Source: a virus (taxonomy: Duplodnaviria; Caudoviricetes). Taken from it: a DNA stretch of 59,275 nucleotides. Positions 1 to 59,275 of this stretch are shown here, piece by piece; position 1 is the first letter of the stretch; each line of letters opens with the position of its first letter. Location: positions 1-59,275 of IMG/VR virus record IMGVR_UViG_3300042860_000755; one strand, given 5' to 3'. The notes beneath the pieces were generated by a model that was not told the origin of the DNA, did no database searches, and was given only the letters and a program-made list of their open reading frames with translations. The translations under genes were made by a program, and so were the position numbers.

Positions 1-846
1 GAGTACGCTCGCTACGGCGAAGAGCACAAGGAAATCTACGAGACCGAGACTTCCGAGCGTTCGTTTGAAGAGGAAACCAAACTGTCTGGCTTCTCCGCCG
101 CTCCGGTGAAGAACGAGGGCAGTGCGATTGCTTATGACAACGCGCAAGAGGCTTGGACGACTCGCTACACCCACGAAACCATTGCCCTGGGTTTCTCGAT
201 CACCGAAGAGGCGATTGAAGACAACCTGTATGACAGCCTGTCTGGCCGTTATACCAAGGCTCTGGCTCGTGCCATGGCTTACACCAAGCAGGTGAAAGCC
301 GCTGCCGTGTTGAACAACGGTTTCTCCAGCACCTACCCCGGTGGTGATGGCGTTTCCCTGTTCAATGCGAACCACCCCCTGGTGTCGGGTGGCGTCAACA
401 GCAACACTCCCGGTACTCAGGTTGACCTGAACGAGACTTCCCTGGAAGCCGCCGTTATTCAGATCGCAGCCTGGACCGACGAGCGTGGCCTGCTGATCGC
501 AGCCAAGCCCAAGAAGATGATTGTTCCCCCGAGCCTGATGTTCGTTGCCAAGCGTCTGCTTGACACTGAACTGCGGGTTGCAACTGCTGATAACGACATC
601 AACGCTATCAAGCAGATGGGCGCAATCCCCGACGGTTACACCGTCAACCACTGGCTGACTGACAACAATGCATGGTTCCTGACCACCGATGTTCCCAACG
701 GCATGAAGCACTTTGTGCGGACCCCGTTGCAGAACTCGATGGACGGTGACTTTGACACTGGCAACGTCCGCTACAAGGCCCGCGAGCGTTATTCGTTCGG
801 CTGGTCTGACCCCCTGGGCATGTGGGGTTCGTCGGGTTCGACCTGA
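1..846 (+). CDS. Major capsid protein, Mu gpT-like family (5' truncated)
   Basis: Frame open from base 1 (EYARYGEEHKEIYETETSERSFEEETKLSGF...). Motifs HETIALGFSITEEAIEDNLY and DGDFDTGNVRYKARERYSFG match gpT-like capsids of aquatic phages. Followed by a terminator. Confidence 0.9.
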   Translation, partial: EYARYGEEHKEIYETETSERSFEEETKLSGFSAAPVKNEGSAIAYDNAQEAWTTRYTHETIALGFSITEEAIEDNLYDSLSGRYTKALARAMAYTKQVKAAAVLNNGFSSTYPGGDGVSLFNANHPLVSGGVNSNTPGTQVDLNETSLEAAVIQIAAWTDERGLLIAAKPKKMIVPPSLMFVAKRLLDTELRVATADNDINAIKQMGAIPDGYTVNHWLTDNNAWFLTTDVPNGMKHFVRTPLQNSMDGDFDTGNVRYKARERYSFGWSDPLGMWGSSGST

Positions 847-879
847 TGAGGTGTTGGCGGTGAGTAACCGCTAATCCGG

Positions 880-907
880 ACGGGGGCCTTGTGCCCCCGT
901 TTCTTTT
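880..907 (+). terminator. Rho-independent terminator after the capsid gene
   Basis: ACGGGGGC-CTTGT-GCCCCCGT hairpin followed by TTCTTTT; a second hairpin lies at 854-874. Confidence 0.8.
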
Positions 908-919
908 GCATTTAAACGC

Positions 920-948
920 TTGCACGGCACGTTTAAATCAGATATATT
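920..948 (+). promoter_or_regulatory. Sigma70-type promoter
   Basis: TTGCAC-17 bp-TATATT, with GTTTAAAT in the spacer and ATTTAAAC just upstream. Confidence 0.65.
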
Positions 949-954
949 GGCCTC

Positions 955-1035
955 ATTCCGGGGTTTCCGGCGTTTCTGACAGTCCCGGCTGACGACAAGC
1001 AGACAGAGCGCCCACAGTTAACTCGCTTGTGAGGA
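955..1035 (+). ncRNA. Structured RNA downstream of the gpT-like capsid gene (candidate Mu-gpT-DE motif)
   Basis: Crossing helices CCGGG/CCCGG, GGCGTTTCTG/CAGAGCGCC and ACAAGC/GCTTGT. Location fits the described Mu-gpT downstream element; not verified by covariance search. Confidence 0.55.
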
Positions 1036-1039
1036 TCAA

Positions 1040-1558
1040 ATGGCAAACACCACCTTCAACGGCCCAGTTCGGTCGCAAAACGGCTTTCAATCTATCACCA
1101 CCAACAGCACCACTGGCGCTGTTACTGTGAACGCCACTTTTGGCGCGGCCACCAGTGTGACCGACCTAACGACCACAAATTTGGTCTTTACCGACCAAAA
1201 CCACCCCACCACTGCCGCAATCAACGCTACGGCCACCGCCACCGCAGCAGAAGTTGCAACGGGTTACATCACCTCCACATCAGCGGCTCCAACGACCATT
1301 ACGCTGCCCACGGGCACGGCGCTTGGTGCCGCTATTGGTGCGGTCAGAGGTACCGTTCTTGACCTGTACGTGGACAACACTGCTGGCGCATCGACCGTGA
1401 CCATTGCTGTTGCTACCAACGGCATCTTGTCCAGCGCTGCTGCGGACACTCCCGGCTCGTTTGGCGACTTGACCATCGCATCTGGCGCTACTGGCCTTGC
1501 CCGGTTCACCATCATGTTCTCCAGTGCCACCGCCTACGTGTTTACCCGTACGGCTTAA
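1040..1558 (+). CDS. Putative virion structural protein (head decoration-like)
   Basis: GAGG RBS; Thr/Ala-rich beta-type protein directly after the capsid gene. Confidence 0.6.
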   Translation: MANTTFNGPVRSQNGFQSITTNSTTGAVTVNATFGAATSVTDLTTTNLVFTDQNHPTTAAINATATATAAEVATGYITSTSAAPTTITLPTGTALGAAIGAVRGTVLDLYVDNTAGASTVTIAVATNGILSSAAADTPGSFGDLTIASGATGLARFTIMFSSATAYVFTRTA

Positions 1559-1570
1559 TAGGAGCGCATC

Positions 1571-2071
1571 ATGACGATGCAGTATGACGTAAAGTCGAAA
1601 CACATGACCTCTTCGGGCGTGGCGGTAAACTACCGAACACGCCTCAAGGGGGCCGTTGTGTCGGCAAACACTAGTGCGGCGGCGCGGCACACGGTGTTTG
1701 CAAACAATGTGATGCAAACGGGCACTTACGGGCGGTCTACGACCACTGTGACGGTGACTATCACCAATCATGGCCTCACTACTGGGGACCGCGTTTGGTT
1801 GGACTTTTCTGCTGGCACAGGTGGTACGGCAACGGATAACATCTATTCGGTCACGGTTTCAGATGCCAATACGTTCACGGTAACGGACTCTGCCAGTGGC
1901 ACCATCACCGGGTCTCCTGCGGTGTCGATGTACGCTGACATTTTGATGGAAGCAGATTCGTACAACGCGACTGCGTTTCCTGTGGTGATTCCGGGCGAAG
2001 GAATTTTGGCCAAAGACGGTATTTTTGTTGGTTTGGTCGCAAACGTAACAACCACTTTGTTCTATGGCTAA
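1571..2071 (+). CDS. Putative virion protein with an inserted FCCH-like beta domain
   Basis: GGAG RBS; TVTVTITNHGLTTGDRV motif typical of FCCH-like inserts in phage structural proteins. Confidence 0.55.
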   Translation: MTMQYDVKSKHMTSSGVAVNYRTRLKGAVVSANTSAAARHTVFANNVMQTGTYGRSTTTVTVTITNHGLTTGDRVWLDFSAGTGGTATDNIYSVTVSDANTFTVTDSASGTITGSPAVSMYADILMEADSYNATAFPVVIPGEGILAKDGIFVGLVANVTTTLFYG

Positions 2072-2318
2072 GACCGCAGCATGGACTCGCAAGGAAGGCA
2101 AGAACCCCAAAGGCGGACTCAACGCCAAGGGGCGAGCCTCCTACAACAAAGCCAACCCTGGCAAGCCTGGGCTCAAGCCCCCGCAGCCCGAGGGCGGCTC
2201 ACGCCGAGACTCTTTCTGCGCCCGCATGGAAGGCATGAAGAAGAAGCTGACCGGCGAGAAGGCCAAGAAAGACCCGAACAGTCGCATCAACAAAAGCTTG
2301 AGAGCTTGGAATTGCTGA
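2064..2318 (+). CDS. Small basic conserved phage protein
   Basis: AWTRKEGKNPKGGLNAKGRASY...RRDSFCARM...SLRAWNC; very Lys/Arg-rich. Confidence 0.7.
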   Translation: MAKTAAWTRKEGKNPKGGLNAKGRASYNKANPGKPGLKPPQPEGGSRRDSFCARMEGMKKKLTGEKAKKDPNSRINKSLRAWNC

Positions 2319-2319
2319 C

Positions 2320-2523
2320 ATGAGCCAGAATCACGACACCGTCAAGAACGCGCTGGACATTGTTTCGGTGGTTGCAACCATTGGCTCGTTCTTGGAATTG
2401 CTCACGCCGGTATTTGGCCTGATTGGTGCGATCTGGACACTGATGCGCATCGCTGAGATGGTCTCTGGCAAGACGTTTGCGGAGCTGATCCGCCGAAAGA
2501 AAGCAGATGCCGAGCAAGAGTAA
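2320..2523 (+). CDS. Small membrane protein (holin-like)
   Basis: Hydrophobic segments followed by a charged C-terminus. Confidence 0.5.
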   Translation: MSQNHDTVKNALDIVSVVATIGSFLELLTPVFGLIGAIWTLMRIAEMVSGKTFAELIRRKKADAEQE

Positions 2524-2992
2524 GGCGCAGCACAACTTGATGGCGATGGTTGCAAATAACCCATCTGCCGCCAAGCGCAAAGGAATCCCTCAGTCTGTCG
2601 GTCAGGAGTTCATGAAGGCAGACAAGGGTCGGAGGTTTGGTTCTGGCAACCGCGCAGATGCGCAGGTAATCAACAGGCCCAAAACCAATCAAGGCAAGAT
2701 GGAACTTTTCTCAAGAGGTGGTGACATGAAAGAGTCGAAAGAGATGATGAAGAAGGAAGTGTCGTTCATGAAAAAGAAGGGTGCTCCAAAGTCCATGATC
2801 AAGCATGAGATGGCCGAGGCTGGCATGAAGAAAATGGCCAACGGCGGCATCACCAAAGCCAAGATGGGCGCTGTTCGCACTGCCGCTCCCAGCAAAGATG
2901 GTCTGGCCGCCAAAGGTAAGACCAAAGGCACCATGGTCAAGATGTCTGGAAGCAAGCCCCTGGGCATGAAAAAGGGCGGCTACGCCTGCTAA
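2507..2992 (+). CDS. Basic Met/Lys-rich protein, putative capsid-internal
   Basis: FSRGG, MANGG and MKKGG motifs plus KDGLAAKGKTKGTMV tag. Confidence 0.6.
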   Translation: MPSKSKAQHNLMAMVANNPSAAKRKGIPQSVGQEFMKADKGRRFGSGNRADAQVINRPKTNQGKMELFSRGGDMKESKEMMKKEVSFMKKKGAPKSMIKHEMAEAGMKKMANGGITKAKMGAVRTAAPSKDGLAAKGKTKGTMVKMSGSKPLGMKKGGYAC

Positions 2993-3004
2993 TTGGAGGC
3001 CGAC

Positions 3005-4051
3005 ATGGCTAAAAGACGTATTCGCGCAGCAGAGCTTGCGGGTTTGGCCGCGCTTGGCGCTTTTGGTTACAACTTCTTTGGCCCAGGGCGCGACAAAAAG
3101 GCTGGGGAAAGACGTGCTGACGTAGAGTATCGAGGGACTGATCGTCCGCCCGCAGAAAGTGTTGCAGCCGCCCCAGCAGCCCCCGCAGTTTCGACGGCCC
3201 CACAAGCTCAAAGACCTGTGGCCAGCGTTGATGACGGCGACATTGGCCGGTTTGCGGATGTTGGGTCCAACTTTAACGAAACTGGACAACCGTACAATCC
3301 TGTTGGGTCGTCTGCCACTTATCGTCCGCGCCCTCGCCCTCCTTTTGTCGCCGACGATTCTCAGCGCAGGGCTAATGCCGCTGCTGATGCGATGTACGAA
3401 AATCGCGCGTCTGCTAATCGGCGCACCAGTGTTGATCCCACCACTCTAGAGGGATATGGTGTAAACGAAGTTGGTCGTGGCAGGGCTCCCGTCTCGCGTG
3501 TTAATGCAAGCGCCCGCCAATACAACCAAGACAGCCAAGGGAATCGAGCAGGAACTCAAGCTGATGGCGGCCCGCCAATCACAGAAGAAATGCGTCGAAA
3601 CCCAGTCGCAAGGATTCCCGGTCAAGATGCCAGGGCACCTGAAGATGGTCGTCGCGTGACTGGCGGCAATATCTCAAGGAATCTTGCAAATATGGCGGCT
3701 GCCCTTGGTCCAACCAGGGCTGCCGGATTTGGTAATGCCGCAGTTGAGGCCGCAACTGCAAGGGGTGCCCTTCAAAGGGCTGCTGCTGCACGGGCGGAGC
3801 GAACAGAAGCTGCTCGTCGCGGTCAAACGCCAACCAACCTCACGAGCACAAAATCAAGTTCAACCGCCAGGACGAACGAAGCCTCCAAGCGGACAAGAAA
3901 GTTTGACGAAGACTCTGAGAACGTTGAGTTTAAACGTGGCGGGAAGACAAAGGCCATGCCAAAGAAGATGGCTTCTGGCGGCATGTCGTCTGCATCCAAA
4001 CGCGCTGACGGCATTGCCTCCAAAGGCAAGACCAAGTGCAAAATGTACTAA
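3005..4051 (+). CDS. Hypothetical low-complexity protein with N-terminal hydrophobic stretch and C-terminal tag
   Basis: GGAGG RBS before ATG 3005; ends SASKRADGIASKGKTKCKMY. Confidence 0.6.
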   Translation: MAKRRIRAAELAGLAALGAFGYNFFGPGRDKKAGERRADVEYRGTDRPPAESVAAAPAAPAVSTAPQAQRPVASVDDGDIGRFADVGSNFNETGQPYNPVGSSATYRPRPRPPFVADDSQRRANAAADAMYENRASANRRTSVDPTTLEGYGVNEVGRGRAPVSRVNASARQYNQDSQGNRAGTQADGGPPITEEMRRNPVARIPGQDARAPEDGRRVTGGNISRNLANMAAALGPTRAAGFGNAAVEAATARGALQRAAAARAERTEAARRGQTPTNLTSTKSSSTARTNEASKRTRKFDEDSENVEFKRGGKTKAMPKKMASGGMSSASKRADGIASKGKTKCKMY

Positions 4052-4060
4052 GGGCAAACC

Positions 4061-4288
4061 ATGTCAGAAAAACCCAGGAAACCCAAGCAAGTCTTGAACC
4101 CTGCTGAACAGCAAATGATTCAGGAGGAAAAGGACAAGCAGATGGCCCCCAAGCTGGAAAGTGCTTACAACAAGGCGCTGACCACCACGGTTCCCGCTCC
4201 CGCCCCGGTTGACAAAAAAGCCAAGGGTGGCGTCACTCGCGCCGACGGCTGCATCACTAAGGGCCACACCCGTGGCAAGATGGTGTAA
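4061..4288 (+). CDS. Small protein with the shared C-terminal tag
   Basis: Ends KAKGGVTRADGCITKGHTRGKMV. Confidence 0.6.
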   Translation: MSEKPRKPKQVLNPAEQQMIQEEKDKQMAPKLESAYNKALTTTVPAPAPVDKKAKGGVTRADGCITKGHTRGKMV

Positions 4289-4290
4289 AT

Positions 4291-4818
4291 ATGATGTCCA
4301 GCCGTGGCATGGGGGCCATCAACCCCAGCAAGATGCCCAAGAAGAAGGTCATCCATCGTAAGGATGACCCGAATACCGTGGACATGTACGCGGCTGGCGG
4401 CGAGGTGGAATCAAAATTTGAGCCGGTTAAACCAAACTATGGCATGAGAGCCATGGGTGGCTCTGGAGAGACTGGTTCCGGTGCTGGCGGACGGTTTACG
4501 GTTCAAAAAAATCTTGGCAAAGACCTTGACCTTGAGGCGTATCTGGAAGGTCAAGCGTTTAAACCAAAGGGTATGTCGCCTAAAGGTGAGATAACAGGTG
4601 GCGGAGTTAAATTGACCAAGAGGTTTGCCAAGGGTGGCAAGACAGAATCCAAGGTCAATCAGGCTGGTGTCTACACCAAGCCGGGTATGCGCAAGTCGCT
4701 GTTTGAGTCAATCAAGTCTCGGGCGGTGCAGGGCACAGGCGCAGGCCAATGGTCGGCCCGCAAGGCACAGTTATTGGCCAAGCAGTACAAAGCGAAAGGC
4801 GGTGGTTATCGTGGCTAA
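4291..4818 (+). CDS. Basic protein with an internal beta-strand cassette
   Basis: Conserved-looking ends (MSSRGMGAINPSK; GQWSARKAQLLAKQYKAKGGGY); cassette bounded by YAAGG and FAKGG. Confidence 0.6.
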   Translation: MMSSRGMGAINPSKMPKKKVIHRKDDPNTVDMYAAGGEVESKFEPVKPNYGMRAMGGSGETGSGAGGRFTVQKNLGKDLDLEAYLEGQAFKPKGMSPKGEITGGGVKLTKRFAKGGKTESKVNQAGVYTKPGMRKSLFESIKSRAVQGTGAGQWSARKAQLLAKQYKAKGGGYRG

Positions 4819-5326
4819 AAGAAAAGCTCTTGGAACACTTGCTGCCCTTGGTGCGCTTGGTGCCATAGGCGCGGCTGCGTCACGAGGGCGCTCGGCTTCA
4901 AATGGGCCCCGGAAATTGGTGCTTTCGGATAGTTCCGGTGGCAGGGAAGAAATCGACCCGTTTTACAGGGATGTCGCAGAGGACATAACCAGTAAGCCCT
5001 TAATGACCAGGGGAAAAACTGCGGCTCAAGTCGCAGAGATGGTAAGAAACCCCATTGGCCGTGAAGCGACAGATTCAGAAATGAGACGCATTGCCGATAT
5101 GGCGGAGCAGCTTCGCGGCAAGAAGTATGCTCGCACCGCAGCAGGAGCGCCAATTTTTACGGCGGACGGGGATGCCGTGCAGTTTGGTTCTAATAACCCC
5201 CAGCCGATGTATGGCATGAAAAAAGGAGGCAAAGTGTCGTCCGCAAAAAGCGGCAAAACTGCCTCTGCATCGAGGCGCGGAGATGGTATTGTTCAACGGG
5301 GTAAAACTCGCGGCAAGATGGTATGA
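4811..5326 (+). CDS. Hypothetical protein with the same architecture as 3005-4051
   Basis: Probable GTG start at 4811 (MAKRKALGTLAALGALGA); ends SASRRGDGIVQRGKTRGKMV. Confidence 0.55.
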   Translation: MAKRKALGTLAALGALGAIGAAASRGRSASNGPRKLVLSDSSGGREEIDPFYRDVAEDITSKPLMTRGKTAAQVAEMVRNPIGREATDSEMRRIADMAEQLRGKKYARTAAGAPIFTADGDAVQFGSNNPQPMYGMKKGGKVSSAKSGKTASASRRGDGIVQRGKTRGKMV

Positions 5327-5556
5327 AAGACCCGCAGCAATCGCTCAAGGACTGGGGTGACCAGAAGTGGCGCACCAAGTCCGGCAAACCGTCTTCCAAG
5401 ACGGGGGAGCGATATCTGCCTGAGAAAGCCATCAAGGCTCTCAGCCCAGCCGAGTATGCCGCTACGACTCGTGCCAAGCGGGCAGGCAAGAAGGCCGGGA
5501 AGCAGTTTGTGAAGCAGCCGCCCAAAGTGGCGGCAAAGACAGCAAGGTATCGGTGA
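5323..5556 (+). CDS. Small basic conserved phage protein
   Basis: QQSLKDWGDQKWRTKSGKPS...ERYLP; ATGA coupling to the upstream gene. Confidence 0.7.
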   Translation: MKDPQQSLKDWGDQKWRTKSGKPSSKTGERYLPEKAIKALSPAEYAATTRAKRAGKKAGKQFVKQPPKVAAKTARYR

Positions 5557-6491
5557 TGGCTACCACATCCGGCGCAAGCAGTTTTAACCTTGACCTGACC
5601 GAGTTGGTCGAGGAGGCGTTTGAACGCGCCGGTTCAGAGTTGCGCACGGGCTATGACCTCAAAACTGCCCGACGCAGTTTAAACATCATGTTTGCCGATT
5701 GGGCGAACCGTGGCATCAACCTCTGGACGATTGAGCAGGGCACGATTGACCTTGTGCCGGGGCAGAACACCTACGCTTTGCCGACCGACACGATTGATCT
5801 TCTGGAGCATGTGATCCGCACTGGGGCCAACGTGGCAGCAACTCAGGCAGACCTGACCATCACCCGGATCAGTGTTTCCACCTACGCCACGCTGCCCAAC
5901 AAGCTCCAGCAGGCCCGACCGATCCAAGTCTGGGTCCAGCGGTACAACGGCCAGCAGAGCCCGACCGGCCTGTCCATCAGCGGCGGTGGAATCAGTGCCA
6001 CCGTCAATCAGATTACCCTCAACTCTGTGGTTGGCCTGCCCGCCACGGGGTTTATCAAGGTTGACTCTGAAATCATCAACTACGGATACATCTTAGGGAA
6101 TACCCTATACAACTGCTTCCGGGGTCAGGCCGACACCACAGCCGCATCCCACGCCAACGGGGCAGCGGTTTACTGGCAGCAGCTTCCTGCTGTCACGGTC
6201 TGGCCAACGCCGGACAACGCCCAGCAGTATCAGTTCGTGTACTGGCGTCTGCGCAGAACGCAGGATGCTGGTGGCGGTGTAAACGTCATGGATGTTCCCT
6301 TCCGGTTCATCCCGTGCATGGCGGCTGGCTTGTCCTATTACATCGCCGGGAAAATCCCTGGCGGCATGGAGCGACTGCCCATGCTGAAGGCCCAGTATGA
6401 CGAGGCTTGGCAGTTGGCCGCCGATGAAGATCGTGAGAAGGCTGCGATTCGGTTCGTGCCCCGCCAGCAGTTCATTGGGAGCACTTACTGA
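5556..6491 (+). CDS. Putative head-tail adaptor protein
   Basis: EEAFERAG...ARRSLNIMFADWANRGINLWT and later V(T)VWPTPD pattern of podovirus adaptors; morphogenesis cluster; TGATG coupling. Confidence 0.6.
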   Translation: MATTSGASSFNLDLTELVEEAFERAGSELRTGYDLKTARRSLNIMFADWANRGINLWTIEQGTIDLVPGQNTYALPTDTIDLLEHVIRTGANVAATQADLTITRISVSTYATLPNKLQQARPIQVWVQRYNGQQSPTGLSISGGGISATVNQITLNSVVGLPATGFIKVDSEIINYGYILGNTLYNCFRGQADTTAASHANGAAVYWQQLPAVTVWPTPDNAQQYQFVYWRLRRTQDAGGGVNVMDVPFRFIPCMAAGLSYYIAGKIPGGMERLPMLKAQYDEAWQLAADEDREKAAIRFVPRQQFIGSTY

Positions 6492-6913
6492 TGGGCAACA
6501 GGTTTGCCAGTGGTAAGTATGCGATTGCTCAGTGTGACCGCTGCGATCAGCGGTACATGCTTTCGCAACTTCGTCGTGAGGTCGTCAAAACCAAGAACTA
6601 CGAACTGCTGGTGTGCCCGGAATGTTGGGACCCGGATCAGCCGCAGTTGCAGTTAGGCATGTACCCGGTGGATGACCCGCAGGGTTTGAGGAATCCTCGT
6701 CCAGACCGCAGCTACAGGCTTTCTGGGACCAGCGGATTGCAGGTTGAGGTGGGCTCGGGTCCATTGGGTACTGGAACGGTAGAGGGCGGGAGTCGCATAT
6801 TTCAATGGGGATGGAACCCAGTTGGTGGTTCTTCATTTTTCACCGCAAACGAAACGCCAAACAACTTGGTGTTGTCGGTGAATTTGGGTACAGTTACAGT
6901 TGCAACGACATAA
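6491..6913 (+). CDS. Zn-ribbon protein
   Basis: CDRC...CPEC motifs; DPQGLRNPRPD. Confidence 0.6.
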   Translation: MGNRFASGKYAIAQCDRCDQRYMLSQLRREVVKTKNYELLVCPECWDPDQPQLQLGMYPVDDPQGLRNPRPDRSYRLSGTSGLQVEVGSGPLGTGTVEGGSRIFQWGWNPVGGSSFFTANETPNNLVLSVNLGTVTVATT

Positions 6914-6923
6914 GGAGTCGATC

Positions 6924-7091
6924 ATGATGGACGCAAAGAAGGCAGTGCATAAGCACGAAAAGGCCATGCACCCCGGCAAACCCATGACCAAGATGCGTGC
7001 TGGTGGCAAGACCAACAGCGACATGCTCAAGATGGGCCGCAATATGGCCAAGATTGCCAACCAGAAGTCCCCTGGCCGCAAAGGAGCCTAA
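6924..7091 (+). CDS. Small basic protein
   Basis: AGGAG RBS; contains MRAGG. Confidence 0.55.
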   Translation: MMDAKKAVHKHEKAMHPGKPMTKMRAGGKTNSDMLKMGRNMAKIANQKSPGRKGA

Positions 7092-7092
7092 G

Positions 7093-7293
7093 ATGGCTAC
7101 GTACAAACAACCTACAAAAGTAGCATCGGTTGTGGTAGGTGAAGAACCCGCCAAGACGACCATGCGCAAGGCCAATGTGGCTGTGGCCAACACCCGCAGT
7201 CAAGACTACCCGCCGATGAAAACCAGCGGCATCAAGATTCGCGGCACTGGCTGTGCAACTAAAGGTGTGATGGCTAGGGGTCCGATGGCATGA
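7093..7293 (+). CDS. Small basic protein
   Basis: AGGAG RBS; ends KIRGTGCATKGVMARGPMA, which resembles the shared tag. Confidence 0.55.
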   Translation: MATYKQPTKVASVVVGEEPAKTTMRKANVAVANTRSQDYPPMKTSGIKIRGTGCATKGVMARGPMA

Positions 7294-7997
7294 ACTACGC
7301 TGCCCTGTCTGCTGCAATTCAGGACTACACCCAGAACTACGAAACGGAGTTCGTGGCGAATATCCCTGTCTTCGTCAAACAGGCAGAGCAGCGCATCTAC
7401 AACACGGTTCAGTTCCCGTCGCTGCGCAAGAACGTCACAGGCTCGACTTCGACGAACAACAAGTACTTGGCGTGTCCTGGCGATTTTTTGGCCGCTTACT
7501 CTATGGCGGTTGTGACGGGCGTTACGGGCGGCAACATCAATACCGGCTCGTACGAGTACTTGCTCAACAAGGATGTGAACTTCATCCGGCAGGCATACCC
7601 AACGCCAAATGACACCGGGGTTCCCAAGTACTACGCGCTGTTTGGGCCGACGGTATCGGGCACGACGATCTCCGATGAGCTGTCTTTCATCCTTGGTCCG
7701 ACCCCAGACGGCGTGTACTATGTTGAGCTGCACTACTATTACTACCCGGAATCAATCGTTACGGCGAGCACTTCTTGGCTGGGCGACAACTTCGATTCAG
7801 TTTTGCTCTACGGCTCTCTGGTCGAAGCGTACACGTTCATGAAGGGTGAGGCCGACATGATGGCTTTGTATGACGGCAAGTACAAGGAAGCCCTCATGCT
7901 GGCCAAACGTCTGGGCGATGGCCTTGAGCGCAGCGATGCATACCGCAGTGGTCAGTACCGCACACCCCCGCTGCCGCAGAATAATGGGGTGGCATGA
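7290..7997 (+). CDS. Putative adaptor / tail tubular protein
   Basis: FVKQAEQRI, GVPKYYA, LGPTPD, LLYGSLVEA motifs of phage adaptor proteins. Confidence 0.65.
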   Translation: MNYAALSAAIQDYTQNYETEFVANIPVFVKQAEQRIYNTVQFPSLRKNVTGSTSTNNKYLACPGDFLAAYSMAVVTGVTGGNINTGSYEYLLNKDVNFIRQAYPTPNDTGVPKYYALFGPTVSGTTISDELSFILGPTPDGVYYVELHYYYYPESIVTASTSWLGDNFDSVLLYGSLVEAYTFMKGEADMMALYDGKYKEALMLAKRLGDGLERSDAYRSGQYRTPPLPQNNGVA

Positions 7998-8419
7998 TGG
8001 CGCTCACTGGCAATTATTCCTGCAACACGCTGCGGTCTGGCCTTGCCAACGGCACGATCAACTTTGCCACCGACACGTTCTATTTGGCGCTGTACACCAA
8101 CTCCGCCACGCTAGATCAGACCACCACGGCATACACAACGATTGGTGAAGCCTCTGGTGGCGATTATGTTGCCGGTGGTTTGGTGGTGACGGCCACCGTT
8201 GCAAGCCAAGAAACGGCAAGCGGCAGCACCACGTACGTCAATTTCTCGTCCCCCGCATGGACGGGGAACATCACGGCTCGCGGCGCGTTGATCTACACTC
8301 CCGGCGACAACGGTGCGGTGTGTGTTCTTGACTTTGGCTCAGACAAAACGTCTATCGTTTCTTTCACCGTACAGATGCCTGCCAACACCAGCACATCTGC
8401 TCTCATCCGACTTGTTTAA
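7994..8419 (+). CDS. Tail-associated structural protein
   Basis: DTFYLALY...ITARGALIY...VLDFGSDK pattern; position in the cluster. Confidence 0.55.
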   Translation: MMALTGNYSCNTLRSGLANGTINFATDTFYLALYTNSATLDQTTTAYTTIGEASGGDYVAGGLVVTATVASQETASGSTTYVNFSSPAWTGNITARGALIYTPGDNGAVCVLDFGSDKTSIVSFTVQMPANTSTSALIRLV

Positions 8420-8429
8420 GGAGTATCCC

Positions 8430-9008
8430 ATGTCGAACGAAATCGTAAAATCTGTTGATACCATGAGCGCCGGTCTGGTGGCAGGCACCCGTTCTGGCGA
8501 AGAGATGATGGCTCTGGGCCGCTTCAAAGTTCAGTGCTTTGACAAAGACGGCAACCTCAAGTGGGAAGATGAAAACCACAACCTCGTGGTAAACGTGGGT
8601 TTGCAGTACATGTGCGGCACGGCCCTGACCAGCGTGACTCAGATCACGACTTGGTACATCGGCCTGTACGGCGCTGGCGCATCCAACACCCCCGCTGCTG
8701 GTGACACGATGGCTTCCCACGCCGGATGGACTGAAGTTGTCCCGTACAGCAACGCCAACCGCCCGACCTGCACCTTTGCAACCGCAACGACGGCCAACCC
8801 GTCTGTGGCCACCAACTCCGCTTCTGTCGCGGTGTTTAACATCAATGCCACCCAAACTGTGGGCGGTGCGTTCTTGACCAGCGACAACACCAAGAGCGGC
8901 TCGACTGGTACGCTGTTTTCCGCAGCGGATTTCTCCGCCCCCGGTGACCGGGCCGTCACATCGGGCGACACATTGAATGTATCGTACTCGTTGTCACTTG
9001 CAGGTTAA
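8430..9008 (+). CDS. Tail-associated structural protein
   Basis: AAGGAG RBS; NLVVNVG, WYIGL, GTLFSAADF, GDTLNVSY. Confidence 0.55.
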   Translation: MSNEIVKSVDTMSAGLVAGTRSGEEMMALGRFKVQCFDKDGNLKWEDENHNLVVNVGLQYMCGTALTSVTQITTWYIGLYGAGASNTPAAGDTMASHAGWTEVVPYSNANRPTCTFATATTANPSVATNSASVAVFNINATQTVGGAFLTSDNTKSGSTGTLFSAADFSAPGDRAVTSGDTLNVSYSLSLAG

Positions 9009-9019
9009 AGGGGTCGTCG

Positions 9020-9205
9020 ATGATCAAAATCGACTTTGAATTCCAAACCCCCCACGGTAAGTTTGCTGATGCTTTGCATCTGCCTGATGATCACACCTTC
9101 ACGGATGCTGAGATTGAGGCGATGAAGCAGCAGCGTGTGGACAACTGGATTGCTGTGGTGACTGCTCCTCCTGCGGAAGAAGTGCCTCCAACTGAGGGGG
9201 TGTAA
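9020..9205 (+). CDS. Small protein preceding the tail fibre
   Basis: Clean 61-aa ORF in the operon. Confidence 0.55.
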   Translation: MIKIDFEFQTPHGKFADALHLPDDHTFTDAEIEAMKQQRVDNWIAVVTAPPAEEVPPTEGV

Positions 9206-9207
9206 CC

Positions 9208-12200
9208 GTGGCTGCAAGGTTCTGGGTCGGTGGTACGGGCACTTGGAACTCGACCAACACAGCTAATTGGTCTGCAACATCTGGCGGTGCTGGCGGTGCA
9301 TCTGTTCCCGGCGCGGCTGACGATGTAACCATCAACACTGCTTCGATTACCGTCACAACAGATTACAACGTATCTGTAATTTCGGTTACGATTAACGCTT
9401 CCGCTGCGACATTAAGTCTTGGCGGTACGTTGACTTGCTCTGGTGCTATCACCCTTACCCAAGGAACCTTCACCACCAACAACTTCAACGTCACTGCAAC
9501 AGCCCTATCGTCCAACAACAGCAACACCCGCACGATCAATCTGGGCAGCAGTACGGTTACGGTGACTGCAAACACGGCGATAATTTTTACCAGCACAACA
9601 AACATGACGTTTAATGCTGGAACGTCACAAATAAATTTGTCAGGAGCTACTGCCACCATTAATAGCGGTGGTTTGACGTTTTACAACGTATCTTTTACAG
9701 ATACCACTGCTGCAACTCGCGTAATTACTGGCGCGAACACATTCAACAACTTAACCGTTTCTGGCCCAGCATCTGCTGGCGTTGTTCAACTCACTTTCGA
9801 CTCTCGCCAAACCATCAACGGCACACTGTCCACCACAGGCACAGCAGGAAACCGCCGTGTTTGGTTCCGTGGTGCCACCTACGGCATTGCCCAAACCCTC
9901 ACCATCAACAGCGCACCAAGCCTGACTGATGCTGATTTCCGTGACATCTACGTCATTGGCACTGCTGCACCGATCAGCGGCACAAGGATTGGCGATCTGC
10001 GTGGCATCAGGGGGATCACTGCGTCTACACCAAAGACGGTGTATTGGAACTTGGCAGGAGCGCAAAACTGGTCGGCAAACGGCTGGGCTACAACATCTAC
10101 AGGTACACCATCCACAGACAACTTTCCGTTGGCTCAGGACACGGCTACGTTTACCAATGCCGGGAGTGTGACTGGCACGATTACGCTTGATGCTGCCATT
10201 CCATATACGGGCACTGTAGATATGTCTGGTCGGACAAGCGCAATGACGCTTGGAGGATCAACGGCCTATGAGGTGTACGGAAATTGGGTGCTTGGTAGTG
10301 GGGTAACTCAAAGCTATTCTGGTACTTTGTCATTTTCAGGTCGTAATACACAGACTATTACTAGCGCCGGAAAGACTCTTTCGAGCGCAATCACCGTAAA
10401 TTCTTACGGCGGCACAGTTGAACTTGCTGATGCGCTGAACATTGGCAGCAACAGCCTCGCCGTCACCAACGGCACGTTTGACACCAAGAACTTCAACGTC
10501 ACTGCTGGTTCTTTAACTTCCACTAACAGCAACGTCAGGACGATTACTCTGGGGTCGAGTACGGTGACGTTGAGTGGATCGTCTCCGGTAACTTTTACAA
10601 CAAGCACAAACTTGACGTTCACTGCTGGAACATCACAGATTAACATGAGCAATAGCTCCACTTTTAGTGGAGGCGGCGTTTCTTTTTACAACATATCTTT
10701 TACTGGAACTGGCGCAGGAGTTGCTCACCAAATATCAGGAACAAACACATTTAACGCCATTACGGTAACAGCCCCAGCGTCTGCGGGTCTAACAGGGCTC
10801 TTGTTCAGTGCAAACCAAACCATCAACGGAACTTTGACCTGCGCTGGAGCCACAGCAGTACGCCGTATCTTCCTGCGCTCTGACACCCTTGGCACTCCCC
10901 GCACATTAACCGTCAACAGCCTGTCAGCCACTGACTGCGACTTCCGTGACATCACAATAGCTGGCACTGCTGCTGGCTCATCGCCTACCCGTGCTGGTGA
11001 CTGCGGTGGCAATACAGGCATCACGTTCCCTGCGGCCAAGACGGTGTACTGGAACTTGGCTGGAAGTCAGAACTGGAGTGCTACAGCTTGGTGTCCATCG
11101 TCTGGGGGTACGCCTGACATCAATCAGTTTCCATTGGCTCAAGACACGGCTGTCTTTGATAACGCTGGTACTGTTGGCACTGTTACGGTTCAAACAGCAT
11201 GGAACATTGGCACGTTAAATATGTCGGGCAGAACTACTGCTTGCACAATTGACTGGTCAAACGGCAGCCCGACTTATTACGGCGATGTGCTTTTAGGTTC
11301 TGGTGTAACACCGGGAACTATTGGTTTTTCCACTATGGGTAAAAGGGGAACGCAAACCATCACAAGTAGTGGGAATACGTGGAGTGGGGCGATGACTATC
11401 GACTCCGCGACAGGCACGGTACAACTGGCAGACGCTCTGACACTTATTGCTGCACGAACCCTAACCCTGACCAGCGGCACGTTTGATGCTGTGACGTACA
11501 ACGTGACAACGGGATTGTTTACAGGCGCATTTTCAACTATTAAAACATTAAAAATGGGTTCCGGTACATGGACGTTAACAGGAACAGGCAATGTCTGGAA
11601 TTTTTCGGGTGCGGCATCGTTTGTAAATTTTTATAAGGGAACCGCAAACATTATTTTGTCTGATACTAGTTCAACAGCAAGAAATTTTCAGGGTGACGGT
11701 CTTTCCTACAACAAACTTACCATCGGCGGCACAACGGGCACATCAACTCTGACCATCGGTGGCAACAACCAATTCACCGAACTAGCCTCCACCAAGACCG
11801 TAGCCCATACCATTGCCCTTGGCACAACCACACAGACCTTTGGCGCTTGGACGGTCACAGGCACAGCAGGTAACGTGGTCACAGTCACAGGTACTGCTGC
11901 TTTGACGATTGCTGGTGCAGCGGTGTCAGGCGTGGATTACTTGGCGCTTGGCACAACCACAGTCAGCGCAACAAGCCCCGGTGAGTTCTACGCTGGTGCA
12001 AACAGCACGGCAACTTCTGCGGCTGCTCCTTTGTACTTGACTGCCAAGCCTGCCGACAGCACCCGATACTGGGTTGGCGGCGCGGGCAACTGGAGCGACA
12101 CGGCTCGGTGGTCTACGTCTTCTGGTGGCGGCTCTGGAGCCTCTGTGCCCCGCAGCCATGATGATGTGGTGTTTGACTCACTGTCCAACGCTACTGCCTA

Positions 12201-15120
12201 CACGGCCACGGTAAATGCCGTCACTGGAGGCATCAGAACAAAGGCGCTGACGATTGCTGGGCCTTTGACGGGCAACCTGACGCTGGCCGGATCAACTGCA
12301 ATTGTTGGTATTCACGGCAACGTGACGCTGCCCGCAACGGGCCTGACGAGGACGTACACGGGTGACATTACTTTATCTGGATCGGCTACGGGGCGTACAC
12401 TGACAACCAATGGCGTTGTACTGGCATCTAGTGTTGTGCTTAACGGTGTAAATTCTGGCTGGACACTTGGAAGTGCTTTTGATAATACGGCAACCAGTGC
12501 AGATTTTACTGTTACTAACGGAACGTTTAACACTGGAAACTTCAATCTTACAACCAGAATTTTTTCCTCAGACAATTCAAACTCAAGAACAATAACATTT
12601 GGTTCTTCCACTGTTTTATTAAACTTTGCAAGTTCTCCTGCGCTTAATTTTGGCACAACTGAATCAGTTCGTGCTGGATTAACCTTTAACTCAAACACAT
12701 CTCAGATTAATTTTTCTGGAGCAAGCTCTGGCATTTCGGGAAACAACCAAACGTTTTACAACGTAGCCTTTACCAGCACATCCGCAGGCACAGTTACCAT
12801 CAACGGAGCAAACACCTTCAACAACCTGTCGGTCACAGGCATTACCTCTGCTGGCCTGAAGAACGTATCTCTCACAGCCAACCAAACCATCAACGGCACA
12901 CTGACGCTTTCCGCTGGCACTAACGCCACGATGCGGCACTTCGTCCGCTCAGACACCATTGGCACAACCCGCACACTGACCTGCGCTGCTTTCTCAGGAA
13001 CAGATGCAGACTTCCGTGACATCACCATTGCTGGTGCTGCTGCCCCTGTCAGTGGTACTCGTTTGGGTGATTGCAAAGGCAACAGTGGGATTACGTTCCC
13101 TGCGGCTAAGACGGTCTATTGGAACTTTGCCACAACGGCAAGCTGGAGCGGTGTTGTGTGGGCATCGTCAATTGGCGGCACACCAGACAACATTTATTTC
13201 CCTCTTGCCCAAGACACAATTGTGTTTCCCAGTTCTTCACCAAATAGCGGTGTAACTGTGAGTCTTGGCAACTCTTACAACATCGGCACGATTGATATGT
13301 CTGCCCGTACCAGCAACACAATGACGCTGGCAACGAGTACGAATACACCAGCAATCTACGGCAACTGGATCAATGGTACTGGCACAACGCTGACGGGTAC
13401 GGGTGTGATGACCTTTGCAGGGCGTGGCAGCCAAACGATTACAAGTGCTGGCATTACGTTTACGCAACCTTTTACGTTTGACACTCCTGGTGGATCAGTC
13501 ACGCTACAAGACAATTTTTTCCCAGGCAGAAACACAAGCGGTGCGGTCATTCTTACTTCTGGAACATTTAATGCTAATGGGTATAACGTTACTTTTGCTG
13601 GGTCAACTAGCGGGATGCAAAGCTCAGGAACAGCAATAAGGACACTTTCTTTTGGTTCTGGTACATGGACTTTTGCTGGAGCGTCTACGCCATTTACTGC
13701 TGTGTCTACCAACCTCACCGTCACAGGCACAGGCACGATCAGCCTCACCAATGCATCTGCCAAGACGTTTGCTGGCGGCGGCATCTCCTACTCAGGCATC
13801 ACCCTTGACCAAGGCGGAGCTGGTGCATTGACCATCACAGGCAACAACACCTTTGCCAACATCACCAACACCTACAGCGCAACGGGTGCAACGAACATCA
13901 CCATTGGCACGACAACGCAGCGTGTAACGCAATGGACGGCCACAGGGGCGGCAACTCGGGTTCTGACGGTACAGGGCACATCTGCATCCAGCCCCGGCAC
14001 ATTGATCCTGACAGGCGGCACAGACCCCAGCGTCGATTATTTGGCAGTCACTGGGGTACGGGCATACAGTCTTGATACCACATGGTATGCGGGGGCCAAC
14101 TCAACCAACAACGGTTCGCTGGGCTGGTATTTTGAAGCTGGCGTGGTGGCAATTACCGCCACCATTTCTGAGACATCCACTGCAACCGATGCGGTATCTG
14201 CGGTACTCACATACGTTTCAAGCATCAGCGAAACGTCCACAGCAACGGACACTGTAGGCGCACCGGGCAGCACATTTAACCCCAGCCTGTCTGAAGCAGC
14301 CACGGCAACGGACGCTGTCGCAGGCACACTGACCTTGCTGGCGCAGGTGGCTGACGCCCTCACTGGCACAGACACTGTAGCTGCCACGCTTGCAATCAAT
14401 CGTAGCGTTTCTGAAACTGCTACGGCAACGGACGCAACAGCAGGCAGGTTTGCGTTTGCCGGCATTATTCTGGAGTCCGCCACGGCCACAGATGCGACCA
14501 GCACAACTGGCACATTCAATCCCAGCCTTGCAGAAACCAGCACGGCAACCGACTCGGACAGCGCCAGCGGAGTGTTCAATCCCAGCCTGTCTGAAACCGC
14601 CACGGCTACAGACGCGCCCAGCACGGCCAACAACACGTTCAACCCAAGCCTTGCGGAAACGGCTACGGGGACTGACAGCCCGGTTGCCAATCTGAGTGTT
14701 GCTGGCGCTGTTTCCGAAACCGCCACTGCCACGGATACAACTCAATCGGTGGTAATTTTTGTGGGGGCAGTATCTGAAACTGCCACGGCAACTGATCTGA
14801 TCAGCGCCCTGACTAACTTCTTGGGGCAGATTGCAGAGACGGCTACGGCAACGGACATTACGCTGGTGGCCCCGTCAGTGTTTGGCCCGCAGGTTCAAGA
14901 GGCTGTTGCCGCGCTGGACTTGGTGTCTACCTTTGCCACGTTCAATGTTCAGCTTGTGGAGTCCGCCACGGTGCTGGACTCCGTCATTGGGGCATTCCTG
15001 TGGAACCTGATCGACGACAACCAGAACCCCAACTGGGTGGTCATCTCGACCCCGCAGAACCCCGGTTGGTCAGTCATAGATGACAGCCAGAACCCGAACT
15101 GGCAAAATACCGACGCATAA
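9208..15120 (+). CDS. Large repetitive tail fibre / beta-solenoid adhesin (1970 aa)
   Basis: Very Thr/Gly/Ser-rich; three KTVYWN...FPLAQDT modules, two WVGG...SGG.GASVP modules, C-terminal SETATATD repeats. Confidence 0.75.
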   Translation: MAARFWVGGTGTWNSTNTANWSATSGGAGGASVPGAADDVTINTASITVTTDYNVSVISVTINASAATLSLGGTLTCSGAITLTQGTFTTNNFNVTATALSSNNSNTRTINLGSSTVTVTANTAIIFTSTTNMTFNAGTSQINLSGATATINSGGLTFYNVSFTDTTAATRVITGANTFNNLTVSGPASAGVVQLTFDSRQTINGTLSTTGTAGNRRVWFRGATYGIAQTLTINSAPSLTDADFRDIYVIGTAAPISGTRIGDLRGIRGITASTPKTVYWNLAGAQNWSANGWATTSTGTPSTDNFPLAQDTATFTNAGSVTGTITLDAAIPYTGTVDMSGRTSAMTLGGSTAYEVYGNWVLGSGVTQSYSGTLSFSGRNTQTITSAGKTLSSAITVNSYGGTVELADALNIGSNSLAVTNGTFDTKNFNVTAGSLTSTNSNVRTITLGSSTVTLSGSSPVTFTTSTNLTFTAGTSQINMSNSSTFSGGGVSFYNISFTGTGAGVAHQISGTNTFNAITVTAPASAGLTGLLFSANQTINGTLTCAGATAVRRIFLRSDTLGTPRTLTVNSLSATDCDFRDITIAGTAAGSSPTRAGDCGGNTGITFPAAKTVYWNLAGSQNWSATAWCPSSGGTPDINQFPLAQDTAVFDNAGTVGTVTVQTAWNIGTLNMSGRTTACTIDWSNGSPTYYGDVLLGSGVTPGTIGFSTMGKRGTQTITSSGNTWSGAMTIDSATGTVQLADALTLIAARTLTLTSGTFDAVTYNVTTGLFTGAFSTIKTLKMGSGTWTLTGTGNVWNFSGAASFVNFYKGTANIILSDTSSTARNFQGDGLSYNKLTIGGTTGTSTLTIGGNNQFTELASTKTVAHTIALGTTTQTFGAWTVTGTAGNVVTVTGTAALTIAGAAVSGVDYLALGTTTVSATSPGEFYAGANSTATSAAAPLYLTAKPADSTRYWVGGAGNWSDTARWSTSSGGGSGASVPRSHDDVVFDSLSNATAYTATVNAVTGGIRTKALTIAGPLTGNLTLAGSTAIVGIHGNVTLPATGLTRTYTGDITLSGSATGRTLTTNGVVLASSVVLNGVNSGWTLGSAFDNTATSADFTVTNGTFNTGNFNLTTRIFSSDNSNSRTITFGSSTVLLNFASSPALNFGTTESVRAGLTFNSNTSQINFSGASSGISGNNQTFYNVAFTSTSAGTVTINGANTFNNLSVTGITSAGLKNVSLTANQTINGTLTLSAGTNATMRHFVRSDTIGTTRTLTCAAFSGTDADFRDITIAGAAAPVSGTRLGDCKGNSGITFPAAKTVYWNFATTASWSGVVWASSIGGTPDNIYFPLAQDTIVFPSSSPNSGVTVSLGNSYNIGTIDMSARTSNTMTLATSTNTPAIYGNWINGTGTTLTGTGVMTFAGRGSQTITSAGITFTQPFTFDTPGGSVTLQDNFFPGRNTSGAVILTSGTFNANGYNVTFAGSTSGMQSSGTAIRTLSFGSGTWTFAGASTPFTAVSTNLTVTGTGTISLTNASAKTFAGGGISYSGITLDQGGAGALTITGNNTFANITNTYSATGATNITIGTTTQRVTQWTATGAATRVLTVQGTSASSPGTLILTGGTDPSVDYLAVTGVRAYSLDTTWYAGANSTNNGSLGWYFEAGVVAITATISETSTATDAVSAVLTYVSSISETSTATDTVGAPGSTFNPSLSEAATATDAVAGTLTLLAQVADALTGTDTVAATLAINRSVSETATATDATAGRFAFAGIILESATATDATSTTGTFNPSLAETSTATDSDSASGVFNPSLSETATATDAPSTANNTFNPSLAETATGTDSPVANLSVAGAVSETATATDTTQSVVIFVGAVSETATATDLISALTNFLGQIAETATATDITLVAPSVFGPQVQEAVAALDLVSTFATFNVQLVESATVLDSVIGAFLWNLIDDNQNPNWVVISTPQNPGWSVIDDSQNPNWQNTDA
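14160..14985 (+). repeat. Tandem ~19-21-aa (S/A)ET(A/S)TATD coding repeats
   Basis: More than ten degenerate copies, several preceded by FNPSL. Confidence 0.85.
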
Positions 15121-15174
15121 AATACTCAAGCGCCAAGCTGGACTCAAATCCAAACAGTCTGATAAGGAATCCAC

Positions 15175-17352
15175 ATGCCAACATCATACACATCCCTTCT
15201 CGGTCTGGCTCTTCCGGTTACGGGAGAACTGTCCGGCACTTGGGGCGCTACGGTAAATGACTCCATCACTTCTTTGCTGGACACCGCTGTGGCGGGCACA
15301 ACCAGCATTACGACCGATGCGGATATCACGCTAACGACCACCACGGGCGCGTCCAATCAAGCACGACAAGCGATTATTTTGTGGAACCCTGCGTCGGGCA
15401 CTACGACTCGCAACATTACAGCCCCCGCACAGTCCAAGATTTACACGGTGATCAACGCTTCTGGTGGTACGCAGTCCATCGTGTTCCGTGGCGTAGGCCC
15501 GACAACTGGCGTGACCATCGTTAAAGGCGAGTCCGCTGTTGTTGCATGGAACGGCTCTGACTTCATCAAAGTCAGCAACACCAGCGGCGCAGGAACATTT
15601 ACCGACCTGACTGTTACGGGCAACCTGGGCGTTGGGACGAGTTCGCCTACAGCAAAGCTGGAGGTATTTGGTGGCTACGTTATTTCCGGTACTGCGTCGT
15701 CAGTCAACGGCTCCAAGATTCTTGGCGGGTATTACACATCAGGGCACCTTGCAACATTTGGCGGCGAATTCTCCAGCGGTGGCCCGGTTATTGGTTACGG
15801 AGTTTGGCCGTCTACTTCCGCTTCTGGAGCATTTGTAAGCGCAACCACCATCAATGTGGCTCGCGGTGCGTACACCATAGTTGGTGATCAGCATGTCTGG
15901 AGCGGCGGCGGTGCGCAAACCGTAGCTATTGATAGCGCGGTCACCACTTCTGAACGAATGCGCCTTGACGCCTCCGGCAACCTCGGTCTGGGGGTGACGC
16001 CGAGTGCTTGGAGTTCGGGTTCTGGTAGAGCAATAGAAATTGGCCCGTCGGCCACCGGCTTCTTGTTCAACGACTCAAACAACACAAACCTTGGGTCTAA
16101 CGCATACTTTAACGCTGGCTGGAAATATCAAACATCTTCTGTTGGCGCTTCGCGGTACGCGCAAAGCAGCGGAAGTCACACTTGGTACACCGCAGGTTCC
16201 GGCACAGCAGGCAATGCGATCACCTTCACGCAGGCAATGACACTGGATGCGAGTGGGAATTTGGGGGTTGGTACAACTTCACCTGATACTAGGCTGCATG
16301 TAGATGGGGCCACCAACACCACAATCAGAGTCACATCGACAACAAATGCTGACTTCCGTGGCTTTGGTATCGGAGCGGCGGAGGCTGACACTGCTGAATA
16401 TGCTTCTTTCAAGTTGAATGTGGATACTGGTGAGCTAAGAACCTATGTTGGCCCCAGCACATACGGCGGTTTTCAAACTTTTTACACCAACGGCTCCGAA
16501 CGCGCCCGCATCACGAGCGGGGGGAATTTGCTGGTAGGGACTACTTCGTCTTCATCAACCGCAATAATTACATCAGTAGGAAACGCGGGCGGGTATGCTT
16601 TCTTGTCTGACGGTAGTGACACCAACAACATTCTTCTTTCGTACAACGCATCTGCGGGTGTAAATCAGTTTGCTATTCGCCATAACCTTGGAAACACTGA
16701 AATTGGGGCAATTCGCGCTGATGGGGGTTTGGTTTTCTTAGCGGGCAACACCGAACGCGCCCGCATCGACTCCAGCGGGAATTTGCTGGTGGGGACTACA
16801 AGCCAGCCAACTTTTGCAACATCGCGTGCAGTAGTTTCATACGGAAACGCAGACTACGCCTTTGCAGTAGTAAACAGCAACGCAGTCCCATATGGGATGG
16901 CGATGGGGTACACGGGAGCCGCGCCAAACAGTACAAGCAGCGCATTTTTTTACTGTCAAGATAGCGGCCCTACGCAAAGATTTTCTGTGCGCTCAAACGG
17001 AGGCGTTTATAACTACCAAGCCAACGATGTCAACCTGTCCGACCGCCGCGAGAAGACTAACTTTGCACCTGCCAAGTCTTATCTTGACACCATCTGCGCC
17101 ATCTCGGTTCAGACCTTCAACTACATCGACCAAAACATGGAAGAAGACCCCGGCCTGACGCTGGGCGTGGTGGCGCAGGACGTTCAGGCTGTTGCGCCTG
17201 AGTTGGTCATGGAAAGCAACTGGGGCAGCAAAGATGACCCCAGGATGCGGCTGTCGATCTACCAGACCGACCTGCAATATGCGCTGATGAAGTGCATCCA
17301 AGAACTCAAAGCCGAGGTTGACAGCCTCAAATCTCAACTCAAAGGAGCCTAA
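15175..17352 (+). CDS. Tail fibre with C-terminal intramolecular chaperone (peptidase S74-like)
   Basis: Repeated ER(M/A)R(L/I)..SGNL..G units; SDRREKTN autocleavage motif, GVVAQDV, terminal coiled coil. Confidence 0.85.
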   Translation: MPTSYTSLLGLALPVTGELSGTWGATVNDSITSLLDTAVAGTTSITTDADITLTTTTGASNQARQAIILWNPASGTTTRNITAPAQSKIYTVINASGGTQSIVFRGVGPTTGVTIVKGESAVVAWNGSDFIKVSNTSGAGTFTDLTVTGNLGVGTSSPTAKLEVFGGYVISGTASSVNGSKILGGYYTSGHLATFGGEFSSGGPVIGYGVWPSTSASGAFVSATTINVARGAYTIVGDQHVWSGGGAQTVAIDSAVTTSERMRLDASGNLGLGVTPSAWSSGSGRAIEIGPSATGFLFNDSNNTNLGSNAYFNAGWKYQTSSVGASRYAQSSGSHTWYTAGSGTAGNAITFTQAMTLDASGNLGVGTTSPDTRLHVDGATNTTIRVTSTTNADFRGFGIGAAEADTAEYASFKLNVDTGELRTYVGPSTYGGFQTFYTNGSERARITSGGNLLVGTTSSSSTAIITSVGNAGGYAFLSDGSDTNNILLSYNASAGVNQFAIRHNLGNTEIGAIRADGGLVFLAGNTERARIDSSGNLLVGTTSQPTFATSRAVVSYGNADYAFAVVNSNAVPYGMAMGYTGAAPNSTSSAFFYCQDSGPTQRFSVRSNGGVYNYQANDVNLSDRREKTNFAPAKSYLDTICAISVQTFNYIDQNMEEDPGLTLGVVAQDVQAVAPELVMESNWGSKDDPRMRLSIYQTDLQYALMKCIQELKAEVDSLKSQLKGA

Positions 17353-17355
17353 ATC

Positions 17356-17664
17356 ATGACTACTATCACCTGGACAATCACTGCGATGGACTGCTATCCG
17401 CAAGAGGGTGGCAACACCGATGTCGTCTTCAATGTCCACTGGACATGCGCTGGCACTGACGGCACATACAACGCCTCTGTGTACTCCACCTGTGCTGTTC
17501 CCGCGCCGACTGGCTCCGCCTTCACGCCCTACGCCAACCTGACTCAAGAGCAAGTCTTGGGCTGGATTTGGGCCAACGGCGTGGATCAAGCCGCTACAGA
17601 GGTCGCTGTGCTACAGCAGATCAATCCGCCCGTGGTGAAGCCGCCCCTGCCGTGGTTGGCATAA
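17356..17664 (+). CDS. Tail-fibre-associated small protein
   Basis: FTPYANLTQEQVLGW...PPLPW motif, common right after S74 fibres. Confidence 0.6.
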   Translation: MTTITWTITAMDCYPQEGGNTDVVFNVHWTCAGTDGTYNASVYSTCAVPAPTGSAFTPYANLTQEQVLGWIWANGVDQAATEVAVLQQINPPVVKPPLPWLA

Positions 17665-17759
17665 TTAATGAGGTCATACCGCTGGACCTGATAGCGGCAA
17701 CAGCACGGAGAATGACATGGACGATCTTCTCGGCAATCTGGATTACGAGGTGACCTGTC

Positions 17760-18029
17760 ATGGCATGGGCTGACGTACTCAAAGCAATCATCCCGATTGT
17801 AGTCATGTCATTGGCCTGGCTTCTTGGTGAGGTCAATTCGTTTTCTGAGCGCCTGACCAAGATCGAAGGCCAGATGCCTGCTCTCATCACCAAGGAAGGC
17901 ACCCCGACCGACAGCCCAATCAGCGCGGAGCGTAGGGCCATCATGAAAGAGCAGTTGATGACCCACATCAATGAGCTTCAAGTCAAAGTGAGACTTCTTG
18001 AAGAGCGTGAAAAACTCGGCAAGAAGTAA
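17760..18029 (+). CDS. Membrane-anchored coiled-coil protein (lysis region)
   Basis: GAGG RBS; N-terminal TM then coiled coil. Confidence 0.55.
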   Translation: MAWADVLKAIIPIVVMSLAWLLGEVNSFSERLTKIEGQMPALITKEGTPTDSPISAERRAIMKEQLMTHINELQVKVRLLEEREKLGKK

Positions 18030-18035
18030 ACGCAT

Positions 18036-18518
18036 ATGATCGACCCGATCACCGCCCTTGCTGCGATATCGTCAGCGGTCGAACTTGTAAAAAAGGTCGC
18101 CGCGACGGTTGATGATGTCACTTCGCTTGGGCCGGTGTTGGGTAAGTATTTTGATGCCAAAGCTGATGCGATTGAAGTTGTCCAAAAGTCACAAGAGGGC
18201 GGGTTCAAGGGGTCGGCGCTGGGCAAGGCGCTTGAGTTGGAGATGGCCATCGAGCAGGCAAAGCAGTTTGAAGAGCAGATCAAGATGCTGTTTTTCCAGG
18301 CAAACAAAATGGATGTCTGGGTTCGGATTGCTGCTCGGGCGCAAAGGATGGAAGCCGACGCGGCACATGCAACACGGCGCAAAAAAGAAGCCCAAAAGAA
18401 ACACGAACAGGAAATGGAAGAATTGTTTGTCGTGGTGATTGGCATCGTCGTGGTGTTCGTCACTGTCGGCGCAACCGTCTGGTTTATTATGGAAGCAACC
18501 GCACAAGGAACAAGATAA
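18036..18518 (+). CDS. Hypothetical protein with C-terminal TM helix
   Basis: MIDPITALAA start; hydrophobic C-terminus. Confidence 0.6.
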   Translation: MIDPITALAAISSAVELVKKVAATVDDVTSLGPVLGKYFDAKADAIEVVQKSQEGGFKGSALGKALELEMAIEQAKQFEEQIKMLFFQANKMDVWVRIAARAQRMEADAAHATRRKKEAQKKHEQEMEELFVVVIGIVVVFVTVGATVWFIMEATAQGTR

Positions 18519-19021
18519 TGCTGTCACTCATCTCTACCCTCGGCGGCCTGCTGATCAGCGGCCTGCCCAAACTGCTTGAGTACTTTCAAAACAAGGCCGA
18601 CCAGAAGCACGAACTTGCCCTGGCCAGGATGCAGAACGAACGGGAGCTTGCCCTTGCGGCTCAGGGCTACGCCGCCCAGCAGAAGATCGAGGAAATCCGC
18701 ACCGATCAGGTCATGATGCAGACCGAAGCGCAGATGACAGAAGCTGCGCTTAAGCACGATGAAAAGGTGCTCGACAGGGCTAGCCAGTGGGTTGCCAATT
18801 ACGTCGGCACCGTGCGCCCGACGGTGACGTACATCTTCGTGCTGGAGTTGGTGCTGATCAATCTGTTCCTGTGCTACTACCTGTACACAAACCCCGGCAT
18901 GATCAAGAGCATGGACGACGTGCTGCGCTACTCGGACATTATCTTCAGCCCTGACGAAATGGCCATGTTGGGTGGAATTATTGGGTTTTGGTTTGGTTCT
19001 AGAAACTGGAACAAAAAGTGA
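18518..19021 (+). CDS. Putative holin
   Basis: Three hydrophobic segments, VRPTVTY and IIGFWFGSR motifs; directly upstream of the lysozyme. Confidence 0.65.
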   Translation: MLSLISTLGGLLISGLPKLLEYFQNKADQKHELALARMQNERELALAAQGYAAQQKIEEIRTDQVMMQTEAQMTEAALKHDEKVLDRASQWVANYVGTVRPTVTYIFVLELVLINLFLCYYLYTNPGMIKSMDDVLRYSDIIFSPDEMAMLGGIIGFWFGSRNWNKK

Positions 19022-19533
19022 AACTGAGCAAGGTCGGCGTTGACTTGATGCACAAGTACGAGGGGTTTAGAAACCGCCCGTACCTGTGCCCGGCGCACAT
19101 CTGGACAATTGGCTACGGCCATGTGCTGTACCAAGAACAAATTCGCCTGCCCATGATGCGGCCAGAAGGCAAAACCAAGGCCGACATTCCCATGATCCGC
19201 AGTGAGTACCCGCTCAAACCGGAGGACAATCGTGTCTGGTCCAAGCAAGAAATTAATGATCTCTTCGACGCGGATGTCGCAAGTTTTGAACGTGGTGTTC
19301 TTCGACTTGTTCCCGGCAGTGTTGGCAGTCAAGGCCGCTTTGACGCTCTGGTCAGTATTTCCTTTAATTTCGGGCTAGGCAATCTCCAGCGCAGCAGCAT
19401 CCGCATGAAAGCCAACCGAGGCGATTGGGAAGGCGCAGCAGACGCTTTCTTGCTTTGGAACAAGGGCGGGGGTAAAGTGTTGGCAGGGTTGGATCGCCGC
19501 CGCAAGGACGAACGCGCCCTCTTTTTGTCGTAG
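19018..19533 (+). CDS. Endolysin, GH24 lysozyme
   Basis: EGFRNRPYLCPAHIWTIGYGH, FDALVSISFNFG, GLDRRRKDERALF. Confidence 0.9.
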   Translation: MKLSKVGVDLMHKYEGFRNRPYLCPAHIWTIGYGHVLYQEQIRLPMMRPEGKTKADIPMIRSEYPLKPEDNRVWSKQEINDLFDADVASFERGVLRLVPGSVGSQGRFDALVSISFNFGLGNLQRSSIRMKANRGDWEGAADAFLLWNKGGGKVLAGLDRRRKDERALFLS

Positions 19534-19540
19534 GACAGCC

Positions 19541-21472
19541 ATGCCACTCCAAAAACTTCAACTGCGCCCCGGCGTCAACAGAGAGTCAACCACGCTGGCC
19601 AATGAGGGTACGTGGTTTGAGATGGATAAGGTGCGCTTTCGTTCGGGATACCCCGAAAAGCTTGGCGGCTGGGTTCGAGATAATGGTGCGCAGGACAGCG
19701 GTTTGATGCCGCCCACCGGGTCTTTTTGGGGTGTTTGCCGCTCCCTGTGGAACTGGATTACCCTTTCTGGTTACAACCTGTTGGGCTTGGGGACTAACCT
19801 CAAATTTTATGTTCAAAATGGCGTTGACGGCAATTTTTACGATGTGACTCCGCTGCGAGAAACTGTCACTATTTCGTCTAATGCCTTTACCACAACCAAC
19901 GGCTTGACCACTGTTGTTATCAACGATACGGCTCACGGCGCGATAACAAACGACTTTGTGACCATTTCTGGGGTATCGGGTCCAGTAAATGGTATTCCGG
20001 CAGCGGACCTTAATAAAGAGTTTCGCATTACTTATTTGACATCCAACACTTACAGTATCACGGTTGCAACTCAAGCCACATCCTCTGGCACCACAGGCGC
20101 GGCCACCTTTGCCTACCAAATTACTCCAGGCGAAGAAATTGAAACAGTGGTTGTTGGTTGGGGCGCTGGTGGTTGGGGTGGCACAACGCCTGGATTTGCG
20201 CCAACGGGTTGGGGACAGTCTGCCGCATTGACGCAGCTTCGGCTTTGGAGTCAAGCCAATTATGGTCAGGACTTGGTCATAAATCCGCGTGGCGGTGCGT
20301 TGTATCTTTGGAAGGTCAATGTCAACCCGTTAATTTATGACCGCGCTGTTTTGCTGTCACCAACAAGCCCATCACCCTACACGACGGACTCTGGATGTCC
20401 AGCGGTCGCCAACGCCGTCGCGGTTTCCGACGCTTCGCGTTTTGTGATTGCTTTTGGCTGTAACGATTACGGCTCTGTGGAGCAAGACCCACTGCTTATT
20501 CGCTGGTCGGATCAGGAGGATTACGCCGTCTGGAACCCTGCTGCGACTAATCAAGCTGGCAGCTATCGCCTGTCCACTGGGTCAAGCATTGTTGCTCACC
20601 AGCAAACCCGTCAGGAGATTCTTGTCTGGACTGATGCCGCGCTGTATTCCATGCAGTACCTCGGCCCCCCTTATATTTGGGGATTTCAGGTTTTAGGCTA
20701 CAACATATCAATCGCTGGGCCCAACACCACCGCAACGGCATCCAACATCACATATTGGATGGGGTTGGACAAGTTCTACATGTACTCCGGTCGAATTGAG
20801 ACCTTGTACTGCCCGCTGCGTCAATACATCTTTGGCGACATTAATTTGAATCAGCAGTATCAGTTCTTTGCGGGCACGAATGAAGGCTACAACGAAATCT
20901 GGTGGTTTTACTGCTCTGCAAACTCAACCGTCATCGACAAATACGTCATCTACAACCACTTGGAGCGTATCTGGAGCTATGGCAACTTGTCGCGCACAGC
21001 ATGGCTGGACACCCCATTGAGGGACTTCCCATCTGCTGCGGGGTATGGTGGGAATTTGATCTACCACGAGAGCGGCGTGGACGATGGCAGCACCAACCCG
21101 CCAGCGCCGATCAGTTCCTACATTCAGTCTGCCGACTTTAATATCGGTGACGGGCACAACTACGGCTTTGCGTGGCGCATGATCCCCGACATCACGTTCG
21201 ACGGGTCGTACGTCAACAACCCACAGGTGACGTTTACACTGCGCCCTCGCCAGAACCCAGGTGCCGATTACAGCACCGCAGATACGCCGACAGTGACCAG
21301 CGCCCAAAACTACACCGGGCAGAGAAACTACACGGTGCAACAGTTCACGCAGATTGTTTACACGCGCATCCGTGGGCGGCAGATGGCGTTTAAGGTCAGT
21401 TCTGATGGGCTCGGGGTTAACTGGCAGTTGGGCGTCCCGTCGCTTGATGTGCGTCCTGATGGTCGCAGGTGA
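19541..21472 (+). CDS. Tail nozzle / stabilisation protein (P22 gp10 / tail tubular B-like)
   Basis: 643-aa Trp-rich beta protein (LIRWSDQED, NEIWWFY); position before internal virion proteins. Confidence 0.6.
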   Translation: MPLQKLQLRPGVNRESTTLANEGTWFEMDKVRFRSGYPEKLGGWVRDNGAQDSGLMPPTGSFWGVCRSLWNWITLSGYNLLGLGTNLKFYVQNGVDGNFYDVTPLRETVTISSNAFTTTNGLTTVVINDTAHGAITNDFVTISGVSGPVNGIPAADLNKEFRITYLTSNTYSITVATQATSSGTTGAATFAYQITPGEEIETVVVGWGAGGWGGTTPGFAPTGWGQSAALTQLRLWSQANYGQDLVINPRGGALYLWKVNVNPLIYDRAVLLSPTSPSPYTTDSGCPAVANAVAVSDASRFVIAFGCNDYGSVEQDPLLIRWSDQEDYAVWNPAATNQAGSYRLSTGSSIVAHQQTRQEILVWTDAALYSMQYLGPPYIWGFQVLGYNISIAGPNTTATASNITYWMGLDKFYMYSGRIETLYCPLRQYIFGDINLNQQYQFFAGTNEGYNEIWWFYCSANSTVIDKYVIYNHLERIWSYGNLSRTAWLDTPLRDFPSAAGYGGNLIYHESGVDDGSTNPPAPISSYIQSADFNIGDGHNYGFAWRMIPDITFDGSYVNNPQVTFTLRPRQNPGADYSTADTPTVTSAQNYTGQRNYTVQQFTQIVYTRIRGRQMAFKVSSDGLGVNWQLGVPSLDVRPDGRR

Positions 21473-21475
21473 CCT

Positions 21476-22867
21476 ATGACCCTAATCGTCACATCAGAGT
21501 TTGAACTCAACCGGGTCGTTGCACCCCGTCTGCCGACCGCGCCTATTGAGTATGAGAAGCGATATCACGATCAGTTCGCTGATGTCCTGCGTCTGTACTT
21601 CAACCGACTCGACAACATTTTGGGGCAACTCGTGGCAACTTTAGACACCATCCCCGTCTCCATTGGCGGCACCAACGTAGATGCCTTCGGGCGGCTGCGG
21701 GTAAGCGAACCATACACCTTGTTTGATAGCCAGAGCCGCTACGCTGCGGACAATCAATTCAGCACATCTACGTCTGGCACAGGGACTTCCACGTTTAACG
21801 CCAATCAATCGAGTGTCAGCATGGCTGTAACTGGTGGCGGTGTTGGCTCTGTTGTGCGGCAGTCGTTTCGCAACATGCTGTACCAGCCCGGCAAAGGCTT
21901 GCTCGTCTTGGCCACGTTCCAAATGGACAACGGCGAATCTGCAAACCTTAACCAAAAGGTGGGGTACTTCGACACACAAAACGGCGTGTTTTTTCAGCGC
22001 ACATCCGGCATCAACTCTTTTGTAATGCGGTCCTACACGAGCGGTTCAGTAAATGACTCAAGGGCGTTTACGCAAGCAAATTGGAACGGTGACAAGCTCG
22101 ATGGCACTGGGGCTTCTGGCCTGACCCTTGATTTGACGCACCCGCAGATTTTGTGGATGGATTTTGAATGGCTGGGTGTTGGCTCGGTGCGCTGCGGCTT
22201 CATCATCAACGGTCAATATGTTGTCTGCCATACCTTTGATACGGCCAACGTGTATGGCACGACCGTTTACATGACCACGGCTATCCTGCCCGTGCGGTAT
22301 GAAATTACCACCACAACTGCCGCAGTTGCAGCCACGCTCACTCAGATTTGTTCGTCTGTAATATCTGAGGGCGGCTTTGAGGCTACGTCAATTGAGCACG
22401 TTGCCAGACGTACAACCGTGCTTGGCACCATAAATACCGCCGCCAACTTTCTGCCGGTTGTTTCGATTCGACTAACATCAACGTCTCTGGGCGCTGTCGT
22501 GCTTCCAAACAGGATACAGTTTCAGCCAACGACGTCCCAGAACTATGAGATTGCCTTAATCAAAAACCCGGTCCTTACAGGGGCCACATGGGCTGCAACA
22601 GTGCCTTCTGACAGCAACGTTGAGTTTGATGTTGCAGCTACGGCGATTGCCACGGCGGGCACGATTGTTCAAACCGCCTACATCTCAAGCTCTGGCGGTG
22701 GCGGCCAAGCCGACACAATATCGCCAACTGGATTTAACTGGGATCAGCAGCTTGGGGTGTCTTTGACCAGCGTCAGCGACATCTATACATTGGGTGTACG
22801 CACCATCTCCGGCGCTACGACAGGCGATGGGGTTGGCTCTATTTCCTTCTACGACCTGACGCAGTAA
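21476..22867 (+). CDS. Tail-associated structural protein
   Basis: Short helical N-terminus (VLRLYFNRLD) fused to a DAFGRLRVSEP...lectin-like beta domain. Confidence 0.55.
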   Translation: MTLIVTSEFELNRVVAPRLPTAPIEYEKRYHDQFADVLRLYFNRLDNILGQLVATLDTIPVSIGGTNVDAFGRLRVSEPYTLFDSQSRYAADNQFSTSTSGTGTSTFNANQSSVSMAVTGGGVGSVVRQSFRNMLYQPGKGLLVLATFQMDNGESANLNQKVGYFDTQNGVFFQRTSGINSFVMRSYTSGSVNDSRAFTQANWNGDKLDGTGASGLTLDLTHPQILWMDFEWLGVGSVRCGFIINGQYVVCHTFDTANVYGTTVYMTTAILPVRYEITTTTAAVAATLTQICSSVISEGGFEATSIEHVARRTTVLGTINTAANFLPVVSIRLTSTSLGAVVLPNRIQFQPTTSQNYEIALIKNPVLTGATWAATVPSDSNVEFDVAATAIATAGTIVQTAYISSSGGGGQADTISPTGFNWDQQLGVSLTSVSDIYTLGVRTISGATTGDGVGSISFYDLTQ

Positions 22868-22905
22868 TTGAACAAATAAACCCCCCATGATAGACTCGTT
22901 TAAAC
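22868..22905 (+). promoter_or_regulatory. Putative sigma70 promoter for internal virion genes
   Basis: TTGAAC-17 bp-TAGACT followed immediately by GTTTAAAC. Confidence 0.45.
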
Positions 22906-22924
22906 CCTTTTTCGTGAGGCAACC

Positions 22925-25066
22925 ATGAGCCTTCAACAAGCCGCCCAGTACTTGGCAGCGCAGGGGCGTGGCCCCGACACAATGCTTGTTCACATGACCC
23001 CTCGGGAGGTTGCTGGACTCGATGAGCTTGCAAGAGCTTATTACGGTCGGTCGTTGCCCACCAACCCAAAGACTGGCCTCCCAGAAGCAAACTTCCTTAA
23101 AAAAGTTGCGCTTCCTATGTTGGCTGGCGCTGTTTTGGGGCCCGCTGGGTTTGGTTTAACTGCTGGGCAAGCGGCTTTGACGGCGGGCGCAATCCGTGGT
23201 GCCACCTCTGGCAGTCTTGAGAAGGGTATTGCGTTTGGTCTTGGTGCTTATGGTGGCGCGGGGTTGTCCGGTGCTCTGTTGAATACGGGTACGCAAATGG
23301 CGGCAAACACTGCCGTTGCCGGAGACCTTGGGGCCGCAGCCGGAGATTCTGCTCTAACCGCTACGCAAGCAGCGCAAGCGGCAAAAGCTTCTCCTCTTTC
23401 GACTATGGGCCAAGGGGCTAAGGGTCTCTTTGAGAAAGAAGGTCGAGATATATTCATGAAGGAAGCTGGCGGCCTCTCCGGGCTCTCCCAGTACGGCATG
23501 GCAGCCGCTGCCCCGGCGCTGATGGCCCCACAAACAACCACGCCCATGCCCACATCAAATGGCGTGAGGCGGCAGTACTATTCATTTGACCCCGGTCGCA
23601 GACAAGACCCCGAAGCAGGTTACACGGGGCCAAGGTCTGGAGAGCGCACGTACTTCAACCCCACGTTTAGACGCCTCCCAGAACCAGGGATGGCTGAAGG
23701 CGGATCAACAAGCCGATTCAGTGGAAATGCATATTTAAACAACCTTGCGCGGCAGTCTGTTCCAAGCCCGACAGCCGGGCTTACTCCTCTTGAAAAACCA
23801 TTTGAAAGCGAAGAGGAGCATGAGTACATTTACGACCCGATTACTCAACGTTTTAGACGCGCCAAAAAACCAAAAAAACAAGATGACAACAAGCTTGGCA
23901 GTTCAGTGAGCGACCAATTTCCTCCCTTGGATACTGGTGGCGGGATCGGTACTGGCATGGATTCAGGTAGTACGCTTGGCGATTTTGGCCACAGCATGGG
24001 CGATGCCGGTGTTGGCGCAATTAGTCTTGGTCAGGGGTTGTCTGCACTTGGGGTTGGGCTTGGGTTTAACGCGGGGGCGACTGGAAGTGGGCGCGGGGGT
24101 TGGGGGGATGCAATATCAAATTACGGCATCGACCAGCTTGGCAGAGCAGAGGCTCAGGCTGCTGCTGACAGCACCGCGTATGGCCGAGGGCCAACTGGGG
24201 ACGCTGCTGCCGCCGCCGCCGCTGCTGCTGGTTACGCTGCCGCTGATGCCCAAGCCGGGGATGCAGCTTTCGGGGGTGCAAGTTTTGGCAATACCGCTGC
24301 AAGTAACAACACCGCAGGATTGAGTGCTGCTGCTGGTGATTCTAATGCTAGTACCAGTGGCACCAGGGGGTTAGGGTCGAGTACTGGCAACACTGCGGGC
24401 CTGGGCAATGCCGCTGCGAGTAGCAACAACGCAGGATTAGCTGCTGCCCTCGCTGCCGCAGAGATAAGCGCGGCAATGGATGCAGCATCTGCGCAGGCGG
24501 CGGCAGATCAAGCCGCTGCTGCTGCTGCTGCTGAGTCGATGGGTAGTGCCTTGGCGGCAGATCAAGCTGCTGCCGCTGCTGATGCCGCTGCCGATGCCGC
24601 CTCCGCCGATGCTGCCGCTGGTGCGGCGGGTGCTGCCGCTGGCGCTGATGCGGGCTCTGGCTTGGGGTATGGTGGTGATGGGTATGGTGGCACTGGGGAT
24701 GGTAGCGGGGGTTTTTACGCCGAGGGTGGCACTATTAACCGCAACATGGGCGGCATCAGTTCTTATGCTGGCGGCGGCTACAACCTCGGGGACTACTCTG
24801 ACGGCGGCAGGCTGCTGCGTGGCCCTGGTGATGGGGTGTCCGACTCCATCCCTGCGGTGATTGGTCAGAGGCGTCCTGCGCGGCTTGCTGATGGCGAGTT
24901 TGTTATTCCGGCCCGCATCGTCTCTGAGCTTGGGAATGGATCAACTGAGGCGGGCGCTCGTAAGCTTTACGCCATGATGGATCGCGTGCAGCGGGCGCGT
25001 GGAAAAACCACTGGTAAGGGCAGGGTGGCCAAGAATACCCGTGCCGACAAATACTTGCCCGCATAA
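22925..25066 (+). CDS. Internal virion / ejection protein
   Basis: Gly/Ala-rich; C-terminal GPGDGVSDSIPA..LADGEFV motif as in tape-measure proteins; poly-Ala tract. Confidence 0.6.
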   Translation: MSLQQAAQYLAAQGRGPDTMLVHMTPREVAGLDELARAYYGRSLPTNPKTGLPEANFLKKVALPMLAGAVLGPAGFGLTAGQAALTAGAIRGATSGSLEKGIAFGLGAYGGAGLSGALLNTGTQMAANTAVAGDLGAAAGDSALTATQAAQAAKASPLSTMGQGAKGLFEKEGRDIFMKEAGGLSGLSQYGMAAAAPALMAPQTTTPMPTSNGVRRQYYSFDPGRRQDPEAGYTGPRSGERTYFNPTFRRLPEPGMAEGGSTSRFSGNAYLNNLARQSVPSPTAGLTPLEKPFESEEEHEYIYDPITQRFRRAKKPKKQDDNKLGSSVSDQFPPLDTGGGIGTGMDSGSTLGDFGHSMGDAGVGAISLGQGLSALGVGLGFNAGATGSGRGGWGDAISNYGIDQLGRAEAQAAADSTAYGRGPTGDAAAAAAAAAGYAAADAQAGDAAFGGASFGNTAASNNTAGLSAAAGDSNASTSGTRGLGSSTGNTAGLGNAAASSNNAGLAAALAAAEISAAMDAASAQAAADQAAAAAAAESMGSALAADQAAAAADAAADAASADAAAGAAGAAAGADAGSGLGYGGDGYGGTGDGSGGFYAEGGTINRNMGGISSYAGGGYNLGDYSDGGRLLRGPGDGVSDSIPAVIGQRRPARLADGEFVIPARIVSELGNGSTEAGARKLYAMMDRVQRARGKTTGKGRVAKNTRADKYLPA

Positions 25067-25086
25067 ATATTGCAAGGAGCATTTAA

Positions 25087-27585
25087 ATGGCTGAAGCAAC
25101 GCAAACCTCAATTTCAGACTTGCCGGAATGGGCCAGAGGTTATGGCCCGCAACTATTGGGGTTGACAGAAGCTGTTGCATTCCAAAAGCAATACAACCCC
25201 GAAACCAAGCAGTACGACATCGTCGGACCCTCGGAGTATCAAAAATATGGCGGGGAGAGGATTGCGCCATTCTCTGGTTTGCAGGAGAAGGCGTTTGAGC
25301 GTGCTGGCGAAATGGGGACTTCGTCGCAGCTTGGTTCGGCAACAACAGATACCCAGACCGCCATAAACAAGGCGCTCGGCACAAGTTATGACCCGTATCA
25401 GATGGGTCAGTTTACTGCGAGTACTGCCGCGCAGTACATGAATCCGTTTGTTGAGGCGGCGATGGCACCCCAGCTTCGGGAAGCCCAACGCTCCTCAGAA
25501 ATGCAGCGCATGTCCGATCAGGCCCAGGCGGTTCGATCTGGTGCATTTGGCGGCAGCCGTCAGGCGATTGTTGAAGCCGAGCGGCAGCGCAATCTGGGGA
25601 TGCAGCAGGGGGACATCCGCGCCCGTGGGTATCAAACTGCTTTTGATCAAGCCCAGCAAAATTTTGCCCGTGAGCAGCAGCTTCGTGAGCAGTCCCGCCA
25701 GTACGGTGCTGGCCTGGGTATGCAGGGCATCGGACTTGGCTTGCAGGGCGCTGGTCTTATGGGTCAGCTTGGTCAGGCACAGTTTGGCCAGGGCAGAGAC
25801 ATTACGAACTTGCAGGCGCAGCTTGGCACCCAGCAGCAGCAGGTTGGACAGCTAGACCTGAACCAGAAGTATCAAGACTTCCTGAACCAGCAGCGGCATC
25901 CGTACCAGCAGTTGGAGTTCATGTCGAACATGTTGCGCGGCACCCCAATGGGCACTGTCAACACAATGTACGCCCAGCCGCCCAGCACATTGGGTCAGAT
26001 TGCTGGCCTTGGCACTGGCTTTCTTGGTTTCGGACAAGCCGCAAGAATGTTTGGCAACAAAGAGGGCGGCCAAGTCAAAGAGTATGCCGATGGCGGCAGT
26101 GTCACCAGCGACTACAACATCGACAACATCATTGACAGGCTCAGTGACGCTCAGTTGCAGCAAGCCCGCATGGCGGCCATCAACAACAAGGATATGCGCC
26201 GCCTTCAGGCCATTGACGAGGAGTTGGCAGAACGAGCATCGGTGCGATCCGGTCTTGGTGGTGCGTTTAACTCGCTGCCGGAAGAAACCCAGGAGTCTGT
26301 CACCAACATGGCCGAGGGTGGCATCGTTGCCTTTGCCGGACCAAACGAAGCCAACAACTACAACCTTGTCGAAGACCCTCAGTTCGGCGGTTCGTCTTCT
26401 GGTTCGGCAGATATGGATCGGCTTCGGATTGAATCTGAACGCGCTCGCCGTGCAGCGCAAGAGCATGAGGCGCGGATGAAATTTTTGAGGGAATCAGCCC
26501 CAGAAACTTATCAGCGACTGCTGACAGAGCAGCCAAATGCGCCTGCTCAGACTGCTCCCGCTCGGGTCGCTCCAGCGCAGGCTCCACGCACCGCCCAGGC
26601 CGCTCCTCAAGCCGCAAGGCGTGATGAGCCTCGCAGATCAGCAACCATCACGAGGCAAGAAGCCAGGAGTGCGGTTGAGACAATTGCTCAGGGAAACAAT
26701 GTTGAAATCCCCAAGGATGACACAAAGGAACTTACTGAACAGTTCATGAAAGAGTTCAGCGCCAAGTCAGCGCCTGAGCGAGCAGAAGTTAAGGCCGACT
26801 TGGAGAAGGCCAAAAGCCGTGCCAAAGAGATTGAGGCTCGGGGCATTGGTGAGGCAATGATGAGGTTTGGCTTTGGTATGGCCGCAGCAGCTTCAAAACC
26901 CGGAGCGGGTACTGGGCTGGGTGGGGCGCTTAGATCAGCAGCGGCAGCCTCTCCAATCTTTGCGGAGTCTCTGGCGGAAACCAATAAGCTCAAGCAAGCG
27001 GCAGAGGACAACTACACCAAGCTGCGCATGGAGAACAGGCGTTATGAGAACGCCCTTGATCAAGGCAACATGCAGCTTGCCTCCAGCTTGGCAAACAACA
27101 TCAACCAGCGCAAGCTTGCCCAGGCAAACCTTGAGCGTCAGATTGTTCAGCAAGACCGCCTGTTTGAGTTGGAAAAGCAAAAGGCAGCTTTTGCACGGTC
27201 GCAGGCTGGACGCCCTGGATCATCCCTGGAGATGGCCTACAACGTCCTTCGTGCTGACCCCAAAAACAAGGACAAGAGCAATTCCGATCTGCTTGAAGAC
27301 GCCGCAAGAAAGGTTGGCTTCGCATCCAACTATCGCACAGATGTTTCAGCGGACATCAGGCGTCAAGACCAGTTGCGCAAAGATTTGGGTGAAAACATGG
27401 AATACAAAAAGTTGGGAGTTCAAATGGCCACCGCAAAAACACCAGAAGAGCGTTTGTCCATCCAGCAAAGAATGAATGTCATTGAGGCAGATGCCGCTAG
27501 GAAAATTGGTATTCAGCCCAGCGGTGGTGTAGGATCGCCCACTCAAGTCTATCGGTTTGACTCAAAAGGCAACCCTATTCAATGA
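25087..27585 (+). CDS. Internal virion / ejection protein
   Basis: Gln/Ala-rich helical protein with YMNPF and GAFGGSR motifs typical of podovirus DNA-transfer proteins. Confidence 0.6.
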   Translation: MAEATQTSISDLPEWARGYGPQLLGLTEAVAFQKQYNPETKQYDIVGPSEYQKYGGERIAPFSGLQEKAFERAGEMGTSSQLGSATTDTQTAINKALGTSYDPYQMGQFTASTAAQYMNPFVEAAMAPQLREAQRSSEMQRMSDQAQAVRSGAFGGSRQAIVEAERQRNLGMQQGDIRARGYQTAFDQAQQNFAREQQLREQSRQYGAGLGMQGIGLGLQGAGLMGQLGQAQFGQGRDITNLQAQLGTQQQQVGQLDLNQKYQDFLNQQRHPYQQLEFMSNMLRGTPMGTVNTMYAQPPSTLGQIAGLGTGFLGFGQAARMFGNKEGGQVKEYADGGSVTSDYNIDNIIDRLSDAQLQQARMAAINNKDMRRLQAIDEELAERASVRSGLGGAFNSLPEETQESVTNMAEGGIVAFAGPNEANNYNLVEDPQFGGSSSGSADMDRLRIESERARRAAQEHEARMKFLRESAPETYQRLLTEQPNAPAQTAPARVAPAQAPRTAQAAPQAARRDEPRRSATITRQEARSAVETIAQGNNVEIPKDDTKELTEQFMKEFSAKSAPERAEVKADLEKAKSRAKEIEARGIGEAMMRFGFGMAAAASKPGAGTGLGGALRSAAAASPIFAESLAETNKLKQAAEDNYTKLRMENRRYENALDQGNMQLASSLANNINQRKLAQANLERQIVQQDRLFELEKQKAAFARSQAGRPGSSLEMAYNVLRADPKNKDKSNSDLLEDAARKVGFASNYRTDVSADIRRQDQLRKDLGENMEYKKLGVQMATAKTPEERLSIQQRMNVIEADAARKIGIQPSGGVGSPTQVYRFDSKGNPIQ

Positions 27586-27592
27586 GGTTTAA

Positions 27593-30500
27593 ATGACGAT
27601 CAGAGCCGAACTTGCCGATGGTCGAGTCCTTGAATTTCCCGATGGAACAGACCCCGGAGTAATTCAGGCGACGGTCAAGCGAATGATTGCCGCCCCCCAG
27701 GGGGCGCAAGATTTTTCTCAGGTGCCAACTGCTGAATTGGAGGCGATGCCAAGTGCGCCGACTTCCATCTCTGACATTGCTCGGTCTCTTGGGATTGGCG
27801 TCGTTGGTGGCGCAAAAGCGTTGACTGATGTTTTTGGCGCTGGCTCTACTGCGTCAGAGTACCTGGGTGAAACCGCAAGAGAGCTTCAAAAGGGTTTGAC
27901 ACCGGCCCGTCAGGCTGAAATTGCCAAACGCCAAGAACTGGAAAAACGAGCCGCCGAATCTGGTGACACGCTCAAAGAAGTCAAAACATTCCTTGGTGGT
28001 GTTGCCGAGGCACCTCTACAGTCGTTGGTTCAAGGTGTTGGCTCTTCTGCGCCAACCTTGCTTGCGTCATTGGCTGCCATCCCTGCGGGAGCGCCAGCGG
28101 GCTTGGCGCTTGGCGTGGGCATTATTTCAAGAGCCGCCCTTGGAGCTGCTCAAGGCGTTGGCGAACAAAAAGGCTCCATCCTTGATGAGGTTGAGCAGGC
28201 TTACATAAAGGCTGGCTACGAAAAAGAGCAGGCCAGGGAGCTTGCCCTTAAGGCTCAGGAGTACTCACAAGACAAGGCCCTTCAATTTGGCGGGGCCGCC
28301 CTTCTTGGCGCGTTGGATGCGTTTACCGGGATGGAGAGCGGCGTTTCAAAAGCCGCCCGCGCCGCAGCCTCCAAGAAAATTGCTGGCGCAACAGCCGACA
28401 AAATTGTTGAAGGATTGCCCGAGAAAGAGCTTGCACGCCCAGGCGTCATTGGTTCCGCTGCACGCTCCGCAATTGGAGAGGCCCCGCTTGAAGGCGTTCA
28501 GGGTGGCTATGGCCAATACTCAACCAACCTAGCCCTCATCAAAGAGGGTTTGCTCGATCCTGATTTGGCCATGCAGGGCGTTTACGGTGCTGCCGCCCGT
28601 GACGCAGCAGTTGGCGCATTGACTGGTGCCGCGTTTACACCTGTTGAACAAGCCAATAGGATGCGCGAATACCAAATGGATCAGGCTCTTCGTCAGCAAC
28701 AAGATGCTGGCCTTGCCGTTTCCGAAGAAGAGCTTGCCCAGCGGTTCCCCGATGTTCTTCCTGGCGGTTTCAAGATCAACCGCGAAGAGCTTGGCACTGA
28801 GACTGTGCCGCAGGGCTTCAGCATCATGGCCGAAGGCAGGGATGAACCCCTGTCTGTGGTTGATACCCAAGATGAGGCCAATGCCAAGCTTGAAGCTCTG
28901 ACCAAAATCAGGGAGCAAGAGCGCGAGAAAATCCTCAAGGACGAAGAAAAGATCAACGCCGATGTCAAGAAGTCCAGAGACAGGCTGGAGTATCTTGAGG
29001 CCACCGAACAGACCGGCACGGACGAGTATCAATCACTGAAGGCTGAACTGCCTAACCTGATGGACGAGTCGGCGCAGAAGATCAAGGACTTGTACGAGCG
29101 GTCTGAGTCGCTGTCCAAGCCCCTTACGGTCATGCCTTTCGGTGAGGCGCAGCGTGTAAACGAGCAGTTCAACGTCCTCGGGCCGGATCAAAAACCAGTC
29201 GGCACGTTTAAAACCATTGGCGAAGCCGAGGCTGTAGTCACTAAGGCCGTTGGTGAAGATGTGTTTAAACAAACACAGCAGAACCGCGAAACCGCTAAGG
29301 AACTCTACAAGACCTTCGTCCCCCAGATGCGCAAGTTCGGTCTGGGTGATGTTGGCCTGAACATCGTTGACCGGATTGAGAATGGTGCTGGCGGGGCATA
29401 CCTGAACAAGCTGATCAAGGTCTCTCTGGAGGAGGCCAACCCCGTCCAAACGATGCGCCATGAGGCTCTTCATGCCATGAAGGACTTGGGCTTCTTCAAG
29501 CCGCAGCAATGGAAGGCGCTTGAGGATCGCGCAAACAAGCAGTGGATCAAAGAACTCAAGGAGGCCAAGTACGACGAAAAGCAGTCGCGCTATGACGCCT
29601 ACGTTGATCTGTTCACCAAAGAGGGTGAGCAGAAGGGTTTGTCGGGCAAAGAGTTGGATCAGTACGTCAACGAGGCGGTGGTTGAAGAAGCGATTGCCGA
29701 TGCCTTTGGTGCTTATGACAAGGGGGCCAAGCCGCCCCCAGGCATGATTGCATCCCTGTACAAGAAGATCAAAGACTTCTTCGCAAGCCTTGGTCAGGCG
29801 TTCCGTGGCGCAGGTTTCCAGTCAGCAGATGACATCTTCCAGAACATTGAGCGCGGTCGTCTCAAGCCTGCGGCAGAGGCAAAGCCTGTAGCTGAAGAAA
29901 AACTCAGTCTTCGTGTCGCAAACAAAGTTGGCAAGCAGCTTGACCTTGCAAAAGAGGAAATTGATTCAACATCAATCAGCTTACAGACTGGTAAAGCTGG
30001 CGTTGACCAGTTTAAAAAGCAGCCGGTCGGCGGCTTGCCTCAAGTTGTTCAGTTCTTGGAAAATCGCAGGAAGGCATCTGGCCTAAAAAATCTGGACATT
30101 ACGAGCGAAGAAGATCGAGAAGAATTGGCAAAGCTGATGGCCGCAGAAGCCATGGCGGCTATTAATGCTGGCGGCAATGCCCTTCAGTGGTATGACAGCG
30201 TCATTGATTCCATGATGAACATGGCGTCTTTGAAGTACCCCGAACTTGCCACAAATGAAGACAACAAAGCCGCACTGCGGATGGCAATTGCTATTGCATC
30301 TCAGGGTTTAAACGTTGAGGACAATTTGACGTTTGCCATGTCGCAATACGATTACTTCAGGCAAAACGGCAGATTCAAAGAAACTGGTTCTGGCGCTGAT
30401 GGCGCGGCAATGAAGTCAAACTTCACTCTTGCCAATCAGATGATTGAGCAATATGGATTGACTGATCTGCGTAAATTCTTACAAACCGAGTTTACCGTTG

Positions 30501-33500
30501 AAGAGCTGCGCGGCGCTGGGTTTGACATTGGTGGTGAACTTGGTGATGAAAAGGTCACAGGTTCCGCCATCTTTGGGCCAAAGATTGGATTTGGTTTCTA
30601 TTCCAATTTGAGCGGCAATTTTGAGCCTGTGACCATGGATATGTGGTTTATGAGAACCGTTGGTCGGTTGACGGGCAAGCTCAAGGGGTTTGACCAGAAA
30701 AAGTTTGATGATCAGTTAAAGCGATTCAGGGAGTCATTTTCCGACAGGGGCGAAGACGGCCTTTACGCTGATGAATTCAAAGACGAAGAGATTCAGAAGG
30801 CGATGGACAGTGTTGAGGGTGCAGTCAATCTGTCTAGAGTGGTTAACAGCGTTTTCAATTCAGACTTCAAGAACAACCGCGAACTGTATGACGAGGGCGC
30901 AAGAAAGAAGACTGATCTGGTCTATGCCGCCCAAAACATCATCAAGTCTTTTGATGCGCCTAAAGATGCCCCTCAGAACGGGACAGAGCGCAGACTATTG
31001 CGTGATGTTGTCGCCAGAACTGTTGACAAGGTTGCCAAAGCATATGGCAAGCGCATCCCGCCAGCATCTCTTCAGGCTTTGATCTGGTATCCAGAGCAAG
31101 AGTTGTACAAAGCTCTTGGTGTTAAGTTGCGCGTTACCAGTCAAGATTATGCTGGTGCGATCAAAAAACTTTTGATGAAGGAAGGCTACAATGAATCAAC
31201 AATTGATGGAGCCGCTAAATCAGGACCAAGAGCAGTACAACCAGTGGCTGGCAAACAAGTCCAAGCCGGAGTTGCGCCAACTGGCAAAAAACCTCAAGCC
31301 GTTTTTGAGCCAACTGAGCGAGAAGAGTTCCTCGAAAAGCGAAAAACAGAGCAAGTCTTAAAGCAGGAGCGTGAGGCTCCGCGCCGCAAGAAGGTTATTT
31401 TTGAGGTTGCTCCAGACCCCAACAACGTTGAGTTGACAGAGCGATGGAATGCTTTGCCTCAGGCAGATCGACTGCGCATTAGCAACAACATCTCAAAGAA
31501 AATCATTGAACAAGCCAAGGCTGACCTTGATTTTGATGGTCGCGTTGTTTCTCAGGTTGGGTCATACCTCAATGACACAAACCCGTCTTTTGCCCTATTT
31601 TTGGAAAAAGGCGATGCCGTAGAGATTTCCAAGTTTTTGGGGTATGCACTGTCGCAAGACAGCATGATGGTTGTGTCGCCCAAACCAGCCCCGGGCATGG
31701 AAAAAGTTGGGGCGGTTGTTGTTGATGTAAGAACTCAATCGCCTTCTGAAGTTGATGCCATTTATCAAAAGTTGCGTGAGATCAGTTTAAACGGTGAACA
31801 GCCGGTGGGCGGTCAGACCACCATGAATAACAAGATGATTGTCTTGAATTATTCAGGTGTTAAGACCGAAGAACTGGCCCAACTGATTGATAAAAAACTT
31901 GGCGGCACGTATGATGTGCAGTACACAGATGTGTATTCCGCCTTCCCCGAGAAAAAGGATTACGACTATGCCAGTCCAGAAAATGACCCCAGAGGAAAAG
32001 GCAAAGCTGTTCGGGAACGGGCTCGTGCTCTCCGGGCAGATGCGACCAAACTCCTTGAAGAAGAACTCGGAACAAAAGCCCAAGCCCCAGCAAGAGAAGA
32101 AAAATTCAGCCTGAAGGCACCCACCAGTCCTGAATTTAAACGGTGGTTTGGTGATAGCAAAATCGTCAACAAAGACGGTACGCCGATGGTCATGTACCAC
32201 GGGCTTGCAAAAGACACCACAGACTTCACCCGCAAGACTGAGCGCGGCGCACCAATCTTCCTGACGGACGACCCTGAGTTTGCTGAACGCTTCGCCGCAG
32301 ACAGCTACGAGAGCGTTGCCCGTAACCCTCAAAAATACCTGTCCAAACAACAGATTGATGGCGGGGTCAAGAGAGCGATTGCCGCAATCCGCAAGGACTA
32401 CGGCAAAGACACCCTTGGCTTGGAGATGATTGAGAGCCTGAAGACGGGCAATCTAAATGATGCAACCCCTGAAGCGCGGGAGTACATCCAGAAAGAATTC
32501 ATTGAACTGCTCCCGACTGGCCCGCACATCATGCCCATGTATGTCAGGGCAGAGCGTCCGTTTGACTACGAGAACCCCAGCCATATTCGCAAGGTCTTGG
32601 CTGAGTTAACTGAAGACGCCTATGACCCCGCAGACATTCGCTCCGGTAGCTGGGAGTCCATTGAGAACGCAGATTTCCAAGACGCCATCCAGAATGCTGG
32701 CTTTGATTCTTTCTACGTCAAAGAGCATGGGCGCAAGAACCTTGCCGTCTATCAGCCCAATCAGGTCAAGTCAGCCACCGGCAACGTTGGCACCTACAGC
32801 CTTGAGTCACCGGATGTGCGGTACAGCCTGCGGGGCGTAGCATTCCCAACCGCCAAAGAGGCTCAGGAAGCCACAGATGCCGTTAAGGTTCCCGACACGC
32901 CTGAGTTTAAACAGTACATCGCCGGAAGCCAGTGGGTTGACGAAGACGGCAAGGCCAAGAAGTTCTTCCATGCCACCACATCCAACTTCTTTGAGTTCAA
33001 TGACGGGGTCATCTACCTGTCTGACACCGCAGAAGAGTCAGCCAAGTGGGGCCGCATGGCAGAGGATCGTCTGCGCGAGAGGATTTACAAGGCCCTGAAC
33101 AAAGACGAGAAGCTGCCGTTCTTCCAGCAGGCGGTCGATCAGGCTGTGTCCAAGGACAAGATTACCAAGGCTCAGGGCGAGAAGTTCATGCGCGATGCAA
33201 CGCGCAATATTCCTGGCTTTGACAGCTACGACCTCATCAAGAAAGAGATGGATGACGTTCTGTTGTCACTGTCTCCTGAGCGGATGAAGATCATGCCGCT
33301 GTACGCCCGCGCCATGACTCCGTTTGACTTCAGGAACAAAGAACATGTCCAACAGGTAATAAATGCCTTTGACTACACGGAGACGATGGACCGCAAGGTT
33401 GGTGAAGTAGCCAAGCAGATAAACAAGCAGATTGGCGGCGCACCAACTGTCAATGTTGAGCACATCCTTGATGGTCTGAAAGGCATCTTGGCGCAGGGTT

Positions 33501-36500
33501 ACCCCAAGGTGGTTGAGCGCCCAGACATCATGCGGACGATTCGCAAGCTTGGCTTTGATGGCTATGTGGTTCGCCGCAACCGCACAGCCCCAATGTCTTA
33601 CGCTGTGTTTAAACCGGAACAGGTTAAGTCCATCACCGGCAACGATGGCCAATTCAGTCTTGAGACCAAGGATGTCCGGTACAGCTTGAGCAGGGTGCGC
33701 TACACGCCCGAGCGGTTTGAAAAGCTGCTCTCTGAGTCCGCTTACAGCAACGACACAACGACCAAGGGCTACATGGCCTTTGTCGATCCGATGGACTTTG
33801 TGAAGGCTACCTCAACACAGCAAGAGTTTGATCGGGTCAAATCAGAGCAAGAGCCTTTGGACTTTGCGAGGATGAGTGGGCTGGCAGATGAGCCCAAGAT
33901 GTTTGTCTCCAAGCGTGGCGATGAATGGAAAATTCTTGATCATGAAGGCCGCCACCGAATGCTTGCCATGCATGATGCTGGCTACAGAAGCGTGCCCGTT
34001 TACATTCAGTTTTATTCTGGAATTGAAGATGCCAAGACCATTCCGGTCAAGGCGATAAACGGGCAAACTGGAGCAATCAATTCAATCGTCATGGTTGCCG
34101 AGGCGGAGCCTCTCTCATACGCCAACAAAGACAGGGCGATGAAGAAGTTCACCGGCATGGACAGCGATGTCAAGTACAGTATGCCGACCTTGTCCAAAGA
34201 CACTGTGGACAGGATTAAGGAAGTCGCTCCGCAAAGGTATCAGCCGGGCTGGAAAGAACGAGTCATTGGTGGGCTTAAACCTGACTACACGGAACTGCGG
34301 CAAAGGTTTTTGAATAGATACGAAACGTTTGCAAATTACGACGAGCGCAATCAAGCAAAGATCAGAGCGGCTGGCGGCCCTGAGCTTTTGGCCGATCAGA
34401 GGGCAGAGTTTGCAGCCCTTCAGTCAGACCTGTCTGCTGGCGTTGCAGCCTCTGCCATGGGCATTGGAGACCGTCAGGGTGGTATTCCCGTCTACCGTAA
34501 CGGCTTCACCACCATTGACACCAGCGTCAAGGGTTTGACCGAGGCTTTGGCTCCACTGGCCAAGTACGACAAGCCAACCAGCACAGAGGACACCGACATT
34601 TATTCCAAGTATCAATTTTGGGCTGGATGGAAGCGTGGCCGCAGGCTGTTGCGCGAGGGCAGGGAGCAGGTTTACACGGCAGCAGATGCAAAGCGAGCCC
34701 AAGAGATTGAGAACAACCACCCCGAGTTCATTCAGGTTCAGAAAGACCTGATCGCGTTTAACAACGGGATCGTGAACTATGCCGTTCAAACAGGAGTCTT
34801 GAGCCGTGAAAGAGCGCAGCTTTACACTCAGTACGCGGATTACATCCCCTTCTACCGCCAGTTGGACTTGGACAAGACCATTGGGCCTAACCCCTTTGGT
34901 GGTATCAGCGGGGTTAAAGGACCAAAAGAACTCAAAGGCGGCGAGTCCCCTCTTGGTGATTTCTTGGAGAACATGGTCCGTAACACCCAGTCCATGATCA
35001 ATGCTGGGATGAAGAACGCAGCAGCCCAACGGGCCACCAAGGTTGCGTTAGAGATAAAAGAGGTGGAACGCCTGCCCGGCAAAGCCGACGGTCTTGGATT
35101 TGATGTTTACACGCAGCTTGAGAATGGCCAACTGGTTTACTACCGCTCATCTGACTCCCTCTTCATTGAGGCCCTGAAGAGCCTGAACATGCCTGATCTG
35201 CCCTTCATGGGGCTGTTGTCTGCGCCAGCCAACGTTCTTCGGAACTTGGTGACCAAAGACCCAGGCTTCATGATGGCCAACCTGTTGCGCGATTCGCTGT
35301 CGTCCTACGTCACCAGCGGTCAAAAGATCACCCCAATCGTTGGGACCATGGTCAACTTCGGCAAGGCTCTGTCTGCAAAGGACAAGAACCTTCAGGCTCT
35401 GTTTAACGCCGGGATCATTGGCGGGTATGAGTTCAGCCAGAACATTGAGCAGTCTGGCCAATCGTTGAGTGACGACCTGAACAAAAAGGCTGGCAAAGAC
35501 GCAATTCTTCTGCGCCCGTTTAAATCGCTGTGGGAAGGGTTGGAGAAAGGCACGACCGCCTCGGACGCCGCGACCCGTATGGCCGTTTACGAGCGCGTGA
35601 TGAAAGAGACCGGCAACGAGGCAGAGGCCATCTCCAGGGCGCTTGAGGTGATGAACTTCAACCGCAAGGGTAACTCTGTCCTGATCCGCATCGCCACCGC
35701 AGCCCTGCCGTTCTTCAACGCCCGCTTGCAGGGTCTTGACCTGTTCTACCGCGCCTCGACGGGGCAGATGAACACTCAAGATGCCAAGGAAATCAAAAAG
35801 CGATTCTGGATTCGCGGCATGACCATGTCCGCACTGTCAGTCATGTACTACCTGTCAGTGGCCGATGATGAAGAATACGAAAAGCAGGAAGAGGAAACCA
35901 AAGACAACAACTGGATTTTCCCCATCTTTGGCATTCGCATTCCAATCCCGTTTGAGGTCGGAACACTGTTCAAGACCATGCCCGAGCGGATCACGGCCTA
36001 CCTGATGGGCAATGACACGGGCAAAGAGCTTGGTCAATCCACCCTCAGAGCCTTGGCCAACACATTCGCCCTCAACCCGATTCCTCAGACGTTTAAACCA
36101 ATCATTGAGGCGGCCACCAACTACAACTTCTTCACCATGCGGCCCATCGTTGGTCAGGGTATGCAAGAGGTTGAGGCCAGATTCCAAGTTGGTCCGGGTA
36201 CGTCAAAGTCGGCAGAGTACATCGGTGGCATCCTCAACCTGTCCCCACTTAAAGTGGATCAGGTCATCAAAGGCTACACCGGAACGATTGGCGGGTACGT
36301 CACTGACGTTGTTGACTCCATCACCAGCCAGTTCTCTGATGTGCCCAAGGCATCGCTGCGGTTCGAGCAGTTGCCCGTGGTTAAACGGTTTGTCTCTGAC
36401 CCCGAAGCCCGTGGGTCCGTCACGCAGTTCTATGAGTTGCAGCGTTCAGTGGATACCGTGGTCCGAACCATGAGTCTGCTGGAGAAGACCGCAAGGCCAG

Positions 36501-36730
36501 AAGAGTTCGCCAAGTACCTTGAAGACAACATCGGACTCCTCGCGGTCAAAGACTACGTCCGAGAAATCGAGAAGAGCATGAAAGAGCTTCGGGAAATGCG
36601 GCGAACGATCAACTCCTCACCCATGGAGCCAGATGAAAAGCGCGACATCCTGATTGATCTGGGCAGGATGGAGAACAACCTGACCGCCAACATCGGACAG
36701 GTCAAGAAGGCGATCAGCGAACTGAAATGA
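27593..36730 (+). CDS. Giant polyvalent protein (HExxH peptidase, glycosylase-like, two ART-like, ParB-like, LPD38-like domains)
   Basis: RHEALH; FGPKIG...VTMDMW...QALIW; FKRWFGDSKIV..DG.P...YHG and a second copy; EGRHR; PFFNARLQG and RIPIPFEVG. Confidence 0.75.
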   Translation: MTIRAELADGRVLEFPDGTDPGVIQATVKRMIAAPQGAQDFSQVPTAELEAMPSAPTSISDIARSLGIGVVGGAKALTDVFGAGSTASEYLGETARELQKGLTPARQAEIAKRQELEKRAAESGDTLKEVKTFLGGVAEAPLQSLVQGVGSSAPTLLASLAAIPAGAPAGLALGVGIISRAALGAAQGVGEQKGSILDEVEQAYIKAGYEKEQARELALKAQEYSQDKALQFGGAALLGALDAFTGMESGVSKAARAAASKKIAGATADKIVEGLPEKELARPGVIGSAARSAIGEAPLEGVQGGYGQYSTNLALIKEGLLDPDLAMQGVYGAAARDAAVGALTGAAFTPVEQANRMREYQMDQALRQQQDAGLAVSEEELAQRFPDVLPGGFKINREELGTETVPQGFSIMAEGRDEPLSVVDTQDEANAKLEALTKIREQEREKILKDEEKINADVKKSRDRLEYLEATEQTGTDEYQSLKAELPNLMDESAQKIKDLYERSESLSKPLTVMPFGEAQRVNEQFNVLGPDQKPVGTFKTIGEAEAVVTKAVGEDVFKQTQQNRETAKELYKTFVPQMRKFGLGDVGLNIVDRIENGAGGAYLNKLIKVSLEEANPVQTMRHEALHAMKDLGFFKPQQWKALEDRANKQWIKELKEAKYDEKQSRYDAYVDLFTKEGEQKGLSGKELDQYVNEAVVEEAIADAFGAYDKGAKPPPGMIASLYKKIKDFFASLGQAFRGAGFQSADDIFQNIERGRLKPAAEAKPVAEEKLSLRVANKVGKQLDLAKEEIDSTSISLQTGKAGVDQFKKQPVGGLPQVVQFLENRRKASGLKNLDITSEEDREELAKLMAAEAMAAINAGGNALQWYDSVIDSMMNMASLKYPELATNEDNKAALRMAIAIASQGLNVEDNLTFAMSQYDYFRQNGRFKETGSGADGAAMKSNFTLANQMIEQYGLTDLRKFLQTEFTVEELRGAGFDIGGELGDEKVTGSAIFGPKIGFGFYSNLSGNFEPVTMDMWFMRTVGRLTGKLKGFDQKKFDDQLKRFRESFSDRGEDGLYADEFKDEEIQKAMDSVEGAVNLSRVVNSVFNSDFKNNRELYDEGARKKTDLVYAAQNIIKSFDAPKDAPQNGTERRLLRDVVARTVDKVAKAYGKRIPPASLQALIWYPEQELYKALGVKLRVTSQDYAGAIKKLLMKEGYNESTIDGAAKSGPRAVQPVAGKQVQAGVAPTGKKPQAVFEPTEREEFLEKRKTEQVLKQEREAPRRKKVIFEVAPDPNNVELTERWNALPQADRLRISNNISKKIIEQAKADLDFDGRVVSQVGSYLNDTNPSFALFLEKGDAVEISKFLGYALSQDSMMVVSPKPAPGMEKVGAVVVDVRTQSPSEVDAIYQKLREISLNGEQPVGGQTTMNNKMIVLNYSGVKTEELAQLIDKKLGGTYDVQYTDVYSAFPEKKDYDYASPENDPRGKGKAVRERARALRADATKLLEEELGTKAQAPAREEKFSLKAPTSPEFKRWFGDSKIVNKDGTPMVMYHGLAKDTTDFTRKTERGAPIFLTDDPEFAERFAADSYESVARNPQKYLSKQQIDGGVKRAIAAIRKDYGKDTLGLEMIESLKTGNLNDATPEAREYIQKEFIELLPTGPHIMPMYVRAERPFDYENPSHIRKVLAELTEDAYDPADIRSGSWESIENADFQDAIQNAGFDSFYVKEHGRKNLAVYQPNQVKSATGNVGTYSLESPDVRYSLRGVAFPTAKEAQEATDAVKVPDTPEFKQYIAGSQWVDEDGKAKKFFHATTSNFFEFNDGVIYLSDTAEESAKWGRMAEDRLRERIYKALNKDEKLPFFQQAVDQAVSKDKITKAQGEKFMRDATRNIPGFDSYDLIKKEMDDVLLSLSPERMKIMPLYARAMTPFDFRNKEHVQQVINAFDYTETMDRKVGEVAKQINKQIGGAPTVNVEHILDGLKGILAQGYPKVVERPDIMRTIRKLGFDGYVVRRNRTAPMSYAVFKPEQVKSITGNDGQFSLETKDVRYSLSRVRYTPERFEKLLSESAYSNDTTTKGYMAFVDPMDFVKATSTQQEFDRVKSEQEPLDFARMSGLADEPKMFVSKRGDEWKILDHEGRHRMLAMHDAGYRSVPVYIQFYSGIEDAKTIPVKAINGQTGAINSIVMVAEAEPLSYANKDRAMKKFTGMDSDVKYSMPTLSKDTVDRIKEVAPQRYQPGWKERVIGGLKPDYTELRQRFLNRYETFANYDERNQAKIRAAGGPELLADQRAEFAALQSDLSAGVAASAMGIGDRQGGIPVYRNGFTTIDTSVKGLTEALAPLAKYDKPTSTEDTDIYSKYQFWAGWKRGRRLLREGREQVYTAADAKRAQEIENNHPEFIQVQKDLIAFNNGIVNYAVQTGVLSRERAQLYTQYADYIPFYRQLDLDKTIGPNPFGGISGVKGPKELKGGESPLGDFLENMVRNTQSMINAGMKNAAAQRATKVALEIKEVERLPGKADGLGFDVYTQLENGQLVYYRSSDSLFIEALKSLNMPDLPFMGLLSAPANVLRNLVTKDPGFMMANLLRDSLSSYVTSGQKITPIVGTMVNFGKALSAKDKNLQALFNAGIIGGYEFSQNIEQSGQSLSDDLNKKAGKDAILLRPFKSLWEGLEKGTTASDAATRMAVYERVMKETGNEAEAISRALEVMNFNRKGNSVLIRIATAALPFFNARLQGLDLFYRASTGQMNTQDAKEIKKRFWIRGMTMSALSVMYYLSVADDEEYEKQEEETKDNNWIFPIFGIRIPIPFEVGTLFKTMPERITAYLMGNDTGKELGQSTLRALANTFALNPIPQTFKPIIEAATNYNFFTMRPIVGQGMQEVEARFQVGPGTSKSAEYIGGILNLSPLKVDQVIKGYTGTIGGYVTDVVDSITSQFSDVPKASLRFEQLPVVKRFVSDPEARGSVTQFYELQRSVDTVVRTMSLLEKTARPEEFAKYLEDNIGLLAVKDYVREIEKSMKELREMRRTINSSPMEPDEKRDILIDLGRMENNLTANIGQVKKAISELK

Positions 36731-37013
36731 TGCCCTGATCGAAGAGCCAGCCAATGGTTTTTCGATGGGCCTCATCCCATATTTCCCGCTTTTGATCTCG
36801 GTTCCACATGAACCCCTGATCGATCTGGAAGTGGCAGAGATGGCAGAGTGCGGCTATCCGGTAGTCATGGGCCTTCAGGCCCCGTCCTTTGCCGTCACGC
36901 AGTTGGTTTGAGTGGGCGGCAACCACGGTGCCATCCTGAGCCCCGCAGTGCATACATGGGCACTCACGCACGGACTCCAGCAGCTTTTTGCTGCGGTACA
37001 TCGTTGACTTCAT
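36714..37013 (-). CDS. Zn-binding putative nuclease (DUF1364/YbcO-like)
   Basis: CMHC..TVVAAHSN..GKGRGLKAHD..CHLCH. Confidence 0.7.
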   Translation of the reverse strand: MKSTMYRSKKLLESVRECPCMHCGAQDGTVVAAHSNQLRDGKGRGLKAHDYRIAALCHLCHFQIDQGFMWNRDQKREIWDEAHRKTIGWLFDQGIISVR

Positions 37014-37216
37014 TTACTTCGGTTCTCGCGGTCTCTTGCAAGAGCAAGCATGAGCCTGTTGGGGTAGTTGTTGGCGGCCATGATTCGTGAGATGTAAGTG
37101 CCCACGGTTCTTGGCGACATCCGAAGCTTGCGGGCCACAAGGTCTGTCTCTCCCAGCTCACACAACGCGTCGAGCACGCGAGCCTCGTGCTCAGACAGTT
37201 TTAGTGGTTTGGGCAT
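37010..37216 (-). CDS. LuxR-type HTH protein
   Basis: LSEHEARVL...VARKLRMSPRTVGTYISRI. Confidence 0.7.
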   Translation of the reverse strand: MPKPLKLSEHEARVLDALCELGETDLVARKLRMSPRTVGTYISRIMAANNYPNRLMLALARDRENRSK

Positions 37217-37217
37217 G

Positions 37218-37472
37218 TCATTTGTTCGCAGGGCATTCACGCCCTTGCTTGCAGTTGTTGTTGCAAGGCGGGCAAGTGGTTGATGGGGCCACTATTTTCA
37301 TGAGTTCTTCTGCGGCGCGTTGCATGGTGTAGTCAAACGTCCATCGGTGCTTGGGGTCAAGCCTGCACATCGCCTCGTAGATGGGTTTGGCAAGGCCCCA
37401 CAGTTGATCTCTCTGGCGCAGGACACAGGCTGGCCGTTGACACCCAAAGTGGCAGGAATGGATGTCGTTCAT
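37218..37472 (-). CDS. Hypothetical Cys-rich protein
   Basis: CHFGC and CPPCNNNCKQGRECP; TAATG coupling. Confidence 0.5.
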   Translation of the reverse strand: MNDIHSCHFGCQRPACVLRQRDQLWGLAKPIYEAMCRLDPKHRWTFDYTMQRAAEELMKIVAPSTTCPPCNNNCKQGRECPANK

Positions 37473-37651
37473 TACCACGCCCCCTCATCAAACTCACTTT
37501 CATTTGCCATCGCAAACTCCATCAGTTGTTTAACCACGCTCGGCGTGATCTTCACCACCGCCCCCTCGCCGTCTGTGAATCTAATCCAGTCACCGTAGAC
37601 CTCAAAGTCTTTTGCGCCGTCAATCTCAGCGCCGTCATCATTAACAATCAT
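37472..37651 (-). CDS. Hypothetical protein (59 aa, not in ORF track)
   Basis: MIVNDDGAEIDGAKDFEVYGDW...; start and stop both overlap neighbouring genes. Confidence 0.55.
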   Translation of the reverse strand: MIVNDDGAEIDGAKDFEVYGDWIRFTDGEGAVVKITPSVVKQLMEFAMANESEFDEGAW

Positions 37652-37980
37652 TTCTTCACTCCAAAGGCTTCGCGGATCAGGTCCGCAGAATGAAACGGCT
37701 CGGCTTCGTGGGCAATCTCAGCGCAGCGGTCTGCGACTTGCCACTCCAACTCTCTGAGCAGGTCTTTAACCGTGTCGCCGTGGCCGGTAGCGTAGCTGTG
37801 GTCGATCATCCACTGAGCCACCTTGTTGCGCTCGGCTGCGGCTACAAGGGCGGCGAAGCGCTCAAGCTGTGTATCAACGGCATACCCACCATAGAACAAG
37901 CAATTGGGCTGATGCTTGTAGCTCTCTTCGCAGAACATGAACCCAGCCTCACGCGCCCATTTGATGACGTCTTCTTTCAT
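37648..37980 (-). CDS. Hypothetical protein
   Basis: WAREAG...LERFAALVAAAER family; ATGA coupling. Confidence 0.6.
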   Translation of the reverse strand: MKEDVIKWAREAGFMFCEESYKHQPNCLFYGGYAVDTQLERFAALVAAAERNKVAQWMIDHSYATGHGDTVKDLLRELEWQVADRCAEIAHEAEPFHSADLIREAFGVKK

Positions 37981-38201
37981 TTCTCATCTCTCCATGTGCC
38001 ATCTTTAAAGATGAACCGTGTAAACAGCAGGTTCCATGCTTTGTCGTAGTGAACCACCATGCATGGCAGTTCTCTGAATGCAGGCCCGGTTGGTTGAAGA
38101 CACAGACCACTTTTTTGTTGATGCGGGAAGTAGTACATGGTTGTGTGTGCTTCCTTGGGTGTATCTGGTGGTGTGATGAAGTCGTACAGATCGCGTTTCA
38201 T
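37977..38201 (-). CDS. Hypothetical protein
   Basis: Coupled small ORF, MKRDLYDF start. Confidence 0.5.
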   Translation of the reverse strand: MKRDLYDFITPPDTPKEAHTTMYYFPHQQKSGLCLQPTGPAFRELPCMVVHYDKAWNLLFTRFIFKDGTWRDEK

Positions 38202-38203
38202 GC

Positions 38204-38389
38204 TTACCCCCTTGCTCGGATCGCGGCGGCGTATGTCGGCCAAGCCAACAAAATGTTTTTGTCCTCACACACCTTCGCACACGCCTCACGCTCGTCAGTT
38301 TGTCCTTTTTTGTAAGCGTTCTCAGCCATCGCGACTGCATCAGATGCAAGCATCCAAAGATCGCCATCAAACATTTTTGCTGGTGTCAT
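38204..38389 (-). CDS. Hypothetical protein
   Basis: EREACAKVCE...AAAIRARG motif. Confidence 0.55.
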   Translation of the reverse strand: MTPAKMFDGDLWMLASDAVAMAENAYKKGQTDEREACAKVCEDKNILLAWPTYAAAIRARG

Positions 38390-38676
38390 TCTTGCCCCCT
38401 CGCCTTGAGCATGGCGTCGGCCATCTCATATGCAGTTTCAGCAACGAGCATTTTCATATCGGGCGAAAAATCAGCTCTATCATCTTCAGCTCTTACTTCA
38501 GCATCACTAGCATCTGGGTGAAAGTAATCATTCATCCAAAACTGATACGAAATTGGCACAGCCTTGGCTGCGAAGTAGTCCCTGAGCGTCATGCCTTCTG
38601 CATACCCCGTAGCCACCGGCACTACGGCTTTGTAGTTCTTGGTTGGAAACGCTGGCCCGCCTGTGTCTTTATCCAT
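38386..38676 (-). CDS. Hypothetical protein
   Basis: GGPAFP...GMTLRDYFAAKA...AYEMADAMLKAR, a common phage family. Confidence 0.7.
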   Translation of the reverse strand: MDKDTGGPAFPTKNYKAVVPVATGYAEGMTLRDYFAAKAVPISYQFWMNDYFHPDASDAEVRAEDDRADFSPDMKMLVAETAYEMADAMLKARGQE

Positions 38677-38923
38677 GATTCTTCTCCCTCAAATAAAACG
38701 CCATCGCAATGCGGTATGGGTCAAGCATTGGAAGCGGTCGGTCGTTGAAGTAATAATACTTTGGCTTGCTCTCATCAACAAAAGTGCCATCATCAGTGTG
38801 ATACCTTGTTTCCTCAACCCGAATGGTGTAACCCTCCAGCCGTGCCACCGCCAACTTCAACTCAAGGCTGCCAATCGGCACATAGTTCTTGATGGTGTCG
38901 TATTTCCCAATCAGTTCAGTCAT
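38669..38923 (-). CDS. Hypothetical protein
   Basis: AAGGAG RBS; coupled. Confidence 0.5.
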   Translation of the reverse strand: MTELIGKYDTIKNYVPIGSLELKLAVARLEGYTIRVEETRYHTDDGTFVDESKPKYYYFNDRPLPMLDPYRIAMAFYLREKNHG

Positions 38924-39081
38924 GTGTTCTCCTTCACCAACCCAAGGGCAACCCACCACTTCATTGCGTTTGCACAGTCGCGCTTATGCCATGCGGGCAG
39001 TGTTTTGTATGTAGCCGCTATGCCGGGCCATCGTGCCACATACATTTCGTATTGCTTTTGCCAGTAAGGTATGTCGCTCAT
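38920..39081 (-). CDS. Hypothetical protein (53 aa, not in ORF track)
   Basis: MSDIPYWQKQYEMY...KENT; AAGGAG RBS; ATGA overlaps at both ends. Confidence 0.5.
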   Translation of the reverse strand: MSDIPYWQKQYEMYVARWPGIAATYKTLPAWHKRDCANAMKWWVALGLVKENT

Positions 39082-39269
39082 GTGTTCTCCTTCAGGTACT
39101 TGTCTACCTTTTCTTGCTCATACTTCGCGTATTTTTGAGCCGCCTCCCAAAACCCAATCAAAGAGTCTTGGTTAACAAGCCACGCAAAGCTGCGTATCTC
39201 GGGCGTCAACTCTTTGATGCCAGCCTCGGCGGCAAGGCGATCAAGTTTCTCAGTCAGTCGTGGGGTCAT
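39078..39269 (-). CDS. Hypothetical protein
   Basis: Coupled ORF ending KENT. Confidence 0.5.
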   Translation of the reverse strand: MTPRLTEKLDRLAAEAGIKELTPEIRSFAWLVNQDSLIGFWEAAQKYAKYEQEKVDKYLKENT

Positions 39270-39481
39270 GTGTTCTTCTCCTTGAGTTCGTCGATCCGAT
39301 TTTGCATACTTGCCGCTATTCGAAAGCCGGATAGCCTGCAAATAAGTTCGTCGCAGAGTTTTGTCAGTCGCTCAATCTCCGCGTGCTGGCGGCGTAGTTC
39401 GGCTTCAACTTGGTTATGCACAGTCGTATTCCATGTGCGGCACCAATCAGCCAGCCGCAGGGCTTCTGGTTGTGTGCTCAT
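39266..39481 (-). CDS. Hypothetical protein
   Basis: QPEALRLAD...AELRRQHAEIERL family. Confidence 0.55.
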   Translation of the reverse strand: MSTQPEALRLADWCRTWNTTVHNQVEAELRRQHAEIERLTKLCDELICRLSGFRIAASMQNRIDELKEKNT

Positions 39482-39684
39482 TCTCCACTCCCAGCGATCC
39501 ACACGGCAGTGCCACCAGTGTGTTCAAAGTCTTCTGTCTTCAGTCGGATGTAAGCCTGCCCGTTTACACCAGCATTTTGGACATAGCCTTGGATGCCCCA
39601 AGACTTGACCTCAGTGACCACAACTAAGCAGGCACCAAACATCTCTTTGTCAGGGTTGACTTGTACGATGTCGCCAATGTTCAT
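39478..39684 (-). CDS. Small SH3/KOW-like protein
   Basis: IGDIVQVNP...VVTEVKSWGIQGYV; GGAGG RBS. Confidence 0.6.
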   Translation of the reverse strand: MNIGDIVQVNPDKEMFGACLVVVTEVKSWGIQGYVQNAGVNGQAYIRLKTEDFEHTGGTAVWIAGSGE

Positions 39685-39881
39685 TTGATCCTCCAGAGCC
39701 TGACAGAGCCATCTTCCATTGTTCGGGTTGCGAACTCCACGTTATGCTTATCCGCGTAGCGTTTGGCGGAAACCCAAACGGTAACTCGTTTGATGTTTGC
39801 GGGCAGCACGAAGCTATCTCCAACTTCCATTTGGGCAAACGGGTAGGCGTGTGGCATCGGAATGCCTTTTTCAATCTTCAT
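39681..39881 (-). CDS. Conserved small phage protein
   Basis: IEKGIPMP..YPFAQMEVGDSF...VRLWR. Confidence 0.65.
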   Translation of the reverse strand: MKIEKGIPMPHAYPFAQMEVGDSFVLPANIKRVTVWVSAKRYADKHNVEFATRTMEDGSVRLWRIK

Positions 39882-39895
39882 TTCTTGTTTCTCCT

Positions 39896-40084
39896 TCATT
39901 TGACCCTCCGCATTGCCATCCACTCAGGCTCTTTGGACTCAAGCGGTGGCGGGGCCTTTCGCAACTCACTGGGCGGCACCCAGCCGTACTTGCGCCATAA
40001 CTTCTGAACATCAGCGCCTGATGTCCACTTGAATTCTGGATGCCCAACAGGAATCCATGGGTCTGATCGTTTAGCTGCCATCAT
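39896..40084 (-). CDS. Hypothetical protein
   Basis: DVQKLWRKYGWVPPSE; AAGGAG RBS. Confidence 0.55.
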   Translation of the reverse strand: MMAAKRSDPWIPVGHPEFKWTSGADVQKLWRKYGWVPPSELRKAPPPLESKEPEWMAMRRVK

Positions 40085-40301
40085 CACTCTCCTTCTCAAA
40101 AAAAATATCTGCGATTGGCATACTTGCGGATATCCAAAAGCCAGACTTGTTTAAACTCATTCCCCTTGCAATCATTTCTTCTGTCGTCAGGCATCGACGA
40201 TCATGTCCATGATTTCCGACCCGATGTTTGTCAAAGGCAAAGTTGCTGTTGAAATACTGACTACACCCCCGGCACTGATTCTTTTGTCCCGTCAGATTCA
40301 T
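40071..40301 (-). CDS. Zn-finger protein (FDxHR type)
   Basis: CRGC..FNS..AFDKHR...C. Confidence 0.65.
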   Translation of the reverse strand: MNLTGQKNQCRGCSQYFNSNFAFDKHRVGNHGHDRRCLTTEEMIARGMSLNKSGFWISASMPIADIFFEKESDDGS

Positions 40302-40602
40302 TGTTGGCCTCCTTCATGCGACGAACGATCAGGTCGTCTGTTACCAGTTCAGCAAAAGACTTCCCAGATGGGAACCTCATCTGCGCGTGTTTCATGGCGT
40401 TGACGGCATCTATGGCCACTTGTAGCCCGTCATTGAAGCCGCTGACATAAACGTTGCCGCCAGAGATTCGGGCGGTAACCGCTTCTCGCACAAGCTGGGT
40501 CATGGGTATTTTGTTTTTTGCCGCAAACTTCTTGAGCTTGACGTACTCCCGTGGATCAAGGTACGTCAGAAACGGTTTGTAGTTGTTAGAAGGGATCGGC
40601 AT
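40261..40602 (-). CDS. Putative ribbon-helix-helix DNA-binding protein
   Basis: FLTYLDPREYVKLKKFAAKNKIPMTQLVREAV fits the RHH pattern. Confidence 0.55.
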   Translation of the reverse strand: MPIPSNNYKPFLTYLDPREYVKLKKFAAKNKIPMTQLVREAVTARISGGNVYVSGFNDGLQVAIDAVNAMKHAQMRFPSGKSFAELVTDDLIVRRMKEANNESDGTKESVPGV

Positions 40603-40978
40603 TTTGGCTCCAGTTTTCAAAGTCAAGTACGACAGCATCAAACTTCTCTTGGGCATCTGAGTTGCCGTTCAGTTCAGAGCGAGACTGAATGCCACATCGT
40701 TTGCAAAGATTTCTTGCGGCCATTTCTTCATTGATGGCGCTCATGAAAGCCTGGAAGCTTTGCTGTTTACACAGTAGCGCAGCCTTTTGCACGCGGTTTG
40801 TGTATGGCGTTGGCGATTCGTCGTCCTGTATGCGTACAAGGGCACAGGCATAACGAGCGCCAACAAAATCCCGAAGAAGCTCTTCCGGTATTTCATCGGG
40901 GTGCAGGCACAGGGTCAGGACGTAGCCCGTCCTGTCCTGTTTCAATGCAATCTTCCTGGCTTCAAACTGGAGCGCCAT
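40586..40978 (-). CDS. Hypothetical protein
   Basis: 130-aa coupled ORF. Confidence 0.6.
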   Translation of the reverse strand: MALQFEARKIALKQDRTGYVLTLCLHPDEIPEELLRDFVGARYACALVRIQDDESPTPYTNRVQKAALLCKQQSFQAFMSAINEEMAARNLCKRCGIQSRSELNGNSDAQEKFDAVVLDFENWSQNADPF

Positions 40979-41504
40979 TGATCATCTCCGTCAACTCAGA
41001 CACTTGCTGCTTGAGCCCGTTGTTCTCAACGCGCAGACTTGTGTTCTCGCTGATGAGGTCGCGCATCATCTTCTTCTGGTCTGCGTCACGGGCCTGGGCG
41101 ACCTTCATGACATGATTTAAACGGGTGGACACATCACCAAGTCGGCGCTGCATCAAATCCATTTCGTACCAGATGAAGTCAGGGGCGACACCCTCAACAA
41201 TCACCTCCTGCTTCGGCTGCACCTTCCCGGCCAGAAACTCTTCGTTTTCCTTGTTCCGAATCTCAGCCGCAGTGGGCTCGATTGGCGCTTCTTTCAGTGC
41301 CTCACGCTTGCGCTTGGCGACATCTCTCATGGCCTCCGAGAGCGTTGGATTGGGTTTTGCAACCCCGATCCGACTCCGAATGTGGTAGTACTGAGTTTGG
41401 GTGCCGCCAGTTTGCTGGACAAACTCCCTCCACGAAGCAGTCTTATTTTTCCTGAGCCACTTCTTCAGGATCGAGATTCTTTCGTTGGTTGAACGAGAGC
41501 GCAT
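40962..41504 (-). CDS. Hypothetical protein (N-terminal HTH-like, C-terminal coiled coil)
   Basis: AAGGAG RBS; heptad C-terminus. Confidence 0.55.
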   Translation of the reverse strand: MRSRSTNERISILKKWLRKNKTASWREFVQQTGGTQTQYYHIRSRIGVAKPNPTLSEAMRDVAKRKREALKEAPIEPTAAEIRNKENEEFLAGKVQPKQEVIVEGVAPDFIWYEMDLMQRRLGDVSTRLNHVMKVAQARDADQKKMMRDLISENTSLRVENNGLKQQVSELTEMINGAPV

Positions 41505-41522
41505 CTTTCTTCTCCTTTTGGT

Positions 41523-41828
41523 TTAAAACGGCAAGTCAGACCCGTCATCCAAGCCGTCATTCTTGACAACCTGACGGGGCTGCGCAGACTTCTGCTCGGG
41601 GACAAATCGGTCAATCGAAACAGACAGATATGTGCGACCCTGGCTGTCTTGCTTCTTCCACCCACTGAGCTTGACCACCGTCAGGCCGTCGATGGTCTGA
41701 ATGTTGGTCATGTCTTTGAGGTTGATGGCAAGGGTGCCCCAGTAGTCAGGCGACTTTGGGCCTTTCTTGGTCTGGCTGGCACGAAGAGAGCCAGAATCGG
41801 GGTAGGGTTTGTATTGCTTGTCGGACAT
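41523..41828 (-). CDS. Putative ssDNA-binding protein
   Basis: PDYWG..LSGWKK..YLS core and acidic DDGSDLPF tail; adjacent to the SSAP. Confidence 0.6.
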   Translation of the reverse strand: MSDKQYKPYPDSGSLRASQTKKGPKSPDYWGTLAINLKDMTNIQTIDGLTVVKLSGWKKQDSQGRTYLSVSIDRFVPEQKSAQPRQVVKNDGLDDGSDLPF

Positions 41829-41830
41829 GA

Positions 41831-42532
41831 TTACTCCTTGGATTGAAATGAAAGTTTGATGTGGGCGAATGTGTTGCGAACGTTTTCGTACAACTCTGGG
41901 TGGCTATCCTTCAGCTTGTCCAGTTGCGTCTGGTTGGCCTTCCAGTAGCTGTTTAAATCCTTCGCGTCTTTGACCAAGCCTGAGTACTTGATCATGCTGT
42001 CGGCAAACAACTTGGCGTTTGCGTCTGTGCTGCCGGTGTCCATTTGCAGTTCACCTTTGACTTCGCCTGTGCCCTCATCGACCGGCATCACCTTGACAGG
42101 CTCTGCCTCTGGCAAGTCTTCACCGGCGTAGATGTACAAGCCCAGCCCATGCATGGCGATGCCTTTGGTCAGGCAGCGCATCAGGGCGGTGTTGACGTTG
42201 AAGCTGTCAATCTTCTCGATGATTTCGCCGTTGCGGGTCTGCACCTTCCGGCCTTCAAATGTGATTGGCTTGTTGGCCCCGTTCATCACCGGCAGGAAAC
42301 AGGTGATGGGCTTGTTGAACATGATCACCGTGACCATGACCATGGCGGTGTCGTTTATACGCAGGTAGGGCTGGCCATCAAACATCTGGATTTGAAAGCT
42401 GGCCATGGGGTCTGCCTTTAAAGCCTCTGCCCAGGCCCAGGCCCAGGAAAGGTAAGACAGGTTCTGCTTCTTCTCAACGTGTTCATTGACGTTGATCTTT
42501 AGTAACTCACTCGGCGTCATGCGGTTCTCCAA
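41831..42532 (-). CDS. Single-strand annealing protein (Sak3/DUF1071-like)
   Basis: INVNEHVEKK..LSYLSWAWAW; RCLTKGIAMHGLGLYIYAGEDLP. Confidence 0.8.
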   Translation of the reverse strand: MENRMTPSELLKINVNEHVEKKQNLSYLSWAWAWAEALKADPMASFQIQMFDGQPYLRINDTAMVMVTVIMFNKPITCFLPVMNGANKPITFEGRKVQTRNGEIIEKIDSFNVNTALMRCLTKGIAMHGLGLYIYAGEDLPEAEPVKVMPVDEGTGEVKGELQMDTGSTDANAKLFADSMIKYSGLVKDAKDLNSYWKANQTQLDKLKDSHPELYENVRNTFAHIKLSFQSKE

Positions 42533-42562
42533 TCATTGGTTTGGTTGCAAAAGTTTTTGTAT

Positions 42563-42928
42563 TTAAACGCTTCTATCCCATGCGTCTACCTCTCGTGATA
42601 TGGCATCACCGGGGTAAGTCACCTGACCACTTGTCCAGCGTGCTTTGCGTTCTCGGTACTTAAAGAAGTTCTCCAACTCAGGCACCTCCTGCCCCAACTT
42701 ACGGGCATACAAGGCGGTGTAGTTGTTGTTTAACTTGAGGCCATCAGATTTGTTTGTCGCTATTGCATGTTCAAAGCGCAGCACCTCAAACAACGCCTTC
42801 ATGCCGTAATGGTTGCGGCCCGTTCTTTTAATGTCCAAAGCCAATTCTTTAAGTCGGCTATAAACCCACGGGTGATCGGTGTGAAATGCTTCAAACTGTG
42901 CGGCGATCCTATCTTTCATTTGCCCCAC
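42563..42928 (-). CDS. Conserved hypothetical phage protein
   Basis: FH..HP.VY...FEVLRF...KLNNNYTALYARK. Confidence 0.6.
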   Translation of the reverse strand: MGQMKDRIAAQFEAFHTDHPWVYSRLKELALDIKRTGRNHYGMKALFEVLRFEHAIATNKSDGLKLNNNYTALYARKLGQEVPELENFFKYRERKARWTSGQVTYPGDAISREVDAWDRSV

Positions 42929-42930
42929 CT

Positions 42931-43815
42931 TTAATTGCTTGTGTTGCTAAATGGTTGGGCGATGAGTTCCATCTGATACTGGTCGCACCACTGGGCAACG
43001 CCACAGTAGTTGCCAGTGCAACGCTTGGGTTCACCAAGCCGCGTTTCAACATATCCCTTCTCCTTCACGGCCAGTTCGTTGGCCTCATCAATTGATTTAA
43101 ACAACCGGATCGCAGTCTTGCGTCCGTCCCTTTTCACGGCGTATGTCGTCTCAGACATCCACCGCTCTTCTGGTGAACACTCAATCAGAGGCTCACCAAA
43201 ATCTGCGGCCAGCTTGGAGTTGCGGTGCATCTCAAGACGCTCGCGCACATAAGCCTCGGCCGTAACTGCGTCCCACATTGGGATTTCAACCATGTGGATC
43301 GGGGCCTTGGGGTAGCCCTCTCTAGTCTCATGGCGGCTGAAGTCCCTGATCAGGCCGCAGATGCGAAGCCCAACCACCGGAGTCTTCTTAACCCGCTCGA
43401 CCAGCCACTTGTAGAAATTGAGTTGTTGCTCCCACTCAATCTTCTCGTTCATCACAGCCCACGCGGAGGTGAACTTGTAGTCCGTAATCACCAAGCCCTT
43501 TGGGGTGCGCTCCTGAAGGTCAATCGCCCCGGAAATCGTCACACCGTCCACCTCGGTGAACAGGCGCTCCTCAGACACCCAGCCCTCGGTCTCACCCCTC
43601 TCCATCACCACATGAAGGGCAGAGCCCAGCAGGGGCCAAAGCATCTCCGAAACATCCTGCACCATCCCATCGTCATACTGCGCCCGCAGACGCTGTACGC
43701 GAGGAGGAGACATAAGCTCAGTGACGCTGTAGTCAGACTTGCCCTTGCTGTAGTATTTGCCTTCAGCAAGAGTCACAAGGGGTTGTGGTACATTGTGAAC
43801 GTTCGTAACTTTCAT
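42931..43815 (-). CDS. PD-(D/E)xK exonuclease (Cas4/RecB-like)
   Basis: SVTEL, GSALH, ISGAID, DYK, QLNFY and C-terminal Cys cluster; next to the SSAP. Confidence 0.8.
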   Translation of the reverse strand: MKVTNVHNVPQPLVTLAEGKYYSKGKSDYSVTELMSPPRVQRLRAQYDDGMVQDVSEMLWPLLGSALHVVMERGETEGWVSEERLFTEVDGVTISGAIDLQERTPKGLVITDYKFTSAWAVMNEKIEWEQQLNFYKWLVERVKKTPVVGLRICGLIRDFSRHETREGYPKAPIHMVEIPMWDAVTAEAYVRERLEMHRNSKLAADFGEPLIECSPEERWMSETTYAVKRDGRKTAIRLFKSIDEANELAVKEKGYVETRLGEPKRCTGNYCGVAQWCDQYQMELIAQPFSNTSN

Positions 43816-43834
43816 AGGTCTCCAGGGGGTTAAG

Positions 43835-44284
43835 ATGTCAGCGAGCGATGATCATAGTACAAGCACAGAAGGTTTGCAAGCGATATCACAAATTATTTTG
43901 GGGGAGCCTGCGTCCAAGGCGAACAGCCGCAAGATCGTGCGCTTCGGCAATGTCAGCCGATTGATCAAGTCCTCGAAGGCGCTGTCCTACGCAGAGATGT
44001 TTAAACAGCAATGCTCGCCGCTGGCGGTGTTGATGAAGGGCGATCTGCGGGTGACGATGTGGATTCACTACGCCTCACGCAGACCAGACTTGGATGAGTC
44101 TCTAGTCCTTGATCTGATGCAGGGGCTGATCTATGAGAACGACCGTCAGGTCAAAGAGAAGCACATCTACTGGAACCTTGACCCTGGGAATCCCCGCACA
44201 GAGATCATCGTGGAGTGCATCCCTTCTGTCGTGCCAGAAAAAAAGCCCCGCACGGGGCGGGGCAAGAGAAGGGCAACTGCATGA
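43835..44284 (+). CDS. rusA: RusA-like Holliday junction resolvase
   Basis: GEPASKAN, RRPDLD, LDLMQG..YENDRQV, PRTEI. Confidence 0.8.
   Translation: MSASDDHSTSTEGLQAISQIILGEPASKANSRKIVRFGNVSRLIKSSKALSYAEMFKQQCSPLAVLMKGDLRVTMWIHYASRRPDLDESLVLDLMQGLIYENDRQVKEKHIYWNLDPGNPRTEIIVECIPSVVPEKKPRTGRGKRRATA
44238..44263 (-). terminator. Minus-strand intrinsic terminator inside the rusA 3' end
   Basis: GCCCCGC/GCGGGGC stem preceded by A7 on the plus strand. Confidence 0.5.
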
Positions 44285-44392
44285 AGCAGGCGGGTGGAGA
44301 CAACCCGCGCTGTCAGTATACCCCTGATACGTCTGATACGCCGATACGGCTGACGCCCTCCTGCGGAGGGTGTACATGTTTAAACATACAAC

Positions 44393-44421
44393 TTGACAAA
44401 CCATTCGCAGGTTGTTATCCT
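44393..44421 (+). promoter_or_regulatory. Sigma70 promoter
   Basis: TTGACA-17 bp-TATCCT; GTTTAAAC at 44378 just upstream. Confidence 0.7.
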
Positions 44422-44649
44422 CCGGGTCATCGGAGGATAACAACATCCAAGACGCATGGGGATTTGGTGAAGCTCTGAAAGCGCAAGCGCGAGTAGGGTA
44501 GTAGCTCAGTCCCCAGCCGTGTTGGGAAAGCGAATGCTGTTAGTGGCAGTGTAGGACGCTACCCCACTTCAGGTTGATTGCTGACGGGCAATCCGAAAAC
44601 AGTGCAGCGAGTACCAACAACCTACACGCATTTATTTTTACTTGACCTG

Positions 44650-44679
44650 TTGACAGGCGTTGACTTTCTCAGGTAAAGT
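44650..44679 (+). promoter_or_regulatory. Possible sigma70 promoter
   Basis: TTGACA-18 bp-TAAAGT. Confidence 0.5.
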
Positions 44680-44713
44680 CTCTTCATTGCTAGGTGTGAG
44701 AACCCAAGCAAGC

Positions 44714-44815
44714 GAGCCTTCAAGCCTGATCCCGACCCCGCATGGGGTAGCGCGTCGTCCCACAAAGACGAGGTGTTTTCTCACCGGGGTCAGACTTGAA
44801 GGCTTTTTTGTTTTC
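44714..44815 (+). terminator. Long terminator/attenuator hairpin
   Basis: AGCCTTCAAGCCTGATCCC pairs with GGGTCAGACTTGAAGGCT; followed by a T-run. Confidence 0.6.
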
Positions 44816-45085
44816 CACGCCACGCAGTCGTACTCCGCACGTTAGCAAGGGGTCTAAGGGTGCCTGCGCGGAAGCAAAGCTCTACACGGTATGACTTCGG
44901 TCTAGGGGGCAGTTCCCGAACAATCCGTGCGGCTGGTCGCATCGTCAAGCCGAGGGGTGTACGGTATTCAATCCGTAGCATGACGATCCACGCAAGTGGG
45001 GTGAAGTACCTGATCCCTCCCTTCTCTTTGGGGAAGGGGGGTCTTTGGGTGAAATTTAACTTAACGGCGTTTTTAACAGGAGAAA

Positions 45086-45430
45086 GTGATGGGTATCGTA
45101 GAAGAGACGGGAAAGATGATAGAGAAGAGGATATATGAGGCTGCGGAACAGGCGCGGCGTGAGCATCAAACAGAGTGGAATGAGTTGAAGAAGACGGCGC
45201 GGATGGCAGTTTTTGGAGGCACATACACAGTCCCGCAGACCGATACCATGGCGATGATGGAGAAGCGAGAAGAATGGTTGGAGAAAACGCAGCACATGAG
45301 GGTGGTGGCACTCAATGAGGCGTGTGAGGTAGCCAAGGCGCACATTTCGTGCGGTGAATCCATGGCGGCGATAGAAATCACCAGCATGGCGAGTTTGTTC
45401 GCCAAGTTTTTGGTTGATAACGAGGCGTGA
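45086..45430 (+). CDS. Hypothetical protein
   Basis: AGGAG RBS. Confidence 0.55.
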   Translation: MMGIVEETGKMIEKRIYEAAEQARREHQTEWNELKKTARMAVFGGTYTVPQTDTMAMMEKREEWLEKTQHMRVVALNEACEVAKAHISCGESMAAIEITSMASLFAKFLVDNEA

Positions 45431-45459
45431 GTGTTTTTCACTTTTAAAGGAGAGTGAGA

Positions 45460-45672
45460 ATGGTTGAGCGTATCTATGCTGTTTACAACGGGATGTCTGG
45501 CCGTCTGGTCCGGGCCAAGAATCGGTCGCAGGCTCTGAGCCATGTTGCTCAGTCCACATTCAACGTCCGGGTCGCAAGTCAAGATGAGTTGATCACCCTT
45601 CTCGAAAAGGGAGTCAAGGTCGAGTCTGTCCGTGACGCAGATCAGCCAGAGCTTGACCTTGGCGATCAGTAA
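45460..45672 (+). CDS. Conserved small phage protein
   Basis: RIY..RLVRA.NRSQALSHVA..VRVASQDEL; AAGGAG RBS. Confidence 0.65.
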   Translation: MVERIYAVYNGMSGRLVRAKNRSQALSHVAQSTFNVRVASQDELITLLEKGVKVESVRDADQPELDLGDQ

Positions 45673-45679
45673 CGTTTAA

Positions 45680-45916
45680 ATGGAGGCAAGAATGGAACAT
45701 ACCGACATGCTCGTCATCGACCGAGAGAAGTCGTTGAACCTCATTGGCAAAGCGTACATTGACATGAAGAATGGTGACGCTGCGGGGTTCATTGTGACCT
45801 TGCGCGAAGGGAAGGTCAGTCTTGCCACCTTTGACATGGATGAAGTCACGGTGATTGGTTTGATGATCGGACTCATCGAGTCTTCGATTAAAGATGAAGG
45901 GGGAAACAGACACTAG
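45680..45916 (+). CDS. Hypothetical protein
   Basis: Start is 45680 or 45692 (GGAGG RBS). Confidence 0.5.
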   Translation: MEARMEHTDMLVIDREKSLNLIGKAYIDMKNGDAAGFIVTLREGKVSLATFDMDEVTVIGLMIGLIESSIKDEGGNRH

Positions 45917-46031
45917 CCTGAGCGTTGATCACCTCATGCCAATTCCGCGCCGTGCCATACGCCCATGGAGCGTCAGGTAGGTAAGGAATAGTCTGGAGTA
46001 CCCCACCCCCCCACAAACGGAAGAGAGAAAC

Positions 46032-46289
46032 ATGAAAAACGAACAATTCACAAGCGTTGCTGAAGCCATCATTGATGCAGCGCACATCCTTGCCAACAAC
46101 AGGGCCACCACGCCAGAGGGCGCAACGATGGGTGGCCTTGAGCTTCATGGCATGACCATCGCAACGTCAAATGAGCGTATCGCGCAGGCCATTGATGGAC
46201 TCGCTGCCCAGTTTGAAGAGTTGGCCCATCAAATGAGCCGCATCGCAGATGTCATCGAGGGAGACCAAAATGCGCGACTACAAGGCTGA
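46032..46289 (+). CDS. Hypothetical protein
   Basis: Helical 85-aa ORF. Confidence 0.5.
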   Translation: MKNEQFTSVAEAIIDAAHILANNRATTPEGATMGGLELHGMTIATSNERIAQAIDGLAAQFEELAHQMSRIADVIEGDQNARLQG

Positions 46290-46518
46290 ATACCAGAACT
46301 ATGACGGCACCCCCGCAGTCAAGAAGAAGCGGGCGCAGAGAAACAAGGCCCGCAGGATGCTGGAGAGAGAGGGAGTCGTCACCAAAGGCGACGGCAAGGA
46401 TGTGGATCACATCACCCCTCTCGGGAAGGGTGGTAAGACTACCCGCAGCAACTTGCGCGTCAAGTCCGCCACCGCCAACAGATCGTTTAAACGGAAATCT
46501 GATGGCAGCCAAAAATGA
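46270..46518 (+). CDS. Small HNH endonuclease-like protein
   Basis: GDGKDVDHITPL.KGG...NLRV...NRS. Confidence 0.75.
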   Translation: MRDYKAEYQNYDGTPAVKKKRAQRNKARRMLEREGVVTKGDGKDVDHITPLGKGGKTTRSNLRVKSATANRSFKRKSDGSQK

Positions 46519-48194
46519 TTGAAGAGATTCTGCGTCAGCAGTACTTCGACAACACCGCACGGGTCGTATGCCCGTTCTGCTTGCCAGAGCGCAAGAAGAA
46601 AAACATCAAAGACATGACGCTGACCCGCAAGCCTGACGGGGCAGTCCTCTATCACTGCCATCACTGCGCCGCCATGGGATCGGTGCAACCCCCAAAACAG
46701 GAGAGAAAATTGTCAGCCGTACCCAACCCAGTGATCACAAGCGAGAGGCTTGAGGACAGGCATTACGCTTACTTGGAAAGCAGAGGTATCAGTCGCCAGA
46801 CAGCAGACAGAGCAAAGCTGTTCAGTGCAAACAAGTGGTTCGCCAAACTCGGCAGGGCCACAGAGTCAATCGGGTTCCCCTACTTCAGAAACGGGGCATT
46901 GGTCGCAGCCAAGTACCGATCAATCGAAGAGAAAGACTTCACGCAAGAAGGCGGCGGGGCTCATGATTTCTTCGGCCTTGAACACATCGAGAAGGGCCAG
47001 CCCATCATCATCGTCGAGGGTGAGATGGATTGCCTATCCGCCATGGAGGCAGGTTTAAACAACGTGCTTAGTGTTCCCGCCGGAGCGCCCATCAAGGTGG
47101 CAGATGGCAAGGTTCTCCCATCAGAAGATAAACGCTTCGCCTACGTCTGGAACGCCAGAGACATCATCGACGCAGCCCCATACGTCGTGCTTGCAACAGA
47201 CCAAGACACCCCCGGCCAAGCACTCGCAGAAGAGTTGGCAAGGCGCATCGGAAAAGAAAAGTGTCGCGTAGCCAAGTTCGCCAAAAAGGATTTGAACGAA
47301 GTCCTGCTCGATCACCCCTCTCAGGTAGCTACGGTCATCAATGCCGCCGAGCCGTATCCGATCAGCGGCATCAGCGAGGCAGACAAGTTTAAACAGTCAA
47401 TTGAAGACCTCTACGCCAAGGGCAACGGACGTGGCATCAGCACTGGCTATCAGTCCCTGGATGAAATCTACACGGTCGGGCCTGGGCAGTTGACGGTCGT
47501 CACTGGCTACCCTTCATCGGGCAAGTCCAACTTCGTCGATCAGTTGATGGTCAACCTCGCCCGCAAAAACGATTGGAAGTTCGTTGTCTGCTCGTTTGAG
47601 AACCAGCCCGAAACCCACATTGTCAGGCTGATGGAAATCTACACGGGAATGCGTTTCCATGATGGCAGAGACAGGATGAATGCGGAGACAAAAGACAAAG
47701 CGTTTAAATGGGTCAATGATCACTTCATCTTCATGGACACAAACGGTGAAGAGCCAAGCACATTGGAGTCGATACTTGAGCGAGCCAAGGCATCGGTCAA
47801 ACGCATGGGTGTTCGGGGCATGGTGATTGACCCGTACAACTACATTGACATGAGCCGCAAGGATACGGCTGAGACTGAGGCTATCAGCAACATGCTGACC
47901 AAGGTGAGGAAGTTTTGCATGGCGCACGAAGTCCATTGCTGGTTCGTGGCGCATCCAGCCAAGATGACGCGATCAGGGAATGATCAGCCCCGCCCAGATG
48001 GCATGAGCATCAGCGGGTCTATGGCATGGTGGGCAAAGACGGACTGCGGCATCACAGTCCACAGGGGACAGGGCGCAGTCGTCGAGATAGCGGTCTGGAA
48101 GTGCCGCTACAGATGGATTGGTTCTCAGGGTGAGACCAGCCTGCTCTACAACAAGACCGCAGGCATTTACACGGAAAATTTGGATGCATTCTGA
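46515..48194 (+). CDS. Primase-helicase (T7 gp4/Twinkle-like)
   Basis: Zn finger CPFC/CHHC, TOPRIM IIVEGEMD and DQD, Walker A GYPSSGKS, VIDPY, VAHP. Confidence 0.92.
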   Translation: MIEEILRQQYFDNTARVVCPFCLPERKKKNIKDMTLTRKPDGAVLYHCHHCAAMGSVQPPKQERKLSAVPNPVITSERLEDRHYAYLESRGISRQTADRAKLFSANKWFAKLGRATESIGFPYFRNGALVAAKYRSIEEKDFTQEGGGAHDFFGLEHIEKGQPIIIVEGEMDCLSAMEAGLNNVLSVPAGAPIKVADGKVLPSEDKRFAYVWNARDIIDAAPYVVLATDQDTPGQALAEELARRIGKEKCRVAKFAKKDLNEVLLDHPSQVATVINAAEPYPISGISEADKFKQSIEDLYAKGNGRGISTGYQSLDEIYTVGPGQLTVVTGYPSSGKSNFVDQLMVNLARKNDWKFVVCSFENQPETHIVRLMEIYTGMRFHDGRDRMNAETKDKAFKWVNDHFIFMDTNGEEPSTLESILERAKASVKRMGVRGMVIDPYNYIDMSRKDTAETEAISNMLTKVRKFCMAHEVHCWFVAHPAKMTRSGNDQPRPDGMSISGSMAWWAKTDCGITVHRGQGAVVEIAVWKCRYRWIGSQGETSLLYNKTAGIYTENLDAF

Positions 48195-48310
48195 CGGGGT
48201 GTTTTTGTTTTCTACCCGTCCGGGCGTAAGGTGCGAGTGGCCCGTTAAAGATAACCGCATCAGTTTGTCGGGCGTGTTTTTTCACTTTCCTCGCTGACAG
48301 GACAAACAGT

Positions 48311-48339
48311 AAGGGGGGCTCATGGCCCCCCTTTCTTTA
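48311..48339. terminator. Terminator between convergent operons
   Basis: GGGGGGC-TCATG-GCCCCCC followed by TTTCTTT. Confidence 0.6.
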
Positions 48340-48501
48340 TTCAGCCTGGGTGATGGTTTCAACCTCCCATTCGGCGTTGTCGGTGTAATGGTCTTTTTCA
48401 AGTTGATCCCATGCCATGTCTTCTGCCTTTTCTTTTGTTTCGGCCTCGACATGTACCACGACAAAACTGGTGCGGCGATATTCAATCTCAAACTTTTTCA
48501 T
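48337..48501 (-). CDS. Small acidic protein (54 aa, not in ORF track)
   Basis: MKKFEIEYRRTSFVVVHVEAETKEKAEDMAW...; AGGAG RBS; stops at the terminator. Confidence 0.65.
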   Translation of the reverse strand: MKKFEIEYRRTSFVVVHVEAETKEKAEDMAWDQLEKDHYTDNAEWEVETITQAE

Positions 48502-48621
48502 TTAAACGCTCCTGATAAATGGTGCGGGTTCATCCGCGTCTGATGGTTGGAAGGGTGCAGGACGGGGTAGTTGCCCCGGCTTGTCCAGCGGGTTGGGAAA
48601 CGGTGGAAAGGGCCAGTTCAT
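48502..48621 (-). CDS. Small Pro-rich protein
   Basis: MNWPFPPFPNP... Confidence 0.45.
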   Translation of the reverse strand: MNWPFPPFPNPLDKPGQLPRPAPFQPSDADEPAPFIRSV

Positions 48622-48623
48622 GG

Positions 48624-48770
48624 TCAGAACCAGAGATAGAACCCGTGTAGGATTCCGATGGGAAAGAATATTGCCCCGGCCAGCAGGAAACCCCACATTC
48701 CCTCCGCGAAGCAGGTGAATACATGGGTCAACCATGCAAGGAAACACAAGGCCACAAAAAGGTATGCCAT
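48624..48770 (-). CDS. Small two-TM membrane protein (not in ORF track)
   Basis: MAYLFVALCFLAWLTHVFTC...FFPIGILHGFYLWF; CCGGAG RBS. Confidence 0.65.
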   Translation of the reverse strand: MAYLFVALCFLAWLTHVFTCFAEGMWGFLLAGAIFFPIGILHGFYLWF

Positions 48771-48784
48771 CTCATCTCTCCGGT

Positions 48785-49018
48785 TTAAACGCGCCGCGCA
48801 TAGTTGACTGCGCTGCGCAGGTTGTTGAATGTATTGGCCCTCAGTGGGCCGTCTGTCGTCTTGATGTAGACCGAGAATGCCAGCCCATCAAAGGCGATGT
48901 ATCGCTCCCCGTGGCCCAGGTATCGCTCATCATCGACTAGGTCAACGATGCCGTCGAGGGCGTATGCTTGTTTTAAAAACACGGGGTGCCGGTTTGTCAC
49001 TGCTCTGATGGTTCTCAT
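48785..49018 (-). CDS. Hypothetical protein
   Basis: ATGA-coupled to the vWA gene. Confidence 0.55.
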   Translation of the reverse strand: MRTIRAVTNRHPVFLKQAYALDGIVDLVDDERYLGHGERYIAFDGLAFSVYIKTTDGPLRANTFNNLRSAVNYARRV

Positions 49019-50589
49019 GCGGCCAGCTTGATCTGCTTGAACGACACTGTGCCCAGGTCGCCAACGTCAGTGATCCGCACCGACTGCGGGTAGACATTTG
49101 CAACGTCCTGCTCGATGCCGATGCCGATGGTGGTGATCCCCAGGTTATTGCCTGCCAAGCATTGCTGCCGCACTGCCATAGGCTTGCCGATGCCATCGGT
49201 GATGACAAAGCAAATCTTGCGCTGCTCGGGCCGACTGAGCAGCAGCTTGTGGGCATACCGCACCGCAAAGTAGTCGTTGGTTGACCCGCCGTTGCAAATG
49301 CTGTTGATCTTTGCCGCAGCCTTGAGCGAGTGTTCTCCCCAGGGCTTGACCACTGAAGTGAACGAACCAAAGGCAAGGACGCAGGTCTCGACCTGGGCCT
49401 TTTGCAAAGTATCCAGCAGCGCCCGGGTTGCCATAGCAGCCTGGACGATGCGGTTGCTCATGTCGTACCTTTTATTTTTCTTGCCGTCATCAAACATCGA
49501 GCCCGAAACATCGAGACAGATCACCACCGCAGAGTCGATCCCCTCGACCGCATGGCGGCGCTGGAACAGCTTGTCAGTGGTGCCGATCTTGTGCAGGGCC
49601 GAGACATTGATGGAGCCAGACCGACGGTTGCGCTGGAAGTCCTCGCGCCCAGAGTTGTCGAACAGGCGCTTGACCTCATACCGCAGCCGCGCAGGCACCG
49701 CCAGTTGATCGTTGAGCCAGTGATGCCGCAGGTGATGATTAGGCTCAGTCAGCGTGGCATTCTCAGACCATCCCCCGATGCCAGCCTTGCCCTCGGGCAT
49801 ATTGATGGAGGGTTCGACCTCGACTGCCTCGTCAGATTTTTTAGGAGCCCGAGCAGAGCCGGGGCTTTTGTGCGGGTTGTCGTCGAGCCTGGAGCCCTTA
49901 TCGGCCTTGCCTGCACCCTCACCCTTGCCGTCATCAGATGGAGCCTCTGAGGGGCTTTTGGGAGCCTTGGCGGGGCTGTTTTTGGGCAGAGCCTGGAGTT
50001 GATCCATGATCCACTCAGCCAGGGCCAGCGTGTCCTTGGATGAGCGGCAGGCATCAATCCGCTGAGTCGCGCCGATGATGACGGGCTCCAGGCCAGCAGG
50101 CACCGGGACATGGGTGTTCAGATGCCGCCGCAGGTAGACCGCGAAGATAAACGGGTATTGAGCAGGGTCTGCCCAATCAGTCACCGTGGCATTGGCCTCG
50201 CCAACGATCTGATCCAGCAGCGCCGTCAGCAGCCCATCGATGTTGCCGGTCAGCTTGGCATCGATCCCGGTGTGCTCGATCCATGCATCCTCGACCGCAT
50301 TGTGCAGTTGGTTGACGTACTGGTCACCATGATTGACGTTGAAGTTGGTATATTTTTGATGCAGCAGTTCATGTACCACAAACCCGACATAGCGCTGAAC
50401 GTCAATGTCGTAAAGCACTGCATCATCAGCAACGTCAGCGAAGTAAATGTCGCCGTCCTTGTTGGTGCCTGCGGTCTGAATGCCTGCATGCCAGTTGATG
50501 GTTCTGATGGCTGCACCAAACTCGGCTGCAACCTTGCGCGTCAAATTTTCAACTGCCTGTTTAAACTGGAACCCGTGATAGCGTTTCAT
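49015..50589 (-). CDS. CobT-like vWA protein with N-terminal HExxH domain
   Basis: VHELLH...NAVED; MIDAS DVSGS, GGST, VITDG. Confidence 0.8.
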   Translation of the reverse strand: MKRYHGFQFKQAVENLTRKVAAEFGAAIRTINWHAGIQTAGTNKDGDIYFADVADDAVLYDIDVQRYVGFVVHELLHQKYTNFNVNHGDQYVNQLHNAVEDAWIEHTGIDAKLTGNIDGLLTALLDQIVGEANATVTDWADPAQYPFIFAVYLRRHLNTHVPVPAGLEPVIIGATQRIDACRSSKDTLALAEWIMDQLQALPKNSPAKAPKSPSEAPSDDGKGEGAGKADKGSRLDDNPHKSPGSARAPKKSDEAVEVEPSINMPEGKAGIGGWSENATLTEPNHHLRHHWLNDQLAVPARLRYEVKRLFDNSGREDFQRNRRSGSINVSALHKIGTTDKLFQRRHAVEGIDSAVVICLDVSGSMFDDGKKNKRYDMSNRIVQAAMATRALLDTLQKAQVETCVLAFGSFTSVVKPWGEHSLKAAAKINSICNGGSTNDYFAVRYAHKLLLSRPEQRKICFVITDGIGKPMAVRQQCLAGNNLGITTIGIGIEQDVANVYPQSVRITDVGDLGTVSFKQIKLAA

Positions 50590-50597
50590 GATTTACC

Positions 50598-52034
50598 TCA
50601 AATGTTGTCGTTGAAAAAGTCAATGTTGATGCAGGCATCGAAGATGCCCATCAGCGTGGCGTGAGATTCGACGGGTTGCCGAGCAACGACAGTGGTCGTC
50701 CAAGCCTCACGCAGGGGCAGCACTTGTATTGCCCTGGCAAAGGCAATCGCCGAGCGAATCGAGGGTGCGTCCACAATGTCGGCACTCTTGACCTTGTGCC
50801 GTGCAACCTCGATGGCGTGGTGGATAGCCATGGCGATAGCCTTGTTGCAGCCAGCGCGGCGGGTGATAGCCTCGATCTCAGAGTCCTTTGGCAGGTAGTC
50901 AAACTGGATCACCCGAGAGAAACGATCCACCAGGGCACTGTTCTGCATCCGGGTGCCGGCGTGTCTACCACTGTCGTCACCATTGCCAAAGGTGTTATCG
51001 GCAACGAAAACCAGCACCCCCTCGGCGCGGGTATGGGTAAGACCACCAAACGATACGGCGGCGTTGGGCTCCAGAAAACCATTCAGCGTTGCCAGTTCGC
51101 CAGGGTCAGCGTTGGTGACCTCATCCAGCAGGATGACGGTCGAGGGCATGGCATAGGCCAGCAAAAAGTCTTTTGGCTGGAACACCGTCTTGTTGTTCTC
51201 AAAGCCAGTCGCTCCGACATACTCTTCGACGGTTGTGTGCTTGTGGAAGTTGATGCGTTTAAACCCGCGTCCGGTACGGGCTGCAAACTGTCGGGCAGTC
51301 TCAGACTTGCCGGTGCCCTTCTCGCCGCCAAACCAAAGGTTCTCGCCCGTCCAATCAGATAGCAGCAGGTGCTTGAGAATGCCCTCAGTCCAGATGAAAT
51401 CGGGGTCTACCGCCGGGGCTTGGGGGTGGTTCCACAGGTCAACCATCAGCGGCTGACCCTTAACATCGAAAACATCGATGCCGAAAACCTCAAGGCAGGT
51501 CTTGCTGCTGGTGCGGTGCGCGGCGGTCTGGTCGGCCACAACCTGTTGGGCACCCGCATCCTCGATGCGTTTAGACCAGCGTGAAAAATGGTCGCCGATT
51601 ATTGCGTCCACTGCTACCTTAATGCTACGGTCATCAATCTTGATGCCTTTGATCTTGTCGGTCAGTGTGTTGGCCTTGTGCTCGACGCGAGCCATTGTCT
51701 GGATCACTGCGCTGATGTTAGCCTGGAGGTCATCGACCCGATTGAGGGCCGACAGGGCATCGGCTTTGGCATCAGATGCAACCTGCGAGGCGGCATCAAC
51801 CTTGGCACCGATGGCGGGGTCAAAGGTCGGCGCGGCCTTGAAGACCGATGGGGTTGCGGCCATGATGTTGTTCATGCTGATGGTTCCAGCATCGACCGCC
51901 TCGGCCAGCCAGCGGCTTGCATCGGTCTTGGTTATCCCGGCCTGTGGGTTGGGGTGGTATTGGTTATAGGCACCTGCCACAACGGGCAGGGGCAGACGGG
52001 CGATCTGGATGACGATCTGGGAGAGGTTTGCCAT
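50598..52034 (-). CDS. MoxR/CobS/CbbQ-like AAA+ ATPase
   Basis: Walker A GEKGTGKS, Walker B ILLDE, ALVDRF, PSIR. Confidence 0.85.
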   Translation of the reverse strand: MANLSQIVIQIARLPLPVVAGAYNQYHPNPQAGITKTDASRWLAEAVDAGTISMNNIMAATPSVFKAAPTFDPAIGAKVDAASQVASDAKADALSALNRVDDLQANISAVIQTMARVEHKANTLTDKIKGIKIDDRSIKVAVDAIIGDHFSRWSKRIEDAGAQQVVADQTAAHRTSSKTCLEVFGIDVFDVKGQPLMVDLWNHPQAPAVDPDFIWTEGILKHLLLSDWTGENLWFGGEKGTGKSETARQFAARTGRGFKRINFHKHTTVEEYVGATGFENNKTVFQPKDFLLAYAMPSTVILLDEVTNADPGELATLNGFLEPNAAVSFGGLTHTRAEGVLVFVADNTFGNGDDSGRHAGTRMQNSALVDRFSRVIQFDYLPKDSEIEAITRRAGCNKAIAMAIHHAIEVARHKVKSADIVDAPSIRSAIAFARAIQVLPLREAWTTTVVARQPVESHATLMGIFDACINIDFFNDNI

Positions 52035-52052
52035 GATTCACTTTCGGTTGGG

Positions 52053-52628
52053 TTACAGGGAGAGGGTATCGCCACAAGGGCAGGTGGGCAGACCTTGCGC
52101 TGCCCATTTGGTGGACAGGCGCACGGTATACCCGCAGGAGGGGCACTCGGCCTTGAGCATTCGAGTGGTTTGCTTTTTCAGTTGTCGGTCAGACTTCAAC
52201 TCGGCATGGGGGTAGTCGCCCAGGCTGGTGATGATGGCAGCGTAGACCGCCAAAAAGTCAGCATCCCCAACAGTTGACTTCCAAGGTTGACGGCCCGAGC
52301 CAGTGGCCTGGAGGTGCATGGCGGCGGCGATCTTTTGGAAGTTGACCCCATGGTTGAATGCGCCGGCAGTGGCATGGCACAACTCATGGATCAGCACTTC
52401 GAAGACCTTGACGGGGTCAGCCAGCTTGGGATGCACCAAAATCTCAAAGGTGCCATCTGCGCTGGCGGTGTTGATCCAGCACTCACCGATAGCACCCGAC
52501 CGCAGGGCGGTGGACGGGAAGCCGCAAGAGACCCGCACCTTGGCAGGCAGGGGCTTGCTGTACAGGTCGAACAGGGGCCGGACTTCCTCGACTCCGGCAC
52601 TGAGCCATTCTTCACGGGTTGAATACAT
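52053..52628 (-). CDS. SprT-like zinc metalloprotease with Zn ribbon
   Basis: LIHELCH...HG..F; CPSCGY...CPC. Confidence 0.75.
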   Translation of the reverse strand: MYSTREEWLSAGVEEVRPLFDLYSKPLPAKVRVSCGFPSTALRSGAIGECWINTASADGTFEILVHPKLADPVKVFEVLIHELCHATAGAFNHGVNFQKIAAAMHLQATGSGRQPWKSTVGDADFLAVYAAIITSLGDYPHAELKSDRQLKKQTTRMLKAECPSCGYTVRLSTKWAAQGLPTCPCGDTLSL

Positions 52629-52695
52629 GATGCACCTTTAAACGGGGATGAGCCCCGATAATATCAGGGCGCAAGGGTTGATGATATTTAGTTGA

Positions 52696-52851
52696 TCAGT
52701 CCGAGGGGTCATTCAGCGCCTCGGTCAGGACATGACCAGCGAACACGCCGCCAATCACCAGGGCAAGGTCGGTCAGCCAGTAGTGCCCCCATCCGAAAGT
52801 GATGAGGGCTGCGGCGGTAGCGCCAGAGGCGAGCAGGTGGGCGTGTCTCAT
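52696..52851 (-). CDS. Small membrane protein
   Basis: MRHAHLLASGATAAALITFGW...; ATGA coupling. Confidence 0.45.
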   Translation of the reverse strand: MRHAHLLASGATAAALITFGWGHYWLTDLALVIGGVFAGHVLTEALNDPSD

Positions 52852-52967
52852 GCGGCCCCCATCAACAATTTTTTGAGGGCCGGGACAGACCGCCCACTGA
52901 TGCGGGACAGGTCTGCGAGGGTGATGTTGGTGCTATCAAACAGATCGACAATTTGCTGGTCAGTCAT
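52848..52967 (-). CDS. Very small HTH-like protein
   Basis: MTDQQIVDLFDSTNITLADLSRISGRSVPALKKLLM; CCGGAG RBS. Confidence 0.55.
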   Translation of the reverse strand: MTDQQIVDLFDSTNITLADLSRISGRSVPALKKLLMGAA

Positions 52968-53081
52968 GGTGGGGTCTCCGGTTTAAAAGGGATACGGGTC
53001 TGCGGTCAGACAGGCAGCAGGCCAGGGCCTGCCCTACATGCGACCGCCAGAGGTTGATCTTGCCGATGGTCAGGGGTCTCA

Positions 53082-53291
53082 TCAGTTGTGCTTGGGGTAG
53101 GCGTAGTACACGCCGCGCTCGACCTGCTCGACCCTGTAACCTCGGCGGCGCAGTGCCAGGATCACGGGGATAGACCAGGGCTTGCAAGGCCCGGTCTCCA
53201 TGTAGAGTGCCCCATCGTTGTGCGAGTTGTCGTCTTCCTCGATCATGCGGATCGCCCACTCAGTGGTCGGTTTCCATTTGTTCCAATCCAT
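53082..53291 (-). CDS. Hypothetical early protein
   Basis: AACCGGAGAACGAACC-ATG start motif. Confidence 0.6.
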   Translation of the reverse strand: MDWNKWKPTTEWAIRMIEEDDNSHNDGALYMETGPCKPWSIPVILALRRRGYRVEQVERGVYYAYPKHN

Positions 53292-53306
53292 GGTTCGTTC
53301 TCCGGT

Positions 53307-53486
53307 TTAAACGTTGTTGATGATGGTCAGGACGGTGTAAACGCGAACACCGCGCCGAGCCAATTGCTTGGCGTCATGGGTGATGCCGATCTTGGCCCCG
53401 CGCAGAGTCTTGTATTGCTTGCCCGTCTCGGCCCACAAGTAGCCGAGTTGGTTGCGAATCAGGGTCACTGATTGGGTCTTATGCAT
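53307..53486 (-). CDS. Hypothetical early protein (59 aa, not in ORF track)
   Basis: MHKTQSV...YKTLRGAKIGIT; TGATG coupling. Confidence 0.55.
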   Translation of the reverse strand: MHKTQSVTLIRNQLGYLWAETGKQYKTLRGAKIGITHDAKQLARRGVRVYTVLTIINNV

Positions 53487-53614
53487 CAGCCCCCCCGATT
53501 CAGGTGGGCAAGGGCTGCGGCACGGGAATCGAACCGGCCACTGATCGGGGTCTGATGGGGGCCGCGAACAATGAACCAGCCGCCGAGCAGGCGGTTAAAG
53601 ATGATGCGTGGCAT
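53486..53614 (-). CDS. Small early protein
   Basis: MPRIIFNRLLGGWFIVRGPHQTPISGRF. Confidence 0.55.
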   Translation of the reverse strand: MPRIIFNRLLGGWFIVRGPHQTPISGRFDSRAAALAHLNRGG

Positions 53615-53624
53615 GGCGATCCTT

Positions 53625-53855
53625 TCAGGTAGCGGTTGCAACAGCGTAGAAGTCATGCTGGCCCTCGCATCCGACATGGGTCATGCGGTCAGGGTGAAAC
53701 CCGTGGATGGATTGAATGGCGGCGCGGTTGGCGTTATGTGCGCCGTGGTCATAGGGCACGGTGCGGGTGCATCCCGTGGTGATGCACTTGACGGTGATGG
53801 TTGAACCCCGGGAGTCAGTGGCGGGGTTGTGGCGGGTTTTGTAAAGGGTGATCAT
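53625..53855 (-). CDS. Hypothetical early protein
   Basis: TRHNPATDSRGSTITVK; CCGGAG RBS. Confidence 0.6.
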   Translation of the reverse strand: MITLYKTRHNPATDSRGSTITVKCITTGCTRTVPYDHGAHNANRAAIQSIHGFHPDRMTHVGCEGQHDFYAVATAT

Positions 53856-53875
53856 GGTTGCTCTCCGGGTTGGTT

Positions 53876-53927
53876 GCATGAGACCCCCTGCCGGGGGTTT
53901 CGCCTATTCAAGGCTCATCAGTCATGC
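53876..53927 (-). ncRNA. Type I hammerhead ribozyme
   Basis: Minus strand reads GCAUGA CUGAUGA GCCU-UGAAU-AGGC GAAA CCCCC-GGCA-GGGGG UC^UCAUGC: complete catalytic core, three paired stems, GUC cleavage triplet. Confidence 0.9.
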
Positions 53928-54083
53928 TGTTTTGACGGGGTAATTGCACATTTCATAGAACAGGGCTGCGTCAGCCTGGGCCAGCAGGATTTCAGCGAAG
54001 GGGTGTTTGCGGCTGTAGGCCATCACGGCGGCATGGTTGGCTGCGGTAGGGTTGGCGCGGTAGCGGTTAAGCAGTGCTTTCAT
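53922..54083 (-). CDS. First gene of the early operon
   Basis: MKALLNRYRANP...YSRKHPFA; AACCGGAGAACGAACC-ATG. Confidence 0.6.
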   Translation of the reverse strand: MKALLNRYRANPTAANHAAVMAYSRKHPFAEILLAQADAALFYEMCNYPVKTA

Positions 54084-54361
54084 GGTTCGTTCTCCGGTTA
54101 AGTGCGGGATGCACTCCAATGCCCAGACGGGCATCAGGCTGCAAACAGCAACTCCAATGTGGGAGTAGATGTTTATCTACCGTCGTGATTGACGGTGCAG
54201 GGCGTGTCCCCTGCCTGTATTGAACCCGTTGCCGGGGAAAGCCTGAAAGCTTTTTACCTCCACAGACCGACCTTATCGCGGGCCGTTCGCACTAGACTCG
54301 ATCGTCTCTGCCTCGCTAGCACTATCAAGCAATCACTTGATATCACTAGGGCATGGAACGG

Positions 54362-54390
54362 ACTGTAGCGGGTTTAAACCAGCCTGTCAA
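54362..54390 (-). promoter_or_regulatory. Leftward (early) sigma70 promoter
   Basis: Minus strand TTGACA-17 bp-TACAGT with GTTTAAAC in the spacer. Confidence 0.7.
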
Positions 54391-54419
54391 CAACCCCACG
54401 ATTTAGTCGGGTATTAGAC

Positions 54420-54445
54420 CCGCAAGGGGTTGCCGCAAGGGGTTG
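54420..54445. repeat. 13-bp tandem repeat
   Basis: CCGCAAGGGGTTG x2. Confidence 0.8.
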
Positions 54446-54582
54446 CGGTTGGCATATATATGTGGCCCAAGGATTCAAGGAATGGGTTACAGGGCGCTGG
54501 AAGGGGTTCAGGCGGGGTAGGTATCAACCAGACCAATACGGCGGCAGGAAGGCATGGTTGCAATGAAAAAGTTTTACTTTAG

Positions 54583-54787
54583 TTATCCACAATGGTGTGG
54601 ACAAGTCAAAGTTATCCACAGCCTGTGGACAAGTTTTGTAGTACTTGAGTATTGCAACCAGGGTTTAAACGGGCGATCGTGGCCTGGGTAAGGGGTAGGG
54701 TAGGGTAAGTGGTTTTTGACGCGAAACTTACAACTTCTGTGGATAAGTTGTGGATGACGGTTGGAGTTATTCACAGCCTGTGGATAA
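54583..54787. promoter_or_regulatory. Cluster of eight DnaA boxes
   Basis: TTATCCACA 54583, 54612; TGTGGATAA 54738, 54779; TTATTCACA 54767; TGTGGACAA 54596, 54624; TGTGGATGA 54749. Confidence 0.85.
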
Positions 54788-54844
54788 CCTGATAGACTGC
54801 GATGCGAACGGTGGTTCAGGTTTAAACGGTGAAGGGGTGATGCG

Positions 54845-55540
54845 ATGGGCATGGGGAATGATCAGATGCGGGGCAATGGCAGGGCGACAAAAGATGATCT
54901 ACTGCGAAGGCTGGAGGAAGTGATGCTCGATGGTGATGGAAACCAGAACGATCAAGAGCCCGGACTGAGCGAAGCGGAGCGGTTAGCCAGAGACGCAGTT
55001 CCCCCAAAGCGTAGGGTAGACGGAGAGATGGTCGGAACACCCAGAGCAAAGCCAATGACAAGCTCCATGATGGAGTTCGCCAAAGGGCTTATAGAGGGAA
55101 AGACACAGTTAGAGGCGTACCAGAACGCATACCCCAATGGGAAGGCAACAGATAGGACACTGAAGACAGCAGCATGGAAGCTAGCGCAAGACCCAAGGAT
55201 ACAAAGGATGCTGCAAGAGCATTGGGGTCAGACAGTGGAAGCGCTGACGGATGATGCAGTGGCGGTGAAACGATATGTGATCAAGTCGCTGCTGGAGTTG
55301 AGCAAAGAAGCAAAGCAGGAGGGCTCCAAACTCAAGGCACTGGAGTTGATGGGCAAGACAGTGGGAATGTTTAAACAGACTGTGCAAGAGGATGACGACA
55401 GTGTGACCGCAGACCAACTGAAGCAAGAGCTTGCGAAGCACATGCGTCTAGTGGGCAATGTGCGTAGAGTGAGCAAGGCGCAGATCATTGAACTGCCCTC
55501 TACGGTCATCAGTGAGCCGGTGGAGCGAGGACAGGTTTAA
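54845..55540 (+). CDS. Terminase small subunit (start uncertain)
   Basis: FAKGLIEGKTQLEAYQNAY...AAWKL..PRI HTH and KLKALELMGKTVGMF; upstream of TerL. Confidence 0.75.
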   Translation: MGMGNDQMRGNGRATKDDLLRRLEEVMLDGDGNQNDQEPGLSEAERLARDAVPPKRRVDGEMVGTPRAKPMTSSMMEFAKGLIEGKTQLEAYQNAYPNGKATDRTLKTAAWKLAQDPRIQRMLQEHWGQTVEALTDDAVAVKRYVIKSLLELSKEAKQEGSKLKALELMGKTVGMFKQTVQEDDDSVTADQLKQELAKHMRLVGNVRRVSKAQIIELPSTVISEPVERGQV

Positions 55541-55735
55541 ACGGGGGAGTGGCATCAGTGATGGCTGGGAGGGAGGGAGAGACACCCCCACCCCCCGCTT
55601 TGGCAGATGGGTCCCCCTCCTCGCCTTACGCTCGATTCCACTCATCCGATCATCCCCAAACACAAACGTTCGCACCCACCCCCATCCATTTCCAATTCCC
55701 AACCCCCACCCCTATATATTTTTGAAATTACTGAC

Positions 55736-55779
55736 TTGCAAACGTTCGCTATTGTGTTTAAACTTTGTTTGGTTTAAAC
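55736..55779 (+). promoter_or_regulatory. Putative sigma70 promoter with two GTTTAAAC sites
   Basis: TTGCAA-17 bp-TAAACT; GTTTAAAC at 55756 overlapping the -10 and at 55772. Confidence 0.55.
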
Positions 55780-55794
55780 GCGGATTGTTTAAGG

Positions 55795-55986
55795 ATGATT
55801 GATTACGCCCACCCCACGATGATGGCTGAGAAGGCTTTGAGGGAGCTTCATGAGGCGATGCTTGCTCGCAGGTTTGAGGATGCGCGTCAGGCGGCTTTGC
55901 GGTGCATGGTTGAGTGCAAGATTGCGTACCACAGCATTCGGGTGATGGAAGAGGAATATGTCAGCAAAGCATCAACTCGTGCTTGA
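55795..55986 (+). CDS. Hypothetical protein
   Basis: MIDYAHPTMMAEKAL; helical. Confidence 0.55.
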   Translation: MIDYAHPTMMAEKALRELHEAMLARRFEDARQAALRCMVECKIAYHSIRVMEEEYVSKASTRA

Positions 55987-56188
55987 TTTCATCCGGGCGT
56001 ACATTCGGCTTCATGGGATGTCTCCTTCTTACCAGACGATTGCTTCTGGTGTGGGGATGAAGTCAAAGGCGAATATTCACCGGATCATCCATAAGTTGCA
56101 GGATGAGGGGCTTTTGACTATTCGCCCCTACAAGTTCAATTCGATCAAGTTGATTGACCGCAGTGCTCGTGAGGTGTCTGCTCTATGA
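55958..56188 (+). CDS. LexA-like winged-helix DNA-binding domain protein (no peptidase domain)
   Basis: VLDFIRAYIRLHGMSPSYQTIASGVGMKSKANIHRIIHKLQDEG. Confidence 0.75.
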   Translation: MSAKHQLVLDFIRAYIRLHGMSPSYQTIASGVGMKSKANIHRIIHKLQDEGLLTIRPYKFNSIKLIDRSAREVSAL

Positions 56189-57693
56189 CGTTGCTGACCC
56201 GGCAGGAGATTGATGACTATGAGGGGATGATTCCTCTGGTTGGGCTGGAGCAGCGCAGGAAGATACAGAAGCTTTTGGAGTTGGACAAGCGGGAGAGGTG
56301 CCGGGAGTCCTTCATCTTCTTCGTGTCGCAGATGTGGCCTGTGTTTATTTCGGGCAAGCATCATCAGATCATGGCTGATGCTTTTGAGAGGGTGGCCAGG
56401 GGTGAGTTGAAGAGGTTGATCATCAACATGCCGCCCCGGCATACGAAGTCGGAGTTTGCTTCTTACCTGCTCCCGGCTTGGTTTCTTGGGATGTTTCCTG
56501 AGAAGAAGATCATCCAGACCGCCCACACCGCAGAATTGGCTGTTGGTTTTGGCCGGAAGGTGAGGAACTTGGTCTCGTCCAACGAGTACCAGAAGGTCTT
56601 TCAGACGGAACTTTCTTCTGATTCCAAGGCTGCGGGGCGGTGGAATACCTCTGTTGGGGGTGATTACTTCGCCATCGGTGTTGGCGGTGCTGTCACGGGT
56701 AAGGGCGCTGATCTTTTGATCATTGACGACCCGCATTCTGAGCAGGAAGCCAAGCAAAACAACCCCGCCGTCTACCACGGGGTCTATGAATGGTACACAT
56801 CCGGCCCCCGGCAGCGTCTTCAGCCTGGGGGTTCAATCATTATTGTGATGACGCGGTGGTCAAAAATAGATTTGACCGGCCAAGTCATGAAAAATTCGGA
56901 AAAAGACGGCACAGATGCGTGGGAAGTCATCGAATTTCCCGCAATTTTGCCCTCCGGAACCCCTCTTTGGCCCGGATTTTGGAAAAAAGAGGAGCTTGAA
57001 GCCATCAGGGCTGAGATTCCAGTGTCCAAATGGAATGCTCAGTACCAACAAAACCCCACATCCGAAGAAGGCGCTATCGTCAAGCGCGAGCAATGGCAAA
57101 TTTGGGAGTCAGAAATGCCCCCGCCATGCGAATACATCATCCAGTCCTGGGATACAGCCTTTGAAAAACACAACCGCGCAGACTACTCTGCATGTACTAC
57201 GTGGGGAGTGTTTAAACATCCCGATTCCAAGGGCAACTACAAGACAAACATCATCCTTCTTGACGCCTTCAAGGACCGAATGGAGTTTCCTGAACTCAAG
57301 GCCAAGGCCATTGAGATGTACAAGGAGTGGAACCCAGACACCCTGATCGTTGAAAAGAGGGCCGCTGGTGCCCCTTTGATCTACGAGCTTCGCCAAACCG
57401 GCATCCCTCTTTCAGAGTACACACCAAGCAAGGGACAGGATAAGATTGCGCGTGTAAACGCAATTTCAGACCTGTTTGCGTCTGGCGTGGTCTGGTGTCC
57501 AGATACCCGCTGGGCCGATGAACTCATGGAAGAGATGGCCGCGTTCCCTAATGGCGACCATGATGACTTGGTTGACTCGGCGTCACAGGCTCTTTTGAGG
57601 TTCAGGCAGGGCGGATTCATCCCAATCGACTCGGATGAGCCCGAAGAGACGATTTATTTTCGCGGTCGCAAAGATCGCTTCTATACCGTGTGA
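56185..57693 (+). CDS. Terminase large subunit
   Basis: INMPPRHTKS, LLIIDDP, MTRW, AQYQQNP, QSWDTA, HDDLVD. Confidence 0.95.
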   Translation: MTLLTRQEIDDYEGMIPLVGLEQRRKIQKLLELDKRERCRESFIFFVSQMWPVFISGKHHQIMADAFERVARGELKRLIINMPPRHTKSEFASYLLPAWFLGMFPEKKIIQTAHTAELAVGFGRKVRNLVSSNEYQKVFQTELSSDSKAAGRWNTSVGGDYFAIGVGGAVTGKGADLLIIDDPHSEQEAKQNNPAVYHGVYEWYTSGPRQRLQPGGSIIIVMTRWSKIDLTGQVMKNSEKDGTDAWEVIEFPAILPSGTPLWPGFWKKEELEAIRAEIPVSKWNAQYQQNPTSEEGAIVKREQWQIWESEMPPPCEYIIQSWDTAFEKHNRADYSACTTWGVFKHPDSKGNYKTNIILLDAFKDRMEFPELKAKAIEMYKEWNPDTLIVEKRAAGAPLIYELRQTGIPLSEYTPSKGQDKIARVNAISDLFASGVVWCPDTRWADELMEEMAAFPNGDHDDLVDSASQALLRFRQGGFIPIDSDEPEETIYFRGRKDRFYTV

Positions 57694-57700
57694 GGAATAG

Positions 57701-58324
57701 ATGGATTACGACACGATTTTGAAAGCTGTTGGAGAGGAGCCGGAGTATTTGTTCCGCACTTCGCGGGGGTCTGCCTATGGTCATTACCCCGACAGCAGCA
57801 CGGTGCGCAACAGGTCGGGAGAAGGCCATAAAGACACAACCACCGGCCTGCAACCCCGTTCTGGCAAAACCGTTTACATGAGCCCGCAGGATGTAAACCG
57901 GATGGCAGGGATGTTCCAAAACGCGGAACTTGCGACGCAGTTTAAACCGTCGTCTTTCAACAAAGAGACGAAGAGCGGCACTGCGGCACTGACCTACGCG
58001 CAAGACTACGGCCCAAAAAAAGCGGGCACCGTCATTCATGAGGCGCAGTTCACCACAGTCCCCAGGAAGGGGCTAATCCCAGTTGAGATTAACCGCAGCG
58101 AAAGCCCAATAGGCGATTCTGGTCGAGGCATACATTGGGGGACTCCAATCACAGAAGTTGTGCCTAGAGGTGGCATGGGACGGGGTGTAGTTGGAACTCC
58201 GGCCCAGATGGGCGGCGGCGCTGGAAGCACCATACGCGCTTTAAACCTACAGAAATTAATGGCTGCTGGCGGCGCTGTAAAGATGCCCGATTCCTACAGC
58301 CAGGGTGGCTGGAAACTTATTTAA
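57701..58324 (+). CDS. Hypothetical protein between TerL and portal
   Basis: GAGG RBS; ends MAAGGAVKMPDSYSQGGWKLI. Confidence 0.6.
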   Translation: MDYDTILKAVGEEPEYLFRTSRGSAYGHYPDSSTVRNRSGEGHKDTTTGLQPRSGKTVYMSPQDVNRMAGMFQNAELATQFKPSSFNKETKSGTAALTYAQDYGPKKAGTVIHEAQFTTVPRKGLIPVEINRSESPIGDSGRGIHWGTPITEVVPRGGMGRGVVGTPAQMGGGAGSTIRALNLQKLMAAGGAVKMPDSYSQGGWKLI

Positions 58325-58333
58325 GGAAAAATC

Positions 58334-59275
58334 ATGGCAATGGAAAAAGGTTTGTACGCAGCGCCCCTTGGTCTCGAAGAGGATGTTGCCCCGCCGATTG
58401 AAATTGAAATCGAAGACCCCGAATCAGTCTCCATCGGCATTGGCGATCTTGAAATTGACATCGAGCCCGCAGAAGAAGGCCCCGATGATTTCAACGCAAA
58501 CCTTGCCGATTACATGGATGACATGGAACTCAACTCACTTGGTTCCGAGTTGATTGATGATTTTGAGAAAGACCTGCGCGACCGCAAGGAGTGGGTGCAA
58601 ACATACATCGAGGGCCTGAAGCTTCTGGGCTTGAAGTATGAGGAGAGGACTGAGCCCTGGAATGGAGCCTGCGGTGTTTTCCACCCCATGCTCACCGAGA
58701 GCGTTGTCCGCTTCCAAGCCGAAGGCATCACCGAGACATTCCCCGCCGCAGGGCCAGTCAAGACCGTGATCATCGGCAAAGAAACGCCGGAAAAGAAAGA
58801 GTCGGCGCAGCGCGTTCAGGCGGACATGAACTACCAGTTGACGGAAGTCATGTCCGAGTACCGCCCCGAGCATGAAAAGATGCTCTGGAATCTGCCAATC
58901 ACCGGGTCTGCCTTCAAGAAGGTGTACTACGACCCGAGCCTTGGCCGCCAAGTATCCGTCTTTATCCCAGCAGAGGACATTGTTGTGCCCTACGGCGCAT
59001 CAAGCATCGAGAGAGCAGAGCGGGTCACGCATGTCATGCGCAAGACCAAAAATGAACTGCTCAAGCTTCAAGAGGCTGGCTTTTACCGCGATGTCGATCT
59101 CGGTGAACCAACAGGAGAGCTTGACGACATTGAGAAGCAAAAAGCTGAAGAGCAAGGCATGTCGGCAATCCAAGATGAGCGTTTCCGAATCTTGGAGATA
59201 AACGTTGACTTGGACCTCAAGGGCTTTGAAGACAAAAACAAAAAGGGTGAGATGACGGGGATTGCCCTGCCATAT
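58334..59275 (+). CDS. Portal protein (3' truncated, not in ORF track)
   Basis: Open frame from ATG 58334 to the window end: FNANLADY, GACGVFHPMLTESVVRFQAE, GSAFKKVYYD; follows TerL. Confidence 0.85.
   Translation, partial: MAMEKGLYAAPLGLEEDVAPPIEIEIEDPESVSIGIGDLEIDIEPAEEGPDDFNANLADYMDDMELNSLGSELIDDFEKDLRDRKEWVQTYIEGLKLLGLKYEERTEPWNGACGVFHPMLTESVVRFQAEGITETFPAAGPVKTVIIGKETPEKKESAQRVQADMNYQLTEVMSEYRPEHEKMLWNLPITGSAFKKVYYDPSLGRQVSVFIPAEDIVVPYGASSIERAERVTHVMRKTKNELLKLQEAGFYRDVDLGEPTGELDDIEKQKAEEQGMSAIQDERFRILEINVDLDLKGFEDKNKKGEMTGIALPY

Follow-up and report, generated by a model that had tools for sequence, protein, structure and literature searches.

The stretch of DNA analysed here (the window) is a whole virus record of 59275 bp that is 97% complete, and hence the array described below occurs once per genome. 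The window is a near-complete lake podophage. A gene-free control region of 710 bp (54135..54844) lies between a leftward early block and the rightward gene for the terminase small subunit (TerS), as delimited by ORF lists, PHROG and Pfam scans and the blocks conserved in a nine-row alignment (A1). Three spurious-looking ORFs inside this region have no Pfam match. The leftward block begins with a small ORF of 70 aa (53922..54134, minus strand) that was assigned to no family from the ORF list and the PHROG/Pfam scans. TerS (54845..55540, plus strand; phrog_51, E 5.8e-10) is the first gene of the late block and is present in 31/31 relatives tested. So is a 76-aa winged-helix protein of the LexA DNA-binding domain type (55958..56188, plus strand; PF01726, E 2.4e-9; identity 44-100%), which overlaps the start of the terminase large subunit (TerL; 56185..57693, plus strand; phrog_38, E 1e-109). 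The gap between terS and terL (55540-55957) contains C-rich and GTTTAAAC repeats. The sole replisome enzyme recognised is a T7 gp4-type primase-helicase with Toprim and DnaB_C domains (46515..48194, plus strand; phrog_239, E 1e-88). These results bear out the first-pass annotation, which had placed the array between the divergent early promoter and TerS and had reported a primase-helicase with neither polymerase nor initiator; PHROG/Pfam scans recognised neither of the latter two. An unrecognised initiator may sit among the many small early ORFs. The ORF at 40962-41504 gave a weak YabA-like match (E 0.009; 17 bits, where the cut-off is 30), which we discarded as likely coiled-coil noise. The segment 53800-55600 had no match in the phage collection at the DNA level, Rfam at gathering scores gave no family, and ARAGORN gave no tRNA.

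The control region contains a dense array of DnaA-box 9-mers. The whole 59275-bp window was searched on both strands for TTATCCACA with at most one mismatch, which gave 12 matches. Eight of these (4 perfect and 4 with one mismatch) fall within 205 bp (54583-54787) and 4 lie elsewhere. The total is ordinary (shuffle mean 9.1), but the clustering is not. The maximum number of boxes per 205 bp in 300 first-order Markov simulations was 1 in 234 runs, 2 in 65 runs and 3 in a single run, against the 8 observed, and the 9-mers are thus grouped beyond chance. Boxes 1 (54583..54591) and 3 (54612..54620) on the plus strand and boxes 5 (54738..54746) and 8 (54779..54787) on the minus strand are perfect copies of TTATCCACA. 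Each of the others has one mismatch: boxes 2 (54596..54604) and 4 (54624..54632), both TTGTCCACA on the minus strand, box 6 (TCATCCACA; 54749..54757, minus strand) and box 7 (TTATTCACA; 54767..54775, plus strand). The boxes form two groups of four, as had been proposed, which lie 105 nt apart, and the pair spacers are 4, 3, 2 and 3 nt. The pairs were earlier described as closely spaced and mostly inverted; three of the four are inverted (spacers 4, 3 and 3 nt), while the pair at 54738/54749 is tandem (spacer 2). A 23-mer, AGTTATYCACAGCCTGTGGAYAA, occurs twice in the array (54610-54632 and 54765-54787, 91% alike). The strict rule TT(A/T)TNCACA (10.1101/866236) is fitted by only 5/8 of the window boxes. 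The word GTTTAAAC at 54663 and 54820, which had been taken as interleaved with the boxes, is no local feature of the array; it is a genome-wide word with 29 copies in the window, genes included, where 0.63 are expected.

Several further elements surround the boxes. An AT-rich tract (54555..54582) abuts box 1 and is a candidate unwinding element. By nearest-neighbour energy, only two 25-mers of the genome are less stable than the one that starts at 54562, in agreement with the AT-rich run noted at first pass, and the tract region is also the fourth least stable 100-mer. Boxes 1-4 are framed by a 37-nt imperfect inverted repeat with arms at 54555-54591 and 54624-54660 (70% complementary), the right arm of which is AT-rich at 54633..54660. 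Between the two box groups lie G-rich short repeats, GGGTAAGGGGTAGGGTAGGGTAAGTGG (54686..54713, plus strand), that are present in 6/9 rows of A1. On the early side, a promoter-like site for the leftward block, TTGACA-17-TACAGT (54362..54390, minus strand), was found by consensus scan and its TTGACAGG core is invariant in the nine rows of A1. We infer a promoter here, from a scan that is overall near chance (2 found, 1.0 expected). Just downstream of it, a repeat search found the inverted repeat CTAGCACTATCAAG / CTTGATATCACTAG (54316..54349). It is conserved in A1 and is a candidate operator or leader hairpin.

TerL was used as the anchor for finding relatives and has 369 relatives in the viral collection. 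Eighty TerL-related viral loci were kept. The DNA upstream of TerL reaches 1.9 kb or more in 37 of them and is too short in the remaining 43, which were left out. At least four boxes (range 4-10) are found at the corresponding place, 900-2200 nt upstream of TerL, in 34/37 relatives. Over 36 distinct loci, this zone adds up to 46 kb and contains 205 boxes, compared with 8 matches of a reversed control word. Perfect boxes make up 92/205. Variation is concentrated at positions 3, 5 and 1 whereas positions 4 and 8 are invariant, and the common variant at position 3 is G (33/205), which is outside the E. coli rule TT(A/T)TNCACA. Column identity is 0.89 in boxes, 0.50 in short spacers and 0.61 in flanks, and in an independent lake assembly the variant letters fall between boxes. 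Because the array is kept in 34/37 relatives and the boxes are 89% conserved against 50% for spacers, the array is, by this comparison of sequences, under selection. The word is kept over 28 distinct architectures, while the number, order, orientation and spacing of boxes change among lineages. The arrays are most commonly built on a head-to-head '+ -' pair with a spacer of 3, 4 or 6 nt, and co-oriented '-' boxes frequently come next, so that arrays commonly read '+ - -' or '+ - + - - -' with co-oriented spacers of 0-5 nt. One relative (L069) has an all-tandem array, and in another (L064) two opposed box groups enclose a 16-bp palindrome that is present in four copies. The complete relatives G001-G003 have one array each. 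In 21/28 architectures, A and T make up 64% or more of the 25 nt that adjoin the array on its left; the mean AT fraction of this flank is 0.65, against a background of 0.48.

The stretch was found in lake metagenome runs of 24 studies from 2020 to 2025, and no RNA run was among those listed. PolA (PF00476) is absent from the clade genomes G000-G004, and the DnaA C-terminal domain (PF08299) is absent from G000-G003. Among distant cultured relatives, PolA is present in 3/4 and the array in 0/4, and PolA is described as a core gene of HTVC023P-type phages (PMC9599517). When TerL was compared with 185,579 species genomes in search of a host, the result was a single 1.8-kb contig binned with a methanogen, which is uninformative. 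A single-domain T4-type lysozyme is a slight indication that the host is Gram-negative.

Host DnaA very probably binds the array. The first-pass annotation had already read the 9-mers as host DnaA sites, and we agree because they are clustered, because boxes but not spacers are conserved, and because mismatches are tolerated at positions 3 and 5. The same reading follows from the GTTATCCACAG flanks, which we take to be of the R1/R4 type, and from the lack of a phage DnaA-like domain. Nearly all boxes are of the high-affinity type by sequence. The DnaA box is nearly universal, and the palindromic pair is found letter for letter in >120 stretches of bacterial genomes that span many phyla. Similar box arrays are also found in unrelated viral contigs. 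Two of these (G007, which has PolA, and G008) carry an array of 7-9 boxes between the minor head gene and the scaffold gene.

The late end of the array is where a promoter appears to be built in. A consensus scan found a rightward promoter-like site for TerS, TTCACA-17-TAGACT, with its -10 at 54793-54798 and followed by the word GCGAACGG at 54804-54811 (whole site 54770..54811, plus strand). TGCGAACGGTG is invariant in the nine rows of A1. Box 7 includes the -35-like TTCACA and box 8 lies within the spacer of the site, so the predicted -35 and spacer are covered by boxes. In 16/28 architectures a TANNNT hexamer precedes GCGAAC (the rule misses 12/28), and a -10-like hexamer lies 2-5 nt past the last box in 11/28. 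Consensus promoter scans gave matches at chance level. The late promoter in the right end of the array is a prediction.

The first-pass annotation had offered three candidate functions: a host-DnaA-dependent origin, a DnaA sink and a sensor of the host cell cycle. All three are still candidates. Our favoured reading, with a probability of roughly 0.4, is that the module is a replication origin coupled to a gate on the late promoter. The module has three parts: the AT-rich tract on the early side, 4-10 mostly high-affinity boxes, and the TerS promoter on the late side. Host DnaA would fill the array. Negative supercoiling between the two outward-firing promoters would help DnaA to open the AT-rich tract, where the phage gp4-type primase-helicase could load itself and host Pol III could then copy the DNA. 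The Sak annealing protein, exonuclease and RusA may later support recombination-dependent replication. The same DnaA occupancy would cover the late promoter, so that late transcription would depend on free DnaA. The two halves of this reading carry different weight. That DnaA gates the late promoter is about an even bet, and it is compatible with a role in origin function. That the module is a replication origin is held more tentatively.

The description of the region as oriC-like stands for box density and for the adjacent AT-rich tract, but not for the unwinding module, the skew switch or the mix of box strengths. The unwinding module of oriC, a co-oriented pair with at least 3 NAN DnaA-trios within 16 bp (PMC8287927), was not found in the array. 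There is no run of three NAN triplets to the left of the tandem boxes 5/6. Four consecutive NTN triplets at 54635-54646 (read by hand) lie 14 nt from box 3, but the box between is inverted, and triplets on the left side are 25 nt from a correctly oriented box. The AT-rich tract meets the 'TTAT' end of box 1, whereas the unwinding element of E. coli oriC faces the 'TGTGG' end of its nearest box. GC skew, which is of limited value as a guide in phages, has the same positive sign to the left and to the right of the array, with no switch at 54.5 kb, and the cumulative skew gave no usable origin signal. Searches for an iteron-type origin gave no Rep family in 61 ORFs compared with PHROGs and no iterons in the window, including the other gaps (48150-49050, 39550-40300, 45850-46560 and 55540-56000).

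Further observations speak against an origin. The shifts of box order and orientation between close lineages fit site-counting better than a precise origin complex. The boxes are mostly of high affinity, unlike those of oriC, which has many weak DnaA sites. Unrelated phages with their own polymerase, T5 and the G007/G008 contigs, carry arrays away from recognised replication genes.

The first alternative keeps only the late-promoter gate. Array-bound DnaA would repress or activate the TerS and structural operon and the array would not be an origin. In one form, DnaA would shut the promoter on the single incoming genome, and as copies accumulate their boxes would titrate DnaA and turn late genes on. 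The conserved promoter-like site shares its -35 and spacer with the last boxes, and the last box is '-' oriented in 26/28 architectures. In the four lineages that were read, 58-109 nt separate the end of the array from the TerS start. The G007/G008 array ends '- -' just upstream of a scaffold gene, also late. Flexible box number and layout are expected of an occupancy device, and titration by extra boxes is reported to derepress dnaA (cited in PMC8203912). Set against this, the promoters are predictions, and the boxes of L069 end about 65 nt upstream of its -10-like hexamer. The conserved AT-rich tract at the far side would have no explanation, and replication start in a phage with no polymerase or initiator would not be accounted for. 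Eight to ten boxes also exceed the need, as known DnaA-regulated promoters use one or two. We regard a gate with no origin function as unlikely.

A stronger variant of the favoured reading, the origin coupled to the late-promoter gate, would make the module a copy-number timer. DnaA would fire the origin at the AT-rich side and shut the late promoter at the other. Each new genome would add eight high-affinity boxes until free DnaA collapses, which would stop host initiation and release the late genes only once replication has begun. The head-to-head pairs might in addition recycle ADP-DnaA on the spot in the manner of DARS, which would let the origin fire repeatedly in the lytic cycle. We consider this variant rather improbable.

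Equally doubtful is manipulation of the host DnaA pool, in which the array would be a multicopy datA-like sink or would strip ADP in a DARS-like manner and regenerate ATP-DnaA. High-affinity-type boxes in flexible number and layout would suit such a device, and arrays also occur in phages with their own replication enzymes. The '+ -' units, often with co-oriented '-' boxes, are oriented like the boxes in the core of E. coli DARS1, but their spacings are 3-6 and 0-5 nt where DARS has 5 and 3. A pure sink needs neither a fixed site by the late promoter nor a fixed orientation of the last box, and its advantage for the phage is conjecture.

A phage protein could instead read the 9-mers, either the 76-aa winged-helix protein or TerS at a pac site, so that the likeness to DnaA boxes would be all there is. 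Three of the four pairs are palindromic, like operators of dimeric regulators, and both candidate readers are core genes beside the array. The P1 pac site also has two groups of repeats around a centre, which the two box groups recall. The word, however, is the exact universal DnaA consensus and shows DnaA-like tolerance at positions 3 and 5. It occurs in any orientation and spacing, including the all-tandem L069 array, which points to a monomer-type reader. It does not change even where the winged-helix protein and TerS of relatives have diverged to 41-65% identity, and it forms arrays in unrelated phages and in bacteria as well. A phage reader is accordingly quite improbable.

The chances are slimmer still for an anchoring or packaging accessory, in which membrane-bound DnaA would hold the stretch during entry or DnaA would be an architectural factor for terminase. 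The array is directly upstream of terS, and T5-like phages are described as keeping eight boxes in 3-bp-spaced pairs in the injection-stop region (10.1101/866236). In T5, however, the pairs are tandem, and about 3 kb of the terminal repeat separates their two groups, whereas here three of four pairs are inverted within 205 bp, and the role proposed for T5 is itself conjectural. The end repeats of G001 and G002 lie at arbitrary places relative to the array, and the repeat-rich terS-terL gap (55540-55957) is a better pac candidate. An assembly chimera with host origin DNA, which had been named at first pass as a way for the claim to fail and for which no support was found, is refuted by the 34/37 contigs from many samples that have the array at the matching place and by contigs from four other lake metagenomes (Logan assemblies) that bridge the array and tile 53864-55752 unbroken.

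With these alternatives weighed, the coupling of an origin to a late-promoter gate is the reading that we carry forward. To our knowledge, every well-studied lytic phage either supplies an origin-binding protein or initiates replication from transcripts. A widespread group of lake phages that lacks its own DNA polymerase probably relies on host DnaA, either as the initiator of its replication or as a timer of its late genes, as judged from genome sequences. If true, a lytic clade that borrows or reads the host initiator would connect phages with the host cell cycle in a new manner. The 369 TerL relatives and the presence in lake runs of 24 studies show the clade to be common. Because similar arrays are found in unrelated viral contigs and in T5, the data suggest a general and hardly studied phage strategy.

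The module can be compared with several known systems. Like bacterial oriC (PMC8287927, PMC10721633), it has dense boxes by an easily melted AT-rich tract between outward-reading genes, and its GTTATCCACAG box flanks match the strongest E. coli boxes. It differs from oriC in that a co-oriented pair with adjacent DnaA-trios is absent, the nearest box is reversed relative to the AT tract, and there is no skew switch. Iteron origins such as P1 oriR and those of plasmids are described as having boxes that flank the origin core (PMC4980987), which may be compared with the 16-bp palindromes between the box groups of L064, but the window has no Rep gene and no iterons. Sites for the host cell-cycle regulator CtrA in control regions of Alphaproteobacteria phages (PMC9437464) are similar in principle and differ in the regulator and the host group. 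DnaA-regulated promoters have DnaA sites at a promoter, as is predicted for the phage, though few boxes. Extra DnaA boxes are reported to raise dnaA expression by titration (Hansen 1987, cited in PMC8203912). In lambda, a phage relies on the host initiator, but not as its own initiator: DnaA stimulates its replication through transcription (PMC8203912) and lambda has its own initiator O (PMC3640518).

The closest likeness in box orientation is to DARS1 and DARS2 of E. coli. The DARS1 core reads TTATCCACt-N5-TGTGGATAA-N3-TGTGtATtA, that is, + - -, and its head-to-head pair is described as essential for ADP release (PMC6868365). In both DARS1 and DARS2 a head-to-head TTATCCACA...TGTGGATAA is followed by a co-oriented box, and the phage arrays use '+ -', often '+ - -'. 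The orientation of boxes I/II (head-to-head) and II/III (co-oriented) is thus reproduced, and the window has three '+ -' pairs. The DARS spacers of 5 and 3 bp are not, as these are 3-4 nt in the window and 3, 4 or 6 and 0-5 nt in relatives. The phage also has two or more units plus an AT-rich tract and a predicted promoter.

The closest phage precedent is T5, for which DnaA-box arrays in the injection-stop and first-step-transfer region were described by Davison (bioRxiv 10.1101/866236). Our scan of T5 (NC_005859) found co-oriented box pairs at about 6.1-6.2 kb and about 9.4-9.5 kb. T5 is likewise a lytic phage with about eight consensus or near-consensus boxes that are non-coding and in close pairs, in two groups with inverted repeats. 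In both cases, related phages keep the arrays, and any function is conjectural. Eight boxes in pairs spaced by 3 bp are closely matched by the window spacers of 4, 3, 2 and 3 nt, but tandem pairs in inverted repeats of a terminal repeat, in two distant groups, are not seen here. T5 also has its own replication genes, and its origins are placed near the centre of its DNA (10.1101/866236). In contrast, the boxes of the present phage are mostly head-to-head within 205 bp and include a predicted late promoter, in a genome where no polymerase or initiator was recognised. A phage array of eight DnaA boxes is therefore already known from T5; this parallel, the DARS-like pair orientation and the promoter-like site inside the array go beyond the first-pass annotation.

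The 710-bp gap that separates the leftward and rightward gene blocks of the window contains eight DnaA boxes, and we regard this array as a selected, single-copy site predicted to dock host DnaA, joined to an AT-rich tract and a predicted late promoter. Matches to TTATCCACA with at most one mismatch lie at 54583 (+), 54596 (-), 54612 (+), 54624 (-), 54738 (-), 54749 (-), 54767 (+) and 54779 (-), and four of the eight are perfect. Just four further matches occur elsewhere in the window. A total of 12 is unremarkable (shuffle mean 9.1), but eight in 205 bp stands out: of 300 Markov simulations, 234 had at most one match in any 205-bp span, 65 reached two and a single run reached three. The first-pass annotation had described this cluster together with a repeated 23-mer and an adjoining AT-rich run, and all three hold up: the 23-mer has two copies, and only two 25-mers of the genome are less stable than that at 54562 (among 100-mers, that at 54554 ranks fourth least stable). 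A 37-nt imperfect inverted repeat with AT-rich outer parts brackets boxes 1-4. Flanks GTTATCCACAG are found on several boxes, as on both perfect boxes of E. coli oriC. The same annotation had treated GTTTAAAC as a local feature of the array region, which it is not. No 8-mer of the genome is more frequent than this palindrome, whose 29 copies (0.63 expected) are spread over gaps and, in many cases, genes (3928, 22898, 46485, 53305, 54372, 54663, 54820, 55756 and 55772 are examples). Several copies lie 14-22 nt 5' of start codons. The relatives G001, G002 and G003 carry 35, 30 and 18 copies and HTVC027P one; a reversed control word occurs 1-2 times. A G-rich, quadruplex-like run with four G3+ tracts, GGGTAAGGGGTAGGGTAGGGTAAGTGG (54686-54713), separates the two box groups and is found in six of nine rows of the close-relative alignment.

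The window is an entire IMG/VR virus record (59275 bp, linear, 97% complete by CheckV). According to PHROG and Pfam scans, the rightward block continues past its end and restarts at base 1. This block includes TerS (54845-55540), a 76-aa winged-helix protein of the LexA DNA-binding domain type (55958-56188) that overlaps the TerL start and weakly matches a PHROG replication-initiator family, TerL, portal, capsid, SU10-type adaptors, tail fibre, T4-type lysozyme, ejection proteins and a 3045-aa polyvalent protein (27593-36730) with ADP-ribosyltransferase (PF18760) and LPD38 domains, which is presumably injected. Besides small ORFs of unknown function, the leftward block (54134 down to 36714) encodes a MoxR-type ATPase, a VWA protein, a PD-(D/E)XK exonuclease, a Sak annealing protein and an HNH endonuclease. 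Two + strand genes lie among these, a RusA-like ORF (43835-44284) and a gp4-type primase-helicase (46515-48194). A 180-aa ORF (40962-41504, -) matched YabA, a DnaA/DnaN-binding initiation control protein, at E 0.009 and 17 bits against a cut-off of 30, probably coiled-coil noise. TerL shares 50-59% identity with phages 023Pt_psg01 and DSL-LC04 and Pelagibacter phages HTVC027P and HTVC023P, and 48% with three cyanophages. A second repeat-rich gap (55540-55957), from TerS to the winged-helix gene, has three or more C-rich words ACCCCCACCCC, two copies of CAAACGTTCGC and a 16-nt tandem with two GTTTAAAC copies; its 100-mer at 55707 is the third least stable of the genome. Lake assemblies break within this gap, an 18-nt deletion variant runs from 55765 to 55784, and many related contigs begin 450-510 nt upstream of TerL. 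The gap is a putative pac site.

The array is conserved in relatives, a check that the first-pass annotation had proposed. A TerL search of the viral collection gave 369 relatives, of which the best 80 (76-100% identity) were kept; 37 had at least 1.9 kb upstream of TerL and were used, and 43 were left out for too little upstream DNA. At least four boxes lie 900-2200 nt upstream of TerL in 34 of the 37 loci, the exceptions being L021 and L022 with two boxes and L051 with three. In 36 distinct loci, 205 boxes fall in this zone (46 kb) against 8 reversed control words, and the rest of the same loci has 102 boxes in 226 kb against 37. Among the 205 zone boxes, 92 are perfect and positions 4 and 8 are invariant; changes fall mostly at positions 3 (33, A to G), 5 (24) and 1 (22), and matches outside arrays vary in a different pattern. 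Identity to the window in the nine-row alignment is 0.89 in box columns, 0.50 in short spacers and 0.61 in flanks; the Mann-Whitney p of 1e-10 for box columns is descriptive only, as alignment columns are not independent. One array each is present in G001, G002 and G003, which are complete or near-complete, and their other matches are scattered singles. Contigs from four other lake metagenomes cover 53864-54482, 54453-54746 and 54717-55752, and in another run 54558-55752. The array is unchanged in three of the four; the fourth has variant letters at 54592, 54593, 54595, 54645-54648, 54747 and 54761, all between boxes.

The window and the 37 loci display 28 distinct architectures of 2-10 boxes. 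As judged from these sequences, the box word is maintained and the layout is not, and such fast turnover of box order among lineages would be easier to reconcile with a device that counts sites than with a precisely assembled complex. Some anatomy is shared. On the early side, AT content of the 25 nt ahead of the first box reaches 64% or more in 21 of 28 architectures (mean 0.65, background 0.48). A '+' box comes first in 21 architectures and a '-' box last in 26, and '+ before -' orderings outnumber the reverse by 159 to 66. Head-to-head '+ -' pairs spaced by 3, 4 or 6 nt are the most frequent unit, and co-oriented '-' boxes often follow them. On the late side, 16 architectures have TANNNT and then GCGAAC; TANNNT lies 2-5 nt past the last box in 11 of them (nine at exactly 5 nt) and 16-17 nt past it in three, where an in-box TGGACA can serve as -35. 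Among the other 12, TATAAT lies 2 nt past the last box in L052 and L074, and TATACT 12 nt past it in L025 and L059. The rightward promoter predicted in the window consists of TTCACA within box 7, 17 nt containing box 8, and TAGACT. A conserved leftward promoter-like site, TTGACA-17-TACAGT, lies at 54390-54362 (-). It is conservation that points to both promoters, since consensus scans performed at chance level. The leader of the predicted leftward transcript (about 220 nt, 54135-54360, -) is strongly conserved and includes an inverted repeat (54316-54349), a GC hairpin GCAGGGCGTGTCCCCTGC and a block ACAGACCGACCTTATCGCGGGCCGTTCGC. It has no Rfam match and may act as an operator or as a structured leader RNA. 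One locus (L064:2655-2760) carries four copies of a 16-nt palindromic word, GGTCTTATAGAAGACT, between '+++' and '----' box groups, an apparently iteron-like layout with opposed DnaA boxes on both sides.

Host DnaA very probably binds the array. No DnaA C-terminal domain is encoded in G000-G003. All box orientations occur, spacers range from 0 to 8 nt and more, and the array of L069 is all-tandem, which fits a reader of single asymmetric 9-mers. In bacterial genomes, the palindromic pair TTATCCACAGNCTGTGGATAA is found in at least 120 stretches spanning many phyla.

What chiefly speaks for a DnaA-dependent origin is that no polymerase, initiator or iterons were recognised. The primase-helicase is present, with Toprim and DnaB_C and no further domain, and no polymerase or Rep-type initiator was found among 61 window ORFs scanned against PHROGs, as had been claimed earlier. 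Four other gaps of the window have no iteron array. PF00476 (PolA) is absent from G000-G004. It is found in HTVC027P, 023Pt_psg01 and DSL-LC04 and not in MinM2, and none of these four phages has a box cluster or a single perfect box. Papers on HTVC023P-type phages give PolA as a core gene of the group (PMC9599517; bioRxiv 10.1101/2019.12.14.876532). The label "oriC-like" stands for the box cluster beside an AT-rich tract and falters on finer structure. The basal unwinding system calls for three or more NAN triplets separated from a box by no more than 16 bp (PMC8287927), and is described as a co-oriented box pair with proximal trios (PMC10721633). No NAN run lies beside boxes 5 and 6 (54738 and 54749), the sole co-oriented pair of the window; four triplets at 54635-54646 are 14 nt from box 3 with an inverted box in between, and on the left side three triplets are 25 nt from a correctly oriented box. 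In E. coli oriC, the nearest perfect box has its TGTGG end toward the AT-rich 13-mers, whereas the AT tract of the window abuts the TTAT end of box 1. GC skew, a suggested check, is positive on both sides of the array and does not change sign.

We favour, at a probability of about 0.4, a combined reading in which the array would serve as origin for a phage without a recognised polymerase or initiator, and the same DnaA occupancy would gate the late promoter. A late-promoter gate without an origin is a possible but less likely alternative; it would account for the promoter elements at boxes 7 and 8 and would not explain how replication starts without a polymerase or initiator. A DnaA sink or DARS-like device is rather unlikely. 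Extra DnaA boxes are reported to derepress dnaA (PMC8203912), and the head-to-head pair of DARS is given as what releases ADP from DnaA (PMC6868365). The E. coli DARS1 core, TTATCCACt-N5-TGTGGATAA-N3-TGTGtATtA, is + - -; the phage units have this orientation in common and differ in spacers. An operator for a phage protein is improbable: the winged-helix protein and TerS are found in 31 of 31 relatives tested, but they drift to 44-65% and 41-52% identity, respectively, while the 9-mer remains the universal DnaA consensus. A T5-like anchoring or packaging role is marginally less probable still, the T5 and window arrays being alike in box number and pairing and unlike in orientation, group spacing and context. 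An assembly chimera with host DNA can practically be dismissed, as contigs from other lake metagenomes tile the region and the array recurs across the TerL relatives.

Arrays are also found in other phages. At least 119 viral stretches contain the head-to-head pair at a spacing of 2-5 nt, and among the matches listed 23 hold six or more boxes. Five such contigs were tested, and window-related TerL is present in G004 and not in G005-G008. G007 (complete, with PolA) and G008 have 7-9 boxes that fill the space from the minor head protein gene to the scaffold gene, and in G006 nine perfect boxes occupy a divergent gap next to RusA and a dNMP kinase; all three arrays begin '+' and finish '- -' ahead of the downstream gene. 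These arrays of 7-9 boxes, in viral contigs without related TerL, lie at L331:4000-4117, L332:4008-4183 and L330:4013-4403. Phage-borne arrays are thus recurrent and not always at expected origin sites. Phage lambda uses DnaA via transcription of its origin region (PMC8203912). For 25 T5-like phages, a preprint describes eight boxes, paired with 3-bp spacers, in the injection-stop region, and proposes membrane-bound DnaA for the stop (10.1101/866236). In our scan the T5 pairs are co-oriented, one on the + strand (6182/6194, alongside a lone box at 6121) and two on the - strand (9437/9449 and 9498/9510), and the first box group of T5 sits between two annotated divergent promoters.
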